Shown: positions 1 through 64,000, numbered from the stretch's first letter. The stretch is DNA of 64,000 nucleotides from Candidatus Latescibacterota bacterium (GCA_965223905.1 CBDCXV010000010.1:1312001-1376000); one strand, 5' to 3'. The notes: a model not told the origin generated them from the letters alone. Translations and numbers: made by a program.

Positions 1-203
1 TGGCTTGGTAGTCGAAACTGGTAAAGAGCCGCACCGGCTCCTCTTCGGCGCCCTCCTCGGCTTGCGCCAGCGCCTGCTCCATCAGCGGCGCCCCGAGTTC
101 GTGCAGCTTGCAGTTGGGAGCCTGGCCCAGGATAAACGACAGGCCGTACTCTTCGCACACCTCGTGGACCTCCGGGGTGCTGAAGTGCGAGTCGCCCCGC
201 AAG
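1..203 (-). pseudogene. IS1380-family transposase internal fragment (runs off window edge)
   Basis: Minus strand reads LRGDSHFSTPEVHEVCEEYGLSFILGQAPN...VRLFTSFDYQA, resembling the RGDSxF region of IS1380 DDE transposases; no N-terminal part upstream. Confidence 0.6.
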
Positions 204-611
204 CAACTGACGCTGTTCAACGCCGGTCTGCAGCCCGGCCCTGCTCTACGACCTGGGACGGGACGCCGACTGGGCGTACTGGTTCGCCCGCCAGGGCCAG
301 TCCACGCCCGACCGGAAGACCTGCGCATGGATCCACCCGGGCGGTGGGATCGTTCTGCGCGCTTGTCCGGGCCGAGGGCATCCGCATAGCCGACCGTCGC
401 CCGCAGCCGCTTATCCTGCCTGCTATGCGCTCGCCGAAGACCACTTCGAAATCTTTCTCCTGGCTGAGCAGCAGTCCCCCCGGATGGTCTCGCCCGCGGG
501 CAATCGGTGATCGGCCGCCAGAAGGCTTCCGGAGGCTTGCTCGCGGGCAAGCTTTCAGTCCACATCCCACCGCCGGCCCGCTCCCCGCTATATTCGGTAA
601 CAGGAGAGGCC

Positions 612-3182
612 ATGACAGTCGAAACACGCGATCCGGTCTGCGGCATGACCGTGAACCCGGACAAGGCCCGGTTCACGCACGACTACGAGGGCACGACCTA
701 CCTGTTCTGCTGCGGCGGGTGCCAGGCGGCTTTCCGGAACGATCCGGAGGCCTTCCTGCGTGCGCCCGACGAGACCGCAGGGAGTGGCGCGGCCCATCAG
801 GGTCACGCGCCCGAGAGTCATGACACTCCCTGCCATGACCACGCGTCGCACGGCTCGGCAGCGGTGGCCGGCGGTCACACCGGGCACATAGCCGGAGCTT
901 CAGGGGCGTCCGCCGCCGCCTACGTCTGCCCGATGTGTCCCGACGTGCGCGAGACCGAGCCTGTGCCCTGCCCCAGCTGCGGCATGGCGCTGGAGCCGGA
1001 GTACACCGCGGCGCCGGCGGCAACGGTCGAGTACACCTGTCCGATGCACCCGGAGGTCGTGGGCGCCGGGCCGGGGGCGTGTCCGGCGTGCGGCATGGCG
1101 CTCGAGCCGCGCGCGGTGACGCAGGACGAGGCGCCCAATCCCGAGCTGGCCGACATGGCGCGCCGTTTCCGGATCGGGGCGGCGATCGGGCTGCCGGTGT
1201 TCGCCCTGGCGATGGCGGAGATGGTCGCTGGGGCGTCGGCGCTGCCGCTGAGCCGCACCGTCTCGAACTGGATCCAGCTCGCCTGCGCCGCGCCGGTCGT
1301 GCTCTGGGCGGGACGGCCGTTCTTCGAGCGGGGGTGGGCGTCGATCGTGAACCGCAGCCCGAACATGTTCACGCTGATCGCGCTCGGCGTCGGCGCGGCG
1401 TTCCTCTACAGCGCAGCGGCCACCGTGGTCCCGGGCAGCTTTCCGGCCGGATTCCGGATGGGGGGCGGCGTCGAGCCCTACTTCGACACCGCGGTGGTCA
1501 TCACCGTGCTCGTGCTGCTCGGGCAGGTGCTGGAGCTGCGCGCGCGCCAGCGGACCGGCGCCGCGCTGCGGGGGCTGCTCGGTCTCGCCCCTCCGGTCGC
1601 CCACCGGATCGGCGGCGGCGACGCGACAGGTGACGATGCGGCGGCGCTGGCCGCGGCCGCTCACGAGGATGTGCCGCTCTCCGAGGTGCGGGCCGGGGAC
1701 CGGTTGCGGGTTCTGCCCGGAGAGCGCCTGCCGGTGGACGGAATCGTGGTCGACGGGCGCAGCGCGGTCGACGAGTCGATGGTCAGCGGCGAGCCGATCC
1801 CGGTCGAGAAGGGGCCGGGCGACGCGGTGATCGGCGCCACGCTGAACGGCACGGGGAGCCTGACGATGCGCGCCGAGCGGGTCGGCGCGGAGACGCTGCT
1901 GGCGCAGATCGTCCGGATGGTGAGCGACGCCCAACGCAGCCGCGCGCCGATTCAGCGGGTGGCGGACCGCCTGGCTCGCTATCTGGTGCCGGCCGTCGTC
2001 ACCGTCGCCGCGGCGGCGTTCGCCGGGTGGGCGCTGTGGGGCCCGGAGCCGCGTCTGGCCCTCGGGCTGGTCAGCGCCGTTGCCGTGCTGATCATCGCCT
2101 GTCCGTGTGCACTCGGACTGGCGACGCCGATGGCGATCATGGTCGGCACCGGTCGCGGGGCGACGGCAGGGGTGCTGATTCGGGATGCGGCGGCGCTGGA
2201 GACGCTGGAGCGGGTCGATACGCTGATCGTCGACAAGACCGGCACCCTCACCGAGGGCAGGCCGCGCGTCCGCACAGTGGCGACCGCCCCCGGAGCCGCA
2301 CTGGACGAAGGAGAGCTCCTGCGCCTGGCGGCCGGGGTGGAGCGCGCCAGCGAGCACCCGCTGGCCGCGGCGATCATCGCGGAGGCCGACGCCCGCGGCT
2401 TGCCGCCCGTGGTCGCGGCCGACTTCACGTCGGAGACCGGGCGCGGAGTGGCGGGGCGGGTCGGCGGCCGGCAGGTCGTCGTCGGCACAGCGGCGTTCCT
2501 GGAGACGCAGGAGATCGACGCGCGCGATCTGGCGCTGCAGGCCGAGGAGGCGCGCGGGCGCGGTGAAACGGTGGTGCTCGTGGCGGTGGACGGGGCTCAC
2601 GGCGGGGTCATCGGGGTCGTCGATCCAGTCAAGGCGTCGACCCCGGAGGCGATCGGAATGCTGCGGCGCGAGGGGTTGCGAATCGTGATGGCGACCGGCG
2701 ACAGCCGCGCGACCGCCGGGGCGGTGGCCGCACAGGTCGGGATCGATCCAGCGGACGTCGTGGCCGAGGTGCTTCCGGCCGACAAGCGCCGCCTCGTGGC
2801 GGACGAGCAGGCGCGCGGGCGGATCGTGGCGATGGCGGGCGACGGCATCAACGACGCGCCGGCCCTGGCCGAGGCCGCCGTCGGCATCGCCATGGGGACC
2901 GGCACGGACGTCGCGATGGAGAGCGCCGGCGTCACCCTCGTCCGGGGCGATCTGCGGGCAATTGCGCGGGCGCGGCGGCTCAGCCGGTCGACGATGCGCA
3001 ACATCCGCCAGAACCTGGCCCTGGCGTTCGTCTACAACGCGGTCGGGGTCCCGGTGGCTGCGGGTCTGCTCTACCCCGTGATCGGCCTGCTCATCAGCCC
3101 GATCTGGGCGAGCGCGGCGATGACCCTGAGCTCGCTGTCGGTGGTCTGGAACGCCCTGCGCCTGCGGCGGATCGAGTTGTAG
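612..3182 (+). CDS. copA: Cu(I)/Ag(I)-translocating P1B-type ATPase with N-terminal YHS domain and YxCPM repeats
   Basis: DPVCGM (YHS), [37 protein letters not shown]..MxxSS; ATG 612 after AGGAG. Confidence 0.92.
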
Positions 3183-3280
3183 GGCGGCCGGCTCCGTCTC
3201 AGCCTCGGCGCGCAGGGATGGCGTCGATTCGCTTGCTGAAGACACCGTGGGTGGACGGCACCTCACCAAAGAGGAAAGCA

Positions 3281-3835
3281 ATGGAACCGAAACACCTCTC
3301 GTCACCGGAGCTGAACGAGCTCGCGCACATTCGCCAATCGCCTGCCGATGAGGGAAGGCTGCTGCTGATCTCGCGACGGCCACAGATCGGTGAGCGCGAA
3401 CTTCTGCGGGAAGGGAAGCTCGACGTTGACGAGGGATTGGTGGGGGACAACTGGCGGACCCGGGGCGAACTGGCGACACCTCCGCGCGACGCCAACCCGG
3501 ATGCGCAGGTGACCGTCATGAACGCTCGCGTCGCCGATCTGGTCGCCGGCAGCCGGGAGCGCTGGCCGCTGGCGGGCGATCAGCTGTTCATCGACCTCGA
3601 CCTCAGTCTCGACAACCTGCCGGCGGGGACGCGGCTCGCCATCGGCTCGGCGGTTCTGGAGGTCACGCCCGTTCCGCACACGGGCTGCAAGAAATTCGTC
3701 GAGCGTTTCGGCCTGGATGCGATGCTTTTCGTCAACTCCGACGAAGGCAGGCAGATGTGCCTGCGCGGCATCAACACGCGGGTCGTCGAGAGCGGAGCGA
3801 TCCGTGTCGGAGACCGGGTCACCAGGCAGCGGTGA
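3281..3835 (+). CDS. MOSC domain-containing protein
   Basis: GLVGD, GSAVLEVT, PHTGCKKF, RGINTRVVESGAIRVGD. Confidence 0.85.
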   Translation: MEPKHLSSPELNELAHIRQSPADEGRLLLISRRPQIGERELLREGKLDVDEGLVGDNWRTRGELATPPRDANPDAQVTVMNARVADLVAGSRERWPLAGDQLFIDLDLSLDNLPAGTRLAIGSAVLEVTPVPHTGCKKFVERFGLDAMLFVNSDEGRQMCLRGINTRVVESGAIRVGDRVTRQR

Positions 3836-3926
3836 TCCGCCCCTCGTGCGGGCGCCGTAGGGCGCGGCTCCCGCTGTTTGTTCAGGACGCTGTCATCATC
3901 GCCCGAACAGATGACGCGAGGTTACC

Positions 3927-5531
3927 ATGCGATCCCGACCCCGGCCCAACATTCTCTGGATTTCGTTTGAAGACACCGGTCCGTTCTACGGGTGCTACGG
4001 CGATCCGGTAGCGCGTACCCCGAACATGGACCGCTTCGCCGCCCAAGGGTGGCGGTGGACGAACTGTTTCTCCACGGCGGGGGTATGCGCGCCGGCCCGT
4101 TCGGCGATCATCACCGGGATGTATTCCATCTCCATCGGCACCCACCACATGCGGACCACGCACGTCCATCCCGCCGCCCCCGAAATGCCCACGCCCTATT
4201 CCGCGGTGGTTCCCCACTACGTCAAGTGCTTCACCGAATACCTGCGCGCCGCCGGCTACTACTGCACGAACAACGCAAAGACCGACTACCAGTTCGAGCC
4301 GCCGTTGACGGCCTGGGACGAGCTCGGAGCGCACGCCCACTGGCGCAACCGCCCCGATCCGGAACAACCGTTCTTCGCGGTGTTCAACCTCGTGCGCAGC
4401 CACGAGAGCGGGGCCTGGCCGGAAAGGTGTCCTTCACCGGAGTTCGATCCCGGCGACATCCGACCGCCGCCCTATCTCCCGGACACGCCGGCAGTGCGGG
4501 AAGCCATGGCGCGCATGTACAAGCACATCGCCCACAACGACCGGGAATTCGCATCGCTCCTTGGCCAGCTGGAAGAGGACGGGCTCGCGGAAAACACCTG
4601 GGTATTCAACTGGAGCGACCACGGCCCCCTGCCCCGCGGCAAACGCTGGCCCTACGACGCGGGCATCCACGTGCCGCTGATCGTTCGGGGACCGGGCCTG
4701 GAACCGGGCCAGGTACGGGATGAGCTGGTAAGCACCGTAGATCTCGGGCCCACCGTGCTCTCCCTGGCCGGCGTCGAGATCCCCCGCCACGTCCAGGGCC
4801 GCGCGTTCCTGGGAGATCAGGCCTGCCCCCCGCGCGATTACGTCCATGCCAGCAGGGACCGCCACGACGAGTCCTACGACATGGTCCGCGCCGTTCGCGA
4901 CCGCCGCTTCAAGTACATCCGGAACTACCGGCCGGACCTTCCCTACCTTGGCTGGATTCCCTACCGCAACCGCCATCCCATCGTCCAGGAGCTGTGGCGG
5001 CTGCACCTGGAGGAAGCGCTGGACGAGGCGCAGTCGGCCCTGTTCCGGTATCCGAGACCGGTCGAAGAGCTGTACGACACCGCCGCCGATCCCCACGAGA
5101 TCCGCAACCTGGCGGCCGATCCCCGGTGGCGGGACGAACTGCAGCGCATGCGTCGCGCGCTCGATGGCTGGCTGGACGAAGTGGGCGATATGGGCCGCAT
5201 ACCGGAGAGCGAAATGGTCCGGAACTGGTATGCGGGCGGCCGGCAGCCCGAAACCGCCCCCGTGGTATGCGTGCCGGTAAGCCCCGAAAGCCCGGGGATC
5301 GAACCGGCCCCGGAGGGGGGCACCTTCGCCGGCCCCATGCTGGTTCAGCTTCACTGTGCCACACAGGGCGCCTCCATCGCCTATACCCGCGACACGGAGG
5401 ACGGTCCGCGATGGCGGCTCTACACCGAACCGATCCGTCTGTCCTCAGGCAACCACCAGGTGCGGGCGCGCGCCATCCGCATCGGGTACGGGGAGAGCCG
5501 GGAGATCCGGGCGCGCTTTGTCGTGAGGTAA
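3927..5531 (+). CDS. Sulfatase with C-terminal Fn3-associated/chitobiase-like domain
   Basis: RPNILWI, CAPARSA (CxPxR) motif, SDHG, ELYD..DPHE; C-terminal GASIAYT..YTEPI. Confidence 0.9.
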   Translation: MRSRPRPNILWISFEDTGPFYGCYGDPVARTPNMDRFAAQGWRWTNCFSTAGVCAPARSAIITGMYSISIGTHHMRTTHVHPAAPEMPTPYSAVVPHYVKCFTEYLRAAGYYCTNNAKTDYQFEPPLTAWDELGAHAHWRNRPDPEQPFFAVFNLVRSHESGAWPERCPSPEFDPGDIRPPPYLPDTPAVREAMARMYKHIAHNDREFASLLGQLEEDGLAENTWVFNWSDHGPLPRGKRWPYDAGIHVPLIVRGPGLEPGQVRDELVSTVDLGPTVLSLAGVEIPRHVQGRAFLGDQACPPRDYVHASRDRHDESYDMVRAVRDRRFKYIRNYRPDLPYLGWIPYRNRHPIVQELWRLHLEEALDEAQSALFRYPRPVEELYDTAADPHEIRNLAADPRWRDELQRMRRALDGWLDEVGDMGRIPESEMVRNWYAGGRQPETAPVVCVPVSPESPGIEPAPEGGTFAGPMLVQLHCATQGASIAYTRDTEDGPRWRLYTEPIRLSSGNHQVRARAIRIGYGESREIRARFVVR

Positions 5532-5765
5532 TGCAGGGAAGAGCCGGTGAGCCTGGTATCGCACTCGGGCGTCGGCGAGACCGCGGCGCTGCGCATTCGG
5601 ATGTTCCAGGCCAAGTTATTCGCCTACCGGGTATGAGGAAGGGACCTGCGGATGGAGAGATGGCATTGAAATTTGGGGAGCGCTTTGCTATTGTGATGAG
5701 AACAGAGATATGACACAGCAACGATCCACATCTGCGGCATATATCGGTAGACCGGGGGACAATTC

Positions 5766-7355
5766 ATGAATTCTGAAAGGTGCCGGCCTCGTTTCTTTAG
5801 ATACAGGATTGTCAGTGCGAAGATCCGGTATAGCGCGACAGTTTTAACCGCGTTGACATTTCTATGCGGCTGCAGCGGCCATACGCTACAACGAAGCCTT
5901 GTAAAACCGGAGCAGATTCAGTCACTCGATGGCAATTCGCCCTTCTTGAAAGTGCACATGCGGGATGGACGGGTATATATTTTATCGTCGTGGACGGTCG
6001 ATCAAGAAACCCCAACAGTGACCGGAAGTGGAGATGTTCTCAGTGTAAACCGGGATGTTGTGGAGACGGGTCAATTCAGGATCTCGATCGATTCAGTGGC
6101 CATTTTCGAGACCAACGTTGTGCAGAGCTCGCCTGGTGTGGCGGCTTTGGCGGTCATCACCGGGGTATCGGTGGCTCTAACGACACACTGCCTTGCAAAT
6201 CCAAAGTCGTGTTTCGGCTCATGTCCGACGTTTTATGTTTCGGACGGTGATCAGCGCATTCTCGCGGCAGAAGGTTTCTCGGCGAGTGTTGCGCCATCCC
6301 TCGAAGCAGTGGACATCGATGCTTTGCATAGTGCGGAGCCTGCGGGTAGCCGTTTCGAAATCCGAATGAAAAATGAGGCACTTGAAACCCATGTAGTGCG
6401 CTACGCCCATCTGCTGGCGGTTGAACGGTTGTCCGGAGGGGGAGTCTTCGCAACGGCTGAGGGTGCTTTTTGGGGAACTGGGACCAGCGTGGCTCCAAGT
6501 GCGGCTTTTGGTCCGGAAGGAGATTGTCTGGCGGCACTTCAGGCCATCGACGGGCATGAGCGATTCAGTGAAGCGGATTCCGGGAATCTCGCCCAGCGGG
6601 AGACGCTTGAAATCGCATTCGACACCGTGCCCGACGGCGGAACTGGAGTGGTAATCGCCGCCCGGCAGACCTTGTTGAGCACCTTCCTTTTCTATCAGGC
6701 TTTAGCTTATATGGGTCGCTCGGCTGGGGAATGGACTGCGGCTCTTGAGAAGGGGGATAATGGCCTGCAAAGGCAGATGACTTTCGATCATCTACTTGGA
6801 GGGATTGAAGTGTTTTTACAGGAGGACAGGGGTAAGTGGGTTTCCATCGGTGAAATCAATGAGAGTGGGCCCCTAGCCACTGATATTCACCTCGTTAAAT
6901 TGCCGCATGTCGAGCGTAAACGACTGAAGATGCGGCTGCGTCTGACACGTGGGCATTGGCGTCTCGACGCGGTTGGGTTGGTTGAATTAGGCCGACAACT
7001 CAGCCCGATGCGACTGCGTCCAGACGAAGTGCATCGCAACGGAATCGATGACCCTCGGGCAAAGCAGTTGTTGGCTGGGACAGACGCGGTTCTGACAGCG
7101 TTTCCGGGTGATGTGTACACCCTCGTTTACCATCTCCCGGAAGATTTTGAGAGGTATGAACTTTTCCTCGAGAGCCGCGGTTACTATCTCGAATGGATTC
7201 GCGAAGAATGGCTAGCGGATGAAAATCCTGCGCTCGCCGCGATGATGTTGTTCAACCCCGGATCTGCTCTCCGTTTGCTGGCCCCGGAGTTCAAGAAAGT
7301 CGAAGCCACCATGGAAGAACTGTTTTGGAACAGTCGCTATGAGCTGTCTCAATAG
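5766..7355 (+). CDS. Hypothetical lipoprotein
   Basis: 529-aa ORF, lipobox-like LCGC, CFGSCP motif; lower GC than flanks; start uncertain. Confidence 0.7.
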   Translation: MNSERCRPRFFRYRIVSAKIRYSATVLTALTFLCGCSGHTLQRSLVKPEQIQSLDGNSPFLKVHMRDGRVYILSSWTVDQETPTVTGSGDVLSVNRDVVETGQFRISIDSVAIFETNVVQSSPGVAALAVITGVSVALTTHCLANPKSCFGSCPTFYVSDGDQRILAAEGFSASVAPSLEAVDIDALHSAEPAGSRFEIRMKNEALETHVVRYAHLLAVERLSGGGVFATAEGAFWGTGTSVAPSAAFGPEGDCLAALQAIDGHERFSEADSGNLAQRETLEIAFDTVPDGGTGVVIAARQTLLSTFLFYQALAYMGRSAGEWTAALEKGDNGLQRQMTFDHLLGGIEVFLQEDRGKWVSIGEINESGPLATDIHLVKLPHVERKRLKMRLRLTRGHWRLDAVGLVELGRQLSPMRLRPDEVHRNGIDDPRAKQLLAGTDAVLTAFPGDVYTLVYHLPEDFERYELFLESRGYYLEWIREEWLADENPALAAMMLFNPGSALRLLAPEFKKVEATMEELFWNSRYELSQ

Positions 7356-8391
7356 GTACACGATTCTCCCGATCTCTGTTCTGACGCTTCATGTAGGGGG
7401 ATGTGCGACCACGACCGCTCCGCCAGGATGGCTTCCGTCCCCGCCTGTCGCACAATCCGACGGTTTCGGGGGTTGGATATCCGTCAAGTACGACACAGAA
7501 AATTCGAAAGCAGAGGAGCACGGAGAGTTGATTGCAGTGGGCTCCAACCAAATTTATGTTTTAACAGCGGAGGAGTTGCTTTCAATTTCGACCAGCAAGA
7601 TTTCTCATTTTAAACTAACGGCTTATGATTCAAACTCGCGTAGGCTCTCAGGTTGGACGCTTCTGGGTACACTGTCGGCCTATTCTCATGGGTGGGGGGC
7701 GATTTTGTCCTGGCCAGTTTGGATTATCGGGGGCAGCCTCTCGACGAGAGCTCAATCCCTCGCACCGGTCAGGTATTATACACCTTCGTTGGACGAGTTA
7801 CGCGCCTATGCGCGTTTTCCACAAGGTTTGTATGAAGAGAAGAGCTTGCGATCGCTGAAACCCAAGCCCGGGCCTTATCCGCTAGCTCAGCGGTCTTTTT
7901 CCCAGGTTCCCGGTCACCACGATGGGTTCCATTTCCGGCTTTCATCGGGAATCGGGCCCGCATCCGGAATAGGTGGCCACATCAGTAGTATGAAGATTGA
8001 GGCAGGATATGCGGTCGTCGACAATCTCATTTTCAATGTGCAGCTATTTGCGAGTGGTGGCCAGCAGATACGGGTTCCTGTCAGCGGGATCGGGCTTGGA
8101 ACAACTTACTACATCCTGCCGGCCAATTTTTATTTTTCCGGAACAATTGCCCTAGCACAAGGGACTACAGATGACTGGCTGGAACAAAGCGGTACCGCTT
8201 ATGCCGTAAACGTCGCGGTAGGCCGCGAATGGTGGGTGACCAAAAATTGGGCGCTTGGGACAGGGGGGCAGTTATTGCACACCGTTGTCCCCGTCGAGTA
8301 TAGCCGGCACAACCCTGTTCAGCTTAGAGGAAAGAAATTCGATTCGAAGGCCACCAGCATCGGACTCCTCTTCACTGTTTCCTTCAACTGA
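7339..8391 (+). CDS. Hypothetical lipoprotein with C-terminal beta-barrel-like region
   Basis: VGGC lipobox-like; ends LLFTVSFN; overlaps the upstream gene. Confidence 0.65.
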   Translation: MSCLNRYTILPISVLTLHVGGCATTTAPPGWLPSPPVAQSDGFGGWISVKYDTENSKAEEHGELIAVGSNQIYVLTAEELLSISTSKISHFKLTAYDSNSRRLSGWTLLGTLSAYSHGWGAILSWPVWIIGGSLSTRAQSLAPVRYYTPSLDELRAYARFPQGLYEEKSLRSLKPKPGPYPLAQRSFSQVPGHHDGFHFRLSSGIGPASGIGGHISSMKIEAGYAVVDNLIFNVQLFASGGQQIRVPVSGIGLGTTYYILPANFYFSGTIALAQGTTDDWLEQSGTAYAVNVAVGREWWVTKNWALGTGGQLLHTVVPVEYSRHNPVQLRGKKFDSKATSIGLLFTVSFN

Positions 8392-8477
8392 TAATGTTTC
8401 GTTTCCCCTTCTGCGGGCTTATGTACCGAGCCCCCGTCAGGACGAGGCGGAGCCGGCAAGCCGACATCCCGTCCAGG

Positions 8478-9380
8478 AACGGGGCGCCCTGCAGGACACT
8501 GTTCGGGGACCGCGACGATGACCGGGAGGAGATCGAAGGAATGACAGCGAGCAAGGATGCCGCAGACCTGCGCAGCGTGGACAGCTGCGAGGTGATCAAG
8601 GGGGTGGTGGCGCTCCTGTTCACCCCGTTCAGCGACGGCGGAACCCGCTTCGACGCCGCCGGCATGCGCCGCCAGCTCGACTTCGTGCTTGGGTCGGGGG
8701 TGTCGTCGGTGGTCGCCTGCGGCAAGGCGGGGGAGTTCGAGGGGCAGACTCTCGAGGAAATCGAGGAGGTGCTAGCCACGGTGCTGGAACACGTGAGCGG
8801 CCGTGTCCCCGTGGGCATGGGCATCATCAGCGTGGAGGAGGACCGCGGCCTGCCCGCGGCGGAGCTGGCGGCCCGGTGCGGCGCCGACTTCGCCATGACC
8901 GAGAAGCTGACCAGGGCGGGTCTGCACGGCTTCTTCAGCCAGATCGCCGAACGGATCCCCGTGATGCTCTACGACCAGACCAACGAAGGCAGCCTTGACG
9001 TGGACGGCGAAGTGCTGCCGCTGGTAGCCGCCATCGAGGGGATCATGACCGTCAAGGTGAGCGGCAACGTGTACTCCTTCGACCGGCTCAAGGGCGCGGC
9101 CCCGCAAGCGGCCTACATCTGCGGCTGGGACGCCTTCTCGCTGCCCGCCTACGTCTCCGGCGCCGACGGCGTGCCGGCAGCGCGGCCGTCATGCCGGATC
9201 GCTTACCGCACCCCGGACCCCTACGCCTTCTCCGTGTGCAAGCACATCCTGCACTGAAAGGGCCTGTTTGATTCACCCTTGGTCCGGCCGCCCTACGCAA
9301 ACGCCCCGACCTGGCTGCAGCGGGAACTGCGCGAGCTGGCCTAGCAGCTCGGGCTGCTCGACGGGGCCTGAACGCGTGGC
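8478..9380 (+). repeat. Direct repeat copy 1 (~0.9 kb) of 40766-41758
   Basis: Colinear high similarity from AACGG.CGCCCTGCAG to TGAACGCG.GGCT. Confidence 0.92.
8541..9371 (+). pseudogene. Dihydrodipicolinate synthase-family pseudogene
   Basis: Compared with the intact copy at 40828: small deletion, 86-bp deletion between GATCGC microhomologies, TGG>TGA and TAG stops. Confidence 0.88.
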
Positions 9381-9429
9381 TGCTTTCGCCCCACCCGCTA
9401 AACCAGGCCCTAAAAGAGCTGTGTGTTGG

Positions 9430-9740
9430 TGCTTGGTGCTGAACCGTTCGCGAGAGTCGGCCCGGCAAGCTCGAAGCTCCCGCAAATGGAAGCCGAAATC
9501 ATTCTCGAAGCACCGGATGGGCGAATCATCATGGATGCCAAGTACAACCAGGAGGCATTAGGAGGCCGTTACGGCGGGAAGTTGCATCCGAACAATCTCT
9601 ACCAGCTCTGGCCTACCTGAGAAACCGCGAGGCCACCGCAGCCCCAGGGCCGAAGCACGAAGGGATCCTGCTGTATCCGACAGTCGTCGTTCCCGAGGCG
9701 GGGTCGACCTCTGCCTGGAAGGCTTCTCGATCCGAACTAG
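9430..9740 (+). pseudogene. McrC-like restriction subunit C-terminal fragment
   Basis: IIMDAKY..KLHPNNLYQL, then a frameshift to AYLRN..EGILLYPT. Confidence 0.7.
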
Positions 9741-9991
9741 GAGCATCGGGATTTGGTCAAGAAGAAGGTAACGGTCAGTGGCGATGTGCCAGCGGCTCTG
9801 ATGAGCGCCCCGGAGGCTGCGGCGCTGATGGAGTCGCTCGACGGTGTGGTCTATACCACGCCGTGCAGGGATTTGGTGGCAAAGCATGCGCCGAGATCTC
9901 TTGTCACACAGGAATTGATCTACGAACCCGTTCCAGACGATCTCGCTCGTCTGAAAGAGGAACTTCTCACCTAAGAACAAAGGATGTCGAC

Positions 9992-11782
9992 GTGTCTCAC
10001 TTATTCCCTTGTCTCGGCCAGGTGGCTTCCGTGCTTAATGTGGTCATCTGCCTCGCCATTCCCATTCAGGTGGGTTCTCGGCAAGAGCTCGGCGAGCATC
10101 TCAAGTCGATAGCGGTGATTGACCGCGAATACGAACTCGGAGATGAAGTCGAGCTCGTCTTTGCGCGCAACCAGGCTGCTCGGCTGAGATGCGCTGGCAA
10201 CCCCTACGGGTTGCAGGAAGTTCTCATTGGCTGGATCTCAGGGGACTACTTCAAGCAGGACGCTGACCTCGTCGACGTTCGCTTTGTGTCCGATGACGGG
10301 AAGGTCTCCGGTGGAAACTCCTCCTTCCCGGGATCCCAAGGCTGCCTGAGGCAATTCGGTCAAACCCCCTGCCTGGTGGTGGCCGAATACGGCCTGAGGG
10401 ACGGCGATCTCGCTGTGCGCTTCCGTCTCCAGACCGACCCGGTTGAGAACAGGCGCGCCTATCAGGAGTTTCGGAAGAGGGGCAGCATCAGCACGCAGCA
10501 ACGTGGCCCCTGGGAGGTCTTGACCGGTACTGATTGGATACCTGTCCCCGAACTTACCGCGGCCGAGAGAGTGGCGGCATTTACCAAGCTGTGGAGTGAG
10601 GTAAAATACAACTTTGCCTTCTTCGATCAGGTTCCCCACCTCGACTGGGACCAAGTACTAAGTGAATACATTCCGGCAGTCATGGAGGACCAGACGACTG
10701 GTGAGTTCTACCGACTGATGCAGCGATGCCTTGCCCGCCTGCAAGACGGCCATACCAAAGTGAAGTATGCCTGGCGTACCGGTCGACCAGCTCTACTGGT
10801 ACGCCCCGTGGCTGGCAGGGCCATTATCGCTGATCATGGGCTAACCGAAGAGATCACGAAGTCGGAACTGAAAAGAGGAGATGAGATTACCCATGTCGAT
10901 GGTCGTTCAGTACAGGAGATCCTGAAGCAGGACATCTATCCCTACGTTTCCGAGTCAACACCGCAGGGACGGGATTCTGAGGCCTACAGAGTACTTCTTG
11001 GGGGACCGGAAGGCACCGTGGTAGGCGTTCGCGTCCGAAGCAGCAGCGGTTCGACAAGGGATCTGTCGCTTACCCGACGCTCCGAGTGGAAACAAAGGAA
11101 ACAGATGCCATGGCTCCGGATACCGAAGTTTGAGCACAAGGAGCTAGCCGGTGGTATCACGTACGTGTCGATTCGCACCTTCGGTACAGACAAGGTCGTC
11201 GAGCAGTTTGATGAGGTCTTTGAGAAGATCCGTGCCTCCCGAGGACTCATTATCGATGTGAGGGGAAATGGGGGTGGCAGCACTATTAACGCGTATGGAA
11301 TCGTCAGCTATCTGACTGACGGGCCTCTGGAGGGGTCCCGTTGGAGAACCCGCAAGTACATGCCCGCCTTTCGAGCCTGGGGACAAGAAGAGGAATGGCA
11401 TGAAGGAGAGCACGACCGGGTTGAGCCAGGAGATAGTCCCTATCTCGGCCCACTGGTGGTGCTGATTGGCCCCGAAACTGTGAGTGCGGCAGAGGACTTC
11501 CTGATTCCCCTTCATCACAGCGGCAGGGCGACCCTAGTTGGGGAGAGAACCGCAGGGACGACAGGCCAACCTCTCATAGTGAGACTGCCTGTTGCGAAAG
11601 CGTGGATCTGCACCAAACGCGACTCGTACCCTGACGGGAGGGAATTCGTCGGGGTTGGCGTGATCCCTGATGTGGAGGTGCATGCGACTCAACAGGACAT
11701 CGCCAGCGGCCGCGATGCAGTTCTAGAGAGGGCACTTGAGGTGATTAGAGCCGGATTTGCTGGGAAAGGGGAAACCAGATAG
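9992..11782 (+). CDS. S41 family peptidase (PDZ-like plus catalytic domain)
   Basis: LQDGHT, IIDVRGNGGG, TVSAAEDF, GERTAG, GVIPDVEV; GTG 9992 after AAGGA. Confidence 0.88.
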   Translation: MSHLFPCLGQVASVLNVVICLAIPIQVGSRQELGEHLKSIAVIDREYELGDEVELVFARNQAARLRCAGNPYGLQEVLIGWISGDYFKQDADLVDVRFVSDDGKVSGGNSSFPGSQGCLRQFGQTPCLVVAEYGLRDGDLAVRFRLQTDPVENRRAYQEFRKRGSISTQQRGPWEVLTGTDWIPVPELTAAERVAAFTKLWSEVKYNFAFFDQVPHLDWDQVLSEYIPAVMEDQTTGEFYRLMQRCLARLQDGHTKVKYAWRTGRPALLVRPVAGRAIIADHGLTEEITKSELKRGDEITHVDGRSVQEILKQDIYPYVSESTPQGRDSEAYRVLLGGPEGTVVGVRVRSSSGSTRDLSLTRRSEWKQRKQMPWLRIPKFEHKELAGGITYVSIRTFGTDKVVEQFDEVFEKIRASRGLIIDVRGNGGGSTINAYGIVSYLTDGPLEGSRWRTRKYMPAFRAWGQEEEWHEGEHDRVEPGDSPYLGPLVVLIGPETVSAAEDFLIPLHHSGRATLVGERTAGTTGQPLIVRLPVAKAWICTKRDSYPDGREFVGVGVIPDVEVHATQQDIASGRDAVLERALEVIRAGFAGKGETR

Positions 11783-12032
11783 GCCGGAGGATGAATTCAG
11801 GTCAGGTGATTCCAGCCAGATGGGGCTGCTGCAGGCGATGCATTCGACTGCTCATCCGGGATTTGTAAACGCGATAACGTAGTTGCCCAGTTTGGAGCCG
11901 AGAATCGTGTGGCTTCCGGGGACGACGACGAGGTACTGCTTGCCCTGCGGCTTCAGCGCCCTCCCGGATCCGGCGAATTCTCCCGAGGAAAGGACTGCCG
12001 CTCCGTGACTGAACGAAACCAACGAGAGGCGC

Positions 12033-12560
12033 ATGGCGGTCTCCCAAATGGACTTGGATGACGCGGTATTCCACTACACCAGCGCGAAGGGTCTGTTGGG
12101 GATTCTGTCCTCGGGGCAGCTTTGGAGCACCGCGCACATTGCCACAAACGACGAGTCCGAGTTCAGGTACGGACAGGGCGTCCTGGCCTCCGTGCTCGAA
12201 GCCAGCGGCGCTGTCGGGCAGATGGATGCGCGTGTTCTTGCGGCGCTGGAGAAGCTCGGAATGAATCACGCGGAAGCCGCGGCCAGGTTTCGAGGACCAT
12301 CTCGTTTTCGTCATGGATCACTTCGTAACCGCGTACGTGACGTCGTTCTGCAGAGCGCGCTCCGAAAAGGACTATCTCGACGGCCTGCTGAGCCAGTGGC
12401 GGGGGTACGGCGGCGCGGACGGATACGCCATCGAGTTCAGTAGGACGAAGCTCCTAGACTGGATCGACCGGATTGGCCAAGAGGGGTTTGCCTACGGGTT
12501 TCACGACGTTTTCTACGAGCGCGACAACCCAGTCCGGCCAAAGTTGGCGACCCAGTATCC
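12033..12560 (+). pseudogene. DUF2971-like protein, frameshifted and truncated
   Basis: FHYTS..GILSSGQLW..NDESE, then other frame VTSFC..LLSQWRGYG..GYAIEF. Confidence 0.75.
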
Positions 12561-12786
12561 GGGTGGGCCACAACGGCGGCGGCGGAGCTAGACTCGGGAA
12601 TCTCATTGCCCGAGCTGCGCAAACCTTCGAGATGAAGGGCAAGAGCCTCCGCAGCCAGTTCCTTGGCCTCTTCAAAGGTGTGGCCGGCGGTGACACAGCC
12701 GGGTAAATCGGGGAAGCTGACCCCGTAGTCGCTCTCCCGCTCCTTGTGACCAAGCTGATGTACGTTCGCTTCACGGTGGTTTCCAA
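12560..12786 (-). pseudogene. hicB: HicB-family antitoxin, frameshifted and truncated; no hicA
   Basis: YGVSFPDLPGCVTAGHTFEEAKELAAEALALHLEG. Confidence 0.75.
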
Positions 12787-12807
12787 TAGGGAAGCGCTTA
12801 GGAAAAC

Positions 12808-13806
12808 TCACGAAGACAGATCGAGCGACCGTCGAAGGGTCGCGACAAATTTTCCGCGGAATCCCTCGTCATCATCCCTGGACCAGAGAACGGTCGTACA
12901 GTGATTCGTATCGAAGTGGGTCTTTTGCTTCTCGAATTTTCCTTTTTCGCAGATGTAGATCACAGGCTTGTCCAGACCCTCCGCGAAACCGGCCTCCCAG
13001 TACGCGCCATGGTTGTCATGGGTTAGATCGACAATGACGAACTTCGCGTCCCTGATTTGGACCCGCATGATATTATCGATGATTCCTGCCTTCCCAACAT
13101 CGTTCATATCCACAAGATCGTAGCCGATCTCATCTTTCACAGCCGGTTTCAGAACTTCCTTGACAAAGGCTTTGAGATCGGGTTCATCAAACTGCATGGC
13201 GAAGAAACCGTAGTTTCCGGCAAATCTTCCGCGTTTTTCGGCTTCATACTGCTCCCATCCCTCCAGACTGAGATCAATGTTGGTAAACAAAGAGATGGGA
13301 CGTCCTGTAGCCGGATCCATCCCGACGGCAGTACCAAGGGGGTCGGCTTTTAGTGTTTTACCCTCAACCAATTCCTTTGTCAGTCGAATGGCCGCCTCAA
13401 AGTTCGGCGCCCCAATAATCGCATGGAGATGATCTGGAGCAACAGACAAGCTTTCTCCAGTTTGGGAAACCTGATCGCCTATGTACCGGATCAAGTTTGC
13501 AGCCCGTTCATGCGGAGTGGGAAGTCGACAATTCGATAAGAATTCCCTTAGCCATTTTGTGTCTACCATAGAGGGTTGTTTGTTCTCATGTTTCGTGCGC
13601 AATACATGACTTAGACATGCGCGTTGAACTGCTGCCAGCGCATCAGCTTGTTGATCTAACTGACCGCATAATGCCGTCCTGCTTATTGCGTACTGCCCAC
13701 AGGTCGTGCATTTGAACTTGGAGCCATCGAGGCCATCCGCCGGGTAACGCCAGCACCGACCACCATCTTCCTTCTGACAGACAGGATAATTCGCCGGTTC
13801 CATCAT
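12808..13806 (-). CDS. Zn-ribbon/wHTH protein with C-terminal nucleoside 2-deoxyribosyltransferase-like domain
   Basis: CTTCGQY; FFAMQF..IVDLTHDNHGAYWEAGFAEGLDKPVIYIC. Confidence 0.72.
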   Translation of the reverse strand: MMEPANYPVCQKEDGGRCWRYPADGLDGSKFKCTTCGQYAISRTALCGQLDQQADALAAVQRACLSHVLRTKHENKQPSMVDTKWLREFLSNCRLPTPHERAANLIRYIGDQVSQTGESLSVAPDHLHAIIGAPNFEAAIRLTKELVEGKTLKADPLGTAVGMDPATGRPISLFTNIDLSLEGWEQYEAEKRGRFAGNYGFFAMQFDEPDLKAFVKEVLKPAVKDEIGYDLVDMNDVGKAGIIDNIMRVQIRDAKFVIVDLTHDNHGAYWEAGFAEGLDKPVIYICEKGKFEKQKTHFDTNHCTTVLWSRDDDEGFRGKFVATLRRSLDLSS

Positions 13807-13831
13807 TTTATCATGTAATTCCTGTGCAGCG

Positions 13832-16702
13832 TCACGCCGAGGTGGGCGGTTCCCCGCTGGCAAAGTTCATGGACAACAGTTCCCGCAGCGCCTGGTCCTC
13901 CGAAACATCTACATCCCACCCATAGGCCGCCGCCACAGATGCATCGAGAGCCGAGTGCGCGTCCTCGAGCCACTGAGGGCGGGCGTTGTAGAGGTTGGTC
14001 AGCGTGCGCTTCTTGAGCTCCTTCTCCGCTTCCTCGTCGCGGGGCACGGGGCGCCTGGGATAACCTGCAACAGGCTCCTCCACCCACTCCACCCATTCGG
14101 GCGGATTCAGCCACCGGTCTCTCAGCTCGACCAGCCGTCGGGCTGCGTCGGCAATGGCAACGGCGGGCGGATCATCCGCATAGTCCGTCGCGGGAACGTC
14201 GGGCGACAGCCCCTCCGGGAACGGGTAAGTCTCGAATGTTGTCGTCGGGGTGTAGCGCGGGCGGTCTTCCAGGCTTGTGCCCAGGCGCAGGGACCACGCC
14301 TCGTGAAAGCGGCTGTGCAGGATCCCGAAGGTGGTGTCGTCGTCGCGCGCGATGACGATCAGTTGATGATCAGGACAAACCCGCGCGTCAAGCCAGGCGA
14401 ACAGCCGGTGCTTTGCTACCGTCGGCGTAACGATGTAACGCTGCAGTCCGTCGAGTGCCTCCCACATACCCGGCCTCGGCTCGACGTGCCGCCACCAATT
14501 GGTGCGGTAGGCTTCTCGCCGGTTCCCTTGCCGCTTCGGATAGACGTGCTCCATTGCGTGTCGAAACGGGGCCTCGTAGAGCGCCGCCTCCTCCCGCACC
14601 ATGCTGGATCCGAAATCGACGATCCATTTGTCCGCCGGGCGCCGCGTGACGTCCATGCCGTTCATCCATGGTCCCAGGACATCGGAGTTGGGTCTCCCGT
14701 TCGGGTTGGCCGGCTCCCGCAGCCATTCCCGGGCCTGCTCTCCAGGGACGTCGAAGGGGCCGCCCTTCGTGTCCCCCATGAAGGCGACGCCCATGTTCCG
14801 GTGAAGCCGCCGAGCCTCCGTCAGATCGATGCCCGCCCCGCCGCGCTTCGCGGTCAGGTCGGCGTGAACCTCATCGACAAGTTGGCCGTCGAGTCTCCGT
14901 CCCGACACCGATCCGGCATCCTGCCCCGAGAAGCAGATCAGGGAAACGCGTACCGCGGCGCCGTCGATCACCCACGGCTCGTCGCTCCATGCCTCGAAGA
15001 TCGGACGGCCGTCGATCGCGGTCTGCAAGGCCCTCCGGTTCGCGCCCCCTCTAATTGAATTGGTCGAGACGAGGCCGGCTCGTTTCGCTTTGCCCGCTGC
15101 GAGGTGATCACCGGCCTTCACGAACCAGTAGCAAACGAGATCGACCTCGGCCGGCACGCGGCCTTCGTACGCAGCGAAAATTCTCCCAACGTACTCCTCC
15201 CCGAGGTGGGCGTTGAGGAGCTTGCCGCCGAGAAACGGCGGGTTGCCGATCACCACGTCGGCCTGCGGCCACTCCGGCTCGCTTCCCTCCGGCGACAGGA
15301 TCGCGTCGCGGCATTCGATGGTGTCGAGCGGCTTTAGGATCGGATCGCGCAACTCCCCGAATCCGTTGCGCCGCATCCACTGGATCTCGCCGATCCAGAC
15401 CGACACGCGGGCCAGTTCCGCGGCGTAGGGGTTGATCTCGATTCCCCTGACGTTGGCCGGGCCGACCCGGGGGAATTCGCGCTGGAGGCCCATGGCGTCG
15501 GCCTCCAGCTGCACCCGGTGCTCCAGGTCCTTGAGCGCGTGCAGCGCCAGATAGAGGAAGTTGCCGGAACCGCAGGCGGGATCGAGCACCGTGAAGCCGC
15601 GCAGGCGTTCGAGAAAGGCGCGCAGCAGCCGTTCAGCCTGTCCCCGCTGCCGTGTCCCTGCGGCCCTCGACCTGGTTCCGCCGGCGCGATCGAGAGCGGC
15701 TGCGATCTCCGCCTTCACCCTCTCCCATTCCGCCAGCAGGGGACGGACGACCACGGGCTCGACGATGCGCATGATCTTGTCCCGGTCGGTGTAGTGCGCC
15801 CCGAGCTGCGAACGCTTGTCCGGGTCGAGACCGCGCTCGAACAGGGTGCCGAGGATGGAAGGGTCGATCTCGGCCCAGTCGAGCGACGCGGCTTCGAGCG
15901 CCGTCTCGATCTCCGCCTTCTCGAGGGACAGGGCGGCATCGTCGTCGAACAGCCCGCCGTTGAACCACGCCACTGCCTCGAATCCGACGCGGCCCCCGTT
16001 GGACATCGCCGCGAACAGATCGCGGGCCATGCCGGCGAACTCCTGCGGTTGCCGGCGCGCCTGTTGCAGCATGCGCGTGAACATGTCCCCCGGCAGCAGG
16101 CCCACGTCCTCGGCGAACATGCAGAAGACGAGGCGATTGATGAAGTGCGCCACCGCCTGCGGGTCGTGGCCGCGCTCCCTCAGCGACTGCGCCAGCGCCG
16201 CGAAAGCGGTGGCCGCGCGCTCGGTGAGTGTCTGGCGCGTCTCTCCCGGACGCAGGCGCTCGGGATCGGAGAGCGCCCACTTGAGCTTGTCGCGGACCGC
16301 GGCGTCGGCGAGGTCGTCGATGGCGAACTCGAGGGTTTCGCTGACGCTGTTGGTCCAGTTGGTGCGGATGCGGAACCGCCGCATGTCGGAGACGATCAGA
16401 AGCGGCGGGTTCTCCAGGGCCAGGGCGTACTGCCTGAGCTGATCGAAGGCGGCGTCGAGGTTGGCTTGGCCGCCCTTGTACTCCCAGGCGAAGCAGTGCC
16501 GCTTCCACACGTCGGCCCAACCGCCGACGCCGGTCTCCTTGCGCGCTCCCTTCTCGAAGCAGTAGGTCTCGCCGGTCGGGTCGGCCTCGGCCGGTGTCGG
16601 TTCGCCCAGGAGCCGGCACAAGTCGATGAAGTGCTCCTGCGATGCCGAGCGTTCCTTCAGCTCCGACGCCCGCCACTTGGAGATGAATTCACCCGGGGTC
16701 AT
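13832..16702 (-). CDS. MmeI-like (type IIG/IIL) restriction enzyme-N6-adenine DNA methyltransferase fusion
   Basis: ADVW..WEYK nuclease-like motif, GAHYT, LDPACGSGNF, GNPPF, C-terminal TRD-like region. Confidence 0.9.
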   Translation of the reverse strand: MTPGEFISKWRASELKERSASQEHFIDLCRLLGEPTPAEADPTGETYCFEKGARKETGVGGWADVWKRHCFAWEYKGGQANLDAAFDQLRQYALALENPPLLIVSDMRRFRIRTNWTNSVSETLEFAIDDLADAAVRDKLKWALSDPERLRPGETRQTLTERAATAFAALAQSLRERGHDPQAVAHFINRLVFCMFAEDVGLLPGDMFTRMLQQARRQPQEFAGMARDLFAAMSNGGRVGFEAVAWFNGGLFDDDAALSLEKAEIETALEAASLDWAEIDPSILGTLFERGLDPDKRSQLGAHYTDRDKIMRIVEPVVVRPLLAEWERVKAEIAAALDRAGGTRSRAAGTRQRGQAERLLRAFLERLRGFTVLDPACGSGNFLYLALHALKDLEHRVQLEADAMGLQREFPRVGPANVRGIEINPYAAELARVSVWIGEIQWMRRNGFGELRDPILKPLDTIECRDAILSPEGSEPEWPQADVVIGNPPFLGGKLLNAHLGEEYVGRIFAAYEGRVPAEVDLVCYWFVKAGDHLAAGKAKRAGLVSTNSIRGGANRRALQTAIDGRPIFEAWSDEPWVIDGAAVRVSLICFSGQDAGSVSGRRLDGQLVDEVHADLTAKRGGAGIDLTEARRLHRNMGVAFMGDTKGGPFDVPGEQAREWLREPANPNGRPNSDVLGPWMNGMDVTRRPADKWIVDFGSSMVREEAALYEAPFRHAMEHVYPKRQGNRREAYRTNWWRHVEPRPGMWEALDGLQRYIVTPTVAKHRLFAWLDARVCPDHQLIVIARDDDTTFGILHSRFHEAWSLRLGTSLEDRPRYTPTTTFETYPFPEGLSPDVPATDYADDPPAVAIADAARRLVELRDRWLNPPEWVEWVEEPVAGYPRRPVPRDEEAEKELKKRTLTNLYNARPQWLEDAHSALDASVAAAYGWDVDVSEDQALRELLSMNFASGEPPTSA

Positions 16703-17124
16703 GGGTTCACCTGCAACCCGAGCTTTGTCCGCAAAGAAGTCACGATGCGCAAATCTCCAGCTCTCTCGAATCCTTCATATCTCAAGATGCCGCTGCCCGG
16801 TTCGGGCGGCAAACCAGTGGACTTGAAGACTGCGACGACTGCGGGGAGGGCCCGGTGGACCTTGCCTAATCACCGGTTTCGTTTCGGACTGAGCTACGCT
16901 GGTGAGCGAAAGGTTCGGGCGCCTTGCTTCACCGATTCCCGGTTCTTTGTGCCCTACTCCTCAATTTCTCCTCAGGCGGAACAACGCACACTTTCGCGAT
17001 CCCCTCGATCCTTTCCAAACCCACCCATAATCCCGTTTATCCTGCCCATGCGCTGCCCCCGCTTGGTGGACGCGCCCGTGACCCACTGCGACCCGCACGG
17101 GATTCCATAGCTGCCCAAATTGCG

Positions 17125-17390
17125 ATGAAAACCCGTCACAGAGCTTACGCCTATATCACCAACGGGAGCCGCCTGCTTCTTTTTACTCAACCCGAGGCAC
17201 CGGAAGCTGGCATTCAAGTTCCAGCTGGAACAATTGAACCAGGAGAGAATCCTCAGGATGCCGTGATGCGAGAAGCAAAGGAGGAGACGGGTATAACCGA
17301 GCTCAGATGTGAACGGTTTCTGGCCCAGGATACCCGAGACATGCGGGATTGCGGGCGCGATGAACTACAGTATCGCTGGTTCTTTCATTT
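17125..17390 (+). pseudogene. NUDIX hydrolase, C-terminally truncated
   Basis: Nudix box GTIEPGENPQDAVMREAKEETG; runs directly into a half attC-like site. Confidence 0.8.
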
Positions 17391-17440
17391 GGGCCTACGG
17401 CAACCCGCTTCCCGGGTTCGCAAACCGGGGATCGTCAGGG
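17389..17440 (+). repeat. Right half of an attC-like site
   Basis: TTGGGCCTACGGCAACCCGCTTCCCGGGTTCGCAAACCGGGGATCGTCAGGG matches the right half of site 29371-29457. Confidence 0.8.
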
Positions 17441-17490
17441 CAAAACCGGGTTCATGTTTTCGTATATTGTTGAGGGCATGGAGGTCAAGG

Positions 17491-17715
17491 ATGAATGAAC
17501 GAATCACAATCGATCCCTCGATCCGTCATGGCAAGCCGGTGGTGCGGGGGACCCGAGTGCCCGTGCACCGAATTATCGGGAACCTTGCAGGTGGGGCAAC
17601 CCCAGAAGAAGTCTGTGAGGAATATGGCATTACCGACGCGGATGTACGGGCTGCTCTTGAGTACGCTGAGGAACTCGTAGAAGCAGAAGAAGCTCATCCA
17701 CTACCTGCATCCTGA
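17491..17715 (+). CDS. DUF433 family antitoxin-like protein
   Basis: ITIDPSIRHGKPVVRGTRVPV..EEYGIT..VRAALEYA; GGAGG RBS. Confidence 0.88.
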   Translation: MNERITIDPSIRHGKPVVRGTRVPVHRIIGNLAGGATPEEVCEEYGITDADVRAALEYAEELVEAEEAHPLPAS

Positions 17716-17721
17716 ATCGGT

Positions 17722-17790
17722 TTGCAATTCATCATCGACGCTGATCTTCCACGCGCTGTAGCCCGTGTGATCGCCGATAAGTACGCATCA
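17722..17790 (+). pseudogene. DUF5615 PIN-like toxin N-terminal stub
   Basis: MQFIIDADLPRAVA directly after DUF433; truncated after about 20 codons. Confidence 0.65.
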
Positions 17791-17814
17791 ACCTCAAGGG
17801 AGGAAACTGTGAGC

Positions 17815-20433
17815 ATGAAGACGATAATACCGCGCGCACTCACCCCTGGCCGGCTCGCCATCTTCGCCGCGCTGTTGTCCCTGTCGGCCACGGCCACCGC
17901 GACGGCCCAGACAACCGGAACGATCGAGGGCACGGTCGTCGACGAGAACGGCTTCTCCTTGCCCGGCGTCCTGGTGACGGCGACCGGTTCCGGCGTGCGC
18001 GAGGAAAGCGTGACCGACGTCGCCGGCTCCTACGGGTTCGCCGGCCTTGCCGCCGGGGACTATCTCGTAACGGCGACCCTGCCTGGTTTCGATCCCGTCG
18101 AGCGTCGGGTCTCTGTCCAGGCGGGCGCCACCGAAACCGTCCCGCTCGTTCTGCAGGTCCCATTGCTTCTCGATACGCTCAGCGTCGTCGCCGACGAACC
18201 CCGGACTTTCGCGCGCAACGTCGTCCCCGTGCCGATGATCCGGCAGCAGTCGAACATCACCAGCGTCGCCGCGGTGGTGGACAACCTCCCCGGGGTATCC
18301 ATCCAGGAGGGGGACGCGTACGGGTTCGACGACTGGTCGAACAATGCCGTCGTGCGCGGCTTCCAGGTGACCATCAGCGAGGCGCAGATCGGCACCACCG
18401 TCGACGGCTTTCCCAACGGCACCTCCGACTACTTCAGCGGCGCCAAAGCGAACCGGTTCATCGACCCGATGAACCTCGGAGGGGTCGAGGTGTCGCAGGG
18501 GACGGCCGACATAGCCTCCCGGTCGGTCGAGGCGCTGGGCGGCACCTTCAACTACCGGACGGACGATCCGGCGGCGGAGCGGACCTACACCGCGTCGACC
18601 ACCCTCGGCGAGAACGACGGCAAGCGCTTCTCCATGCGGGTCGACACCGGACCGTTGTTCGGCGGTGAGACGCGCGCCTGGATCGCCGCGGTCCGGCAGG
18701 AGGCGACCGACTGGGTGCAGGGCTCGGCGAGGAACGAACGGGAGCACATCGCCGCCAAGATGGTTTCGCCGCGCGGGCGCCTCGATCTCACCGGCTACCT
18801 CTCCTACGACGATATCCACGAGGATACCTACCAGCGGATCTACGGCGAGGCCGATTTCCGGGCGAACCCGCGCTGGGACCGGCTGGTCGGCGACTGGCCC
18901 GGGGTGCCCTACCTCAACCAGTTCTACCGGCCCGGCTGGCAGACCCGGCGCACCAACACGCTCGCCTACCTCAAGGCCGACTGGCCGTTCAGCGAGCTCA
19001 GCAACCTGAGCGCCGGCGCCTACTACCATCGCAACAGGGGCCGCGGCGACTGGCTGCCCCCTTACATAGTCGACGTGGTCGACGACGGGGATGGACCCGA
19101 GTCGGAGCTGGCGGGCCTCCCACCGGTGCGGGGCGGCGATCAGCCCGGGCTCATCCGCTTCGTGGACGGCAACGGCGTTGCCGTCGCACCGGCGCCCGAC
19201 TGCGAGTCGTCCTACATCTACAACTACTACGGCTCGGGAGGCCCGGAGGTCGACCCGGCCTGCCACCCGGGGGCCACGGCAGTGCAATCGTACCGCCACA
19301 GCCACTACGGGAAGGATCGCCTCGGCGCAACCCTCGACGGGGAATGGTCCACTTCCATTGGCGGGGCCGGCAGCGCCCTGCGTGCCGGGATCTGGTACGA
19401 GGGCTCGCGGCGCGACCTCGGCCGGGACTGGCACCGGATGCTGGATCCGGCGCTCAGCTTCAAGTGGGACGAGCGGCCCTACTGGCACCAGTACGAGTGG
19501 GACTTCCCGCAGCACGTCTTCAAGTGGTACCTGGAGGAGACGCTTTACGCCGGTGCGCTGGCCCTGAGCGCCGGCATCAAGCAGTTCCGGATCGGCGTGT
19601 CGCGCGAGGACAAGTTCGATGTCGACCCGGAACTGACGGTCGATTCCGATTCGGATCTGCTCTTCTCGGGGGGTGTCACCTACGAGACGCCGGTGGCGGG
19701 CCTCGACCTGTTCGCCGGCTATGCGGAGAACTTCAAGGCGATCAGCAGCACGCTGCTCGAAGTCCCGGGCAGGAGTCTGGACCTCCTCGAACCCGAGACC
19801 GCCTCGAACATCGACGTGGGGCTGCAGTATGTCGGCGAACGGGTCGCGTTGAGCGCCGCCTGGTACTCCATCGATTTCCAGAACCGGATCTTCTACCTCG
19901 GCCCGCAGACGACCGCCGGTCCCAACTACCTCATCCCCGGGGGCGGAGCCTACTTCAACGCGGGGGGTATCGAAACGAGCGGGGTCGAGCTGTCCGCCAC
20001 GGTGCCGTTGCCGAATCGGACCTCGTTCTACACAGCGGTCACCTTCAACGACTCGAAATACATAGGGACCGGCGATCCGCTCGTCGACGACAACCAGGGC
20101 ATCGTGCCCGGCACCGACGTTGCGGGCGTACCGGGCCGGCTGTGGGTCCTCTCGCTCGACCGCAGCGGGCCGCTTGCCGGCGGCCTGTCCGCCAAGTACA
20201 CGTCGCCGCGGCGCGTCAGTCTGGCCGCGGACTGGGACACGGACGCCTACTGGCTGGTGGACGCCTACGTCAGTTTCTCGGGGGGAGCGTTGAGCGATCA
20301 GCTGCGGTCGGCGGAGTTCTCGATCGTGGCGAACAACCCGCTCGACAAGGCCTATCTGTCCGCAATCACCGAGAATGCCGCCTGGCTGGGCGCGCCGCGC
20401 ACGGTTTCAGTGACTGCGACCGTCTCCTTCTGA
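17815..20433 (+). CDS. TonB-dependent receptor
   Basis: Signal peptide, carboxypeptidase-regulatory-like domain, plug (LPGV), LEPET, ends APRTVSVTATVSF. Confidence 0.9.
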   Translation: MKTIIPRALTPGRLAIFAALLSLSATATATAQTTGTIEGTVVDENGFSLPGVLVTATGSGVREESVTDVAGSYGFAGLAAGDYLVTATLPGFDPVERRVSVQAGATETVPLVLQVPLLLDTLSVVADEPRTFARNVVPVPMIRQQSNITSVAAVVDNLPGVSIQEGDAYGFDDWSNNAVVRGFQVTISEAQIGTTVDGFPNGTSDYFSGAKANRFIDPMNLGGVEVSQGTADIASRSVEALGGTFNYRTDDPAAERTYTASTTLGENDGKRFSMRVDTGPLFGGETRAWIAAVRQEATDWVQGSARNEREHIAAKMVSPRGRLDLTGYLSYDDIHEDTYQRIYGEADFRANPRWDRLVGDWPGVPYLNQFYRPGWQTRRTNTLAYLKADWPFSELSNLSAGAYYHRNRGRGDWLPPYIVDVVDDGDGPESELAGLPPVRGGDQPGLIRFVDGNGVAVAPAPDCESSYIYNYYGSGGPEVDPACHPGATAVQSYRHSHYGKDRLGATLDGEWSTSIGGAGSALRAGIWYEGSRRDLGRDWHRMLDPALSFKWDERPYWHQYEWDFPQHVFKWYLEETLYAGALALSAGIKQFRIGVSREDKFDVDPELTVDSDSDLLFSGGVTYETPVAGLDLFAGYAENFKAISSTLLEVPGRSLDLLEPETASNIDVGLQYVGERVALSAAWYSIDFQNRIFYLGPQTTAGPNYLIPGGGAYFNAGGIETSGVELSATVPLPNRTSFYTAVTFNDSKYIGTGDPLVDDNQGIVPGTDVAGVPGRLWVLSLDRSGPLAGGLSAKYTSPRRVSLAADWDTDAYWLVDAYVSFSGGALSDQLRSAEFSIVANNPLDKAYLSAITENAAWLGAPRTVSVTATVSF

Positions 20434-20452
20434 GGGGAATGCGGGTGCAGCA

Positions 20453-21372
20453 ATGAGGGCGACGTTGCTTCCGATGTTGGTGCTGGCATTCTACCTGATT
20501 GCCGCGGGCAGCTCCGTGCAGGCGCATTGGGGGGATCGGGTGTACCCCATATACGAACTGACGGAGAGCATGCTGGCAGATATCGATGTGACGGATGGCT
20601 TGATCGATGAATGGCAGGAGATTGGGCCGCCTTCAGCGACGGGTCTGGACTTTTCAGTCTTCTCCTTGTGGGAGGAGCCGGAATACGATCCATCCGATCT
20701 GGATTTACGGCTGTGGTTGGGTTGGTCGGCGTCTCAGAGCCGGATCTACGTGGCTCTGGCATGCGTGGACAACGTGGGGGTCAATCGGACCAACTACGAC
20801 CCCGCAGACGAACACTTGCCACTCGATGGATTCGGCTTCTACGTCGATGCCGATCACAGCGGCGGCGATTTTTTTCCGACGGCCGCCCCTGACTAAGTGA
20901 AGAGTACAAGCTGCAGGACGACGCCCAAGTACAGAGTTACGGCATCTCGCCAGATGTACCACCCGGCGAGGATAATATTCTGGGCATGTCGGCTTGGGCG
21001 GACTGGCCGGAGGAGCCGCCCTTTGGCCAAGGATTCGGAATCACACACGGGGAAAACCCGTCTATTTGGGTTGTCGAGTTTTACCTGACGCCGTTTGACC
21101 TCTTTGTGTATTCGGGGGCGGAAGAGAGTGCCGTCTCGGCCCTGTCCGCCGGCAAGGTCATTGGTTTCAGATGTCTGGTTAACGATGCCGACGGCGGCGT
21201 TTTATTCACGGAGAATTTCAAGAGATACCTTCTGCCCGCGATGGGTCTGGACGCACACCTAGAGAACGAAGTCAACGCGGATTCGTTTGCTGATGGGGTT
21301 CTGATCGGAGCAGAAGGTACGGTGGTCGAAGATCTCACCTGGGGCCGGATCAAGGCGTCGTTGGACAGATGA
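20453..21372 (+). pseudogene. Secreted protein with C-terminal TWGxIK motif, split by a frameshift near 20893
   Basis: Signal peptide; DGLIDEW; coding continues in a shifted frame to VEDLTWGRIKASLDR. Confidence 0.7.
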
Positions 21373-21526
21373 TTGCGGCAGTGCCTGTCAGGGGACTTGA
21401 CCGCCGTAAGCAATACCACCGTGTGGGAGTATCTGATTACGACCGTTCAGCCAAATACGTACCATCGTTTCGGATAAGTAACCCTCGGGCGGTTGTTATC
21501 CGAACAATTGGTTCGGGTACAATCAG

Positions 21527-21865
21527 TTAGGCGAAGGCATAAGAAAAAATGGATGGATTTGGTGGAGTATAGATCATGAGAGGGTGTTGGAGAGTTCGGG
21601 CTGGCGCTTTGCAGTGGAGGAGCATTTACGGAGATGGTCGCCTCGTCGCACGTGATTTCCCAACCCCGTCCGGCGCGCTAATACCGCTTGGGCGTTGCGT
21701 TTTACCTGGTCAAGAAATGATGAAATCAATGGGCAGTTGGGGAGATCGGGACCTGCGGATTGGGAGACCGACGAAAGATGGAGGGCTGAGGAGGGGCGCC
21801 GGACGGCCTCTCCACCACCCAAGCCCGAGAGTTTCTCCCATCGTGGTCGATCCGAGCAGGCCCTC
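21527..21865. other. ORF-less cassette body, copy A (candidate structured ncRNA)
   Basis: Bounded by GTTAGGCGA/TCGCCTAAC; homologous to 22918-23255 with 1-bp indels; internal inverted repeats. Confidence 0.75.
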
Positions 21866-21949
21866 GCCTAACACCTGTTCCCCCGGCTTCGGGCCCTGCG
21901 GGCCCTCCGCCAAACCGCTGTGCGGTTCGGGGGCACTGAGACGTTAGCC
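21866..21949 (+). repeat. attC-like site 1
   Basis: GCCTAAC...CGGGGGCACTGAGAC-GTTAGCC. Confidence 0.9.
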
Positions 21950-21953
21950 GCAA

Positions 21954-22721
21954 GTGGCATTACAACTGACCCATTCCGTGACCAACATGCTGAGCGAGAT
22001 CTACCGGACGAGTTTCGAGTGGGCCAAGCTGGGTGGCCATATCATCGAACACCGTTTTGGAGTCACCGTTTACAACTTGGACCACCCTGAGTACAACGAG
22101 AATAACTGCCTTTGGTATTTCGATCCAGGATTGGCGGATGAGTTTACTTTCCAGGTGGTTGTGGCGGAATTCGAAAGCCTGGGTGTGAGCTGCTCTCAAT
22201 GGGTTCCTTCCCCTTCCGCCAATCTGGATTTATGTGACAATTACTTCCGTGTTCATGAGATGGCTGATTCACCAGGAGAAGGCTTATTGCTCGATCTTGA
22301 TAGGGAATACCACGCTGACGCGAGAATCTGCGCGAAACGCAGCAACAAGCAATCCCTTGCGCAGGTCTATTCCTTGAGTGGCCAGAGATCAACTAGCACT
22401 GTCACGAGGAACAAAGCCTTATCTCTTTTGGGGATAGCGAACTACGAATCGTATGTTTGCTACTGGGATGGGGAACTGGCGGGCAGAGCTGGACTGCTGA
22501 GGGTTCCGGGAAAAGTCGCTCGATTGAAGAGCATTTTCGTCGGCGCCACATTTCGCCGTCAGGGAGTTGCTAGCAGCCTGATAAGGGTGATCGCCACCAA
22601 AGCGAGGGAACTGGGGTACCGCTATCTAGCGTCCGAAGTAGACCCTTCCAACGAGGCGTCGTCGGAATGTCATCGAAAGGTAGGGTTCAAAACCGCAGGG
22701 CTTGTTCACGCGTACAAATGA
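21954..22721 (+). CDS. GNAT family N-acetyltransferase (cassette)
   Basis: IFVGATFRRQGVAS, NEAS..RKVGF; start may be ATG 21987. Confidence 0.8.
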   Translation: MALQLTHSVTNMLSEIYRTSFEWAKLGGHIIEHRFGVTVYNLDHPEYNENNCLWYFDPGLADEFTFQVVVAEFESLGVSCSQWVPSPSANLDLCDNYFRVHEMADSPGEGLLLDLDREYHADARICAKRSNKQSLAQVYSLSGQRSTSTVTRNKALSLLGIANYESYVCYWDGELAGRAGLLRVPGKVARLKSIFVGATFRRQGVASSLIRVIATKARELGYRYLASEVDPSNEASSECHRKVGFKTAGLVHAYK

Positions 22722-22839
22722 CTCGGAGATGGACATCACGCCTATTCCTCGGAGTGAAAGATCAAAACCAGTTGTGTACGTTGTGCCGGCTTTTTAAGGC
22801 CAACCGCGGTTTCTTCGCGTCGAAGGCCAAGCCACCAGC

Positions 22840-22923
22840 GGCTAACACGCCGGGCTGCGGCTCCGGCCATCCGGCCTTCGCCCAACCCGCTTCGCGGGTT
22901 CGCAGCCCACGAAAGCGTTAAGC
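22840..22923 (+). repeat. attC-like site 2
   Basis: GGCTAAC..GGGCTGCG/CGCAGCCC..GTTAAGC. Confidence 0.9.
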
Positions 22924-23255
22924 GAAGGCCAAGGAAAATTTGATTGATTTGGTGGAGTATAGGTCATGATAGGCTGTTGCGGAGTTCGGGGTGGTCCCTC
23001 GCGGTGAGGAAGCATTTGCAGAGATGGGCGGCTCGTCGCACGTGATTCCCCACCCCGTCCGGCGCGCTAATACCGCTTGGGCGTTGCGTTTTACCTGGTC
23101 AGGAAAAGACGAGATCAATGGGCAGTTGGAGAGGTCGGGACCTGCGGATTGGGAGACCGACGAAAGATGGAGGGCTGAGCAAGGGCGCCGGACGGCCTCT
23201 CCACCGCCCAAGCCCGAGAGTTTTCTCCCATCGTGGTCGGGCAGAGCAGGCCCTC
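22918..23255. other. ORF-less cassette body, copy B (candidate structured ncRNA)
   Basis: Bounded by GTTAAGCGA/TCGCTTAAC; diverged copy of 21527-21865. Confidence 0.75.
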
Positions 23256-23340
23256 GCTTAACACCTGTGTCCCCGGCTCCGGGCCCTGCGGGCCCCTCGC
23301 GCAACCGCTTCGCGGTTCGGGGGCACGGAAGACGATATAT
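23256..23340 (+). repeat. attC-like site 3 (ends in non-canonical GATATAT)
   Basis: GCTTAAC...CGGGGGCACGGAAGAC-GATATAT. Confidence 0.88.
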
Positions 23341-23432
23341 GACATGGGTTGTCACAGTACCAGTGAAATTCGACAGAGGCAAAGCTGGCACGGTTGAAAT
23401 CATGAGCCTGCAGGCGCTGGAGAAAAACTGAC

Positions 23433-23924
23433 GTGGATCGCGTAGCCGTATTCGCAGATGTACAGAATGTTTACTACACAGTTAAGCAGCAACATAATTG
23501 CCATTTCGACTATGGTTCTTTCCTCAGGGAGGCGACAGCCGGCCGGAAACTGGTGAAGGCAGTAGCCTATGCTATTGACAAAGGCGACAGAAAGCAGGCC
23601 CAATTTCAGAAAATTCTGAAACGGCTCGGTTTTGAGGTAAAGCTCGCGCCTTATATTCAGAGAGCTGACGGCTCAGCCAAAGGGGACTGGGACGTGGGCA
23701 TTACGGTCGATATGTTGGAGTACGCAGATCGCGTGGATGTCGCTGTCCTGGCTTCAGGTGACGGAGACTACGCGCCTGCAATTGACAAGCTAATCAAGGA
23801 ATCCAAGGTATCCGTCGAGGTGTACGGTGTCCCAGGACTAACTGCTAGTCGTCTAATCGAATCGGCGACGCGATTTGTGCCAATTCAAGGAGATCTGTTG
23901 CTGCCTATTCCCACCACGTGGTGA
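23433..23924 (+). CDS. NYN domain (LabA/DUF88) protein (cassette)
   Basis: VFADVQNVY, KGDWDVGITVD, SGDGDY. Confidence 0.9.
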   Translation: MDRVAVFADVQNVYYTVKQQHNCHFDYGSFLREATAGRKLVKAVAYAIDKGDRKQAQFQKILKRLGFEVKLAPYIQRADGSAKGDWDVGITVDMLEYADRVDVAVLASGDGDYAPAIDKLIKESKVSVEVYGVPGLTASRLIESATRFVPIQGDLLLPIPTTW

Positions 23925-24021
23925 CGTGGAAGCGACACTGTTGCAAAGCCATGCACGCTAACGCACTCTCGCGTCGCTACCTCTCTGCGTTGATCAGCCT
24001 TGGAGCAATCATACCCACGTC

Positions 24022-24111
24022 ATATATCACAGCAATTCACGCTGCCGCCATTCGGCGCTTGGCCTTCGGCAAGTCGCTTTCGCGACTTCGTGAATTGTGA
24101 GAACGTTACAT
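24022..24111 (+). repeat. attC-like site 4 (starts with non-canonical ATATATC)
   Basis: ATATATC..CAATTCACG/CGTGAATTG..GTTACAT. Confidence 0.88.
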
Positions 24112-24154
24112 GAAATGCTTGATAGATATCTGCGATAGACGCTGACAACACGAG

Positions 24155-24784
24155 ATGGACGTAAATCTTCTCTCATCGCGACTTGCCTCGGAATTGGGCT
24201 CGAATAGACTCCTCGTAGCCGCACTCGATGGTCCCGGCGGAGCTGGAAAGTCAACCATCGCCAGGAAACTAAGCGAGAGGTGTAATCTCATCTCAATCGT
24301 TCACGGGGATGACTTCTATGCTCCAATGGAGGAGCATGCGAGAATGGCTCTAACGCCTGAAAATGGTTACATGAGGTATTTTGATTGGGCGAGAATACGG
24401 AGTGAGCTTCTTGAACCCTTATCGCGTGGAGATCGAGCTCGCTACAAGCGCTATGATTGGGGGAGCAACCAGCTGGCGGAGTGGGTTGATCAACCGGCTG
24501 AGGGCATCATCCTGATCGATGGGGTCTATTCATTTCGGCCCGAATTGAGGAAATTCTATGGCTACTCCATTTTCGTCGACACTCCGAAAGCCGAATGTCT
24601 GGATAGGCTGGTCAAGCGAGGTGAAAACACAGACGAATGGATTCGGAGATGGAGGGCAGCGGAAGATTACTATCTGACGCATATAGACACTGCCAGTGCT
24701 GTTTCCGTCGTTGTTTCAGGCATAGGAAGCGCTGGAGCATCGGATCCGATATCGCGACCGAGGATATCCGCGCACTTCATGTAA
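24155..24784 (+). CDS. Uridine kinase-like P-loop protein (cassette)
   Basis: DGPGGAGKST, HGDDFY, YDW; stop codon lies inside ATGTAAC. Confidence 0.85.
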   Translation: MDVNLLSSRLASELGSNRLLVAALDGPGGAGKSTIARKLSERCNLISIVHGDDFYAPMEEHARMALTPENGYMRYFDWARIRSELLEPLSRGDRARYKRYDWGSNQLAEWVDQPAEGIILIDGVYSFRPELRKFYGYSIFVDTPKAECLDRLVKRGENTDEWIRRWRAAEDYYLTHIDTASAVSVVVSGIGSAGASDPISRPRISAHFM

Positions 24785-24859
24785 CACCGTGCCCCCGGCT
24801 TCGGGGCAAAGCCCCTTAGCCCAACCGCTACGCGGTTCGGGAGCACTGAAACGTTAGCC
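24779..24859 (+). repeat. attC-like site 5
   Basis: ATGTAAC-ACCGTGCCCCCG...CGGGAGCACTGAAAC-GTTAGCC. Confidence 0.9.
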
Positions 24860-24929
24860 GAAATGTCGGTTTGAGGCTTACATCATTGCCTCGAGTTGTG
24901 ATTCAACAGAATCAGAAGGAGATGGTCCC

Positions 24930-26642
24930 TTGATAGGTGATTTTGATGTCGATCCGATCACAGGGCGCCTCGTTCTGTGGTGCCGGAGCATTTCCGGAGA
25001 AACCTGGTTGAAAATTACGGAGCCCTCAGGTGAGATCATTGGGGAAGTACCGCCTGAATTTCTTCCCCATCATCCGCGTTGGGCTCCAGATGGACTTCGT
25101 CTTACGTTTTCTGGGAACGATGGCCGCATCGGTGTCTATGAGCTATCTCAGAATGACATAAGGGTCGTCTACGAAGATCAATCCATGCAAGCGGGGTTCA
25201 GCCAGTGGTCGCCAAACGGCACAAGCCTCGTGTTTTCTGCCTACGAAAAGCACAGTACCGAGCAATTGAATAAACGGCCACCTGACATTTTTCACCTCAC
25301 ATTGGATAGCGGCAAACTTGATAGATTGACCGCATCGAAGGACAGTGTGGACAGGTTTCCAAATTGGTCCCCATCCGGTGACCTGATTGCATTTCATCGG
25401 CAAAACCTGGAGGAGCTTAACAAGCCTAAGAAAGTGCATCTATTTGATCTTCAACGTCAAAGAATATCCTTGCTCCTGCCCGAGGCAAATGGTAACCGAT
25501 TTGGTCGATTCCCCTGGTCACGTGACGAAAGCTGGTTTGCACTTCACGTGTCCGACGAGAAGGAAGGGACCGTTCACGTTGTAGATCTTACGGGCCGAGA
25601 TTCCGGGTGGATCTATGAAGATGGGCCTGTGAAAGAAGGTGCATTTTCAAACTCGACGAACAGGCTTCTCTGCGTCAGACCCGATGAGCTTGTTTGGGTG
25701 CAGTTTCCCGTAGGCCGCGTAGATTCACGCATCAGATTGGATTCCGGGGTTAGCGTGGCGAAGAACCTGACTTGGTATCAAATCGCCTTCAGAGCCGACA
25801 GCGATACCGTCTTTTTTCTTGGAACAGACCATAAGGTTTACCGCTGGAAAGAATCTGAAGGATGCACTGTCGTAGCTGAGCATACCGAACCCGTACCGAG
25901 TTTTAGGCTTGAGGAATTTACGGTTCCTGCTTCGGATGGTTTAGCTCTTCCAGCACAGCGGTTGGTTCCGCCGTCTCCACGAGAGCTCGCTGTTCTGTAT
26001 GTGCATGGTGGGCCTGGAGGCAGCCTCGATAGAAATGACTCATGGGCTTTAGGGCTGCTTCGCCAGGGATTCGAGATTGTGCGCGTGGCTTATAGGGGCT
26101 CTACCGGCTTCGGCGAGGACCTCGATCGAGCGAACACCGGGGTCGCCGGGGTCGCAGACGTTCAGGATGTATTAGACTGTGGAATCTACTGGCAGCAACA
26201 CTTTAGTACAGGCAGGAGAATCGCTCTGTTCGGTAATAGCTATGGCGGGTTTCTAAGTCTCCTTGCCCTGGCAGATGCATCTTCACCATTCGTAGGTGGG
26301 ATCTCCACGTGCACTTGCACAAGTCTTCGAATCATGCGCCTCCATCATGATAGATTCCTTCCAAGTAGTCCAACGGAACGCGAGAAAGCATTAGTTGAGC
26401 GATCCGTATTGACACATGCTACCCATATAAAGAGGCCAATCCTGCTGGTTCATGGCGCGCTTGATACCGTCGCGACCACAAGCGAAATGCAGCACGTCGA
26501 GAAACTCATTAATGACTCTGGCGGCAACTGTACGCTAATCGTCTTTGGCGACGACACACACAGTTTGGCAAAGCACCGCGAAGAAATATACGAAAAGGCT
26601 ATCCAATTCTATGAAAAGTGTTCAACGCCTGGACAGGATTGA
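24930..26642 (+). CDS. S9 prolyl oligopeptidase-family peptidase with TolB-like beta-propeller (cassette)
   Basis: WSPxG repeats, HGGPG, GNSYGG, HGALD, DDTH. Confidence 0.88.
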   Translation: MIGDFDVDPITGRLVLWCRSISGETWLKITEPSGEIIGEVPPEFLPHHPRWAPDGLRLTFSGNDGRIGVYELSQNDIRVVYEDQSMQAGFSQWSPNGTSLVFSAYEKHSTEQLNKRPPDIFHLTLDSGKLDRLTASKDSVDRFPNWSPSGDLIAFHRQNLEELNKPKKVHLFDLQRQRISLLLPEANGNRFGRFPWSRDESWFALHVSDEKEGTVHVVDLTGRDSGWIYEDGPVKEGAFSNSTNRLLCVRPDELVWVQFPVGRVDSRIRLDSGVSVAKNLTWYQIAFRADSDTVFFLGTDHKVYRWKESEGCTVVAEHTEPVPSFRLEEFTVPASDGLALPAQRLVPPSPRELAVLYVHGGPGGSLDRNDSWALGLLRQGFEIVRVAYRGSTGFGEDLDRANTGVAGVADVQDVLDCGIYWQQHFSTGRRIALFGNSYGGFLSLLALADASSPFVGGISTCTCTSLRIMRLHHDRFLPSSPTEREKALVERSVLTHATHIKRPILLVHGALDTVATTSEMQHVEKLINDSGGNCTLIVFGDDTHSLAKHREEIYEKAIQFYEKCSTPGQD

Positions 26643-26662
26643 GCTTTACAGGTCCACACAGC

Positions 26663-26746
26663 AGCTAACACATGGGTCACGGCTTCGGGCCATACGGCCC
26701 TTCGCCCAACTCACTTCGTGAGTTCGTGACCCATCAAACGTTATAC
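26663..26746 (+). repeat. attC-like site 6
   Basis: AGCTAAC..ATGGGTCACG/CGTGACCCAT..GTTATAC. Confidence 0.9.
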
Positions 26747-26757
26747 GCCCCAACAAG

Positions 26758-27507
26758 ATGCTGGAGGAACAGGTGGCCGGAAGTAGAGATGATCTCAGAG
26801 AGGCGGTAGAGCGCGGCGACCTCTCCACTGTCAAACGGCTGTTACATACGGAGCCAGGTCTTCTCCACGAGTCCATCCCTCCATGCGATGATCGCAAACA
26901 ACGAGGCCAGATTCTCAGATACCGACCGATGACGCTCGCCGCCGTGGAGTGTCAGACAGAAATTCTCTCTTTTCTGATTGCCGAGGGGGGCGATGTGATG
27001 GAGTACAGCAATTTTCCACTCTGTCGAGCATCACTCTACGACCGTTGTATTCCAACTCTGGAGTTACTGGTTCAGCATGGCGCAGAGGTAAATCGAGTCG
27101 GTAATGACTACGGTCCGCCGTTGATATTCGCGTGCGAAGGAATGGCCCTCGATTGCATCGCATGGTTGCTGGACAACGGCGCGGCAATCACAGGGACTGG
27201 TCCGAGTTTATCTGAAACCGTGTCTTGGAATGCCCTCAAACATGCGGGCTTCTTCAACCGGAAGTGTTCGGGCATGCTTGATTTGCTCCTCGAGCATGGC
27301 GCTGACGTCAACAGTTCAGTTGTTGATGAGGTTGGCGGAGATCCTGAGACTACGGTACTGCACAATGTCGTGGAAAGCGGGGATATTGCTGGCGTGGAGC
27401 TCCTGCTTACCCATGGGGCTGACCAAGATGCCAAAAATGGCAAGGGACAGCGCCCGGTCGAGGTGGCTCGGGAACGCAAAGTCAGAGAACTACTAGAGAA
27501 CATCTGA
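26758..27507 (+). CDS. Ankyrin-repeat protein (cassette)
   Basis: LLVQHGAEVN, LLLEHGADVN, LLLTHGAD..KNGKGQRP. Confidence 0.88.
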   Translation: MLEEQVAGSRDDLREAVERGDLSTVKRLLHTEPGLLHESIPPCDDRKQRGQILRYRPMTLAAVECQTEILSFLIAEGGDVMEYSNFPLCRASLYDRCIPTLELLVQHGAEVNRVGNDYGPPLIFACEGMALDCIAWLLDNGAAITGTGPSLSETVSWNALKHAGFFNRKCSGMLDLLLEHGADVNSSVVDEVGGDPETTVLHNVVESGDIAGVELLLTHGADQDAKNGKGQRPVEVARERKVRELLENI

Positions 27508-27516
27508 GGTTGGAGC

Positions 27517-27607
27517 GCATAACCGCACGTTTGGCGATGCGGCGCTTAGCGCGCCTCGGCCTTCGGCAACCCGCTAAGCGGGTTCGCAAACCGGCAACCC
27601 GTTAGCG
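27517..27607 (+). repeat. attC-like site 7
   Basis: GCATAAC...GGCCTTCGGCAACCCGCTAAGCGGGTTCGCAAAC...GTTAGCG. Confidence 0.85.
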
Positions 27608-27662
27608 GCAATGGAGTTCAGGCCTGGCATGTTCCTCTGGCCAGTCATCAGGAGGCACCAAG

Positions 27663-28148
27663 ATGGAGAATATAATCCTTTCGTTGCAGGGTTTCTCTGT
27701 GTTCCTGCAAATCGCTTTCCTAGTCACTTTGATAGCAATCGCACAGACTCTTCGACGCTCAATTGGAATTTGGAGCCCCTCTTGGATTGTTATCTTTTTC
27801 TCTCTGAAATATTTGGGGGAGTATGCTAATCCCTTCCTGATGAAACTGCTGACTGAGGAATGGACGGCGTTAACAGTCCCAAACGCGCCGGTCACCTTAG
27901 GGCAGTTGTTTGTATTTCTCAGTTCCGCTCACCTGATATTCATACTGCTGGGTGCTTTCGGCCTCCTCGCCCTGGTCTTGTCGGACCTATCCCATTCTTT
28001 GTGGGGCGCAGACGACATACACCCCTCACGTTGGTTTCAGTGTTTCGAGTTGGTCGGCCGTCATCGACTCGGATTCGGGTTGGCTACGGTGCTGTTGGCT
28101 GTAGCGCACCCTGCCCTTCTGGTGGGCCTTCTGTTGAGTAACAATTGA
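27663..28148 (+). CDS. Hypothetical membrane protein (cassette)
   Basis: 161 aa with about 4 hydrophobic segments; AGGAGG RBS; fills the cassette. Confidence 0.75.
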   Translation: MENIILSLQGFSVFLQIAFLVTLIAIAQTLRRSIGIWSPSWIVIFFSLKYLGEYANPFLMKLLTEEWTALTVPNAPVTLGQLFVFLSSAHLIFILLGAFGLLALVLSDLSHSLWGADDIHPSRWFQCFELVGRHRLGFGLATVLLAVAHPALLVGLLLSNN

Positions 28149-28165
28149 GACTGGCAGACCACAGC

Positions 28166-28247
28166 CGATAACACCGTGCCCCTGGCTCCGGCGCCTGCGC
28201 GCCTACGCGCAACCGCTTCGCGGTTCGGGGGCACTGAGACGTTAGAA
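28166..28247 (+). repeat. attC-like site 8
   Basis: CGATAAC-ACCGTGCCCC...GGGGCACTGAGAC-GTTAGAA. Confidence 0.9.
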
Positions 28248-28344
28248 GAAATGGAAAAAAGAATCAGCGCTTAAGTAAGAAATCGCCTGAATAAAGGTAG
28301 AGGTACGATATATTCGCCGTTCAGTTTTTAGGCAGGAGTTTTTA

Positions 28345-29304
28345 ATGAATAGCAAGGCTAGTATCGTAGATGAGTTTTTGCTTAAAGGGGTCATCGGTAT
28401 GAGCAGGGCGATCGGTAAGAATCGTATGTCTGGCCATCCAGGCGCTGCGATGCTTGCTGCATATTTCTTTTGTGTTGAGAATGCCCTGTCAGACGAGGTT
28501 CAGGCCGAGGTCTATAATCTCGTGAGACGCATGGTCAACTCAGAATCAATGTGGTTCAGCAGAGATGGAGAATCTTCAACCAATGAGATCTTCTTTTCTA
28601 CCAAACCAGATCAGAGACCAAACGCGGATCTAATCCCGTCTGTTGCCACTGCACTAGAACCCAGTATCACCGAATGTCGGGATTCAGGACACAATACTAT
28701 CTTCGCGTCGTTAGTACTGAAGGCACTGCACACCGCGCCACATTATGCATTTCCTGCGATTATTGAAGGTATCATAAACTTGCTCAAAGCTTTTGAGGGA
28801 CGTGGGCCGGGATGGGCACGTGTACCAGGTAATGAGAAATTAGCAGATCCCCGTGAGTTTTCGGTACCTCAAGAACTGGATGATCCTTCCTATGAGAGCC
28901 ATATCGACATGATCGAAGCAGTATCCCGCTATGTCGTACCAGATAACTTCGCCAAAAAAGGCGTTGGTGGGCCGATCCATGTCATAGATCATGCCGTAGC
29001 TCTGTTAGATCTGCACGCGTTGGGGTATTCTTCGTTGGCGAATAGAGGACTGGCAGCTCATCAGCAACATATGAAGTTGTGGCTGGGCCTCCCTAAATTT
29101 CCGCAAGCTGAAAACAGCTACTCCGTGAAATCGAAGCACGATCCTCGCGCATTGGACTACTGGCGTGAGAAGATAACCATAAAAGATGGTGGCGGTGATG
29201 AACACCGACTGAAGATTCTCTATGGCGCGCACCGTTTTGCCGAGTGCATTACAGACGTAAACAAACGTCGAAGTTTTCTTGAAAGTGCGGCGCACCTGTT
29301 TTGA
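28345..29304 (+). CDS. Hypothetical protein with several His motifs (cassette)
   Basis: 319 aa, AGGAG RBS; SGHPGAA, SGHNTIF, IHVIDHA. Confidence 0.75.
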   Translation: MNSKASIVDEFLLKGVIGMSRAIGKNRMSGHPGAAMLAAYFFCVENALSDEVQAEVYNLVRRMVNSESMWFSRDGESSTNEIFFSTKPDQRPNADLIPSVATALEPSITECRDSGHNTIFASLVLKALHTAPHYAFPAIIEGIINLLKAFEGRGPGWARVPGNEKLADPREFSVPQELDDPSYESHIDMIEAVSRYVVPDNFAKKGVGGPIHVIDHAVALLDLHALGYSSLANRGLAAHQQHMKLWLGLPKFPQAENSYSVKSKHDPRALDYWREKITIKDGGGDEHRLKILYGAHRFAECITDVNKRRSFLESAAHLF

Positions 29305-29370
29305 AAATGCGCCTAACGGCGAGCGTTGTTGGCTCTCTTTTTCTTTTACAGAAACTAAATATGCCACTTC

Positions 29371-29457
29371 TTCTAACACATCCATTTACGCTACGGCGCT
29401 ACGCGCCTTGGCCTTCGGCAACCCGCTGCGCGGGGTCGCAAACCGGGGACGTTAGAG
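29371..29457 (+). repeat. attC-like site 9
   Basis: TTCTAAC...GGCGCTACGCGCCTTGGCCTTCGGCAACCC...GTTAGAG. Confidence 0.88.
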
Positions 29458-29991
29458 GCCATGCGGCCAGACAAGAGGACAATCGCAAATGAGGCTTGGG
29501 AGAATCTGACGATGCTGGAAGAGGGTGAATCCGTCCAAGGTTGTGTCAATCCCGTTGTGCGGATTGGAGATACCGTGCGCAGGCCTATCCATAGCTGGAC
29601 TCCAGCCGTCCATTCCTTGCTGCACTACTTGGAGGCGGTTGGCTTTTCAGGATCTCCCCGTGTCCTCGGATTCGACGAACTGGGAAGAGAGGTGCTTTCG
29701 TTCATCCCAGGGGAAGTTGCTCTGCGACCATGGCCGGAGGTGATGGGTGAGGAGAAGGGCCTCGCTGAGGTCGCCCGTTTTCTCTCCAGATATCACAATG
29801 CCGTGAAAGACTTTGAGCCACCAGAGAATGCTGAATGGTATGTTCCCATGTGACGTGGCGACCAGGAATGACCATCCGACACGGGGATCTTGGACCCTGG
29901 AATACTATCTGGGAAGGGCGAACCTTAAACTGGAGTTGACCCGATTTCGTGGACACTTCATTTCTTGGAGAAAGAAAGGAGATGTCCAACC

Positions 29992-30306
29992 ATGCCGAAA
30001 TCACATAGCCCGTATCCGCCGGAATTCCGGCAACAGATGGTTGAGCTCGTACGGGCGGGTCGTAGCCCGGAGGCGTTGGCCAAGGAATTCGAGCCGTCCG
30101 GGCAGACGATCCGCAACTGGGTGATCCAGGCCGAACGCGATGAGGGGGTGCGTCGCGACGGGCCGAGCCGCCCCGAACAGGAGGAGCTGCGGCGCCTTCG
30201 CCGTGAGAACAAGCAACTGCGTATCGAACGGGGGATCCTGGCAAAAGCCACGGCCTGGTTCGCTCGCGAGGCCGACTCGGGGTCCGGCCCGTCTACGAGT
30301 TCATGA
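29992..30306 (+). CDS. IS3 transposase OrfA
   Basis: YPPEFRQQMVELV HTH; EELRRLRRENKQL zipper. Confidence 0.9.
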   Translation: MPKSHSPYPPEFRQQMVELVRAGRSPEALAKEFEPSGQTIRNWVIQAERDEGVRRDGPSRPEQEELRRLRRENKQLRIERGILAKATAWFAREADSGSGPSTSS

Positions 30307-31187
30307 GAGCGCACCAGGCCGACTTTCCGGTGTTCACGATGTGCCGCGTGCTGAAGGTGTCCCCCAGCGGCTACTACGCCTGGTTGAAGCGCCCGCCGTC
30401 GGGTCGCACTCGGGCCGATGCGGTGCTCAAGGCGCGCGTCGAGCAGATCCACCAACGCTCCCGAGGCACTTACGGGGCGCCGAGGATCCGGGCCGAACTG
30501 GCCGAGGAGGGGCGCGGCGTCAGTCGCAAGCGCATCGCCCGATTGATGCTCGAGCTCGGGGTGCGTGGGGTATGCGGGCGGCGCCGGATCTCCACGACCC
30601 GCCGCAGCCGGCAGGGCCGGGTCGCCTCCGACCTGGTCAACCGGGTGTTTTCGGCCTCGGGCCCGAATCTGCTGTGGGTTGCCGACATCACCTACCTGCC
30701 CACCGCTTCGGGTTTTTTGTATCTGAGTGTGGTGGTCGACGCCTGGAGCCGCCGGGTGGTGGGCTGGGCTATGGCGAGCCATCTGCGTACGCAGCTGGTG
30801 CTCGACGCCCTTGACATGGCCCTGTACCGGCGTCGCCCCCACTCGGTAATCCACCACTCCGATCACGGCAGTCAGTATACGGCCCTGGCCTTCGGGCAAC
30901 GCTGTCGCCAGGCCGGGGTGCGCCCGTCGATGGGATCGGTCGGTGACTGCTACGACAATGCCCTGTGCGAAAGCTTTTTCGCCACGCTGGAAAGGGAGTT
31001 GTTGGATCGTCATCGGTTTGCTACCCATGCCGAGGCCCGGCTAGCTGTTTTCGAGTACCTGGAAGGCGGGTACAATCGCCAGCGGCGGCATTCCGCCCTG
31101 GGACAACGGTCTCCCGTCAACTACGAGAGATATCACCAATCAGAGAGTGTAGATCCAAACGCAAAACTGTCCGTGAAATCGGGGTAA
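30303..31187 (+). CDS. IS3 transposase OrfB (DDE)
   Basis: WVADITY, HHSDHGSQY, DNALCESFF; ATGA overlap with orfA. Confidence 0.93.
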   Translation: MRAHQADFPVFTMCRVLKVSPSGYYAWLKRPPSGRTRADAVLKARVEQIHQRSRGTYGAPRIRAELAEEGRGVSRKRIARLMLELGVRGVCGRRRISTTRRSRQGRVASDLVNRVFSASGPNLLWVADITYLPTASGFLYLSVVVDAWSRRVVGWAMASHLRTQLVLDALDMALYRRRPHSVIHHSDHGSQYTALAFGQRCRQAGVRPSMGSVGDCYDNALCESFFATLERELLDRHRFATHAEARLAVFEYLEGGYNRQRRHSALGQRSPVNYERYHQSESVDPNAKLSVKSG

Positions 31188-31562
31188 CCTCAAACGGGGT
31201 AATCGACTGGGACTTTGCTGAACCAGGTGATGCTCTCTGCGATGTTAGTCAGTTTGCTTGGTATGCGGTGCCTCTCCGAGGAGAAGACCACTGGAGAAAG
31301 GCTGGATTTTCTGATAAGCCTGATCTCAGGGCCAGACTAACCGTACTTTCTGACACCTATGGTACGGACTCCAAAGCAATCTTGGACACCCTATGCAATC
31401 TGCAATTGGAAGAGTATCGCAGGACCGAGACTCTGGGCAGGCAGGGACTCCTCCCCTGGTCCATCTTCTACGAACGTGGGGATCTTGCGGAACTCTCAAA
31501 AGAAAACACGTGGCTGAGAGAGAATTACGATTCGCTTGCCGTATAGAAGCGGTCCGCACGTC

Positions 31563-31658
31563 TTCTAACACGTCCACTTGCGCTGCGGCGCATATGCGCC
31601 TTGGCCTTCGGCAACCCCTCGACAAGCTCGGGGTTCGCAAGTGGCGAAAACGTTAGGT
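31563..31658 (+). repeat. attC-like site 10
   Basis: TTCTAAC..CCACTTGCG/CGCAAGTGG..GTTAGGT. Confidence 0.9.
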
Positions 31659-31689
31659 GCCATCTGAAAGATTCCACTGTGGAGGACTC

Positions 31690-32667
31690 GTGAAAGGATT
31701 CGAATTGTCAGAGAGGTTCTTCCGGGAGATTGGGCTTCCCACCATTGAGCAACGATTGCCCGGGTGTGTCCCGAGACTGGCAGTGGGCGTTAGTGGAGGC
31801 TCGCAAGCGCACAAGAACGACGATGCAGTGTCTCGCGATCACGGTTGGGGGCCGAGATTCACGGTGTGGTTTGCCAAAGACGATTTCGATGATCACAGTG
31901 AGCGTCTACAGGAAGTGCTGGACACGCTGCCCAATGAGTATGAGGGATTTCGATGGGAGGATCCACGGGCCAGGACCTGTGGTGTAATCGAAATCGGTAG
32001 CTATATAGAATCTGCAGTTGGATTCTCAGAACCACCCGAGTCGCCCATGGACTGGTTGCGAATACCCGAGTCGTACCTATTCGAGTTGACTCCGAGCAGG
32101 CTCTATCACGATGGGCCTGGCATTGTCAGTGCTCGCTTCCGAGCGTTCTCCACATACCCTGATGATGTCTGGAAGCAGCGAATGGGGGCTTGCCTTTCCT
32201 GGCTCTGGGAGTGGGGACGAAAGCATCTCTTCAGGGCGGAAACTCGAGGAGACCACGTGAGTGCGTCTTGCTATTGGGCAAGATTTGCTGAGTACGCAAT
32301 GAAGGTTGGTTTTCTGATGAGTCATCGTCATGCACCCTACCACAAATGGTTGTGGAGAGAGTTCAGGAAGTTGGGTGCCATTGCCGACCAAGTTTCTCCT
32401 TTGCTTGAGGAGGGGTTCGAGAAGGTGGAAGGCAGACGAGAACTCGTTGACCGCATAGAGATGATCTATATGGAGATGCTTCAGCAGCTTGGCTTTTCAC
32501 CAGCGGTCCAAGCAGCCACTAGAAGATTGGCCTATCCAGACAATGAACTGCTTCGATATGCCCAGAGTGTTCGTAACGCCATTGAGACTCCAGAAATCAA
32601 GAAACTGCACTTGAGAGAAGAGCTTGTCTATCCAGCAACTAAGGCCGCGTGGACATGGCTACGATAG
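31690..32667 (+). CDS. DUF4037 domain-containing nucleotidyltransferase-like protein (cassette)
   Basis: GFELSERFF, DAVSRDHGWGP, YPDDV, APYHKW; GTG after GGAGG. Confidence 0.8.
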   Translation: MKGFELSERFFREIGLPTIEQRLPGCVPRLAVGVSGGSQAHKNDDAVSRDHGWGPRFTVWFAKDDFDDHSERLQEVLDTLPNEYEGFRWEDPRARTCGVIEIGSYIESAVGFSEPPESPMDWLRIPESYLFELTPSRLYHDGPGIVSARFRAFSTYPDDVWKQRMGACLSWLWEWGRKHLFRAETRGDHVSASCYWARFAEYAMKVGFLMSHRHAPYHKWLWREFRKLGAIADQVSPLLEEGFEKVEGRRELVDRIEMIYMEMLQQLGFSPAVQAATRRLAYPDNELLRYAQSVRNAIETPEIKKLHLREELVYPATKAAWTWLR

Positions 32668-32686
32668 GGACGATCTGGTAGACAGC

Positions 32687-32768
32687 ACCTAACACCGTGC
32701 CCCCGGCTTCGGGCCGTTCGGCCCTTCGCCCAACCGCTGCGCGGTTCGGGGGCACTGAGACGTTAAGA
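32687..32768 (+). repeat. attC-like site 11
   Basis: ACCTAAC-ACC-GTGCCCCCG/CGGGGGCAC-TGAGAC-GTTAAGA. Confidence 0.92.
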
Positions 32769-32802
32769 GAAATGTTTTAAGAGACGAGTAGGAGTTTCAG
32801 GT

Positions 32803-33513
32803 TTGAGACCAGTTCTTCTGTTTGACCTTGGCGACACCCTTGTGCAGTACTATCGCAGGGAAGAGTTTCCTCCTTTGCTGCGGGCAGGAATTCACGCAGC
32901 CAAAGAGGCACTGGAGCGTTCGGGACACGATTTGCCTTCGGATTCTGAGATCGAGCGCGGTGTCGCGACTGAGAACTACGAAGCCAAAAACAGTCGCGTT
33001 CGCCCACTCCACAAGAGGCTTGGTCGTATCTTTGCGGTCGCACCTTGCGTTTCGGAGGAAGAGTGGCTGCCGATCTGTCGTGCCTTCCTCACGCCAATCA
33101 TTTCTATTGCCAAGATCTATGAAGACACTCTTCCGGCTCTAGATGCGCATCTGGCGGATGGCTGCCGCGTAGGAATCCTGTCGAACTGTCCTTGGGGTTC
33201 ACCGAGCGAGCCCTGGTTTGAAGAACTGCGGCGACATGGCCTTTCGACGCGATGCGAGGTGGCTATCTTTTGTTCGGATGTAGGGTGGCGGAAGCCCGCC
33301 CAACCTATGTTTCGCCGGGCATTGGATCATTTTGGATGCAAACCAGAGGAATGCCTGTTTGTCGGAGATAATGCAAGGTGGGACATTATGGGTGCGAGAC
33401 GAGCGAATATGATTTCCGTGCTCATCGACCGAATCGGTCACGTGGATGTGAGTTCGGGACTTGTTATCCGATCTTTGCTTGATCTAAAGCCCGTCCTCGA
33501 ACGATTGGATTGA
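32803..33513 (+). CDS. HAD family hydrolase (cassette)
   Basis: FDLGDTL, LSN, RKP, FVGD..WDIMGA. Confidence 0.88.
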   Translation: MRPVLLFDLGDTLVQYYRREEFPPLLRAGIHAAKEALERSGHDLPSDSEIERGVATENYEAKNSRVRPLHKRLGRIFAVAPCVSEEEWLPICRAFLTPIISIAKIYEDTLPALDAHLADGCRVGILSNCPWGSPSEPWFEELRRHGLSTRCEVAIFCSDVGWRKPAQPMFRRALDHFGCKPEECLFVGDNARWDIMGARRANMISVLIDRIGHVDVSSGLVIRSLLDLKPVLERLD

Positions 33514-33545
33514 ACGCACTTCAACGATTGGATTGAACGCACTTC
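33500..33545 (+). repeat. Perfect 23-bp tandem duplication
   Basis: AACGATTGGATTGAACGCACTTC x2. Confidence 0.95.
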
Positions 33546-33628
33546 TCTTAACACGACCGGGCCCGGCTACGGGCCATACGGCCCTTCGCCCGACCGCTTC
33601 GCGGTTCGAGCACGGCGAAAGGTTATAT
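33546..33628 (+). repeat. attC-like site 12
   Basis: TCTTAAC...GGGCCATACGGCCC..ACCGCTTCGCGGT...GTTATAT. Confidence 0.88.
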
Positions 33629-33653
33629 GACATGAGTAACAGGTGAGCGTGAG

Positions 33654-34730
33654 ATGAGATCGTCGATTCTTCCAATCTTACTCGTGTTTGCTCATATCAC
33701 GGCCAGCGAAGGAGGTGAGCCAATGTTTAGCGTAACCGTTGATCCGCGGATAGAGCTGCTGTCCGTTGTGGGAGTATTGGCCGACCACCAGGGCATGACG
33801 AACTACGACATCCAGTATAGGCAAGAAATCCTAAATCGCTTTTCCAATCACAGGAATCACAACGCCGTCACGTTTCTACGCCGTGTCATGGATAGGGCAC
33901 TTGCATCCGATGCATACGCGACCGTTATGATCCATTTGTCGCAGCCTCCCGCATTAAAGTTTGAGAGTCCGATCAACGACGACGCGATGGAGGACTATGT
34001 CACCCGAGCGTTTGGTGGCGACATTAATATCATTGCATTTGTCGAGACGCTCCGTGACTTCGTCAAGGATTCAGATTTCATCGAGTTTTACAGCTCCCAA
34101 TCACGTTTCTATCAATCTTTGAGATCAGATGCTTTGGACAAGCTTGGTAGCACAGATTATATGAATACGCTTGAACAATACGTTGGCGATAAGCAGGAAA
34201 ACTATCACATCATTCTCGGGCCCCTGCTCCATCACGGCGGTTTTGGACCCCGGATCGTAGGCGACAAGGGCGTGACTGATCTCTTCAGTATCATCGGCCC
34301 GGTGGGCGAGGATGAGGGGGTTCCCGACTTTGGAGACCGAGCTAGACTTCAAGACGTTCTTTGGCACGAGTTTGCACATTCATTTGTCGATCCCATAACC
34401 GCCGATCACCTGATGAGCGTTAATGAATATTCGTCCCTGTATATACCTATTGCAGAACAAATGGCGAGCGCTGGCGGCTACATGAACTGGCAAACCTGCG
34501 TCAACGAACACATAATCAGAGCCATTACATGTCGATTGTTCCACTCTGAGATGGGGACGGAGGCTGGAGAGCAGGCCCTTGCGGCCGAGAGGGAGCGAGG
34601 CTTTCGTTACATCGACGCCATCCATTCAAGGTTGTTGGAGTATGAGGGTAATAGGTCGACGTATAGCACGCTCAGGAGTTTCTATCCTGAGATCGTCGCT
34701 GCGTTTGCACAGATTGCAAGCGAGAATTGA
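33654..34730 (+). CDS. DUF4932-like protein with HExxH motif (cassette)
   Basis: VDPRIELLSVV, HEFAHSFV, NEHIIRA. Confidence 0.8.
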   Translation: MRSSILPILLVFAHITASEGGEPMFSVTVDPRIELLSVVGVLADHQGMTNYDIQYRQEILNRFSNHRNHNAVTFLRRVMDRALASDAYATVMIHLSQPPALKFESPINDDAMEDYVTRAFGGDINIIAFVETLRDFVKDSDFIEFYSSQSRFYQSLRSDALDKLGSTDYMNTLEQYVGDKQENYHIILGPLLHHGGFGPRIVGDKGVTDLFSIIGPVGEDEGVPDFGDRARLQDVLWHEFAHSFVDPITADHLMSVNEYSSLYIPIAEQMASAGGYMNWQTCVNEHIIRAITCRLFHSEMGTEAGEQALAAERERGFRYIDAIHSRLLEYEGNRSTYSTLRSFYPEIVAAFAQIASEN

Positions 34731-34760
34731 AAACGGAAGTTCCGCAAGAGGACCCACGTC

Positions 34761-34845
34761 ATATAACACGTCCGTGCCCGGCTTCGGCGCTGAGGCGCCT
34801 TCCCGCAACCGCATTCGCGGTTCGGGCACGGCGAAAACGATATCT
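34761..34845 (+). repeat. attC-like site 13 (ends in non-canonical GATATCT)
   Basis: ATATAAC..CCGTGCCCG/CGGGCACGG..GATATCT. Confidence 0.88.
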
Positions 34846-35168
34846 GAAATAGGAAAAGAAAAACAGAGCCTATTCAGTATATCTCCAGCCATTGGGAGAA
34901 TACTGCGTTTTCGCAGTACAATCACTAGTTATAGAGCCAGGAGAAGAAACCAGCGATTGTGACCAATGAAGCTGACAGGCGGCAGGACGAATAGCACCGG
35001 GAGCGGAGGAGATGCTCGCCTTGAGGTCGGATCAACTGGCAGGATCGGAAAAGCCAAACATTGGAATCAACAAGAACTGCTGATGAGCCGGCGGCAGTAA
35101 CTTCCGCATTCGCGTCACACCACAAGAGGGTCGCCTTTGCGCCTTCAGAATCGAAAAGGAGCCCACCC

Positions 35169-35876
35169 ATGGAACGGATTTTCTCAAATCTCTACCGCAT
35201 CGGAGGCGAGCCCCACGAGCGCGGGCAGTCGCATTCCTACCTCCTCGTGAGAAAGACGGGCAATCTGTTCATCTGCCACCAGAGCGTCCCGACGTCGGCG
35301 GACGTGAAGGAGATCAAGCAGCTCGGCGGGGTTGCGAGTCAATTTGTCTGCCACCATTGGGACGCGAACCGGAAGGGCGGACACGACGGGCTCTTCAAGA
35401 CGTTCGGCTGCGCGCTTCACCTTCACAGGGCGGATCGCGCCGCCGCGCGAGGCAAGACGAAGTTCACGCTCGACACGTTCGACGACGCGGGGCTGACGCT
35501 GGACAAGGATTTCGAGGCCATCTACATGCCGACGTGCACGCGCGGCCATACGGTCTTCCGGTGGCGCAACCGTGGGAAGTACCACCTGTTCTCAAGTCAC
35601 GCTATCTACCTTCTCGAGGACGGATGGCGTCTCAGCTTGAACCGCCACGAAGGCAAGCTTTGGGGGCCAGGTTGTAGGATTTGGCAGGCGCAAGCCATAC
35701 GACCGGCGCTCGCCAAGTTGAAGGGCCTCCAGGTGGATCACATATTTCCGGGTTACACGCAGGTGGGTGACGACACCTTCTACCGGTTAGACGACCGCAA
35801 GAGGCGGGCGCTGACCCGCGCCCTGAAGGCGGAGCTCATGACCGCCGATCATCTGTTGGATTCTCGGCAGCTATGA
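35169..35876 (+). CDS. Metallo-beta-lactamase-fold-like protein (cassette)
   Basis: HSYLLVRKTGNL, CHHWD, LHRAD, TRGH, IFPG. Confidence 0.65.
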   Translation: MERIFSNLYRIGGEPHERGQSHSYLLVRKTGNLFICHQSVPTSADVKEIKQLGGVASQFVCHHWDANRKGGHDGLFKTFGCALHLHRADRAAARGKTKFTLDTFDDAGLTLDKDFEAIYMPTCTRGHTVFRWRNRGKYHLFSSHAIYLLEDGWRLSLNRHEGKLWGPGCRIWQAQAIRPALAKLKGLQVDHIFPGYTQVGDDTFYRLDDRKRRALTRALKAELMTADHLLDSRQL

Positions 35877-35945
35877 GGCAGGCTTAGAGAAAGAGAACCT
35901 CACAGACAACAGATTACCAGACGACCTCTCGTTGAAGCTTAGGAA

Positions 35946-36035
35946 GTATATCACAGAAATTCCCACTGCGCGCCATTCGGCGCTTGGCCTTCGGCAACCT
36001 ACTCCGTGGGTTCGCAAACCGGCATTACGTTACCT
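35946..36035 (+). repeat. attC-like site 14 (starts GTATATC; arms poorly paired)
   Basis: Left part resembles site 4; right arm CGCAAACCGG resembles sites 7 and 9; ends GTTACCT. Confidence 0.8.
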
Positions 36036-36064
36036 GCCATGGCAGTGCCCATAAGGAGAGACAC

Positions 36065-37198
36065 ATGAAGTCCCTGACATCCATCATCGCCGCCTCAATC
36101 CTCCTCCTCTCGCCCATCCTCGCCCACCACGAACGAGCAGAACCCCCGGAGGGAGCCGTGGCCCGAACCGTCCTGCCAGACGTCAAGATGCCGATCATGA
36201 ACGAGCACTCCCGTTCCACCCTCGTCTGCGCGATGTACGCACTGCTGCCGGCTCTCGGGCAACAGGGCTGGTCGATCCCTCGACTGGAAGCGCTGACGGG
36301 ATACGCCTTCTACTTCCAGATGCGGGAGGGGGGCGAGTCGGTCTTCGACGACGATCTCGATTGGGGCCTGGCCATGCACGTCCTCGACATCTTTGGTCAG
36401 GCGAAAGTCTATGATGCGGACAAGAACTCGGACGTTGATCTCCCTGCGCTCAAGGCCGAAGCGCGAGACGCAGTCGTCGCCAGCCTGGAGAACGGACTCC
36501 CCAGCCTCGTTTGGGCGCCACGAAGCCTGGAGCAGAGGGGCAAGGTCCATTTCGCTTGCTGGGGCCTCATCGTCGGCTACAACGCGGCAGACGGAACCTA
36601 CATGATCCGCCAACCGGCCGAGAAGCTCGACTACCCGGTCCGCTTTGACGCCATCGGGTTCGCCGATCCGAGCGATTGGTTCCGCGTCGACACCTTCAAG
36701 CCGAAAGAACTTGACGACAACGCTCTGCACCTCACCTCACTCCGCAATGCCGTCGCCTTCGCGAACGGCACTCGCTACGACAACCCCCAGGTCGTCGAGG
36801 CCGCCCTCGTGCATCCCCCGAAAAACCCCTATGGATTCGCCGCCTACGAGCTCTGGCAGGAAGCGTTCGAATCTGACGTAAATCTGAACGCCACGTTCTT
36901 CCACACAGAAACCCTGAAACCGCGTAGAGAGGCCGCGGCCGCCTACCTGCGGGAGCTCACCTATGCCTATCCGGCCGCCGCCAATCCGCTGGAAGCAGCA
37001 GCTGTTCACTATGATCGAGAGGTCGAATCCATCACCGCAATCTCCGACCTGTGCGTTGCCGCCACCAAGCACGAGCCCAAGGCCTTCACCCCCGACGAGC
37101 GCGCCGAAATCCGCCCCCTCATCGCCCAAGCGTTGAAGGCCGACCGGGCCGCCGTGGCGCAGATCGAAGCCGCGCTCAAGATTCTGGAGACGCCGTGA
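36065..37198 (+). CDS. Hypothetical secreted protein (cassette)
   Basis: AAGGAG RBS, signal peptide, WGLIVGY motif. Confidence 0.75.
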   Translation: MKSLTSIIAASILLLSPILAHHERAEPPEGAVARTVLPDVKMPIMNEHSRSTLVCAMYALLPALGQQGWSIPRLEALTGYAFYFQMREGGESVFDDDLDWGLAMHVLDIFGQAKVYDADKNSDVDLPALKAEARDAVVASLENGLPSLVWAPRSLEQRGKVHFACWGLIVGYNAADGTYMIRQPAEKLDYPVRFDAIGFADPSDWFRVDTFKPKELDDNALHLTSLRNAVAFANGTRYDNPQVVEAALVHPPKNPYGFAAYELWQEAFESDVNLNATFFHTETLKPRREAAAAYLRELTYAYPAAANPLEAAAVHYDREVESITAISDLCVAATKHEPKAFTPDERAEIRPLIAQALKADRAAVAQIEAALKILETP

Positions 37199-37283
37199 GG
37201 CAGGCTCAGCGTGCTCTTGACCGGGGCCCATCGTGAGGGGGGGAGTACGCTGTTTCTTTGCCGATTCTCAAACTGCCACAGGC

Positions 37284-37367
37284 AGGTAACACGTCCGTGC
37301 CCGGCTTCGGGCTTACGCCCTTCGCGCAACCGCTTTCGCGGTTCGGGGGACGGCGAAGACGTTAAGT
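37284..37367 (+). repeat. attC-like site 15
   Basis: AGGTAAC-ACGTCCGTGCCCG...ACGGCGAAGAC-GTTAAGT. Confidence 0.9.
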
Positions 37368-37408
37368 GGCATGCGCACGATAAGTCCGACCTGGTTTAGA
37401 GGTCATGG

Positions 37409-37978
37409 ATGAATCGGCACTTTGTCGTCTCGATAAACTCGGTCTCGGGAGGAGGGAAAACCGCTTTGGCGACCGCCTTGCATCGCTCACTGCCCCAATC
37501 AGCTCTGTTTTGCTTCGACGATTTCGATGACTCCAACGTTTATCCAGAGGACTTCTATGAGTGGAGCCGCCGAGGGGCCGATATAACGGAATTTGACTGT
37601 CCTGGGATGAGAAACGCGGTCGACCAAGAAATTCAAAGGGGTACGGCGAAACAGATAATCCTTGATTTCCCGTTTGGACGCCGCCACCCTCGATTCGCTG
37701 ACATCATCGATCTCGACGTGTTCATCGATACTCCCCTTGACGTAGCTATGGCACGTCGAATCTTGAGAGACCATTCCGGCGATAGCCAGAAATCCGCAGA
37801 AGAAGCATTGAAGGATCTACTGGATGGATTGACCCACTATCTGGAAAAGGCTCGACACCCGTTTTTGGATGCCCACAAAGCCAAGGACGTGAGTGATCTC
37901 ATTCTGGACGGATGGCGCAGTCTTGACGATCTGAAGACCGAGGTTCTGGTTCGGATAGATTCGGGCCAGAAATCGTAG
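37409..37978 (+). CDS. Uridine kinase-like P-loop protein (cassette whose own att site is lost)
   Basis: SVSGGGKT, FDDF, FIDTPLDVAMARRILRD. Confidence 0.8.
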   Translation: MNRHFVVSINSVSGGGKTALATALHRSLPQSALFCFDDFDDSNVYPEDFYEWSRRGADITEFDCPGMRNAVDQEIQRGTAKQIILDFPFGRRHPRFADIIDLDVFIDTPLDVAMARRILRDHSGDSQKSAEEALKDLLDGLTHYLEKARHPFLDAHKAKDVSDLILDGWRSLDDLKTEVLVRIDSGQKS

Positions 37979-38048
37979 ATCGATTCTGTGCGCGTCAGCA
38001 CCTTCGGGCGCGAACTGCACGTGGCGCCCTGAGTTCGAGAAAACACGC

Positions 38049-38858
38049 ATGAGCGACACGAAGACAACGGGGCTGAACGGGGATCAGGTTCGACGGTTCC
38101 TGGACGATGGCTTTTTCATCGTTCGGGAGCTGCTGCCCCGCGCGGCGATTCAGCCGCTCATCGATGAACTGAAGCAAAAAGCCGACGAGGCGGTGCACGC
38201 GGCAGTCGAACAAGGGGTGCTGGATCCGGCACACACGTTCAAACTGCGAACCTGGCCATCGCTCCTGGATGTTGTCGAATCCATAATCGGTCTCGAGATA
38301 CTGGCCCACCCGCAGTTCAATATCCGCACGAAGCTTCCGGATCAGGCAGAGACCGTCCTTCCCTGGCATCAGGACCTGGCCTTTGTGGACTCGGAAGAAG
38401 CAGGGGATACCTTGCTGGTTAACTGCTGGATTCCTCTTGTCGATGCCCGGGCCGGGAACGGCTGCATGCAGATGATGCGCGGCACGCACGGACTGCCGCT
38501 GTTGCCCCACGACCTGCGGGTTCCTCTGCCCGGCGGCAAACACTGCGTGGGCATTGACGATCGGGACCTCCCCGACTGCGAGGTCGTGACGGGCGAGCTG
38601 AATGCGGGGGATGTTCTGTTGACGACCGAACGTGTCCTGCATCGATCGCTGCCGAACGTATCCGAAACCGTCCGCTGGAGCGTCGACACCCGATACACCG
38701 CTCTGGGACTGCCGACCGGTCGTGCTGACGTTCCTGGCTTTGTCGCCCGCAGCAGCAATCATCCAGACCGCGTCGCGCGATCGGCCCAAGATTGGAACGA
38801 GAGGGTAGAAGCCGGTTTGTGGCAGGAGCGGAGAGATTTGCTTGCGACAGGTAATTAA
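38049..38858 (+). CDS. Phytanoyl-CoA dioxygenase (PhyH) family protein
   Basis: WHQD, WIPL..NGCM, HRSLPN..RWS. Confidence 0.8.
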   Translation: MSDTKTTGLNGDQVRRFLDDGFFIVRELLPRAAIQPLIDELKQKADEAVHAAVEQGVLDPAHTFKLRTWPSLLDVVESIIGLEILAHPQFNIRTKLPDQAETVLPWHQDLAFVDSEEAGDTLLVNCWIPLVDARAGNGCMQMMRGTHGLPLLPHDLRVPLPGGKHCVGIDDRDLPDCEVVTGELNAGDVLLTTERVLHRSLPNVSETVRWSVDTRYTALGLPTGRADVPGFVARSSNHPDRVARSAQDWNERVEAGLWQERRDLLATGN

Positions 38859-38882
38859 TCCGCCACCCGATCCAACCATCCC

Positions 38883-39604
38883 ATGCGCATGTACACCTAC
38901 CTGCTGAAACTCCAACTGCTCAACGCACTGGCCTACCGCTTCGAGTATCTGTCTTCCATCGGGCGGAATCTGTTCTTCCTCCTCGGCTCTGCCTTCCTCT
39001 GGCGCACCGCGTATCGCGGGATCGACCAAGTCGCCGGAGTCACCGAGGCGCAGATGGTCACCTACGCCGTCGTCGCGCGGGGAGCTGGCTGGTGCCATGC
39101 TGCACGAGCCGGAAATCATGTTTCTCGACGAGCCCACGATGGGCATGGACATCGAGGTGAAAGCGGCGATCCGGACCTTCATCCGGGAAATCAACCGGCG
39201 CCGGCGCACCACCGTGCTGCACCACGCACGACCTGGACGACGTGGAGGAGCTCTGCGAGAGACTCATCGTCATCAACCAGGGACGCATCATCGAAGACGG
39301 GCCTCTGGCCGCGCTCATCGACTCGATCACCCCGCACCGCTATCTGATCGTCGAGTGCGATCCCGGAGCAGGCGAGCCGCTGGCTGGCTTCGCCCACGCC
39401 CACGCGGAGATCCTGGAACGGCGAGACAGAATCGTCCGCATCCGCTTTGCGAGGAGCCACGTGTCTGCGTCGGCGCTGATCTCGGAGCTGTCGGCCCGCT
39501 ACCCGGTGCGCGACGTGTCCGTCCAGGAGCCCGACATCGAGGACGTGATTCGCACGGTCTACGGGCGCGAGGTGGGGGTCGAGAGGCCAGGCGGTTCCAG
39601 CTGA
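38883..39604 (+). pseudogene. Fused remnants of an ABC-2 permease N-terminus and an ABC ATPase C-terminus
   Basis: ALAYRFEY..MVTY joined to LHEPEIMFLDEPT..HDLDDVEELCER..QEPDIEDVIR; frameshifts. Confidence 0.75.
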
Positions 39605-39724
39605 TCGATTCAGTCTGCCCGCTTTTATTGGTATTTTTCTACAAACACATGCCGCCGGACGCGAGCTGTCGTTCCGTTCTTCCCGAGTCTATCCGAGCTA
39701 TCCTGGAAATAGTCGGAAAGAGGT

Positions 39725-39809
39725 GGGTTCGCACTGCGGCGCTGATCGCGCCTGAGCCTGCGGCAACCCCTTGCCAAGCTCGGGGTTCGCAAACCGAAGA
39801 ACGTTTTGG
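39725..39809 (+). repeat. Degenerate attC-like site (left core lost)
   Basis: CTGCGGCGC..GCGCC..GGCAACCCCTTGCCAAGCTCGGGGTTCGCAAACC..GTTTTGG, similar to site 10. Confidence 0.78.
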
Positions 39810-39848
39810 AAATGCCGCATCGGAGTTGACACTGGCTGTGAGCAGCAC

Positions 39849-40391
39849 GTGATAGTTCGAATATCAGCGAAGCTCGGGAAGAAGATCGACCTGATCCCGG
39901 ACAGGATTCTTCCCTCCGGTCCCAATCCTTTCGCCGACTGGTCGGCGCACTTGTTTACGGCCGGCCGAATTCAGTATGTCCTGATTTCCAACACGGCATC
40001 CCTCTACTCCATGGTGATGTTTGGCAGAGGTGTGACCGATGATGGCCGCTTTTTGGATCGGATGACGAGCTGCATGGGTGAATTCCTTCGAGCAGATGAC
40101 CACGGATTCATTTGGGAGCGGTTAATCATACCATGGGTCGATCACGTGAGCTTTTCCAAGGCACTAAACCGATCCGTGACTGGTTCAATGAACGAGCTTG
40201 TCTTCCAAGCTCAACATCATCTAATCGGAGGTGCCATGTTGCCGTTGGATGTTTCGTTTCGCTTGAATGAAGTACCCCTATCGTGTTTGGAATACATCAC
40301 CCCAAGAGCCTCCTTTCAGCACCTTGTTGTCCAAGGTGGAGAAATATCACAGCTTCCCAAACCCAGCAATCCCGGGGGGCACATTCTATAA
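39849..40391 (+). CDS. Hypothetical protein, DUF6933-like (cassette)
   Basis: DWSAHLF..SNTASLYS..NRSVTGSMNE; stop codon lies inside CTATAAC. Confidence 0.65.
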   Translation: MIVRISAKLGKKIDLIPDRILPSGPNPFADWSAHLFTAGRIQYVLISNTASLYSMVMFGRGVTDDGRFLDRMTSCMGEFLRADDHGFIWERLIIPWVDHVSFSKALNRSVTGSMNELVFQAQHHLIGGAMLPLDVSFRLNEVPLSCLEYITPRASFQHLVVQGGEISQLPKPSNPGGHIL

Positions 40392-40468
40392 CACCGTGCC
40401 GCCAGCTTCGGGGCTAAAGCCCCTTTCGCCCAACCTCTGCGCGGTTCGAGGGCACTTTAATGTTAGGG
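40386..40468 (+). repeat. attC-like site 16
   Basis: CTATAAC-ACCGTGCC...GGCACTTTAAT-GTTAGGG. Confidence 0.85.
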
Positions 40469-40765
40469 GGAAACGTTATGTTGAAACCGGAAGAGAGATC
40501 CGAATTCAACTTCCTTGGGGGGGTCCCCGATTCAGTGAGTTGCCGCTTCGCCGACTCGCCTCCTGGGGGGCGGTGGCAGGTCTGGTGCTGGGCGTTCTCC
40601 CGCTTGTTTTCGGGACCCTGACTTCCAAGCACCCGCTGTGGTTTCTGGTTCTGGCGATAATCGGTTCCACCACCTTGCTGAGCGCGGCTTCAGCCGTTGA
40701 ATCCGCCTTGTTGTTTCGGTATGCTGCGCGGCAGCAACCTCCCGCGGGCGCAGGGTTGGGGCAGT

Positions 40766-41758
40766 AACGGGACGCCCTGCAGATACTTTTCGTGGACGGC
40801 GGCGATGACCGGGAAGAGATCGAAGGAATGACAGCGAACACGGATGCCCCAGAGCTGCGCACCGTCGACAGCGGCGAGGTGATCAAGGGGGTGGTTGCGC
40901 TCCTGTTCACCTCGTTCAGCGACGACGGTACCCGATTCGACGCCGCCAGCATGCGCCGCCAGATCGACTTCGTGCTGGAGCCGGGGGTGTCGGCCGTGGT
41001 TGCCTGCGGGAAGGCGGGGGAGTTCGAGGGGCAGAGTCTCGAGGAGATCGAGGAGGTCCTGACCACGGTGCTGGAGCACGTGGGCGGCCGCGTCCCCGTG
41101 GGCATGGGCATTATCAGCGTGGAGGAGGACCGCGGTCTGCCCGCCGCGGAGCTTGCGGCCCGGTGCGGCGCGGACTTCGCCATGACCAAGAAGCTGACCA
41201 AGACGGACCTGCACGGCTTCTTCAGCCGGATCGCCGAACGGATCCCGGTGATGCTCTACGACCAGACCAACGAGGGCACCCTCGACGTGGACGGTGAGGT
41301 GCTGCCGCTGGTAGACGCCATCGAGCGGATCATGACCGTCAAGGTGAGCGGCAACGTGTACTCCTTCGACCGGCTCAAGGGCGCGGCTCCGCAAGCGTCC
41401 TACATCTGCGGCTGGGACGCCTTCTCGCTGCCCGCCTACGTCTCCGGCGCGGACGGTGTGGTTGCCGGCAGCGCGGCCGTCATGCCGGATCGCGAGGTGG
41501 AACTGCACCGGCTGGTGCAGGCCGGCGCCTGGGGCGACGCCCGGCACCTGTTCTACCAGCGCATGCTGCCCATGATCGCCTACTGCACCCCGGACCCCTA
41601 CGCCTTCTCCGTGTGCAAGCACATCCTGCACTGGAAGGGCCTGTTTGATTCACCGGTGGTCCGGCCGCCCTATGAAAACGTCCCGACCTGGCTGCAGCGG
41701 GAACTGCGCGAGCTGGCGCAGCAGCTCGGGCTGCTCGAGGGGGCGTGAACGCGAGGCT
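40766..41758 (+). repeat. Direct repeat copy 2 of 8478-9380
   Basis: Colinear similarity including the gene flanks. Confidence 0.92.
40828..41748 (+). CDS. Dihydrodipicolinate synthase/N-acetylneuraminate lyase family protein
   Basis: CGKAGEF, PVMLY, catalytic-type K in TVKVS, GADGVV, VRPPY. Confidence 0.85.
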   Translation: MTANTDAPELRTVDSGEVIKGVVALLFTSFSDDGTRFDAASMRRQIDFVLEPGVSAVVACGKAGEFEGQSLEEIEEVLTTVLEHVGGRVPVGMGIISVEEDRGLPAAELAARCGADFAMTKKLTKTDLHGFFSRIAERIPVMLYDQTNEGTLDVDGEVLPLVDAIERIMTVKVSGNVYSFDRLKGAAPQASYICGWDAFSLPAYVSGADGVVAGSAAVMPDREVELHRLVQAGAWGDARHLFYQRMLPMIAYCTPDPYAFSVCKHILHWKGLFDSPVVRPPYENVPTWLQRELRELAQQLGLLEGA

Positions 41759-41948
41759 CCCGGGAAAGCCGATCGATCTGGCCTCGGCACCCACCTCTGT
41801 AAATCGACGATTACCTTACCGAGAGGGCGAGCGCGCTCACCCGCTCCGCCCACCAAGAGCGCGATAAACGAAAACGACCTGCGATGTCTGCAGGGCGTTT
41901 CAGCGAAGGGGCGCTTATCCCGTGTTACCAGACGTGTCCGTAGGTCAC

Positions 41949-42173
41949 CTACAGACTGTCAACAAACTCCTCGACTGTAATCCCGGCGTTTCGAAGGATT
42001 GCGCGAAGCGTGCCTTTCGCTACTTCGCGATGATCGGGCACAGTTACTCGCCGATTCGGAGCCGCGAGTTGCCTCAGGACGATGTGACTTCCACGCTGGC
42101 GGTCAACCTGATAGCCGAATCGCTCAAAAGCTTTGACAACCTGGCGCCCGGAAACGACCGGCAACTTGCTCAA
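41949..42173 (-). CDS. hicA: HicA-family mRNA interferase toxin
   Basis: RQRGSHI, VTVPDH..KGTLRAIL. Confidence 0.92.
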   Translation of the reverse strand: MSKLPVVSGRQVVKAFERFGYQVDRQRGSHIVLRQLAAPNRRVTVPDHREVAKGTLRAILRNAGITVEEFVDSL

Positions 42174-42379
42174 CCGACCTCGACGACCTCTTCATTGATT
42201 GGTGGCGGCACTGGCTCGCCTCGCTCCTCGAGACTTTCTATGTAAAGGGAAATGGCCTCTCGGATGTTGGTGAGGGCTTCGTTTCGTGAGGCGCCCTGAG
42301 AAACGCAACCGGGCAGGGAGGGAACCTCGGCAACGAAAACGCCATCTTCATCTACTTCAACCAAGACTCGATACTTCAT
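42170..42379 (-). CDS. hicB: HicB-family antitoxin
   Basis: VAEVPSLPGCVSQG..EALTNIREAI; 4-bp overlap with hicA. Confidence 0.92.
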   Translation of the reverse strand: MKYRVLVEVDEDGVFVAEVPSLPGCVSQGASRNEALTNIREAISLYIESLEERGEPVPPPINEEVVEVG

Positions 42380-42590
42380 TGCGCCTCCATATCATTCTGA
42401 TTCACCGGTAATGTAAACAAAACCACAAAACGGTCATGTCTGAAAACGTTCTCGCGGAATGAGAACCTGCCGAAGCGAAGCATGGCCAGGTTGGATCGGA
42501 GACCCATAGCGGGAGGCGCGCCGGCGTTTTTACAAGCCGTGCAGTTCTGGGGCCTGGTGGACGGTGTCCCCGATCCAAGGACGCCAGCGT

Positions 42591-43424
42591 TCATGGACGG
42601 ATTTCCCCAAGTGTTTCGGCGAGTAACGGGAATCCGCCTTGCCGTCCGTATGCGCCCAGCCAATCACCCTCGACAAATTCGAAGTCACCGGTCTGTGTGT
42701 CCAAGGCTCCAATACAGCCCTCATTGATGACCTGCAAAGTCGGGTCTCTGGGGTTGCTTACGACGCTGGCCAATTGAACACATCGTGTCTCGTGGACCTG
42801 GATCGGGCCTGCAGCATGGTGGAAATGGCCGAAGACGTGGAAAAGTGGCTTGGCCGACTTCAGAAACCGAATCACGGGCTCCGGACCCTCAGGGAGGTCC
42901 TCTCCTGCTCCCTCCCCAAATCCCCCCTCGTGCGACACGAGCAAGTCGAGTGGACCCGAATTGACCTGACCCAGCCTCTCGGGATCTCCACCTGCGCAGA
43001 AGCCGACCACTATGTCATCTCCTCTGACTGTGTACCCGTCCGGCACGCAGTGGAAGAGTCCATGCGGGTCGATCGGTATAAGAGACTGCTGGGTTGCTTC
43101 GCGGGTCCCGAAGAACTGCGCGAACTCATCGTGATTTCCAGGGACAACGTGGATGGGAGAAGCGATTTCCTGACCAAATTCCCGGAGGAGTTTCGCATCC
43201 TCCCCTGTGGCTTTGACGAGATCATATAGGTCGTAAACGGCTAAATCCCACTGGGAGAACCTGTCGTAGGGTCGCTCTCCAGTCGCTGGATCAGGCAGAA
43301 CACCCAAGTCCCCAACTTGGACAACGAGATCGAACTTCCTACCTCGCAATGCCTGCCACCTCGCCAGTACCGCAAGGGCATGGCAGGCTCTGCCGTGCAC
43401 ATCTCCTATACACCCGACAATCAC
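42591..43424 (-). CDS. Metallophosphoesterase
   Basis: GDVHG, VGDLG, PGNHD, SHE, GHFH. Confidence 0.88.
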   Translation of the reverse strand: MIVGCIGDVHGRACHALAVLARWQALRGRKFDLVVQVGDLGVLPDPATGERPYDRFSQWDLAVYDLYDLVKATGEDAKLLREFGQEIASPIHVVPGNHDEFAQFFGTREATQQSLIPIDPHGLFHCVPDGYTVRGDDIVVGFCAGGDPERLGQVNSGPLDLLVSHEGGFGEGAGEDLPEGPEPVIRFLKSAKPLFHVFGHFHHAAGPIQVHETRCVQLASVVSNPRDPTLQVINEGCIGALDTQTGDFEFVEGDWLGAYGRQGGFPLLAETLGEIRP

Positions 43425-43437
43425 TTCCTGTTCCCGT

Positions 43438-43524
43438 TCAGAGTATGACAGCCACCAGATCTTTTTCGGCGTCGAGCAGCGCAGCGCGGGCGCGTACGTA
43501 CAGCAGGTCAGGAGCGCCAGACAT
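43438..43524 (-). pseudogene. N-terminal stub of the putative nucleotidyltransferase toxin partnering AbiEi
   Basis: MSGAPDLLYVRARAALLDA overlaps the antitoxin end; stops after 28 aa. Confidence 0.5.
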
Positions 43525-44295
43525 GCTCGTTCTTCTCCATCCACTTCAGTAAGTGCTCACCCTGCGACGGTTCCCGGCCCGGCCCGGTCAGGAGGTCCGC
43601 AGCGAGCTGGCTGGGAGCGACGCAACGAAGGCCGTCACGGTCGACCGCCCGATCGAAGACGACGGGGTCGAAAGGCTCCAGAATCACCACGTTGGCGCCG
43701 GCTTCGGTCTCGCGGAGGTCCAGATGGTCGAGGAACTCGATCGCGTCGGTAACGTAGATGGCCGCCTGTCTTGCGGGCGCGATGGGATCGAATCGCTGGG
43801 CGGCGAAAGCGCCGGTGGCGACGTACTCGAGCTTCGTCGCGCGGAGCTTTTTCTCGAAAGCCGGCAGCCCCCGTGGCTCGAGCGTCATCGTGGGCGTGTT
43901 CGAGTCCGTTTGATCGTAATCCTCAATCCACCGGCGAATCGCGCCCTGCCAATCGACCGCCGATACGGCTCCGCGCATACGGGTCACGATGGCTTCCCGT
44001 TCGAGCAAATCCAACACGCGCGACAAGGTCGGAGCCGACACCCTGGTCGACTGGGCCAGCTCTCGGACACCGTACGGGGGGAATGTGTCGATGATGGCCC
44101 TCACGGCACGTGCCGCACCCCGGCCCCGCAGGGACTGGAGCTTGTGATCCCTTGGCCAGGGATCGCGATCGACCCCGTCCGCAGAAATGAACAGCCCCGG
44201 CGTGGAAGCTTCGATACGGACGTTGCCCGTGGTGTCGACGTAGCCGACGCCGCGGTCACGAAGGAGGGAACGGGCGCGGGGGGAGAGGTAGGAGG
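43508..44295 (-). pseudogene. Type IV TA AbiEi-like antitoxin, N-terminally truncated
   Basis: YLSPRAR..GYVDTTGN, HTH GVRELA..TLSRVL, GANVVI, APSQLAADLL..GR. Confidence 0.75.
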
Positions 44296-44301
44296 CTCGT
44301 C

Positions 44302-44574
44302 GTGGTGCGTGTCGAAGTCACTCCCGAACGGCCGCATGGGCTCAGCTACTCGCTGACGCTGCACGCCCCGGACGGCGCCAGGCTGGCCGGTTTCGACAAC
44401 GCGCACCCGGTTCGAAAGCGGCGGGGTCCGGGAACGCGCAGGCGTCGCGGGAGGGACCATCGGCACCGGCTGCATACAGTCGGACCATACTGCTACAAGG
44501 ATGCCGCGACGTTGTTGGAAGATTTCTGGAACGCGGTGGACGCGGTGCTGAAAGAAAGGGGATCGATCCCATGA
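44302..44574 (+). pseudogene. DUF6516-family protein, probably N-terminally truncated
   Basis: RPHGLSYSLTLH..GFDNAH..DHRH..LLEDFW. Confidence 0.7.
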
Positions 44575-44951
44575 CGACGCTGAGAATCGGCATTGCCGGC
44601 TACGACCGGATGAAGGCGCGCACGATGGCGATCGCCCGCGGGGAACACAAGCCCGCCAGGGGCGAGCCGACGGTCTGGTTCACGTCCATCGAGAGCTTCG
44701 CGAAGGTGCTCTCCGGGCGCAATCGCGAGCTGCTCGCTCTGATCGCCCGTGAGAAACCGGGCTCGCTTACCGAACTTGCGGAGCTCGCAGGGCGCAACAA
44801 GTCAAACCTCTCGCGGACGCTCAAGACGATGTCGCAGTACGGTCTCGTGGAGTTGAAGAAGGGAGAGCGCGGAACGGTGATCCCGCGGGTACCTTACGAC
44901 CGGGTGAGCCTGGATGTTTCTTTGACTGCGACGCCGCGACAGGTCGCGTGA
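44571..44951 (+). CDS. HTH transcriptional regulator/antitoxin partner of DUF6516
   Basis: WFTSIESFAKVLS..SLTELAELAGRNKSNLSRTL; ATGA coupling. Confidence 0.85.
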   Translation: MTTLRIGIAGYDRMKARTMAIARGEHKPARGEPTVWFTSIESFAKVLSGRNRELLALIAREKPGSLTELAELAGRNKSNLSRTLKTMSQYGLVELKKGERGTVIPRVPYDRVSLDVSLTATPRQVA

Positions 44952-45698
44952 AGCCTTCTTCAATCATCGGTGTGCGGGGTACATCGATTTGAATACGCAT
45001 TGCCGATCCGAAGTTGGTTTCGTCGCCGCATGATGCGGACGAGGACTCCACGCGTGATCGCACCATGACCGTTGAAGTCCAACAGATGGATGCCGTGCAG
45101 AACGCGCTGGCAGGGATCGTCGACGATGTGTGGAGCGATTTTGACAGGGAGCGGGAGGTGGACGCGGTGTAATCGACCTCAGGTCGATGTATCTGTAGAC
45201 GCCCGAAGAGGTGGCCGACTGGATTCGGATACCTGATTCCTTACTGCGTTTTGCGGCTTCCTGACCCAGACTGACTTGGCTAAGCTGAACGACCCTTGTT
45301 GCTGGGGCCAAAATTGTGTGCAAGGGGTTCCATGCCAGTTAACCGCATCGGAGGGCGCCTGGCTAAAATCGCAGACACTTGGATATGATAGTATTGACAC
45401 GCTACAACGCCAGTGATGCTGGCGTGGGACGGTCTTCGGAAAAACCCGTGACGTAATTCGATTGGACAACACTTCGATGGGACGAGACTTAGCGCTATAC
45501 CCGAATCAAGCATCGAAACGAGATCTGAAGCTGTATTTGGAAGGACTTGGATTCCAAAAGTGCAAGCATTTGTGGAATTGGCCCGCAGGGACACTGAACT
45601 TCTCTTGGTTTGATGAAGAAGACTTCCGATCGATTGACGGGGTATCTGCAGATGTCTACCCAGTTTCCGGAGATGAGTTGCAGGTAACCGGAAACAAA

Positions 45699-47162
45699 GG
45701 GTCTATCCGGGTTTTTCAACGCCGAAACGTAAGTACGGAAAGTACCTGAGCCCTTGCTGTCCATCTGAGTACATGACAAGGCCATAGGTCGTTCCCTATG
45801 CTTGGTGTATCCCCATCAAGCACTCCCCAAGAAAGGGAAGGGAAGGCGACCTATGACCGCTATGAAGTTCGTCTCCAAGCTGTTCCAATTCAAGGGATTT
45901 CGCGCGGTGGGCGTGTGGTTCGAAGGACACGGGGAAGAAGCGGCCGTCGTGGTCGCGGTGAAGCCCCAAAGGAACGGGTGCCGGTGTCCCGAGTGTGGGC
46001 GCCGCGGCAAGATCGTACAGGTCATGGAGTTCCGCCGCTGGCGCGACGTCCGCGTTTGCGGCCGTACCCTCTGGTTGCACCACGCCCCTCGGGAGATCCG
46101 CTGCCCGACCCACGGCCGTCGCGTCGAGGAGGTGCCCTGGGCGGCGCCCTCGGCCCAGGTCAGCTACCGCTTCGAATACCTGCTGCTGAGGTACTGCCAG
46201 TGGATGACGCAGGCCGCCGCCGCGCGCCTGCTGGGTCTGGCCCCGTCGACCCTGTCCGACCAGCTGCACCGGCTCATCGAGCGCCGGCGTACGGGGCACC
46301 GCATCCGCCGGCTGAAGACCCTCGGCATCGACGAGATCTCCTACGCCAAGGGCCATAAATACGCTACCCTGGTCTACGACCTGGAACGCTCCCGTGTCGT
46401 CTGGGTCGGCAAGGGCAAGGCACGGAAGACCATCGACGCGTTTTTCCGGGACCATCTCAGCGCCTTCCAGAAGGACCGCATCCGCTGGGCCTGCTGCGAC
46501 CTGAGCGAGACCTTCATCGGCGCCATCCGGCAGCATGGTCCCAACGCCGAGTTGGTCCTGGACCGATTCCACGTCGTCAAGGCCCTCAACGAAGCCGTCG
46601 ACGAGGTGCGCAAGGAGCAGTGGCGGCAAGCCTGTGGCGAGGACCGCAAGCTGCTCAAGGGCCTGCGCTGGGTGCTGCTGCATCACTCCGCCCAGCGCTC
46701 GCGAAAGGATCGGCGCACGCTCCAAACCCTGGAGAAGGCCAACCGCCGCATCTACCGCGCCTGGCGCCTGAAGGACGAGTTCGAGCACTTCTGGCGCTAC
46801 AAGGCGCGCTGGGCCGCCGAACGCTTCCTCAAGAAGTGGACGACGGCGGCCCTGCGCAGCCGCCTGCAGCCCCTGCGCAAGTTCGTCAACACGGTGCGCA
46901 AGCAGGCGGCCGGCATCACCGCCTTCGTCGACACGCACCTGACCAACGCCGCCGCCGAAGGGCTCAATCGCATTATCCGCATGGTCAAGAATCGAGCCAG
47001 TGGATTTAAAACTCTGGATGCCTTTGCCGACCTGATTTACCTGTGCGTCGGAGACCTCGATATCCCTGCGCAGATTCCGGCCCGATTCCGTACAGTATGA
47101 AACCCTAAAAATCTCATTGGGGAAACGCTATAAATACCACGTTGAAAAACCCGGATATAGCC
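45699..47162 (+). mobile_element. ISL3-family insertion sequence (1464 bp)
   Basis: 23-bp IRs GGGTCTATCCGGGTTTTTCAACG / CGTTGAAAAACCCGGATATAGCC; 8-bp target duplication GAAACAAA. Confidence 0.95.
45853..47100 (+). CDS. ISL3 transposase
   Basis: CPECG, LGIDE, DRFHVV, TNAAAEGLN. Confidence 0.93.
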   Translation: MTAMKFVSKLFQFKGFRAVGVWFEGHGEEAAVVVAVKPQRNGCRCPECGRRGKIVQVMEFRRWRDVRVCGRTLWLHHAPREIRCPTHGRRVEEVPWAAPSAQVSYRFEYLLLRYCQWMTQAAAARLLGLAPSTLSDQLHRLIERRRTGHRIRRLKTLGIDEISYAKGHKYATLVYDLERSRVVWVGKGKARKTIDAFFRDHLSAFQKDRIRWACCDLSETFIGAIRQHGPNAELVLDRFHVVKALNEAVDEVRKEQWRQACGEDRKLLKGLRWVLLHHSAQRSRKDRRTLQTLEKANRRIYRAWRLKDEFEHFWRYKARWAAERFLKKWTTAALRSRLQPLRKFVNTVRKQAAGITAFVDTHLTNAAAEGLNRIIRMVKNRASGFKTLDAFADLIYLCVGDLDIPAQIPARFRTV

Positions 47163-48039
47163 GAAACAAATGGGCGTTGCACGTGCGAAATCTCTACAGT
47201 GCCAGCTGGTACGACGTAAGGATGCTAAACAACGTCCTCCGAGGAGCTAGAAAGCTCTTCGGCGGGACAATCAAGGGAGATTACGGGACAAACCGATATG
47301 CACCACTATGGAATGACGAAAGCACGCCGATCAGTCGCGGAGTCGCAGCCATCTACCAGCGTGTAGACCAAGAACTTTCTTCGGTAAAATTCGCCCTGCC
47401 TGAGCCGTCAATCCAAATGCAAACGCCACTAGATATGGAAAAAAAGATGCGCGATTTCGTGGAGCATACGAATAGCCTTGATCCCAGTAGAGTGATTTAC
47501 AATGGTCTAGTACCGTTCGCGGTTTCGATGTTCGAGTATTTCTTCTCGCGTGTATTTCAAGTGTTGATAACTTACGATGAATTTGCCTGTAAAAAAAAGG
47601 AATCACACAATTTACGTGTCGATTTTTCTACCCTCCTCCAAGTGAGTAACAGAGTACGAACCCTTGAAGATGTAATTGCGAAGACGTACACGTTCCAGAA
47701 CTTGAACCAATTAAACAAGGCTTATAAAGAATGGCTCAATATTGACATTAGGAAGATTCTGTTCAAAAAGAAGCGGATTGGGCGCTCAATATTGTTTTTG
47801 GAGAACCGTATAAATGAAATAATCCAATACAGGCATGGTGTCGTTCACGATTTTGAAATAGATCGCTCCCTTACACGAGATGAATACCTAGCTATCCTCA
47901 GCGCCATTGAGGCTGCCATCAAGGAGTTCCTAGCGTTCCTGGAAAGGAAGTACACCATAACTATCTCCGATTCCCCTTAGCACCGGGAAAAGACCCTCCC
48001 GTCGGGGAGAAGTACGAAGTCGTTGGTAACCGCCCCTCC

Positions 48040-49347
48040 TCACCCCTTCCACCTCCATACCGGCGGGGCGTCGTAGTTGAACGAGACCGCGTCCCCAGGC
48101 TCCAGCAGGATCGTCTGCCCCGCGTACAGCGGACCGGCAATCGTCTGTGACCCCGCCTCCCGCTCCGGCCCCGCTTTGCTTGGCCGCGGCCCGTGGCTGT
48201 CCGCCAGGCTAAGGTTGAACGGAGCCAGCGGCGCCGTGCTGCCGCAGTCGGCGATCGTCCAGGACCGCACCTCACCCGGCTCGACGATGAGGACCTGCAC
48301 CGGAAGCGAACTCCTGTTGACAACGGGACGGCCCGAAGGCGGAACCTCCGGCGTCTCGACGGAGAACCCGGCCGGCCAGTTGCAGAGGATCCGGTTCGAG
48401 GGGACCTCCGCCCTGTTGGTGACCCCGTTGGGAAGACTGAGGGCGACGACGGTGTTGTCCCGCGCCCCCATCTCGAAGACGACGTCGCACCCTGGCCGGC
48501 GGGGGCCGAAGCAGGAGAGGGTCAGCAGGTTGCGTTGGGCGCTGATCACCGCGCCGAAGGCGTCGTCGGCGACGAAGTCCTCCACGGTTACATAGCGGCG
48601 CGTCTCCTCGTCGAAGTACGCCGCCCGCGGCGCGTGGAAGGAGAGCGCGAGTCTGTTGTGCCGGATCTTGTCCGACTCCGGGTCGCCGAGGCGCAGGCCG
48701 GCGCAGTCCCCGGTCGCGTGGTATTGGTTTCCGTAGAGGATCTCGATGGTGTTGTTGCCGAGGTTGTGGCCGCTGCCGGTGCCGTCGCTGAGGTGAAGGC
48801 CGGTGCCGCGGGTGTTCGTCTCCTCGGCGAAGAGCTTGCTGTTGACGATCGGCCCGTGCGACGAGTCGAGGAGGATCCCCGTCCCCTGCGGGTGGTTGGA
48901 GACGGCGCAGGCGAAGTCGAAGACCGAGGCGGTGACGCAGGTGAAGTCGTCGGGGCCGGGGGTCTCGGGCCGGATCGCCACCACGGCGTCGGGCGAGCCG
49001 GAGCTGACGAGGCCGAACTTGTAGCGGCAGTTCATCTGGCTGTCGAAATGGATGGCGTTGCCGCTTTCCCCGGTGTAGGACAGCAGGTAGTTGCCGCCGT
49101 CGAGGCGGAAGTCCTGGCTCCAGGGGACGCGCAGCGTCTCCTGGAGGGTGTAGATGTTGTGGGGGGATCCCACGCCGTCGTGGACGCCGCCGCGGCCGCC
49201 CCAGATCCAGACGTCCCGCGAGTGGGCGTGGGCGTAGTCGAGGGCTTCCTGGATGCCGCCCGTCCTCGTGCCGGGGGTGTTGCGGCCGAAGTCGCCGCCG
49301 TCATCCGGGCCTTCGAGGGTGACGCTGACATACGGTTTCGGTTTCAT
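48040..49347 (-). CDS. Hypothetical protein, possibly pectin-lyase-like beta-helix
   Basis: ATG after GGAGG; TGGIQEALDYA; Asn-rich repeats. Confidence 0.7.
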   Translation of the reverse strand: MKPKPYVSVTLEGPDDGGDFGRNTPGTRTGGIQEALDYAHAHSRDVWIWGGRGGVHDGVGSPHNIYTLQETLRVPWSQDFRLDGGNYLLSYTGESGNAIHFDSQMNCRYKFGLVSSGSPDAVVAIRPETPGPDDFTCVTASVFDFACAVSNHPQGTGILLDSSHGPIVNSKLFAEETNTRGTGLHLSDGTGSGHNLGNNTIEILYGNQYHATGDCAGLRLGDPESDKIRHNRLALSFHAPRAAYFDEETRRYVTVEDFVADDAFGAVISAQRNLLTLSCFGPRRPGCDVVFEMGARDNTVVALSLPNGVTNRAEVPSNRILCNWPAGFSVETPEVPPSGRPVVNRSSLPVQVLIVEPGEVRSWTIADCGSTAPLAPFNLSLADSHGPRPSKAGPEREAGSQTIAGPLYAGQTILLEPGDAVSFNYDAPPVWRWKG

Positions 49348-49483
49348 GCTGCCGCCTCCTGTTTTCGCTTCACCGGGTTGCGCGCCACCGGGCCCTGAGG
49401 TCCGCCAGGAGACCCGGCCTTCCTTGACCCCGCCCCCGGGGGAACCCTTAGTACCCGCCACCCCCCAGGAGGTCGGCGCGAAA

Positions 49484-50643
49484 ATGAAAATCACCGATGT
49501 CAGGCTGCTCGTTCTCGAACAACCCGGAGAGCCCAAACCCGCGGGCATTCCCCGGCTGGGGCAGGTGCCCAACCTGCGCCGCATCCAGTGGTCGTCCGGA
49601 CCGGTGCCCAACAAGAAACCGCCCACGGTCCCCCGTCGAGGCCGCGCCACAGTTTCCTCGAGGTCCATACGGACGAAGGGCTCAGCGGCCGCTGCACCTC
49701 GACCATGCGCCCGGACCAGATGGACCTGCTGCGCCCCCACGTTGTCGGCGAGGATCCGATGCACCGCGAGCACATCTGGCAGATGCTGTTCAAGGGGACG
49801 CGCTGGCTGCGCCAGAGACAGGGCTGGCACGGCGACCTCGACACCTGCCTGTGGGACCTGGCCGGCAAGGCCGCGGGCCTTCCCGTGCACGCCCTGATCG
49901 GCAAGGTGCGCGAGCGCTTCCCCGTCTACCTGACGAGCTCCGGCCCCACCCTGGAGGACTACCTCGGCACCATCGAGCACGGCAAAGAGTTCGGCGTCAA
50001 CGCCTACAAGTTCCACACCTACAAGGGGGGCCGGGCCGACATGCCGATCCTCGAGAAGACCCGCGAGGCGGTCGGGCCGGACTACGACCTCATCAACGAT
50101 CCGGTCTGCTCCTACGACCTGCGCGAGGCCATCGAGGTCGGCCGCTTGATGGAGCGGCTCGACTTCATCTGGCTCGAGGAGCCGATGCACGAGGCGAAGA
50201 TGAGCTCCTACCAGAAGCTGTGCGACGCCCTCGAGATGCCGGTGATGTCGACCGAGAACCTCATGCACGACCTCGGCATCACCGCCGAGTGGCTCAAGCA
50301 GGGGGCGACCGACTACGTGCGCGCCGACGCCATCGCCGCGGGGGTCACCTCGGTGCTAAAGCTTGCCCACCTCGCCGAGATGCACGGCGCCCAGGTCGAG
50401 ATCGCCGGGCCCGGCGGGCTCTTCGGTCACGTCCACGCCCACCTCGGCTGCTGCATCGACAACAACGACTACTACGAGTACTTCCATCAGGGCGGCGACG
50501 GCCTGCGCCGGTGGGGAGAGGAATGGGGGGTGACCAACGCTCCCCTCATCGTCGACGGCCACATCGCCCCCAACGACCTGCCGGGGTGGGGCGCCGAGTA
50601 CGACGAGGAGAAATTCCAGTCGCTAATCGCGGAAGTGCACTGA
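49484..50643 (+). CDS. Mandelate racemase/muconate lactonizing enzyme family protein (frameshift near N-terminus)
   Basis: MKITDV start in another frame; LWDLAGK..PVHALIG, KxH, WLEEP, PGWG. Confidence 0.8.
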
Positions 50644-50678
50644 CGCAGGAACAGCATCCACCAGAAAGGAAGATCCTC

Positions 50679-51092
50679 ATGCCGCTGGGTAATCCGGTTC
50701 TGAGCAGCACCTTGAATCAGGTCAATCTCGACGAGCTGAAACAGGAGTTCGGCCCGCCTCCGTGGTCGCGCAGGGTCGTGGTGTCCGACCACCTCGCCGC
50801 CAACGTCATCTGCCAGCCCCCCGGATTCGAACAGAACGACTGGCACTGTCACAACTACGACGAGTGGTGGGTCGTGCTCGAAGGGGAGATCGACTGGATC
50901 ATCGAGGGCCGCGAAGACGACCCCGTTCACGCCAGGGAAGGGGACTTCATCTACGTCCCGGCCATGACCTACCACCACATCTTCCCGAAGGCAGGGGAGA
51001 CGACGATCCGCCTGGGAGTGTCCCTGCCCGGCACGGGCGGGCATCTCCACGAGCGCCCCGCGCGCAAGGCGAAAGTCACCATTGAGAACTGA
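50679..51092 (+). CDS. Cupin domain protein
   Basis: WHCHNYDEWWVVLEG..GDFIYVP..HHI; AAGGA RBS. Confidence 0.85.
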   Translation: MPLGNPVLSSTLNQVNLDELKQEFGPPPWSRRVVVSDHLAANVICQPPGFEQNDWHCHNYDEWWVVLEGEIDWIIEGREDDPVHAREGDFIYVPAMTYHHIFPKAGETTIRLGVSLPGTGGHLHERPARKAKVTIEN

Positions 51093-51140
51093 CCTCAGCG
51101 CGGTCCTGGCGGCCAGGGGACTCGACTCCGGAGCGGGCGC

Positions 51141-51946
51141 GTGAAACTTGAAGACAAGGCAGGGGTCGTCACCGGCGCCGCCACAGGCCTCGGCCGCGCC
51201 ACCGCCATCGGCGCCGCCCGCGAGGGGGCGCGGCTCGTCCTGGCCGACATCGACGAGGCCGGCGGGGAAGCGACGGCCCGGCAGATCTGCGAAGAAGGGG
51301 GCACGGCCCACTTCGTGCACACCGATCTCGGCCGGTCCGCGGACGTCCGCCAGTTGATGGAGACCGCGGGCGAGCGTTTCGGCCGCCTCGACATCCTGAT
51401 AAACCCCGCGGCCATCCTCCTCGATCCGGCGACCCGCGTCGACCAGTACTCCGAGGAATCCTGGCGGCGCGTCATCGACGTCAACCTCACCGGCAGCTTC
51501 CTGCTGCTGAAGTACGCCGTTCCCCTGATGGAGAAGGCGGGGGGTGGGGTTGTGCTGTTCGTCATTTCCGGCGCGGGCGTGATAGGGGGCAGCTCCTCCC
51601 TTCCGTACGGATCGAGCAAGGGGGGGTCCGGGGGCTGGTCCTGGTCGCCCGCGAGCAGCTTCGCCCCCTCAACATTCGCATCCACGCCGTGGCCCCGGGG
51701 GAGATGGCGACGAACATGAAGGTCGGCGCCATCCGCGAGATGGCGGAAAAGGCGGGCCGCTCCGCCGACGAAGCGGAGCGGGAGTTGCTCCCGGTCCTGT
51801 CGCCGCCCGAGGACTCGGCCGTCAGGATCATCGATCTCGCTTCCGACGCGGGGGCGGCCGCCGGCGACGCCGTGACCATCTTCCGAGGCGACTGGGACAT
51901 CGAGACCCACTCTCTGAGAACCCCACCCGGCCGCAGGCTGGAGTAG
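51141..51946 (+). pseudogene. SDR oxidoreductase, frameshifted at a G-run near 51620-51635
   Basis: TGAATGLG, YGSSK, then NIRIHAVAPG in another frame. Confidence 0.8.
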
Positions 51947-52068
51947 GGCCGCACCGGGGCGCTGCGGCCTCCATTGGAGGCATCGCCATGCGCGGCGGCC
52001 CGGCCTTGAACCTTGGTGAGTAGGGAGCGCCGGGGGCGATCCCGTCCCAAAGACCTGAACCAGTTTCC

Positions 52069-52836
52069 TCAGATACAGCCCGGAATCGACCGGCCCCGCA
52101 CCGGCATGGCGTCGTTCTCGCCTTCGGGACCCGTGTAGCGGCAATGGGCGCTCACGTAGTGCGTGGCGTAGCCGCGCCGGCGCCGGCCGCTGACGTTGGC
52201 CCGGCTCGAGTGGAGGACATGCCCGTGGTGGAAGCTGCAGTCCCCCGGTTTCAGCTCGACCGGGCGCTCCCGGGGCAACCCGCCTGCCAGGGACAGCGCT
52301 TCGATTTCGGCGCGCTCCCCGTCGTCGAGCACACCCCGGTTGTGGGTGCCCGGCACGAACCAGAGACATCCGTTGTCGACGGTGGAGTCGTCGAGGGCGG
52401 CCCAGCAGGCGACCAGCTCGGAAGCCGGCTCGATGTTGAACCCGAGCGGCTGGTCCTGGTGGTAGGGCTGCCTCGATCCGATCCGGGCCGGCTTCATGAA
52501 CAGCTGGTCCTGGTACAGCTTGACGTCGGGGCCGAGCAACCCCTCGATGCAGTCGAGAATCCCGGGGTTGCGCGCGTGCGCCTCGAAGACCTCGTCGACG
52601 AAGGCGAGGTGCATGAGCTTGCGCAGCGACCCGGCGCGGCTGTCCCCCTCTGCTTCCCCCGCCGCTACCGCCGGCTCGACCTGCATGTGCTGATCCCGGA
52701 TGTGGGACGCCTCGCCCCGCGCCACCCATTCGGCGCGTTCCCGCAGGACGCCTACCTCCTCCTCATCGAGCAGACCCTCGACGACGAGAACGCCATCCTC
52801 CCGGAACTGCTCTATCTGTGCCTGTGATAGTCCCAT
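52069..52836 (-). CDS. Phytanoyl-CoA dioxygenase (PhyH) family protein
   Basis: YHQD, WAALDD..NGCL, HSSRAN..RR. Confidence 0.88.
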   Translation of the reverse strand: MGLSQAQIEQFREDGVLVVEGLLDEEEVGVLRERAEWVARGEASHIRDQHMQVEPAVAAGEAEGDSRAGSLRKLMHLAFVDEVFEAHARNPGILDCIEGLLGPDVKLYQDQLFMKPARIGSRQPYHQDQPLGFNIEPASELVACWAALDDSTVDNGCLWFVPGTHNRGVLDDGERAEIEALSLAGGLPRERPVELKPGDCSFHHGHVLHSSRANVSGRRRRGYATHYVSAHCRYTGPEGENDAMPVRGRSIPGCI

Positions 52837-52977
52837 GGGGCGATTACCTGCAAATGCCTCTCTCTGGTCGAGGTGGACGGTTAGTGCTCAATGTGTCGGT
52901 TGCCTTTGTTGTTGCGAAGGACAGGAAAAAAAATAGGCTTACCAACCCAATCCTTGAAACCGAAAAGGAGCCTGGAA

Positions 52978-53961
52978 TTGAGACTGGCGATTTCCGGCAC
53001 GACCGACGAGGACTTCGAGCTCGCCCATCAGGTGGGGGCGACCGACGTGGTCGGCGGCGGCACCCTGCCAGCGGACAAGGGCTACTACACCCTGGAAGAC
53101 CTGACGCGTCTTCGCGAAAGGGCCGAGGAGGCGGGCCCGAAACTGTCGGTCATAAGCGGGCTGCCCGAGGAGCTGACCTTCAAGATCAAGCTGGGGCTGC
53201 CGGGACGGGACGAGCAGATCGACAACTGGTGCAGGACGATCCGCAACATGGGGGAGGCGGGCATTCCCAACCTGATCTACTTCTTCTCCCTGCGCAGCTG
53301 GTACGGCAACTACGGACTGCGGACCGACAGGGCCACGCCGGGCAAGGGGGGATCCGAGCTGACCGGCTTCGACTACGACGCCGTCAAACACGAGACCTGG
53401 GAGTACTGGTACCCTCCCGTCCCGGAGTCGGTGGCGGCCGGGGACGAACAGATCTGGGACAACGTGACCTGCTTCCTCGAGGCGGTAATCCCCGTCGCCG
53501 AAGAAGCGGGGGTGCGGATGGCGCTGCACCCGGACGACCCTCCCATCTCGCCCATCGCCGGGATCGCCCGGGTCTTCCGCAGCCACGCGGCGTTGCGGCG
53601 GTTCATCGAGATCGTGCCCAGCGACTGCAACGGCCTGACCTTCTGCACCGGGACGATCGGAGCCATGCCGGAGAACGTGCTCGACGCCATCCGCTACTTC
53701 GGCAGCCGCGGCAAGATCTTCCACATCCATTTCAGAAGCGTGACCGGGCCGGTCCCGAAGTTCTCGGAAACCTTCATCGGCGAGGGCAACCTCGACATGA
53801 TGGAAGCCATGAAGGCGTTCCACGAGGCCGGCGTCGACGCCCCGATCGTCGAAGACCACGTGCCCCGCCTGAAAGAAGACGGCACCCGCCAGTTCCGCAC
53901 CCGCTCCTACGCCATGGGCTACATACGGGCGCTCCTGGACGCGGTGAAGCGAGGACATTGA
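52978..53961 (+). CDS. Mannonate dehydratase (UxuA) family protein
   Basis: IKLGLPGRDEQI, ALHPDDPP, FCTG, HFR, EDHVP; TTG after AAGGAG. Confidence 0.85.
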   Translation: MRLAISGTTDEDFELAHQVGATDVVGGGTLPADKGYYTLEDLTRLRERAEEAGPKLSVISGLPEELTFKIKLGLPGRDEQIDNWCRTIRNMGEAGIPNLIYFFSLRSWYGNYGLRTDRATPGKGGSELTGFDYDAVKHETWEYWYPPVPESVAAGDEQIWDNVTCFLEAVIPVAEEAGVRMALHPDDPPISPIAGIARVFRSHAALRRFIEIVPSDCNGLTFCTGTIGAMPENVLDAIRYFGSRGKIFHIHFRSVTGPVPKFSETFIGEGNLDMMEAMKAFHEAGVDAPIVEDHVPRLKEDGTRQFRTRSYAMGYIRALLDAVKRGH

Positions 53962-54137
53962 GGCCACGTCCATCACTGCTCTGGGGCTTCTGCCTGCGTG
54001 GGTCAGAGGAGGCCTACATCATTAAATGATTTTCTACTGGATCTGGTATTTTCAAGGTACACATGGTACTTTGTTCCTCATGGTTGACTTGCGCCGAAAA
54101 CTGCAATAATCGAGGCCAGGAACCATGCAAGTCAATC

Positions 54138-55712
54138 GGGTGTCTTAGCTGATTGTTACGGTTTCGGTGGTTGTTTTTAGGTTTTCTCGGTACTGCTGAA
54201 AGACCCGGTCAAGCGTTCCATTGTACAAGGCGCAGCGCAGGGCCAGAATGGCGTTGCTGTTTTCCTTATACCACCAAGCGCCCGACCGTTTCAGACGAAC
54301 GTGGCCGATGAAGCGATGCGCCGATTCGATCGCCCCCGACCCGATCGGGTATCCGCCCTTGCGATGGCTGCCGAAATCGACCTGGTGCAGTCGCTTTTGC
54401 AGGTAGGTCAAGGCCGTGCCGATGGCCTCTCCGGCCTCTTCCGAGAGCGGCTGCATGCGCTGCAGACCCCAGACCACGCCGCTGCCCTCGCCGCAGAACA
54501 GGCGCGCCAGGGTCGCTTCCAGCCAATGGGCAGCACGCGCCGCATCGGCGCCGTATTGGGCCTCGGCCACCGCGTGCAGGTAGCTGCTGCAATGGTAGTA
54601 GTCGAGGATCTGACGGGCGCTCGGGAACAGCTCTTCCACCCACTTCCAGATCCACGGAGCGCCATCTCCGATGGCACACAAGCGCACCTGATCCTCCGGG
54701 ATCAGCCCCGCCTCCTTGACCTGGCGCAAGGCCGCGCCGAAGGCCTGTTCGTTGCCCATCTGGTGCCAGGAGATCAGCTGCTCGATGCGCTCATCGTCTA
54801 TCAGGTAGAAGCGAAAGCCCTTGGCTTCGTGGTATTCCCCCTGCCAACGCCTTCGCCGAGCCCGGCTCTTCTTGCGTCCGGGACGGGTGCCTTTGGCGGT
54901 CTGGGGACGACTGGGCACGTCGGCCGCGTCGATGGCCAACACCACGATCGGCCGCCACTTGCGACCGGCGGCGGCTTGCGCAATGCGATCCTGGATATCG
55001 GCCGCGTCCGGACACACCTGCAGCACGTCCAACGACCCGGTCTGTTGCAGCACCTCGTGAATCACACAATCGCTCATCGACGCGTCGGTGAGCTCGTCCA
55101 ACAGTTCGGCGGCGCGCCGGTGGGGCATCTCCAGCCCCAGCTTGACCCCGGCCTGCTGCACGTCCCACTGCTTGCGCTGCGCCGACAGGCCCAGGGCCTC
55201 GTCCAGCGGATAGAACCCGTGGTGACAGCCAACGCAGTAGAAATAGGGACGCTCCAAGGTCACCGGCCCGAGCAGCGTCTCCACCGTGCGCGAGCGAGAC
55301 GGGCGCGCTCGCAGCAGGCCTTTGCACTTGGGGCAGGCCGCCTCTTCCTGGGCCAGGAAATGGCCGTGGCGGCGTTCGACGAAGGCTTCCACCAAGGCCG
55401 CGGTGAGCCCGGAGCGCTCTTGAGACATCGCCGCGGTGATCTCCATCAACGTCGGCGCACAAGATCCGCGCTCGCTCATTTGCGTCTCCACCCGATCCAG
55501 CCATTGGTCCAAGGCTTCATGCGCCCGGCTTCGAAAGCGGTCCTGACTCTGCCGCTCCTGAAAAACTTCCAGAGAGAGAATCGCACTCATCGCTCCCCTT
55601 CTTTCTGAAATCAGGGGAGCGCGCCGCAGGGGATGCGGAAAAAGAAAGCAACTTACTGTAAAATATACACATACGCACCTGAATTGCGCTATAACAATTA
55701 CTTAAGACGCCC
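54138..55712 (-). mobile_element. ISKra4-like insertion sequence
   Basis: IRs GGGTGTCTTAGCTGATTGTTA / TAACAATTACTTAAGACGCCC; no target duplication. Confidence 0.85.
54145..55590 (-). CDS. ISKra4/ISLre2-like transposase
   Basis: CPKC, YFYC..C, GDGAPWIW, LDYYH, PIGSGAIES. Confidence 0.88.
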   Translation of the reverse strand: MSAILSLEVFQERQSQDRFRSRAHEALDQWLDRVETQMSERGSCAPTLMEITAAMSQERSGLTAALVEAFVERRHGHFLAQEEAACPKCKGLLRARPSRSRTVETLLGPVTLERPYFYCVGCHHGFYPLDEALGLSAQRKQWDVQQAGVKLGLEMPHRRAAELLDELTDASMSDCVIHEVLQQTGSLDVLQVCPDAADIQDRIAQAAAGRKWRPIVVLAIDAADVPSRPQTAKGTRPGRKKSRARRRRWQGEYHEAKGFRFYLIDDERIEQLISWHQMGNEQAFGAALRQVKEAGLIPEDQVRLCAIGDGAPWIWKWVEELFPSARQILDYYHCSSYLHAVAEAQYGADAARAAHWLEATLARLFCGEGSGVVWGLQRMQPLSEEAGEAIGTALTYLQKRLHQVDFGSHRKGGYPIGSGAIESAHRFIGHVRLKRSGAWWYKENSNAILALRCALYNGTLDRVFQQYRENLKTTTETVTIS

Positions 55713-56167
55713 CCTTCGAACCAGCGCATGAAATAGACGCGGTCCTCGTCGTCGGAAATGGCTTCCCCGGCGGCCTTCGCCTGCTCCCTGGTCCGACACG
55801 CTGCATCGACCTCTCCGCCGGCCGCGTGGGCCCTCGCCAGGGCGTCATATGCGAAGGCCAGGTCCCAGTCCGCCATCTCCTCGGGGTGGGCTTCCACCAG
55901 CTCCAGGTAGCGCCGGGCGTGGCGCAGGGCGGCCTCTCCCAGCCCCGTCGCCGCATAAACGCTCGCCACGGCGAACTCCCCCCGCCCATGATTGGCAACG
56001 GTGCCGACCTGCATCCAGTGATGACAGCTGGCATGAGCGGCGTGGATGAATGACTCGCCGGTCTCCGGTGTCACCCGTCCGGCCTCCAAGGCGTCCATGA
56101 TGTGATTGTTCAGCTCGATACCGAACCAGCGGTGAGCGCTGTCCAGATCGAAGGGTGGTTCAGCCAT
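55713..56167 (-). CDS. Hypothetical protein with 3' end cut by the IS
   Basis: AHRWFG..NN, AAHASCHHW, AYDALARA; reading frame enters the IR. Confidence 0.65.
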
Positions 56168-56589
56168 GGCTCATCGCTCCGGCCAATAGATTGCGAGTAT
56201 CTCCCGTGCCGCCTCCACCCGGATGCCCCGGGCGCGGAAGGCCCTGACCACTTCTTCGGCTCGTCCGCCATCCAACAGATCCATGCCCATCCTGGCGCCG
56301 ACGGAGCTGACGACCTCGCCGTAAGTGCTTTTCAGAATGCCGCAGTAGATCCGAAAGACCGTCTCCCTCTGGACCTCGGTGACAGCTTCGTCCTTCAGGG
56401 CCCGGTGGCAGTGGGCGAAAGGTATAGGAATAATCAGGCACCGATAACGGGTACCATGCAGTTCGCTGAAAAACGTACGCAAGGGTCCAACAGGGTCCCT
56501 GATGAATCGCTTGTCCTCGCACCGAATCGTTCGGGACTGCTCTCAATACCTTTGTAAAGGATTTCGGCGCCTTTCAGGGGTCAACCCGG

Positions 56590-56945
56590 TACTTGAGGGC
56601 GCACTCCTCCGTACGGCTCACCGGCGCCGGCAGTCCTACCCCCTCCAGACAGGTCCGGATCGAGGCGGGATCGGTCAGGGCGGCCACGATCCGCAGGCGA
56701 CCGCCACAGGCCGGGCAGCCGCTGAGGTCGGCGGCAAACACCCGCGCCAGCAGGGCCGCCCACCCCAGGCGATGGCCGCAGGGCGGAGCGCTCGAAACGC
56801 GGTCGCCACCGTCGATGCCTCAACCGGCTTGGCGGGCACGATGCGGTCCCGGGCACGGGGGGCCAGGACCCCGTGGTAGCGCAGTAGATGGAACCGGGGC
56901 GGTGGGACCAGAGCTGCCAGCTTCTCCGGCAGTTCCATCGGAGAG
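56590..56945 (-). pseudogene. IS91-family (HUH) transposase C-terminal fragment
   Basis: KLAALVPPPRFHLLRYHGVLAP; WAALLARVF..CPACGGRLRIVA. Confidence 0.8.
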
Positions 56946-57483
56946 AGAGCAGGAGATGGCTGGTCCCATCCGACCACGGCGTTGTGAGCGCGAAGCAAAG
57001 CCGCGCGGCACTGTGACCGCGACCGGCGTCGGCCGGGCCTGCCCAGGGACGTGGCCGCCCTCGTGCAGGAGCTCTCGGCGGAACGCACGGCCCTGACCCT
57101 GGTCAACCTGAGCCCCTTCGAGGAACGCCGGCTCACGGTGCGTGCCGGGGCCTTCGGCGAGCACCGCTTCGGCCGCGCCGCCTGGGACCGGGACGACACC
57201 CACCTATAGGTCCCGATGTGACCTGTTCCACCGATAACGACAACGCGCCTATGGGTCTTCCGTCCTTGTGCGATACAGCGTCCCGGTGCAGTATCGATCA
57301 TCGGCCATCGACGGTCGGCCACCGAATCCGGGTGTACGGCGGTCTTGGATCGTCGAGGAGGAGAGGTAAGACCGGCGCCCGGAGCGACCGTTTCCACCGG
57401 GCAGGCGTGGAGCCGGCGAGAGACGACCTGCCCCGGTCCTGTACGTCACACACTGAAACCTGCCAGCTGACAGAGGAGACGAC

Positions 57484-58383
57484 ATGACACCAGCCATTCC
57501 AACCGCGAAGCTGGGGCGCACCGGCCTGGAAGTCACCCGCCTCGGGTTCGGCACCGCACTGCGCAGCGGCCTCGACGACGATCGCTGGGACGCGTTGCTG
57601 AACTCGGTCCTGGACTCGGGGATCAATTTCGTGGATACCGCCAACGACTACGGCCTGCACTGGGCGAGCCCGGCGGAAGAGCAGATCGGCAGGCATCTCT
57701 CGGGACGCCGCTCCGAATTCTACCTGGCCACCAAGTGCGGATGCCCTCCCGGCGGCGGCGACCACGTCTGGACGCGGGAAAACGCTTTCAGGGGACTGCA
57801 CGAAAGCCTGGGACGGCTGCAGACGGATTACGTGGACCTGATGCAGTACCACAATCCCTCGGTGGAGGAGTGCGAGGCCGGCGATCTGGTGACGGTGCTG
57901 GAGGATATGCGCGAGCAGGGCAAGGTGCGCTGGATTGGCGTGTCGACGACCCTGCCGCACCTGCCGACCTTCCTCGAGTGGGGAGTGTTCGACGTGTTCC
58001 AGATCCCTTACTCGGCCCTGGAGCGGCAACACGAAGAGTGGATCACCAGGGCTGCGCAGGCGGGGACCGGCATCGTCATCCGCGGCGGGGTGGCCCAGGG
58101 TGAGCCGGATGCTGCCTCGGGAGACAAGCGAGCGGACAGGTGGAAGGTGTTCGAGACGGCCCATCTCGACGAGCTGGTTGAGGGGGAGAGCCGCACCACG
58201 TTCATGCTGCGCTACACCCTCACCCACCCTCACTCCAACACCAACATCGTGGGAACGACCCGCGTCGATCACCTCGAAGAGAACATCGCAGGTATCTCGA
58301 AGGGACCTCTCTCTCCCGAGACGTATGCCGAGGCCAAGCGCCGCCTGGACGCCGCCGGACAGAAGCCCGAGGCTGCGGGGTGA
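57484..58383 (+). CDS. Aldo/keto reductase
   Basis: LGRTGLEVTRLGFG, DTANDY, ATKCG, SLGRLQTDYVDL, GKVRWIGVS. Confidence 0.92.
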   Translation: MTPAIPTAKLGRTGLEVTRLGFGTALRSGLDDDRWDALLNSVLDSGINFVDTANDYGLHWASPAEEQIGRHLSGRRSEFYLATKCGCPPGGGDHVWTRENAFRGLHESLGRLQTDYVDLMQYHNPSVEECEAGDLVTVLEDMREQGKVRWIGVSTTLPHLPTFLEWGVFDVFQIPYSALERQHEEWITRAAQAGTGIVIRGGVAQGEPDAASGDKRADRWKVFETAHLDELVEGESRTTFMLRYTLTHPHSNTNIVGTTRVDHLEENIAGISKGPLSPETYAEAKRRLDAAGQKPEAAG

Positions 58384-58484
58384 CGTCTGCCGGGGACAGG
58401 ACACGGCGCCTCGACACACCGCTTCACGGTACCTGCAGATCTACCTTCATCTCAGGTCAACCCGAACTACAAGGAGAAAGACCG

Positions 58485-60131
58485 ATGGGCGACAACAGGA
58501 TCACCGTCCTCAACCCGATGGGGCACCCGCCGAAGACGGAGCAGTTGGGCATGGCCCCCCGTCCCGATTCGCTCGAAGGCGGTACCGTCTACCTCGTCGA
58601 CTGCCGTTTCGACGACGGCGATATCCTCATGCGCCAAATGGGGGACTGGTTCACCGAGCACTGCCCGGGGATCAACGTGGAAGTGCGCCGCAAGTCGAAC
58701 GTCTACACCCAGCGCGACGACGCGCTCTACGAGGAGATCAGACAACAGGGAGATGCGGCCGTCATCGGCGTCGGCCACTGAAGCACGTGCGCGCCGGCGG
58801 TCGCCGACCAGTGCATCACTGTTGAAACCGAATACGGAGTGCCGACTGCCTCCGTCCAAACCGACATCTTCGAACCCCTGGCGCGGGCGCAGGCGCTGGC
58901 GCGGGGCATGCCGAAGCAGCGGTTCGTCTTCGTCCCCCAGCCGGTGATGGGCAAGTCGCCGGCGGAGCTGCGGGCTTACGTCGACGGCGCCGATCCCGTC
59001 ACCGGACGTCCGTTCATGACGGAAGTGATGGAGGCCCTGACCCGCCCGGTCAGCGCCGGGGAGACGGAGGTCGTCAGCTTCGATCGATCCACGCCGCGAC
59101 GGTGCGAGCCCGATTCGGAAGACCACCTCCACGAGCTCTTCCTGCGCGAAAACTGGACCGACAAGCTGCCGATCGTGCTGCCCACCGAGGCCCGTGTCGA
59201 GGCGATGCTCAGAGGCACGAGCCGGGATCCCGATCAAGTAGTCGGGCAGATGCGGCCCACGGGCCCGCGCGAGGCCTGGGAGTACACGGTAGAGAAGGTC
59301 GCCGTCAACGCCGTCATGGCCGGTGCACGGCCGGAATACTTTCCGGCCATTCTCGCGCTGGCGTCGACGCAGGTCACCGCGCGCCCGAGCACGACCAGCT
59401 CGGCGGCGGCCATGGCCGTCGTCAACGGGCCCATCCGCGAAGAGATCGGCATGAACCGGGGCGTCGGCGCCATGGGACCCTACAACCACGCAAACGCCAC
59501 CATCGGGCGCGCCTACGGCCTGCTGTCCCAGAACGGCCAGGGCGGTTCGCTGCCGCTGCACACCTACCTCGGGTCGCAGGGCAACGGCTACGCCTACAGC
59601 AGTATCTGCTACGCCGAGAACGAAGAGGGCAGTCCGTGGGATCCCTTCCACGTCCGCCAGGGCTTCGACAAGGGCGACAGCACCGCCAGTGTATTCTCGG
59701 GCTGTCGATCCACCGCCTTCACCCTCGGGCTGCGCAAAAAGCACTGGCAGACTCACGTCATCCAGATGCTGCGCGGCATGGACCCGCACGAAGCGCCCAC
59801 CTTCGTCCTCGACCCGATCACCGCCCGTCAGTTCGTCGACCGCGGCGGTTTCCACAGCGTCGACGAGCTCGTCGATTGGGTCCACGAGAACGGCACGATG
59901 CGAGCCGGCGTCTACTGGGATTACCAGCTGATCGAGAACTACGTCGAGCCGAGGGCGCTCGTCGGCCAGGAGCCCTACGCCACGATGCTGGAAGCAGAAG
60001 AGGAGGAGCTCATCCGCATCTGGCCGAAGAACAAGATCCAGGTCGTCGTCGTCGGAGGCGAAACGAACGGCTACTGGCGCATCTTCGGCGCCCACCACGC
60101 GGCCACCGTGTCCGTCGACGAATGGCGGTGA
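58485..60131 (+). CDS. Predicted UGSC-type selenoprotein (548 aa, Sec at codon 99, TGA 58779-58781)
   Basis: ORFs 58380-58781 and 58839-60131 are in frame across one TGA: VIGVGH-U-STC; hairpin immediately 3' of the TGA. Confidence 0.82.
58779..58818 (+). promoter_or_regulatory. Putative bacterial SECIS element
   Basis: TGAAGCAC..CGGC-GGTC-GCCG..GTGCATCA; G-led apical loop 17 nt after UGA. Confidence 0.6.
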
Positions 60132-60193
60132 CTCTCTCCGCCGCCGTCGCTCCCCCAATCTGCCCGAGGCGTTCCGTACCATGGGAGAATCCG

Positions 60194-62008
60194 ATGAGCA
60201 CTGATGTGATTGTTTCAGATCTGGGTCAGTGTCAACCAGCCCACCGTCTCGACCGGGACTACCGGCATGGCACCTGGCGGCTGATCGACTACGAGACCGA
60301 AGAATTCGCCGGCACGATGATTTATTCCGGCCCGGGCATGGATTCAGGACCGTTGACATTGCCCTTGAACCGCGAGGGTTACCACGCAATTCATGTGGGT
60401 GTCCATTACCCCGGCCAGTTCGGGGACGTTCATGTGCGCCTCCGTTTGACCGGTGACCCGGCGTACACCCTTGTGAGAGCAGAGACGCAGAACGGGAAGG
60501 ACCTCAACGGCATCCCGCCGGAATTTGGGTGGAGCCACACGACAAAGGCGTTCTCGGATTACCAGGTGTCCGAGGCTTTCTGGAAGGTTGCCGACCTCAC
60601 CGGGGTTGATCTCGTCATCAGTCGTTTCAACGAAGGGGGCCGCGACAGCAGTTACGGCGAGATGTACAGCAGCCTGGTCCATGTACGTTTAGTACCCCTT
60701 TCAAAGGCGGAATTGGAGGAATACCGCCGGGAACTGCCCCGGAAGGATACCAAACGCCTCATCGCGATGAACGATGCCGGTATTTTCTCCGATCTTCGCA
60801 CAAAGGAGGATATCCGGGCGCAGCTCGAGCCGTATCGGGACAGCGATGTGGACATCATGCTGTGGGCGACCTTCAAGGGGGAAAACTGTACCTATCGCAG
60901 CCGTATCGGCCGCACACTGAATGACAGCAACAATCCCTTTGACCGCTTTGCCGCTTACGAACGCTGGGACACGACGCTTGCAAAGTTGGAGGAACAGGGC
61001 ATCGACTTCATGACCGAGGTTGTACAAGCGGCTCATGCCCTTGGCATACGCATCTTCCCAAGTCTCCGATTCAACGGGCCAAAAGCGTTGCCGCTGGAAA
61101 TGGAGAAAGGGAGTTTCCATGAACGGCACCCCGAATTTCGTTGCAAGGACAAGCAAGGTAGAGAGATAGCGCATCTCAGCCTGGCTTTTCCCGAAATCCG
61201 GCATCTGTGGATTTCTCTCCTGTGCGAGGCGCTGGAATACGGCTTTGACGGGGTTCATGTGATTTTCTGCCGCTCCCAGCCCTTTGTGTTGTACGAGGAA
61301 CCGGTTATCCAGAGGTTTCGTGAGGAATATGGAGAGGACCCGCGCGAGTGTCCGGACGACGACCCGCGTTTCTGGAGGGTGTTGTCCACCTTTGTCACCC
61401 AGTTTGCCCGCGAGCTCAAGGCGGCTGTCGATGCCGTCGGCCGGAAAAGGGGAGTGAAACTTGAAATCGCCTATAACGTCACCTCGACGATGGAAAGCCG
61501 GCTTCGGGCACCGGGGATCGATCCGGCTTCCAGAGCCGAGGTCTCGGGGGGCACCGGGAAATACAATCTCAGCGAGGTCATGCAGAGCAACATGGTATGG
61601 GGAGTCGATGTCGAGACTCTGGTCAGGGAGGGCCTGGTGGACTACCTGATGCCCCACCCGACTTTTGCGATGAACGCTGCAGAATGGATTCAACCGATGG
61701 TGGAACTGGTCAAGGACACACCGGTTAAATTGTACCCTGATCTCTATCCACGCCGCCAGCCCCCGGCCGCCTCCCTGTACTCCGCGCAGACTTTATATGA
61801 ATTGGGTTGTGACGGTCTCACCTTGTGGGATACTTATGCCCGGGTGTTCCGGATCTCCGAGTGGGCGATGATGAAACGGCTTGGACATCGAGAAGCACTG
61901 AACGATTGGCGGGAAGGCGGCAAGGGCGACGACTACTTCCGCGTCCTGAACTTCAAATGGGTCGGCGATCGGAGCGGCGATCCACGCTATTACCAGACCA
62001 ACGGGTAG
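60194..62008 (+). CDS. Glycosyl hydrolase-like 10 (DUF187-type TIM barrel) protein
   Basis: AMND, AHALGIRIFPSLR, HPEF, LAFPEIR, YGFDGV..F.R. Confidence 0.65.
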   Translation: MSTDVIVSDLGQCQPAHRLDRDYRHGTWRLIDYETEEFAGTMIYSGPGMDSGPLTLPLNREGYHAIHVGVHYPGQFGDVHVRLRLTGDPAYTLVRAETQNGKDLNGIPPEFGWSHTTKAFSDYQVSEAFWKVADLTGVDLVISRFNEGGRDSSYGEMYSSLVHVRLVPLSKAELEEYRRELPRKDTKRLIAMNDAGIFSDLRTKEDIRAQLEPYRDSDVDIMLWATFKGENCTYRSRIGRTLNDSNNPFDRFAAYERWDTTLAKLEEQGIDFMTEVVQAAHALGIRIFPSLRFNGPKALPLEMEKGSFHERHPEFRCKDKQGREIAHLSLAFPEIRHLWISLLCEALEYGFDGVHVIFCRSQPFVLYEEPVIQRFREEYGEDPRECPDDDPRFWRVLSTFVTQFARELKAAVDAVGRKRGVKLEIAYNVTSTMESRLRAPGIDPASRAEVSGGTGKYNLSEVMQSNMVWGVDVETLVREGLVDYLMPHPTFAMNAAEWIQPMVELVKDTPVKLYPDLYPRRQPPAASLYSAQTLYELGCDGLTLWDTYARVFRISEWAMMKRLGHREALNDWREGGKGDDYFRVLNFKWVGDRSGDPRYYQTNG

Positions 62009-62017
62009 ACAATCGGT

Positions 62018-63600
62018 TTGACCGGCGCCGGGGCCCTCCGCGACTGCTACGACGCCTGCGCCGCCCTGCGGGCGGAGATGAACCACTGGCTCGAACAGAG
62101 CCGGCGGCTCGATCCTCCCGGCCCCAACCAGGGAGGCGAGGACGAGGCCAACTACGCCCTCGCCTGGTTCCCCCATTTTCTGATCACCGGCGACCCGGCG
62201 GTCCTGCGCCACTTCGAGGCGCTGAAGGCGGCCCTGAAGGGCTGGGTGGAGCGCGAATGCCTCCACGGGTACGAGCCGGAGGCCGAGGCCCATCACGGGC
62301 CGGAGCCCTTTCTGCTCTTCCTGCCGCGCTACATCGGGTTGCAACCGCAGGATTCGGAGGCCGTCGCGCTGCTGACGGATGCGGCCGAGCACATCGGCAA
62401 CTGGGTGCCCGGGATCCCTCCGTGGTACGACTACTCGCGGGACACCTTCGTCGGGTACCGCATCGGCACCCGCTGCGTGAGCAACGGCGAGGCGGACGCC
62501 CATGAGCTGGCCGAGCACTTCCGCTTCCTTCACATCGCCCTCGCCGCCCACCGGGTGACGGGGGAAGAGCGCTACCTGGAGTGGGCCCTGCGCCATGGCC
62601 GCAAGCGGGCCGGGCGCCTGCTTTCGGCGCCGGATCCGATGCCCCTGCTCTGGACCCTCGACGGGACGGGGCTCGACGAAGCCGAAGTCAACGCCCGGGG
62701 CCTGCAGCTCCTTGCCGCCAGTTCCCACCACCTTCCCGGAGACCGGCTCGCCGGCATCGAGAACCTGATGGCCTCGGGCGCGGTCTACGCCCTGGGCGAT
62801 CTCTGGCTGCTGTCCGGGGAGGAGGTCTTCCGCGAGGCGGCCAGGCGGATCGTGGAGCCCCTGGCGACCTGCCTGGACGATCCCTGCAACGATCCTGCGT
62901 CAGCCGCCCTGAGCTACTACCGCTGGACCTTCGCGGACACCGGCCTCGATCCGGAGATCCGTTCGGGGGTGGAAGCTCTCTGCCCGAAAGCCCGCCTGAG
63001 CGGCTGGCCCTGGTCTTTCCCGAGGAGCAGCGGATGCGGGCGCCGGGCGTCGGCAAGCGGGCGGACATGGCGTACTGGGGAGAATGGTCGGAGGACGGAT
63101 CGGTGAAGCCGATCCGCGAGCCGTCCACGGCCACCCTGACCCTGGCCTGGCAGGTGACGGGGAGGATCGAGTACGCCCTGCGCGCCCTGCGGAACGCCGC
63201 GACGCGTCTGCAGATGGCCAGGCGCGTCTTGCGCGGCGGACGGGAACACGCGGACATGGGAGGGGCGGTCTGCTCAATTGCAGCGGGACACGGACGGAAC
63301 TGGGGACAGGGGGCGGTCACGGCGTGCTACGGCCCCCTGCTGCTGGGCACGCGCGAAATCCGGGGCGAGGTCAGGCCGATGCTCGAGGTCCGGCAGGAGG
63401 ACGGAAGGAGCCATCCGCCCTGGACCCTGCTCTCCCTGGTGCGCCCTCTTCCCGGCGAGGCGGGAGCCGCGGAGGTCGCGTTCCACAACGGGGGGCGGAC
63501 GCCGCTGGCCTTCTCCTGGCGGATCCGCGGCGACGTCGCGGAGAGCCCATGGCGCCAGGAGCGACTCGCGCCGGGAAGCAACCGCAAGCGAGGCGGATGA
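62018..63600 (+). pseudogene. Hypothetical protein split by a frameshift near 62980
   Basis: Coding-like frame switches from ORF 62018-63106 to the 3' part of 62581-63600. Confidence 0.6.
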
Positions 63601-63678
63601 AATCATGCTCCCTCAGACGCCTTGCGAGCCGGTGCCTCGGCGCCCTCGTTCGTACGCCTGGTGACGCGCGCAGGGGCA

Positions 63679-64000
63679 CTAGTCGCGCAGACCAGTCAGT
63701 TCTTCCATAAGGTCCGGTGGATTCCACCAGCGCCTGACTCCGAGGTCCGCGGCGATCACCGAGGCGGCGTTGTAGCCGCACAGTCCGGTCACGTTTCCCC
63801 CCGGATGCGTGGAGCCGCCGCACAGGTACAGACCCTCCAGCGGTGTGCGATAGCAGCCGGCTCCCGGAAACGGACGGTTGTAGCCCACCTGGTCGTTGGC
63901 GAACGAGCCGACCAGCAGGTCGCCCTGAGACATGTTCGGCAGCCGGTCGACGGTGTCCAGCGGACTGAGCGCAAACCGGTCGAGGATCGCGTCGTCACGG
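63679..64000 (-). CDS. Phytoene desaturase-like NAD(P)/FAD oxidoreductase, C-terminal part (partial)
   Basis: YRTPLEGLYLCGGSTHPGGNVTGLCGYNAA. Confidence 0.85.
   Translation of the reverse strand, partial: RDDAILDRFALSPLDTVDRLPNMSQGDLLVGSFANDQVGYNRPFPGAGCYRTPLEGLYLCGGSTHPGGNVTGLCGYNAASVIAADLGVRRWWNPPDLMEELTGLRD

Follow-up and report, generated by a model that had tools for sequence, protein, structure and literature searches.

Two gene cassettes in the window, the 64-kb stretch of DNA that was analysed, start with GAT and end with ATC in place of GTT and AAC, the triplet regarded as the sole invariant of integron recombination sites. This paired occurrence is confirmed. The sites are very probably genuine integron-type attC sites in which the second triplet pair is flipped from T:A to A:T (R' GAT, R'' ATC). 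Comparisons of cassette copies in different arrays showed that the pair is inherited with the cassette and that one of the two cassettes, encoding an NYN-domain protein, has entered G|TT targets several times, in ordinary arrays as well as at attI-like heads, with its junction at G. The interpretation proposed in an earlier note on this DNA, that GAT cassettes insert among GTT ones, is supported.

Organization of the cassette array

The cassette array spans ~21457-40481 on the + strand and contains at least 15 attC sites of one family but no integrase. Its + strand ORFs belong to unrelated Pfam families and each is followed by an attC site, giving the layout of co-oriented cassettes. The array starts with an attI-like head (21457-21526, + strand), which ends ...CAATCAG at 21526 and is followed by the first cassette, reading TTAGGC.... 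A family profile search of the ORFs flanking this head found no integrase domains. With at least two attC sites and no integrase nearby, the array falls within the definition of a CALIN, an attC cluster lacking an integron-integrase (Cury et al. 2016, PMC4889954). When paired 7-mers and local folds were sought across the window by brute force, the GC-rich background drowned the signal, and an alignment and a covariance model (R1) were used instead.

The NYN cassette (23335-24105, + strand) is a mobile unit; its first bases, ATATAT, follow a shared G at 23334, and its last base is the G of its own attC (24105). Its cargo gene is an ORF of 163 aa (23433-23924, + strand) matching Pfam PF01936 NYN (E 1.1e-37). 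The attC of the preceding cassette (23256-23340, + strand) has R'' GCTTAAC, and its R' in the array reads G|ATATAT because its last six bases are those of the NYN cassette. This site is part of the MAFFT alignment and is the top match to R1 among the 15 window sites (84.2 bits). The attC of the NYN cassette (24022-24111, + strand; R1 score 74.7 bits) has R'' ATATATC at 24022-24028 and, in the array, R' GTTACAT at 24105-24111; its layout, R''(7)-5-L''(8)...L'(8)-8-R', is the same as that of the canonical sites. The second GAT-start cassette (34840-36029, + strand) has its attC at 35946-36035 (+ strand; R'' GTATATC), which scores lower with R1 than any other of the 15 sites (54 bits). Its ORF (35169-35876) has no family assigned; the earlier label 'MBL-like' found no sequence match in Pfam, NCBIfam or PDB.

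The four motifs reported for these cassettes are all present: GATATAT at 23334-23340, ATATATC at 24022-24028, GATATCT at 34839-34845 and GTATATC at 35946-35952. The canonical comparator, the DUF4932 cassette (33622-34767, + strand), likewise has the ends attributed to it, with the start GTTATATGACATG at 33622 and acccacgtcatataac, including R'' ...ACCCACGTCATATAAC, ending at 34767. Essentially only the paired T>A and A>T change separates these ends from those of the NYN cassette. The DUF4932 attC (34761-34845, + strand; R1 score 71.9 bits), also in the MAFFT alignment, reads G|ATATCT at its R' in the array. The stretch said to be common to the two ATC sites is the 26-mer GCCATTCGGCGCTTGGCCTTCGGCAA, found only at 24047 and 35972 and with 0 matches in 100 shuffles; its TTGGCCTTCGGCAA portion is also common to other sites of the attC family. 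In the MAFFT alignment of the 15 window attC sites, the two ATC and two GAT triplets share columns with the AAC and GTT of the other 13 sites. The linkage of the two variants within cassettes holds in the window, where ATC ends occur in the two cassettes with GAT starts and the remaining 12 are GTT/AAC.

Pairing and folding of the sites

Comparison of cassette starts with their own ends, read by eye from the MAFFT alignment, showed that the start 7-mer is the reverse complement of the cassette's own R'' at 7/7 positions in 9 and at 6/7 in 4 of the 14 window cassettes. In a larger set, drawn from the window and the first six genomes and limited to cassettes no longer than 4 kb (n = 173), the match is 7/7 in 108 and 6/7 in 32. 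Per-position complementarity is 0.92-0.99 at positions 1-8 (175 cassettes also matching at positions 4-7). The stem extends at least seven positions past the 7-bp R box; position 8 is G:C in 171 of the 175, and at position 11 an A faces a C in 136, which on the bottom strand is a T.G wobble. Of the 17 predicted pairs of the L-box stem, 12 show compensatory double changes. The spacers of R1-type sites are unequal (~4-5 vs 7-8 nt), and no extrahelical bases were identified in these sites from the alignment and folds.

Joined to its own start, the NYN attC is predicted to form a bottom-strand hairpin of -33.8 kcal/mol with all three triplet pairs. Similar circle-context hairpins of -24 to -38 kcal/mol are predicted for 13 of the 14 window cassettes, and in 13 of 14 the more stable predicted fold is that of the bottom strand. 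In the array context, both sites flanking a GAT cassette are mismatched at triplet position 2. The triplet of the attC preceding the NYN cassette is predicted to be unpaired in the array and paired when joined to its own start. The pairing of starts and ends proposed earlier is complete for the NYN cassette (7/7), whereas the site at 35946-36035 complements its own start at only 5/7 positions, folds weakly (-12.8 kcal/mol) and has its triplet unpaired in the circle context. This second site (34839/35946) has probably decayed, as judged from the 5/7 match and the weak fold.

Mobility of the NYN cassette

The NYN cassette occurs in three copies in this genome, at 23335-24105 of the window, in G000 C1 and in G000 C10 at ~1670800, and also in the related genomes G012 and G002. 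It is the first cassette after an attI-like head in the C1, C10 and G012 copies. The G002 copy is internal in an array and its attC is deleted, and the C10 copy is disrupted by an IS inside R''. Near-identical copies diverge leftwards from 23333 and rightwards from 24106/24109, with seven internal differences from the window cassette in the C1 copy and nine in the G012 copy. Across five contexts, the common sequence spans only G to GTTA. In one run X1 contig, G|ATATAT follows a head of the G095 type, which in G095 itself is followed by TTAGCA.

The same cassette behind three heads and two attC sites indicates that the NYN cassette moved after gaining both changes. As it follows heads that otherwise read ...CAG|TTA, the A moves as part of the cassette, which puts the crossover at G; this placement agrees with the context-specific sequence stopping just before G. 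The earlier note had placed the crossover right after the G. The junction at G stands, and positions just before and just after G are indistinguishable. Since the NYN cassette sits after an ordinary attC and after CAG|TTA heads, the proposal that GAT cassettes insert among GTT ones holds. One contig each of runs X7 and X9 contains a joint 23321>24051, which is not a precise excision product.

A 26-mer of the NYN cassette start had 0 exact matches in a metagenome scan. At least 116 metagenome stretches with a 15-base degenerate R'' motif were set aside as chance matches, as none of 80 fetched loci holds an R1-type site.

Census of sites in related genomes

The R1 model gave 663 matches in 75 of 151 Latescibacterota-like genomes, and 290 full sites in 18 genomes were taken for the census. 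AAC is present in 258 and GTT in 263 of the 290 sites. The commonest departures are ATC (16 sites) and GAT (13 sites), which answers the suggestion that these variants be counted in related arrays; ~5% of the clade's sites have ATC or GAT and ~10% some non-canonical triplet. Among 228 deduplicated cassettes, six combine A at start position 2 with the facing T in R'', six have only the A, three only the T and 213 neither (Fisher 4e-7, in related genomes whose rows are not independent). Restriction to cassettes with at least 3/4 matches at positions 4-7 gave 5, 1, 2 and 167 (Fisher 1e-7, kinship ignored). GATAT is the core of most pairs, and several pairs are copies of a single cassette; hence the independent origins are few and the Fisher values overstate the association.

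The 13 GAT-type R' boxes comprise seven with a downstream ATC partner, one of which, in G002, has its last base changed, and six without. The unpartnered starts are GATATCTTGAAG in G125, G122 and G091, GATAGGA in G020, GATATCTGAAAT in G012 and, in G001, GATATAT on a cassette that ends ATGTAAC. Eight of the 16 ATC-type R'' sites have an upstream GAT start and eight do not; for one of the latter, in G105, the upstream DNA lies beyond the fetched stretch. A complementarity search for partners of GATATCTTGAAG, GATAGGA, GATATCTGAAAT (G012) and several ATC sites found nothing convincing, and matches to TCCTATC in L038 look like chance. The expected correlation of GAT starts with ATC ends in a larger set is thus present as an association (Fisher ~1e-7) from which several GAT or ATC sites without a matching partner depart.

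The pair is found in at least seven types of cassette whose genes are unrelated, among them a GNAT cassette, two unknowns, a weak transglutaminase-like ORF and the first cassette of G001. A sister site in G001 has an NYN-type attC body with canonical ATATAAC and a cassette start GTTATAT, and within the clade the same attC occurs naturally with the change on one side or on both. The idea of 'a GAT lineage' is retained in that the pair is genuine and inherited with the cassette; the sites probably span more than one attC subtype rather than forming a single lineage. GAT occurs at 4 of 28 heads and in 13 of 290 R' boxes; as the copies are related, this is no more than a hint of enrichment at heads. 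Two GAT cassettes adjoin in G012.

Heads and the IntI-like gene

In G000 C1 and in three related genomes (L053-L055), an IntI-like gene is separated from the first cassette by a stretch with which the window head aligns; there the head ends CAG|, and its position suggests attI function. In related loci, the head lies ~250 bp from a divergently transcribed IntI-like gene. The head core motif (21496-21518) is present again at 28 heads, the total number of heads, and an integrase homologue lies beside 6 of 30 head loci examined. The only IntI-like gene of this genome is frameshifted and without the IntI-specific insertion. For the gene next to the C1 head, the TIGR02249 score is 128 + 86 bits (cut-off 265), with model positions 182-253 missing, and no TIGR02249 matches above the cut-off were found in this genome. 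The neighbouring integrases lack the additional domain specific to IntI; the intact relative has 18 residues where VchIntIA has 60. Intact IntI-like genes in the clade include a 293-aa allele in L053. No R1-type sites were found near distant integrase homologues (~40% identity, other phyla), which says little because R1 is family-specific.

Alternative explanations

The variants could be marks of decay in arrays that no longer recombine, with neutral T>A and A>T changes looking paired through a few related copies. The window array without an integrase and the frameshifted IntI-like gene are consistent with decay, as are the weak site at 35946, the IS in R'' of the third NYN copy, the deleted attC of the G002 copy and the unmatched GAT or ATC sites. 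However, one GAT/ATC cassette follows three distinct heads and two distinct attC sites, joined to them at G, and the pair is carried by at least seven cassette types with unrelated genes. Moreover, ATC and GAT are the commonest variants, as expected from the mutant data in PMC2811028 if they are the best tolerated. Decay is therefore improbable as the explanation. Spread of the copies by homologous recombination or segmental duplication, which would make the GAT core uninformative on integrase tolerance, is less probable still: in four contexts identity begins exactly at G and stops within GTTA, and the upstream partners (attI-like heads vs attC) have no homology beyond that G. This explanation could draw on the repeated attC sites and GAAATG-type flanks, which might support exchange, and on the G001 hybrid (GATATAT start, ATGTAAC R''), which fits a crossover a few bases right of G.

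Homopolymer-length differences and frameshifts are typical long-read consensus errors, and both occur here, as differences between copies at 23422 and 23940 and in the integrase. An error of sequencing or assembly at the four positions can nevertheless be practically dismissed, as the changes are substitutions at paired positions and recur in three copies of this genome and in G012, G002, G020, G004, G125 and G001. Contigs of four public runs from four studies carry the same bases, with no other letter at 23335 or 24027; the run contigs cover 23334-24044 and have other letters within the cassette only at 23610 and 23865.

Proposed mechanism and comparison with known systems

In the array, R' bases 2-7 of a cassette lie at its own 5' end and R'' at its 3' end, which places the two changed bases ~0.7-1.9 kb apart in the chromosome. 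They would become one pair in the hairpin of the excised circular cassette. The bottom strand may be cut at the T-C step of 5'-ATATAT|C-3', just as at the A-C step of AAC, and identity with the partner site would be needed at the G only. The two changes could be kept together by selection for base pairing in the hairpin of the excised cassette. The putative enzyme is probably the IntI-like recombinase whose gene adjoins some heads.

Canonical attC sites (59-base elements) read RYYYAAC ... GTTRRRY. The present sites resemble them in the hairpin architecture, in the location at the 3' end of co-oriented single-ORF cassettes, in the boundary at G|NN and in the completion of the R box by the cassette's own 5' end. 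They differ in the triplet, which is ATC (24026-24028, 35950-35952) and GAT (23334-23336, 34839-34841), and in the stem of the family, which runs past the 7-bp R box with the position-11 wobble. The array resembles a CALIN in its at least 15 attC sites with no integrase nearby; unlike a CALIN, it keeps a conserved attI-like head.

The closest precedent is the T2->A2 mutants of attCaadA7 and attCVCRd with the complement changed, for which Frumerie et al. (Nucleic Acids Res 2009/2010, PMC2811028) report recombination with attI1 at or above the wild-type frequency. These mutants were cleaved in vitro, and their partner was the wild-type GTT attI1. The same account states that only G1 must be identical in both partner sites and that all integrons characterised up to then had the same conserved GTT; seeking the reason for this 'absolute conservation', it concludes that the triplet is conserved so that integrons can exchange cassettes, and not for mechanistic reasons. 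The mutants share with the present sites the altered triplet pair, including the complementary position. They are laboratory constructs used with IntI1, whereas the present pair is natural, occurs in several cassettes of uncultured Latescibacterota-like genomes and is known from sequence alone. GAT is also a preferred secondary IntI1 site cited in the discussion of that paper (its reference 21). GAT or GNT secondary sites are alike in that G-A-T is accepted as the cleavage and target triplet. However, they are simple double-stranded targets that trap a cassette, whereas GAT here lies within a complete folded attC with a compensating ATC. No natural GAT/ATC attC sites are described in the literature searched, which included PMC4889954, PMC3518468, PMC12901181 and PMC8352920 and covered few subscription journals.

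A further possibility, rather doubtful at present, is that GAT/ATC cassettes are a distinct behavioural class of a non-canonical integron system, inserting well at GTT heads and excising poorly from mixed arrays. Full pairing of the triplet is reached only in the circle after excision, or where two GAT cassettes are neighbours, from which efficient insertion and poor excision could follow. The IntI-like recombinases of such a system would naturally lack the IntI-specific insertion (I2 helix region), and long stems with the bottom-strand T.G wobble would replace the classical extrahelical bases. If true, this would explain how the NYN cassette came to stand first in several arrays of at least two genera.

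Motif searches demanding AAC/GTT under-count cassettes. The earlier claim that such searches miss these sites applies to strict motif searches only, since the covariance model finds both (74.7 and 54 bits). The GAT/ATC cassettes that moved among GTT sites are a natural counterpart of the engineered T2->A2 mutants, and so an in-nature counterpart of the conclusion in PMC2811028 that the triplet is conserved for cassette exchange. The clade also lends itself to testing what triplet pairing contributes to insertion and what to excision.

The cassette array and its paired triplets

The region ~21457-40481 of the window is a cassette array, and its palindromic sites are integron-type attC sites. 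Its G+C content is ~0.5-0.57, below the 0.65-0.75 of the flanks, and its plus-strand cargo belongs to unrelated families (GNAT, NYN, kinase-like P-loop protein, peptidase S9, ankyrin, DUF4037, HAD, DUF4932, PhyH and DUF6933), with an imperfect palindrome 3' of each plus-strand ORF. Fifteen sites could be aligned end to end (consensus NNNTAAC ... CGTTANNN), and 12 of the 17 pairs predicted for the L-box stem show compensatory double changes. A covariance model trained on these sites (R1) recovered all 15 in the window at 54-84 bits; it also detected a clear extra site of 44 bits at 40386-40468 and, at 39714-39809, a weak one of 19.5 bits. No integrase was found within the window. A TonB-dependent receptor lies on the left flank, an IS3-type (IS3-family, rve) transposase gene (30303-31187) interrupts one cassette inside the array, and an ISL3 transposase gene (45802-47100) lies past its right end. 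Directly before R'' of the HAD cassette, positions 33500-33545 hold a 23-base direct tandem duplication (two copies of aacgattggattgaacgcacttc).

The canonical attC triplets are AAC in R'' and GTT in R'. The four GAT/ATC motifs pointed out in the earlier note are present at the starts (23334 and 34839) and ends (24022 and 35946) of two cassettes, the NYN cassette (23335-24105; ORF 23433..23924, attC 24022..24111) and a second one (34840..36029; attC 35946..36035), in the columns holding AAC/GTT in the other 13 sites. As a rule in the window, the initial 7-mer of a cassette, made up of the shared G and six more bases, is the reverse complement of that cassette's own R''; the match is 7/7 in nine of 14 cassettes, 6/7 in four and 5/7 in one. 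The NYN cassette (GATATAT / ATATATC) follows this rule perfectly, with 15 of 16 bases complementary. The lone 5/7 match belongs to the second cassette (GATATCT / GTATATC); its attC has the lowest R1 score of the 15 aligned sites (54 bits) and a predicted hairpin of only -12.8 kcal/mol with the triplet unpaired, whereas the other 13 hairpins range from -24 to -38 kcal/mol. The GAT/ATC finding is real, with good support in the NYN cassette and weaker support in the second cassette, whose previous 'MBL-like' label found no support. By eye, a similar leader of ~100 nt begins the GATATCT-start cassettes at window 34839-34940 and just downstream of the NYN attC in the related genome G012 (locus L107); the coding regions that follow differ.

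Copies of the NYN cassette and the position of the crossover

Sequencing error at the GAT/ATC bases of the NYN cassette is excluded. Four public runs, each from a different study, have contigs that span 23334-24044 and differ inside the cassette only at 23610 and 23865, and at both positions the differing letter is the one found in another copy of the cassette in this genome. One run may be the source sample, so the four are not fully independent confirmations; the NYN copies in other contexts are a confirmation independent of that run. In one contig each of runs X7 and X9, window position 23321 is joined to 24051 with 729 bases skipped; this joint differs from a precise excision junction and may represent a different, chimeric-looking attC.

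The R1 scan of the whole genome showed, on contig C1, a site whose score equals that of the NYN attC. The C1 copy of the cassette has 7 differences in ~770 bases and is the first cassette, adjoining a divergently oriented IntI-like gene; its left junction reads ...GCAATCAG / ATATATGACATGGGT. This copy has ATATATC as R'', and the following cassette begins GTTATGT. A third copy (C10 ~1670800, minus strand) shows the attI-like head followed by ATATAT. This copy (~1667900-1670800) carries an IS of ~2 kb inside R'', between CATAT and ATATC, and its ORF holds a short insert of ~80 nt with the same ends as the IS. In G012, the NYN cassette (9 differences) likewise has ATATAT after the head and is directly followed by another GAT-start cassette, and in G001 ATATAT after the head begins a different cassette with R'' AAATATC. 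A G095-type head is joined to G/ATATAT in one contig of run X1, whereas in G095 itself the same head is followed by TTAGCA. The G002 copy is internal, preceded by another attC, with its own attC mostly deleted. There (L102 ~3130-3170), the NYN attC is almost wholly lost, with ...CATATATA followed by CGGAAGAC GTTACCT; the loss, which looks like a hairpin deletion, has fused the cassette with the next one.

In every context, the NYN copies share sequence from the G to within GTTA, and the upstream heads and attC sites have no other shared sequence besides that G. Thus, the A of GAT moves with the cassette and the crossover occurs at the G. The earlier proposal of a crossover right after the G holds as to the G itself, although positions before and after it are indistinguishable.

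Frequency and linkage in relatives

R1 had matches in 75 of the 151 genomes that make up the same phylum-level sample, and the nearest named relatives are Candidatus Latescibacterota MAGs. Forty array regions from 18 genomes were picked around top-scoring R1 matches and all matches were aligned to the model, leaving 290 sites after removal of six with R-box gaps from 296 array matches. The R'' triplets are AAC (258), ATC (16), GAC (7) and nine others once each; the R' triplets are GTT (263), GAT (13), ATT (4), GTC (4), TTT (3), GTA (2) and ATC (1). Neighbouring sites were chained into cassettes; with identical cassettes removed and a length limit of 4 kb, 228 cassettes were left. An A at start position 2 and a facing T in R'' occur together in six, A only in six, T only in three and neither in 213 (Fisher p=4e-7); requiring at least three of four matches at positions 4-7, a filter independent of the triplet, gave 5, 1, 2 and 167 (p=1e-7). 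These Fisher values overstate the linkage because related genomes and copies are non-independent. The correlation of GAT starts with ATC ends is borne out by their co-occurrence, but several lack a partner. A model-free complementarity search paired 8 of the 16 ATC sites with a GAT start and 7 of the 13 GAT starts with an ATC end; in G002, the last base of one of these seven partners is altered.

The cargo of the compensated cassettes is unrelated (NYN, GNAT, a weak transglutaminase-like ORF and several unknowns), and at least four different attC bodies occur among them, with the core GATAT in nearly all. An attC of G001 with an NYN-type body has the canonical ATATAAC and a cassette start GTTATAT, so both states are found in sister sites. 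A second kind of compensated triplet, GTC/GAC, occurs in G125 (L048 8117-10048; start GTCGCAC, own R'' GTGTGAC), where the next cassette has the start GTCACAC and R'' GTGTATC.

GAT starts without an ATC partner are GATATCTTGAAG of a HicB-like cassette in G125, G122 and G091, GATAGGA in G020, GATATCTGAAAT in G012, and a G001 cassette with a GATATAT start and an ATGTAAC end. The latter hybrid (L105 8000-8083 and 7259-7340, minus strand) is homologous to the window cassette at 24106-24853 and begins GATATAT where the window homologue has GTTACAT, its R'' still being ATGTAAC; a crossover or deletion in the shared ATGA just right of the R' box would fit. ATC ends without a GAT start occur in G016, G081, G002, G125 and two isolated sites of the source genome; for the ATC end of G105, the upstream DNA lies outside the stretch fetched. 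Some unmatched sites may be fused or decayed cassettes, or crossovers a few bases right of the G.

The attI-like heads and the IntI-like enzyme

The ~70 bases left of the C1 junction recur in conserved form where the window array begins (21457-21526) and, in three related genomes, in the interval that separates the IntI-like gene from the first cassette; in those genomes the junction is CAG/TTA. This attI-like head is conserved and partly palindromic (core TTAYCCGAACNANTNGTTCGG..., with CAG at its end) and precedes many arrays, with several heads per genome and integrase absent beside most. Its motif occurs at 28 distinct heads (window 21457-21526; C1:1176215; C10:1670816, minus strand; C1:1609360; and 24 in relatives), followed in a manual count by TTA in 19, ATATAT in four and other bases in five.

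No match over the cut-off of the integron-integrase family was found in this genome. The gene beside the C1 head (C1:1175160-1176020, minus strand; L001 1192-2082) is nearest to that family (128 + 86 bits; cut-off 265), scores lower against XerC, XerD and XerA, is frameshifted and lacks model positions 182-253. An intact relative of 293 aa (L053 6001-6882) is 97% identical across 226 residues matched. Its best solved match is VchIntIA (158 bits), and it has 18 residues vs. 60 at VchIntIA chain positions 179-238 (~42 fewer), the stretch with the IntI-specific insertion that contacts extrahelical bases. Acquisition of the I2 helix is called the step toward single-strand recombination in an abstract (eLife 2020). 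In at least five related genomes (G002, G004, G012, G016 and G020), a gene of the short type is divergently oriented at a distance of 1-2 kb from arrays. Of the 151 genomes, 15 encode canonical integron integrases that score over the cut-off, and none of these 15 has the GAT cassettes described here. The short IntI-like enzyme probably moves the GAT/ATC cassettes.

Pairing in the excised hairpin

Hairpins were predicted for each attC fused in silico with the start of its own cassette, as in the excised circular form, and for each attC in its array context. Of the 14 cassettes, 13 have the stabler predicted hairpin in the circle form, 13 have a bottom strand predicted to be stabler than the top, and 12, the NYN cassette among them, have a triplet predicted to pair in the circle form. 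In the array, triplet position 2 is mismatched in both sites flanking a GAT cassette, and only the circle restores the pairing. Thus, the compensation suggests that selection acts on pairing in the hairpin of the excised form, the substrate for insertion. Throughout the cassette family the stem extends past the 7-bp R box, as in window 24105-24120 paired with 24770-24785. Among 175 cassettes, 171 have G:C at position 8, and covariation is seen at positions 9 and 12-14. In 136 of the 175, A lies opposite C at position 11, a top-strand mismatch and a bottom-strand T.G wobble, which may be a strand-choice feature.

A study of IntI1 site mutants (PMC2811028) calls the triplet absolutely conserved in all integrons characterised by then. 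It reports that only G1 needs identity between the partners, that T2 is tolerant and that T2 to A2 with the complementary change raised recombination, and it cites GAT as a preferred secondary site. The natural compensated GAT/ATC pair fits this mutational analysis. No description of a natural GAT/ATC attC was found in the literature searched, the coverage of which was incomplete. The GAT/ATC pair is a natural mobile variant of attC, the workability of which had been predicted by experiment.
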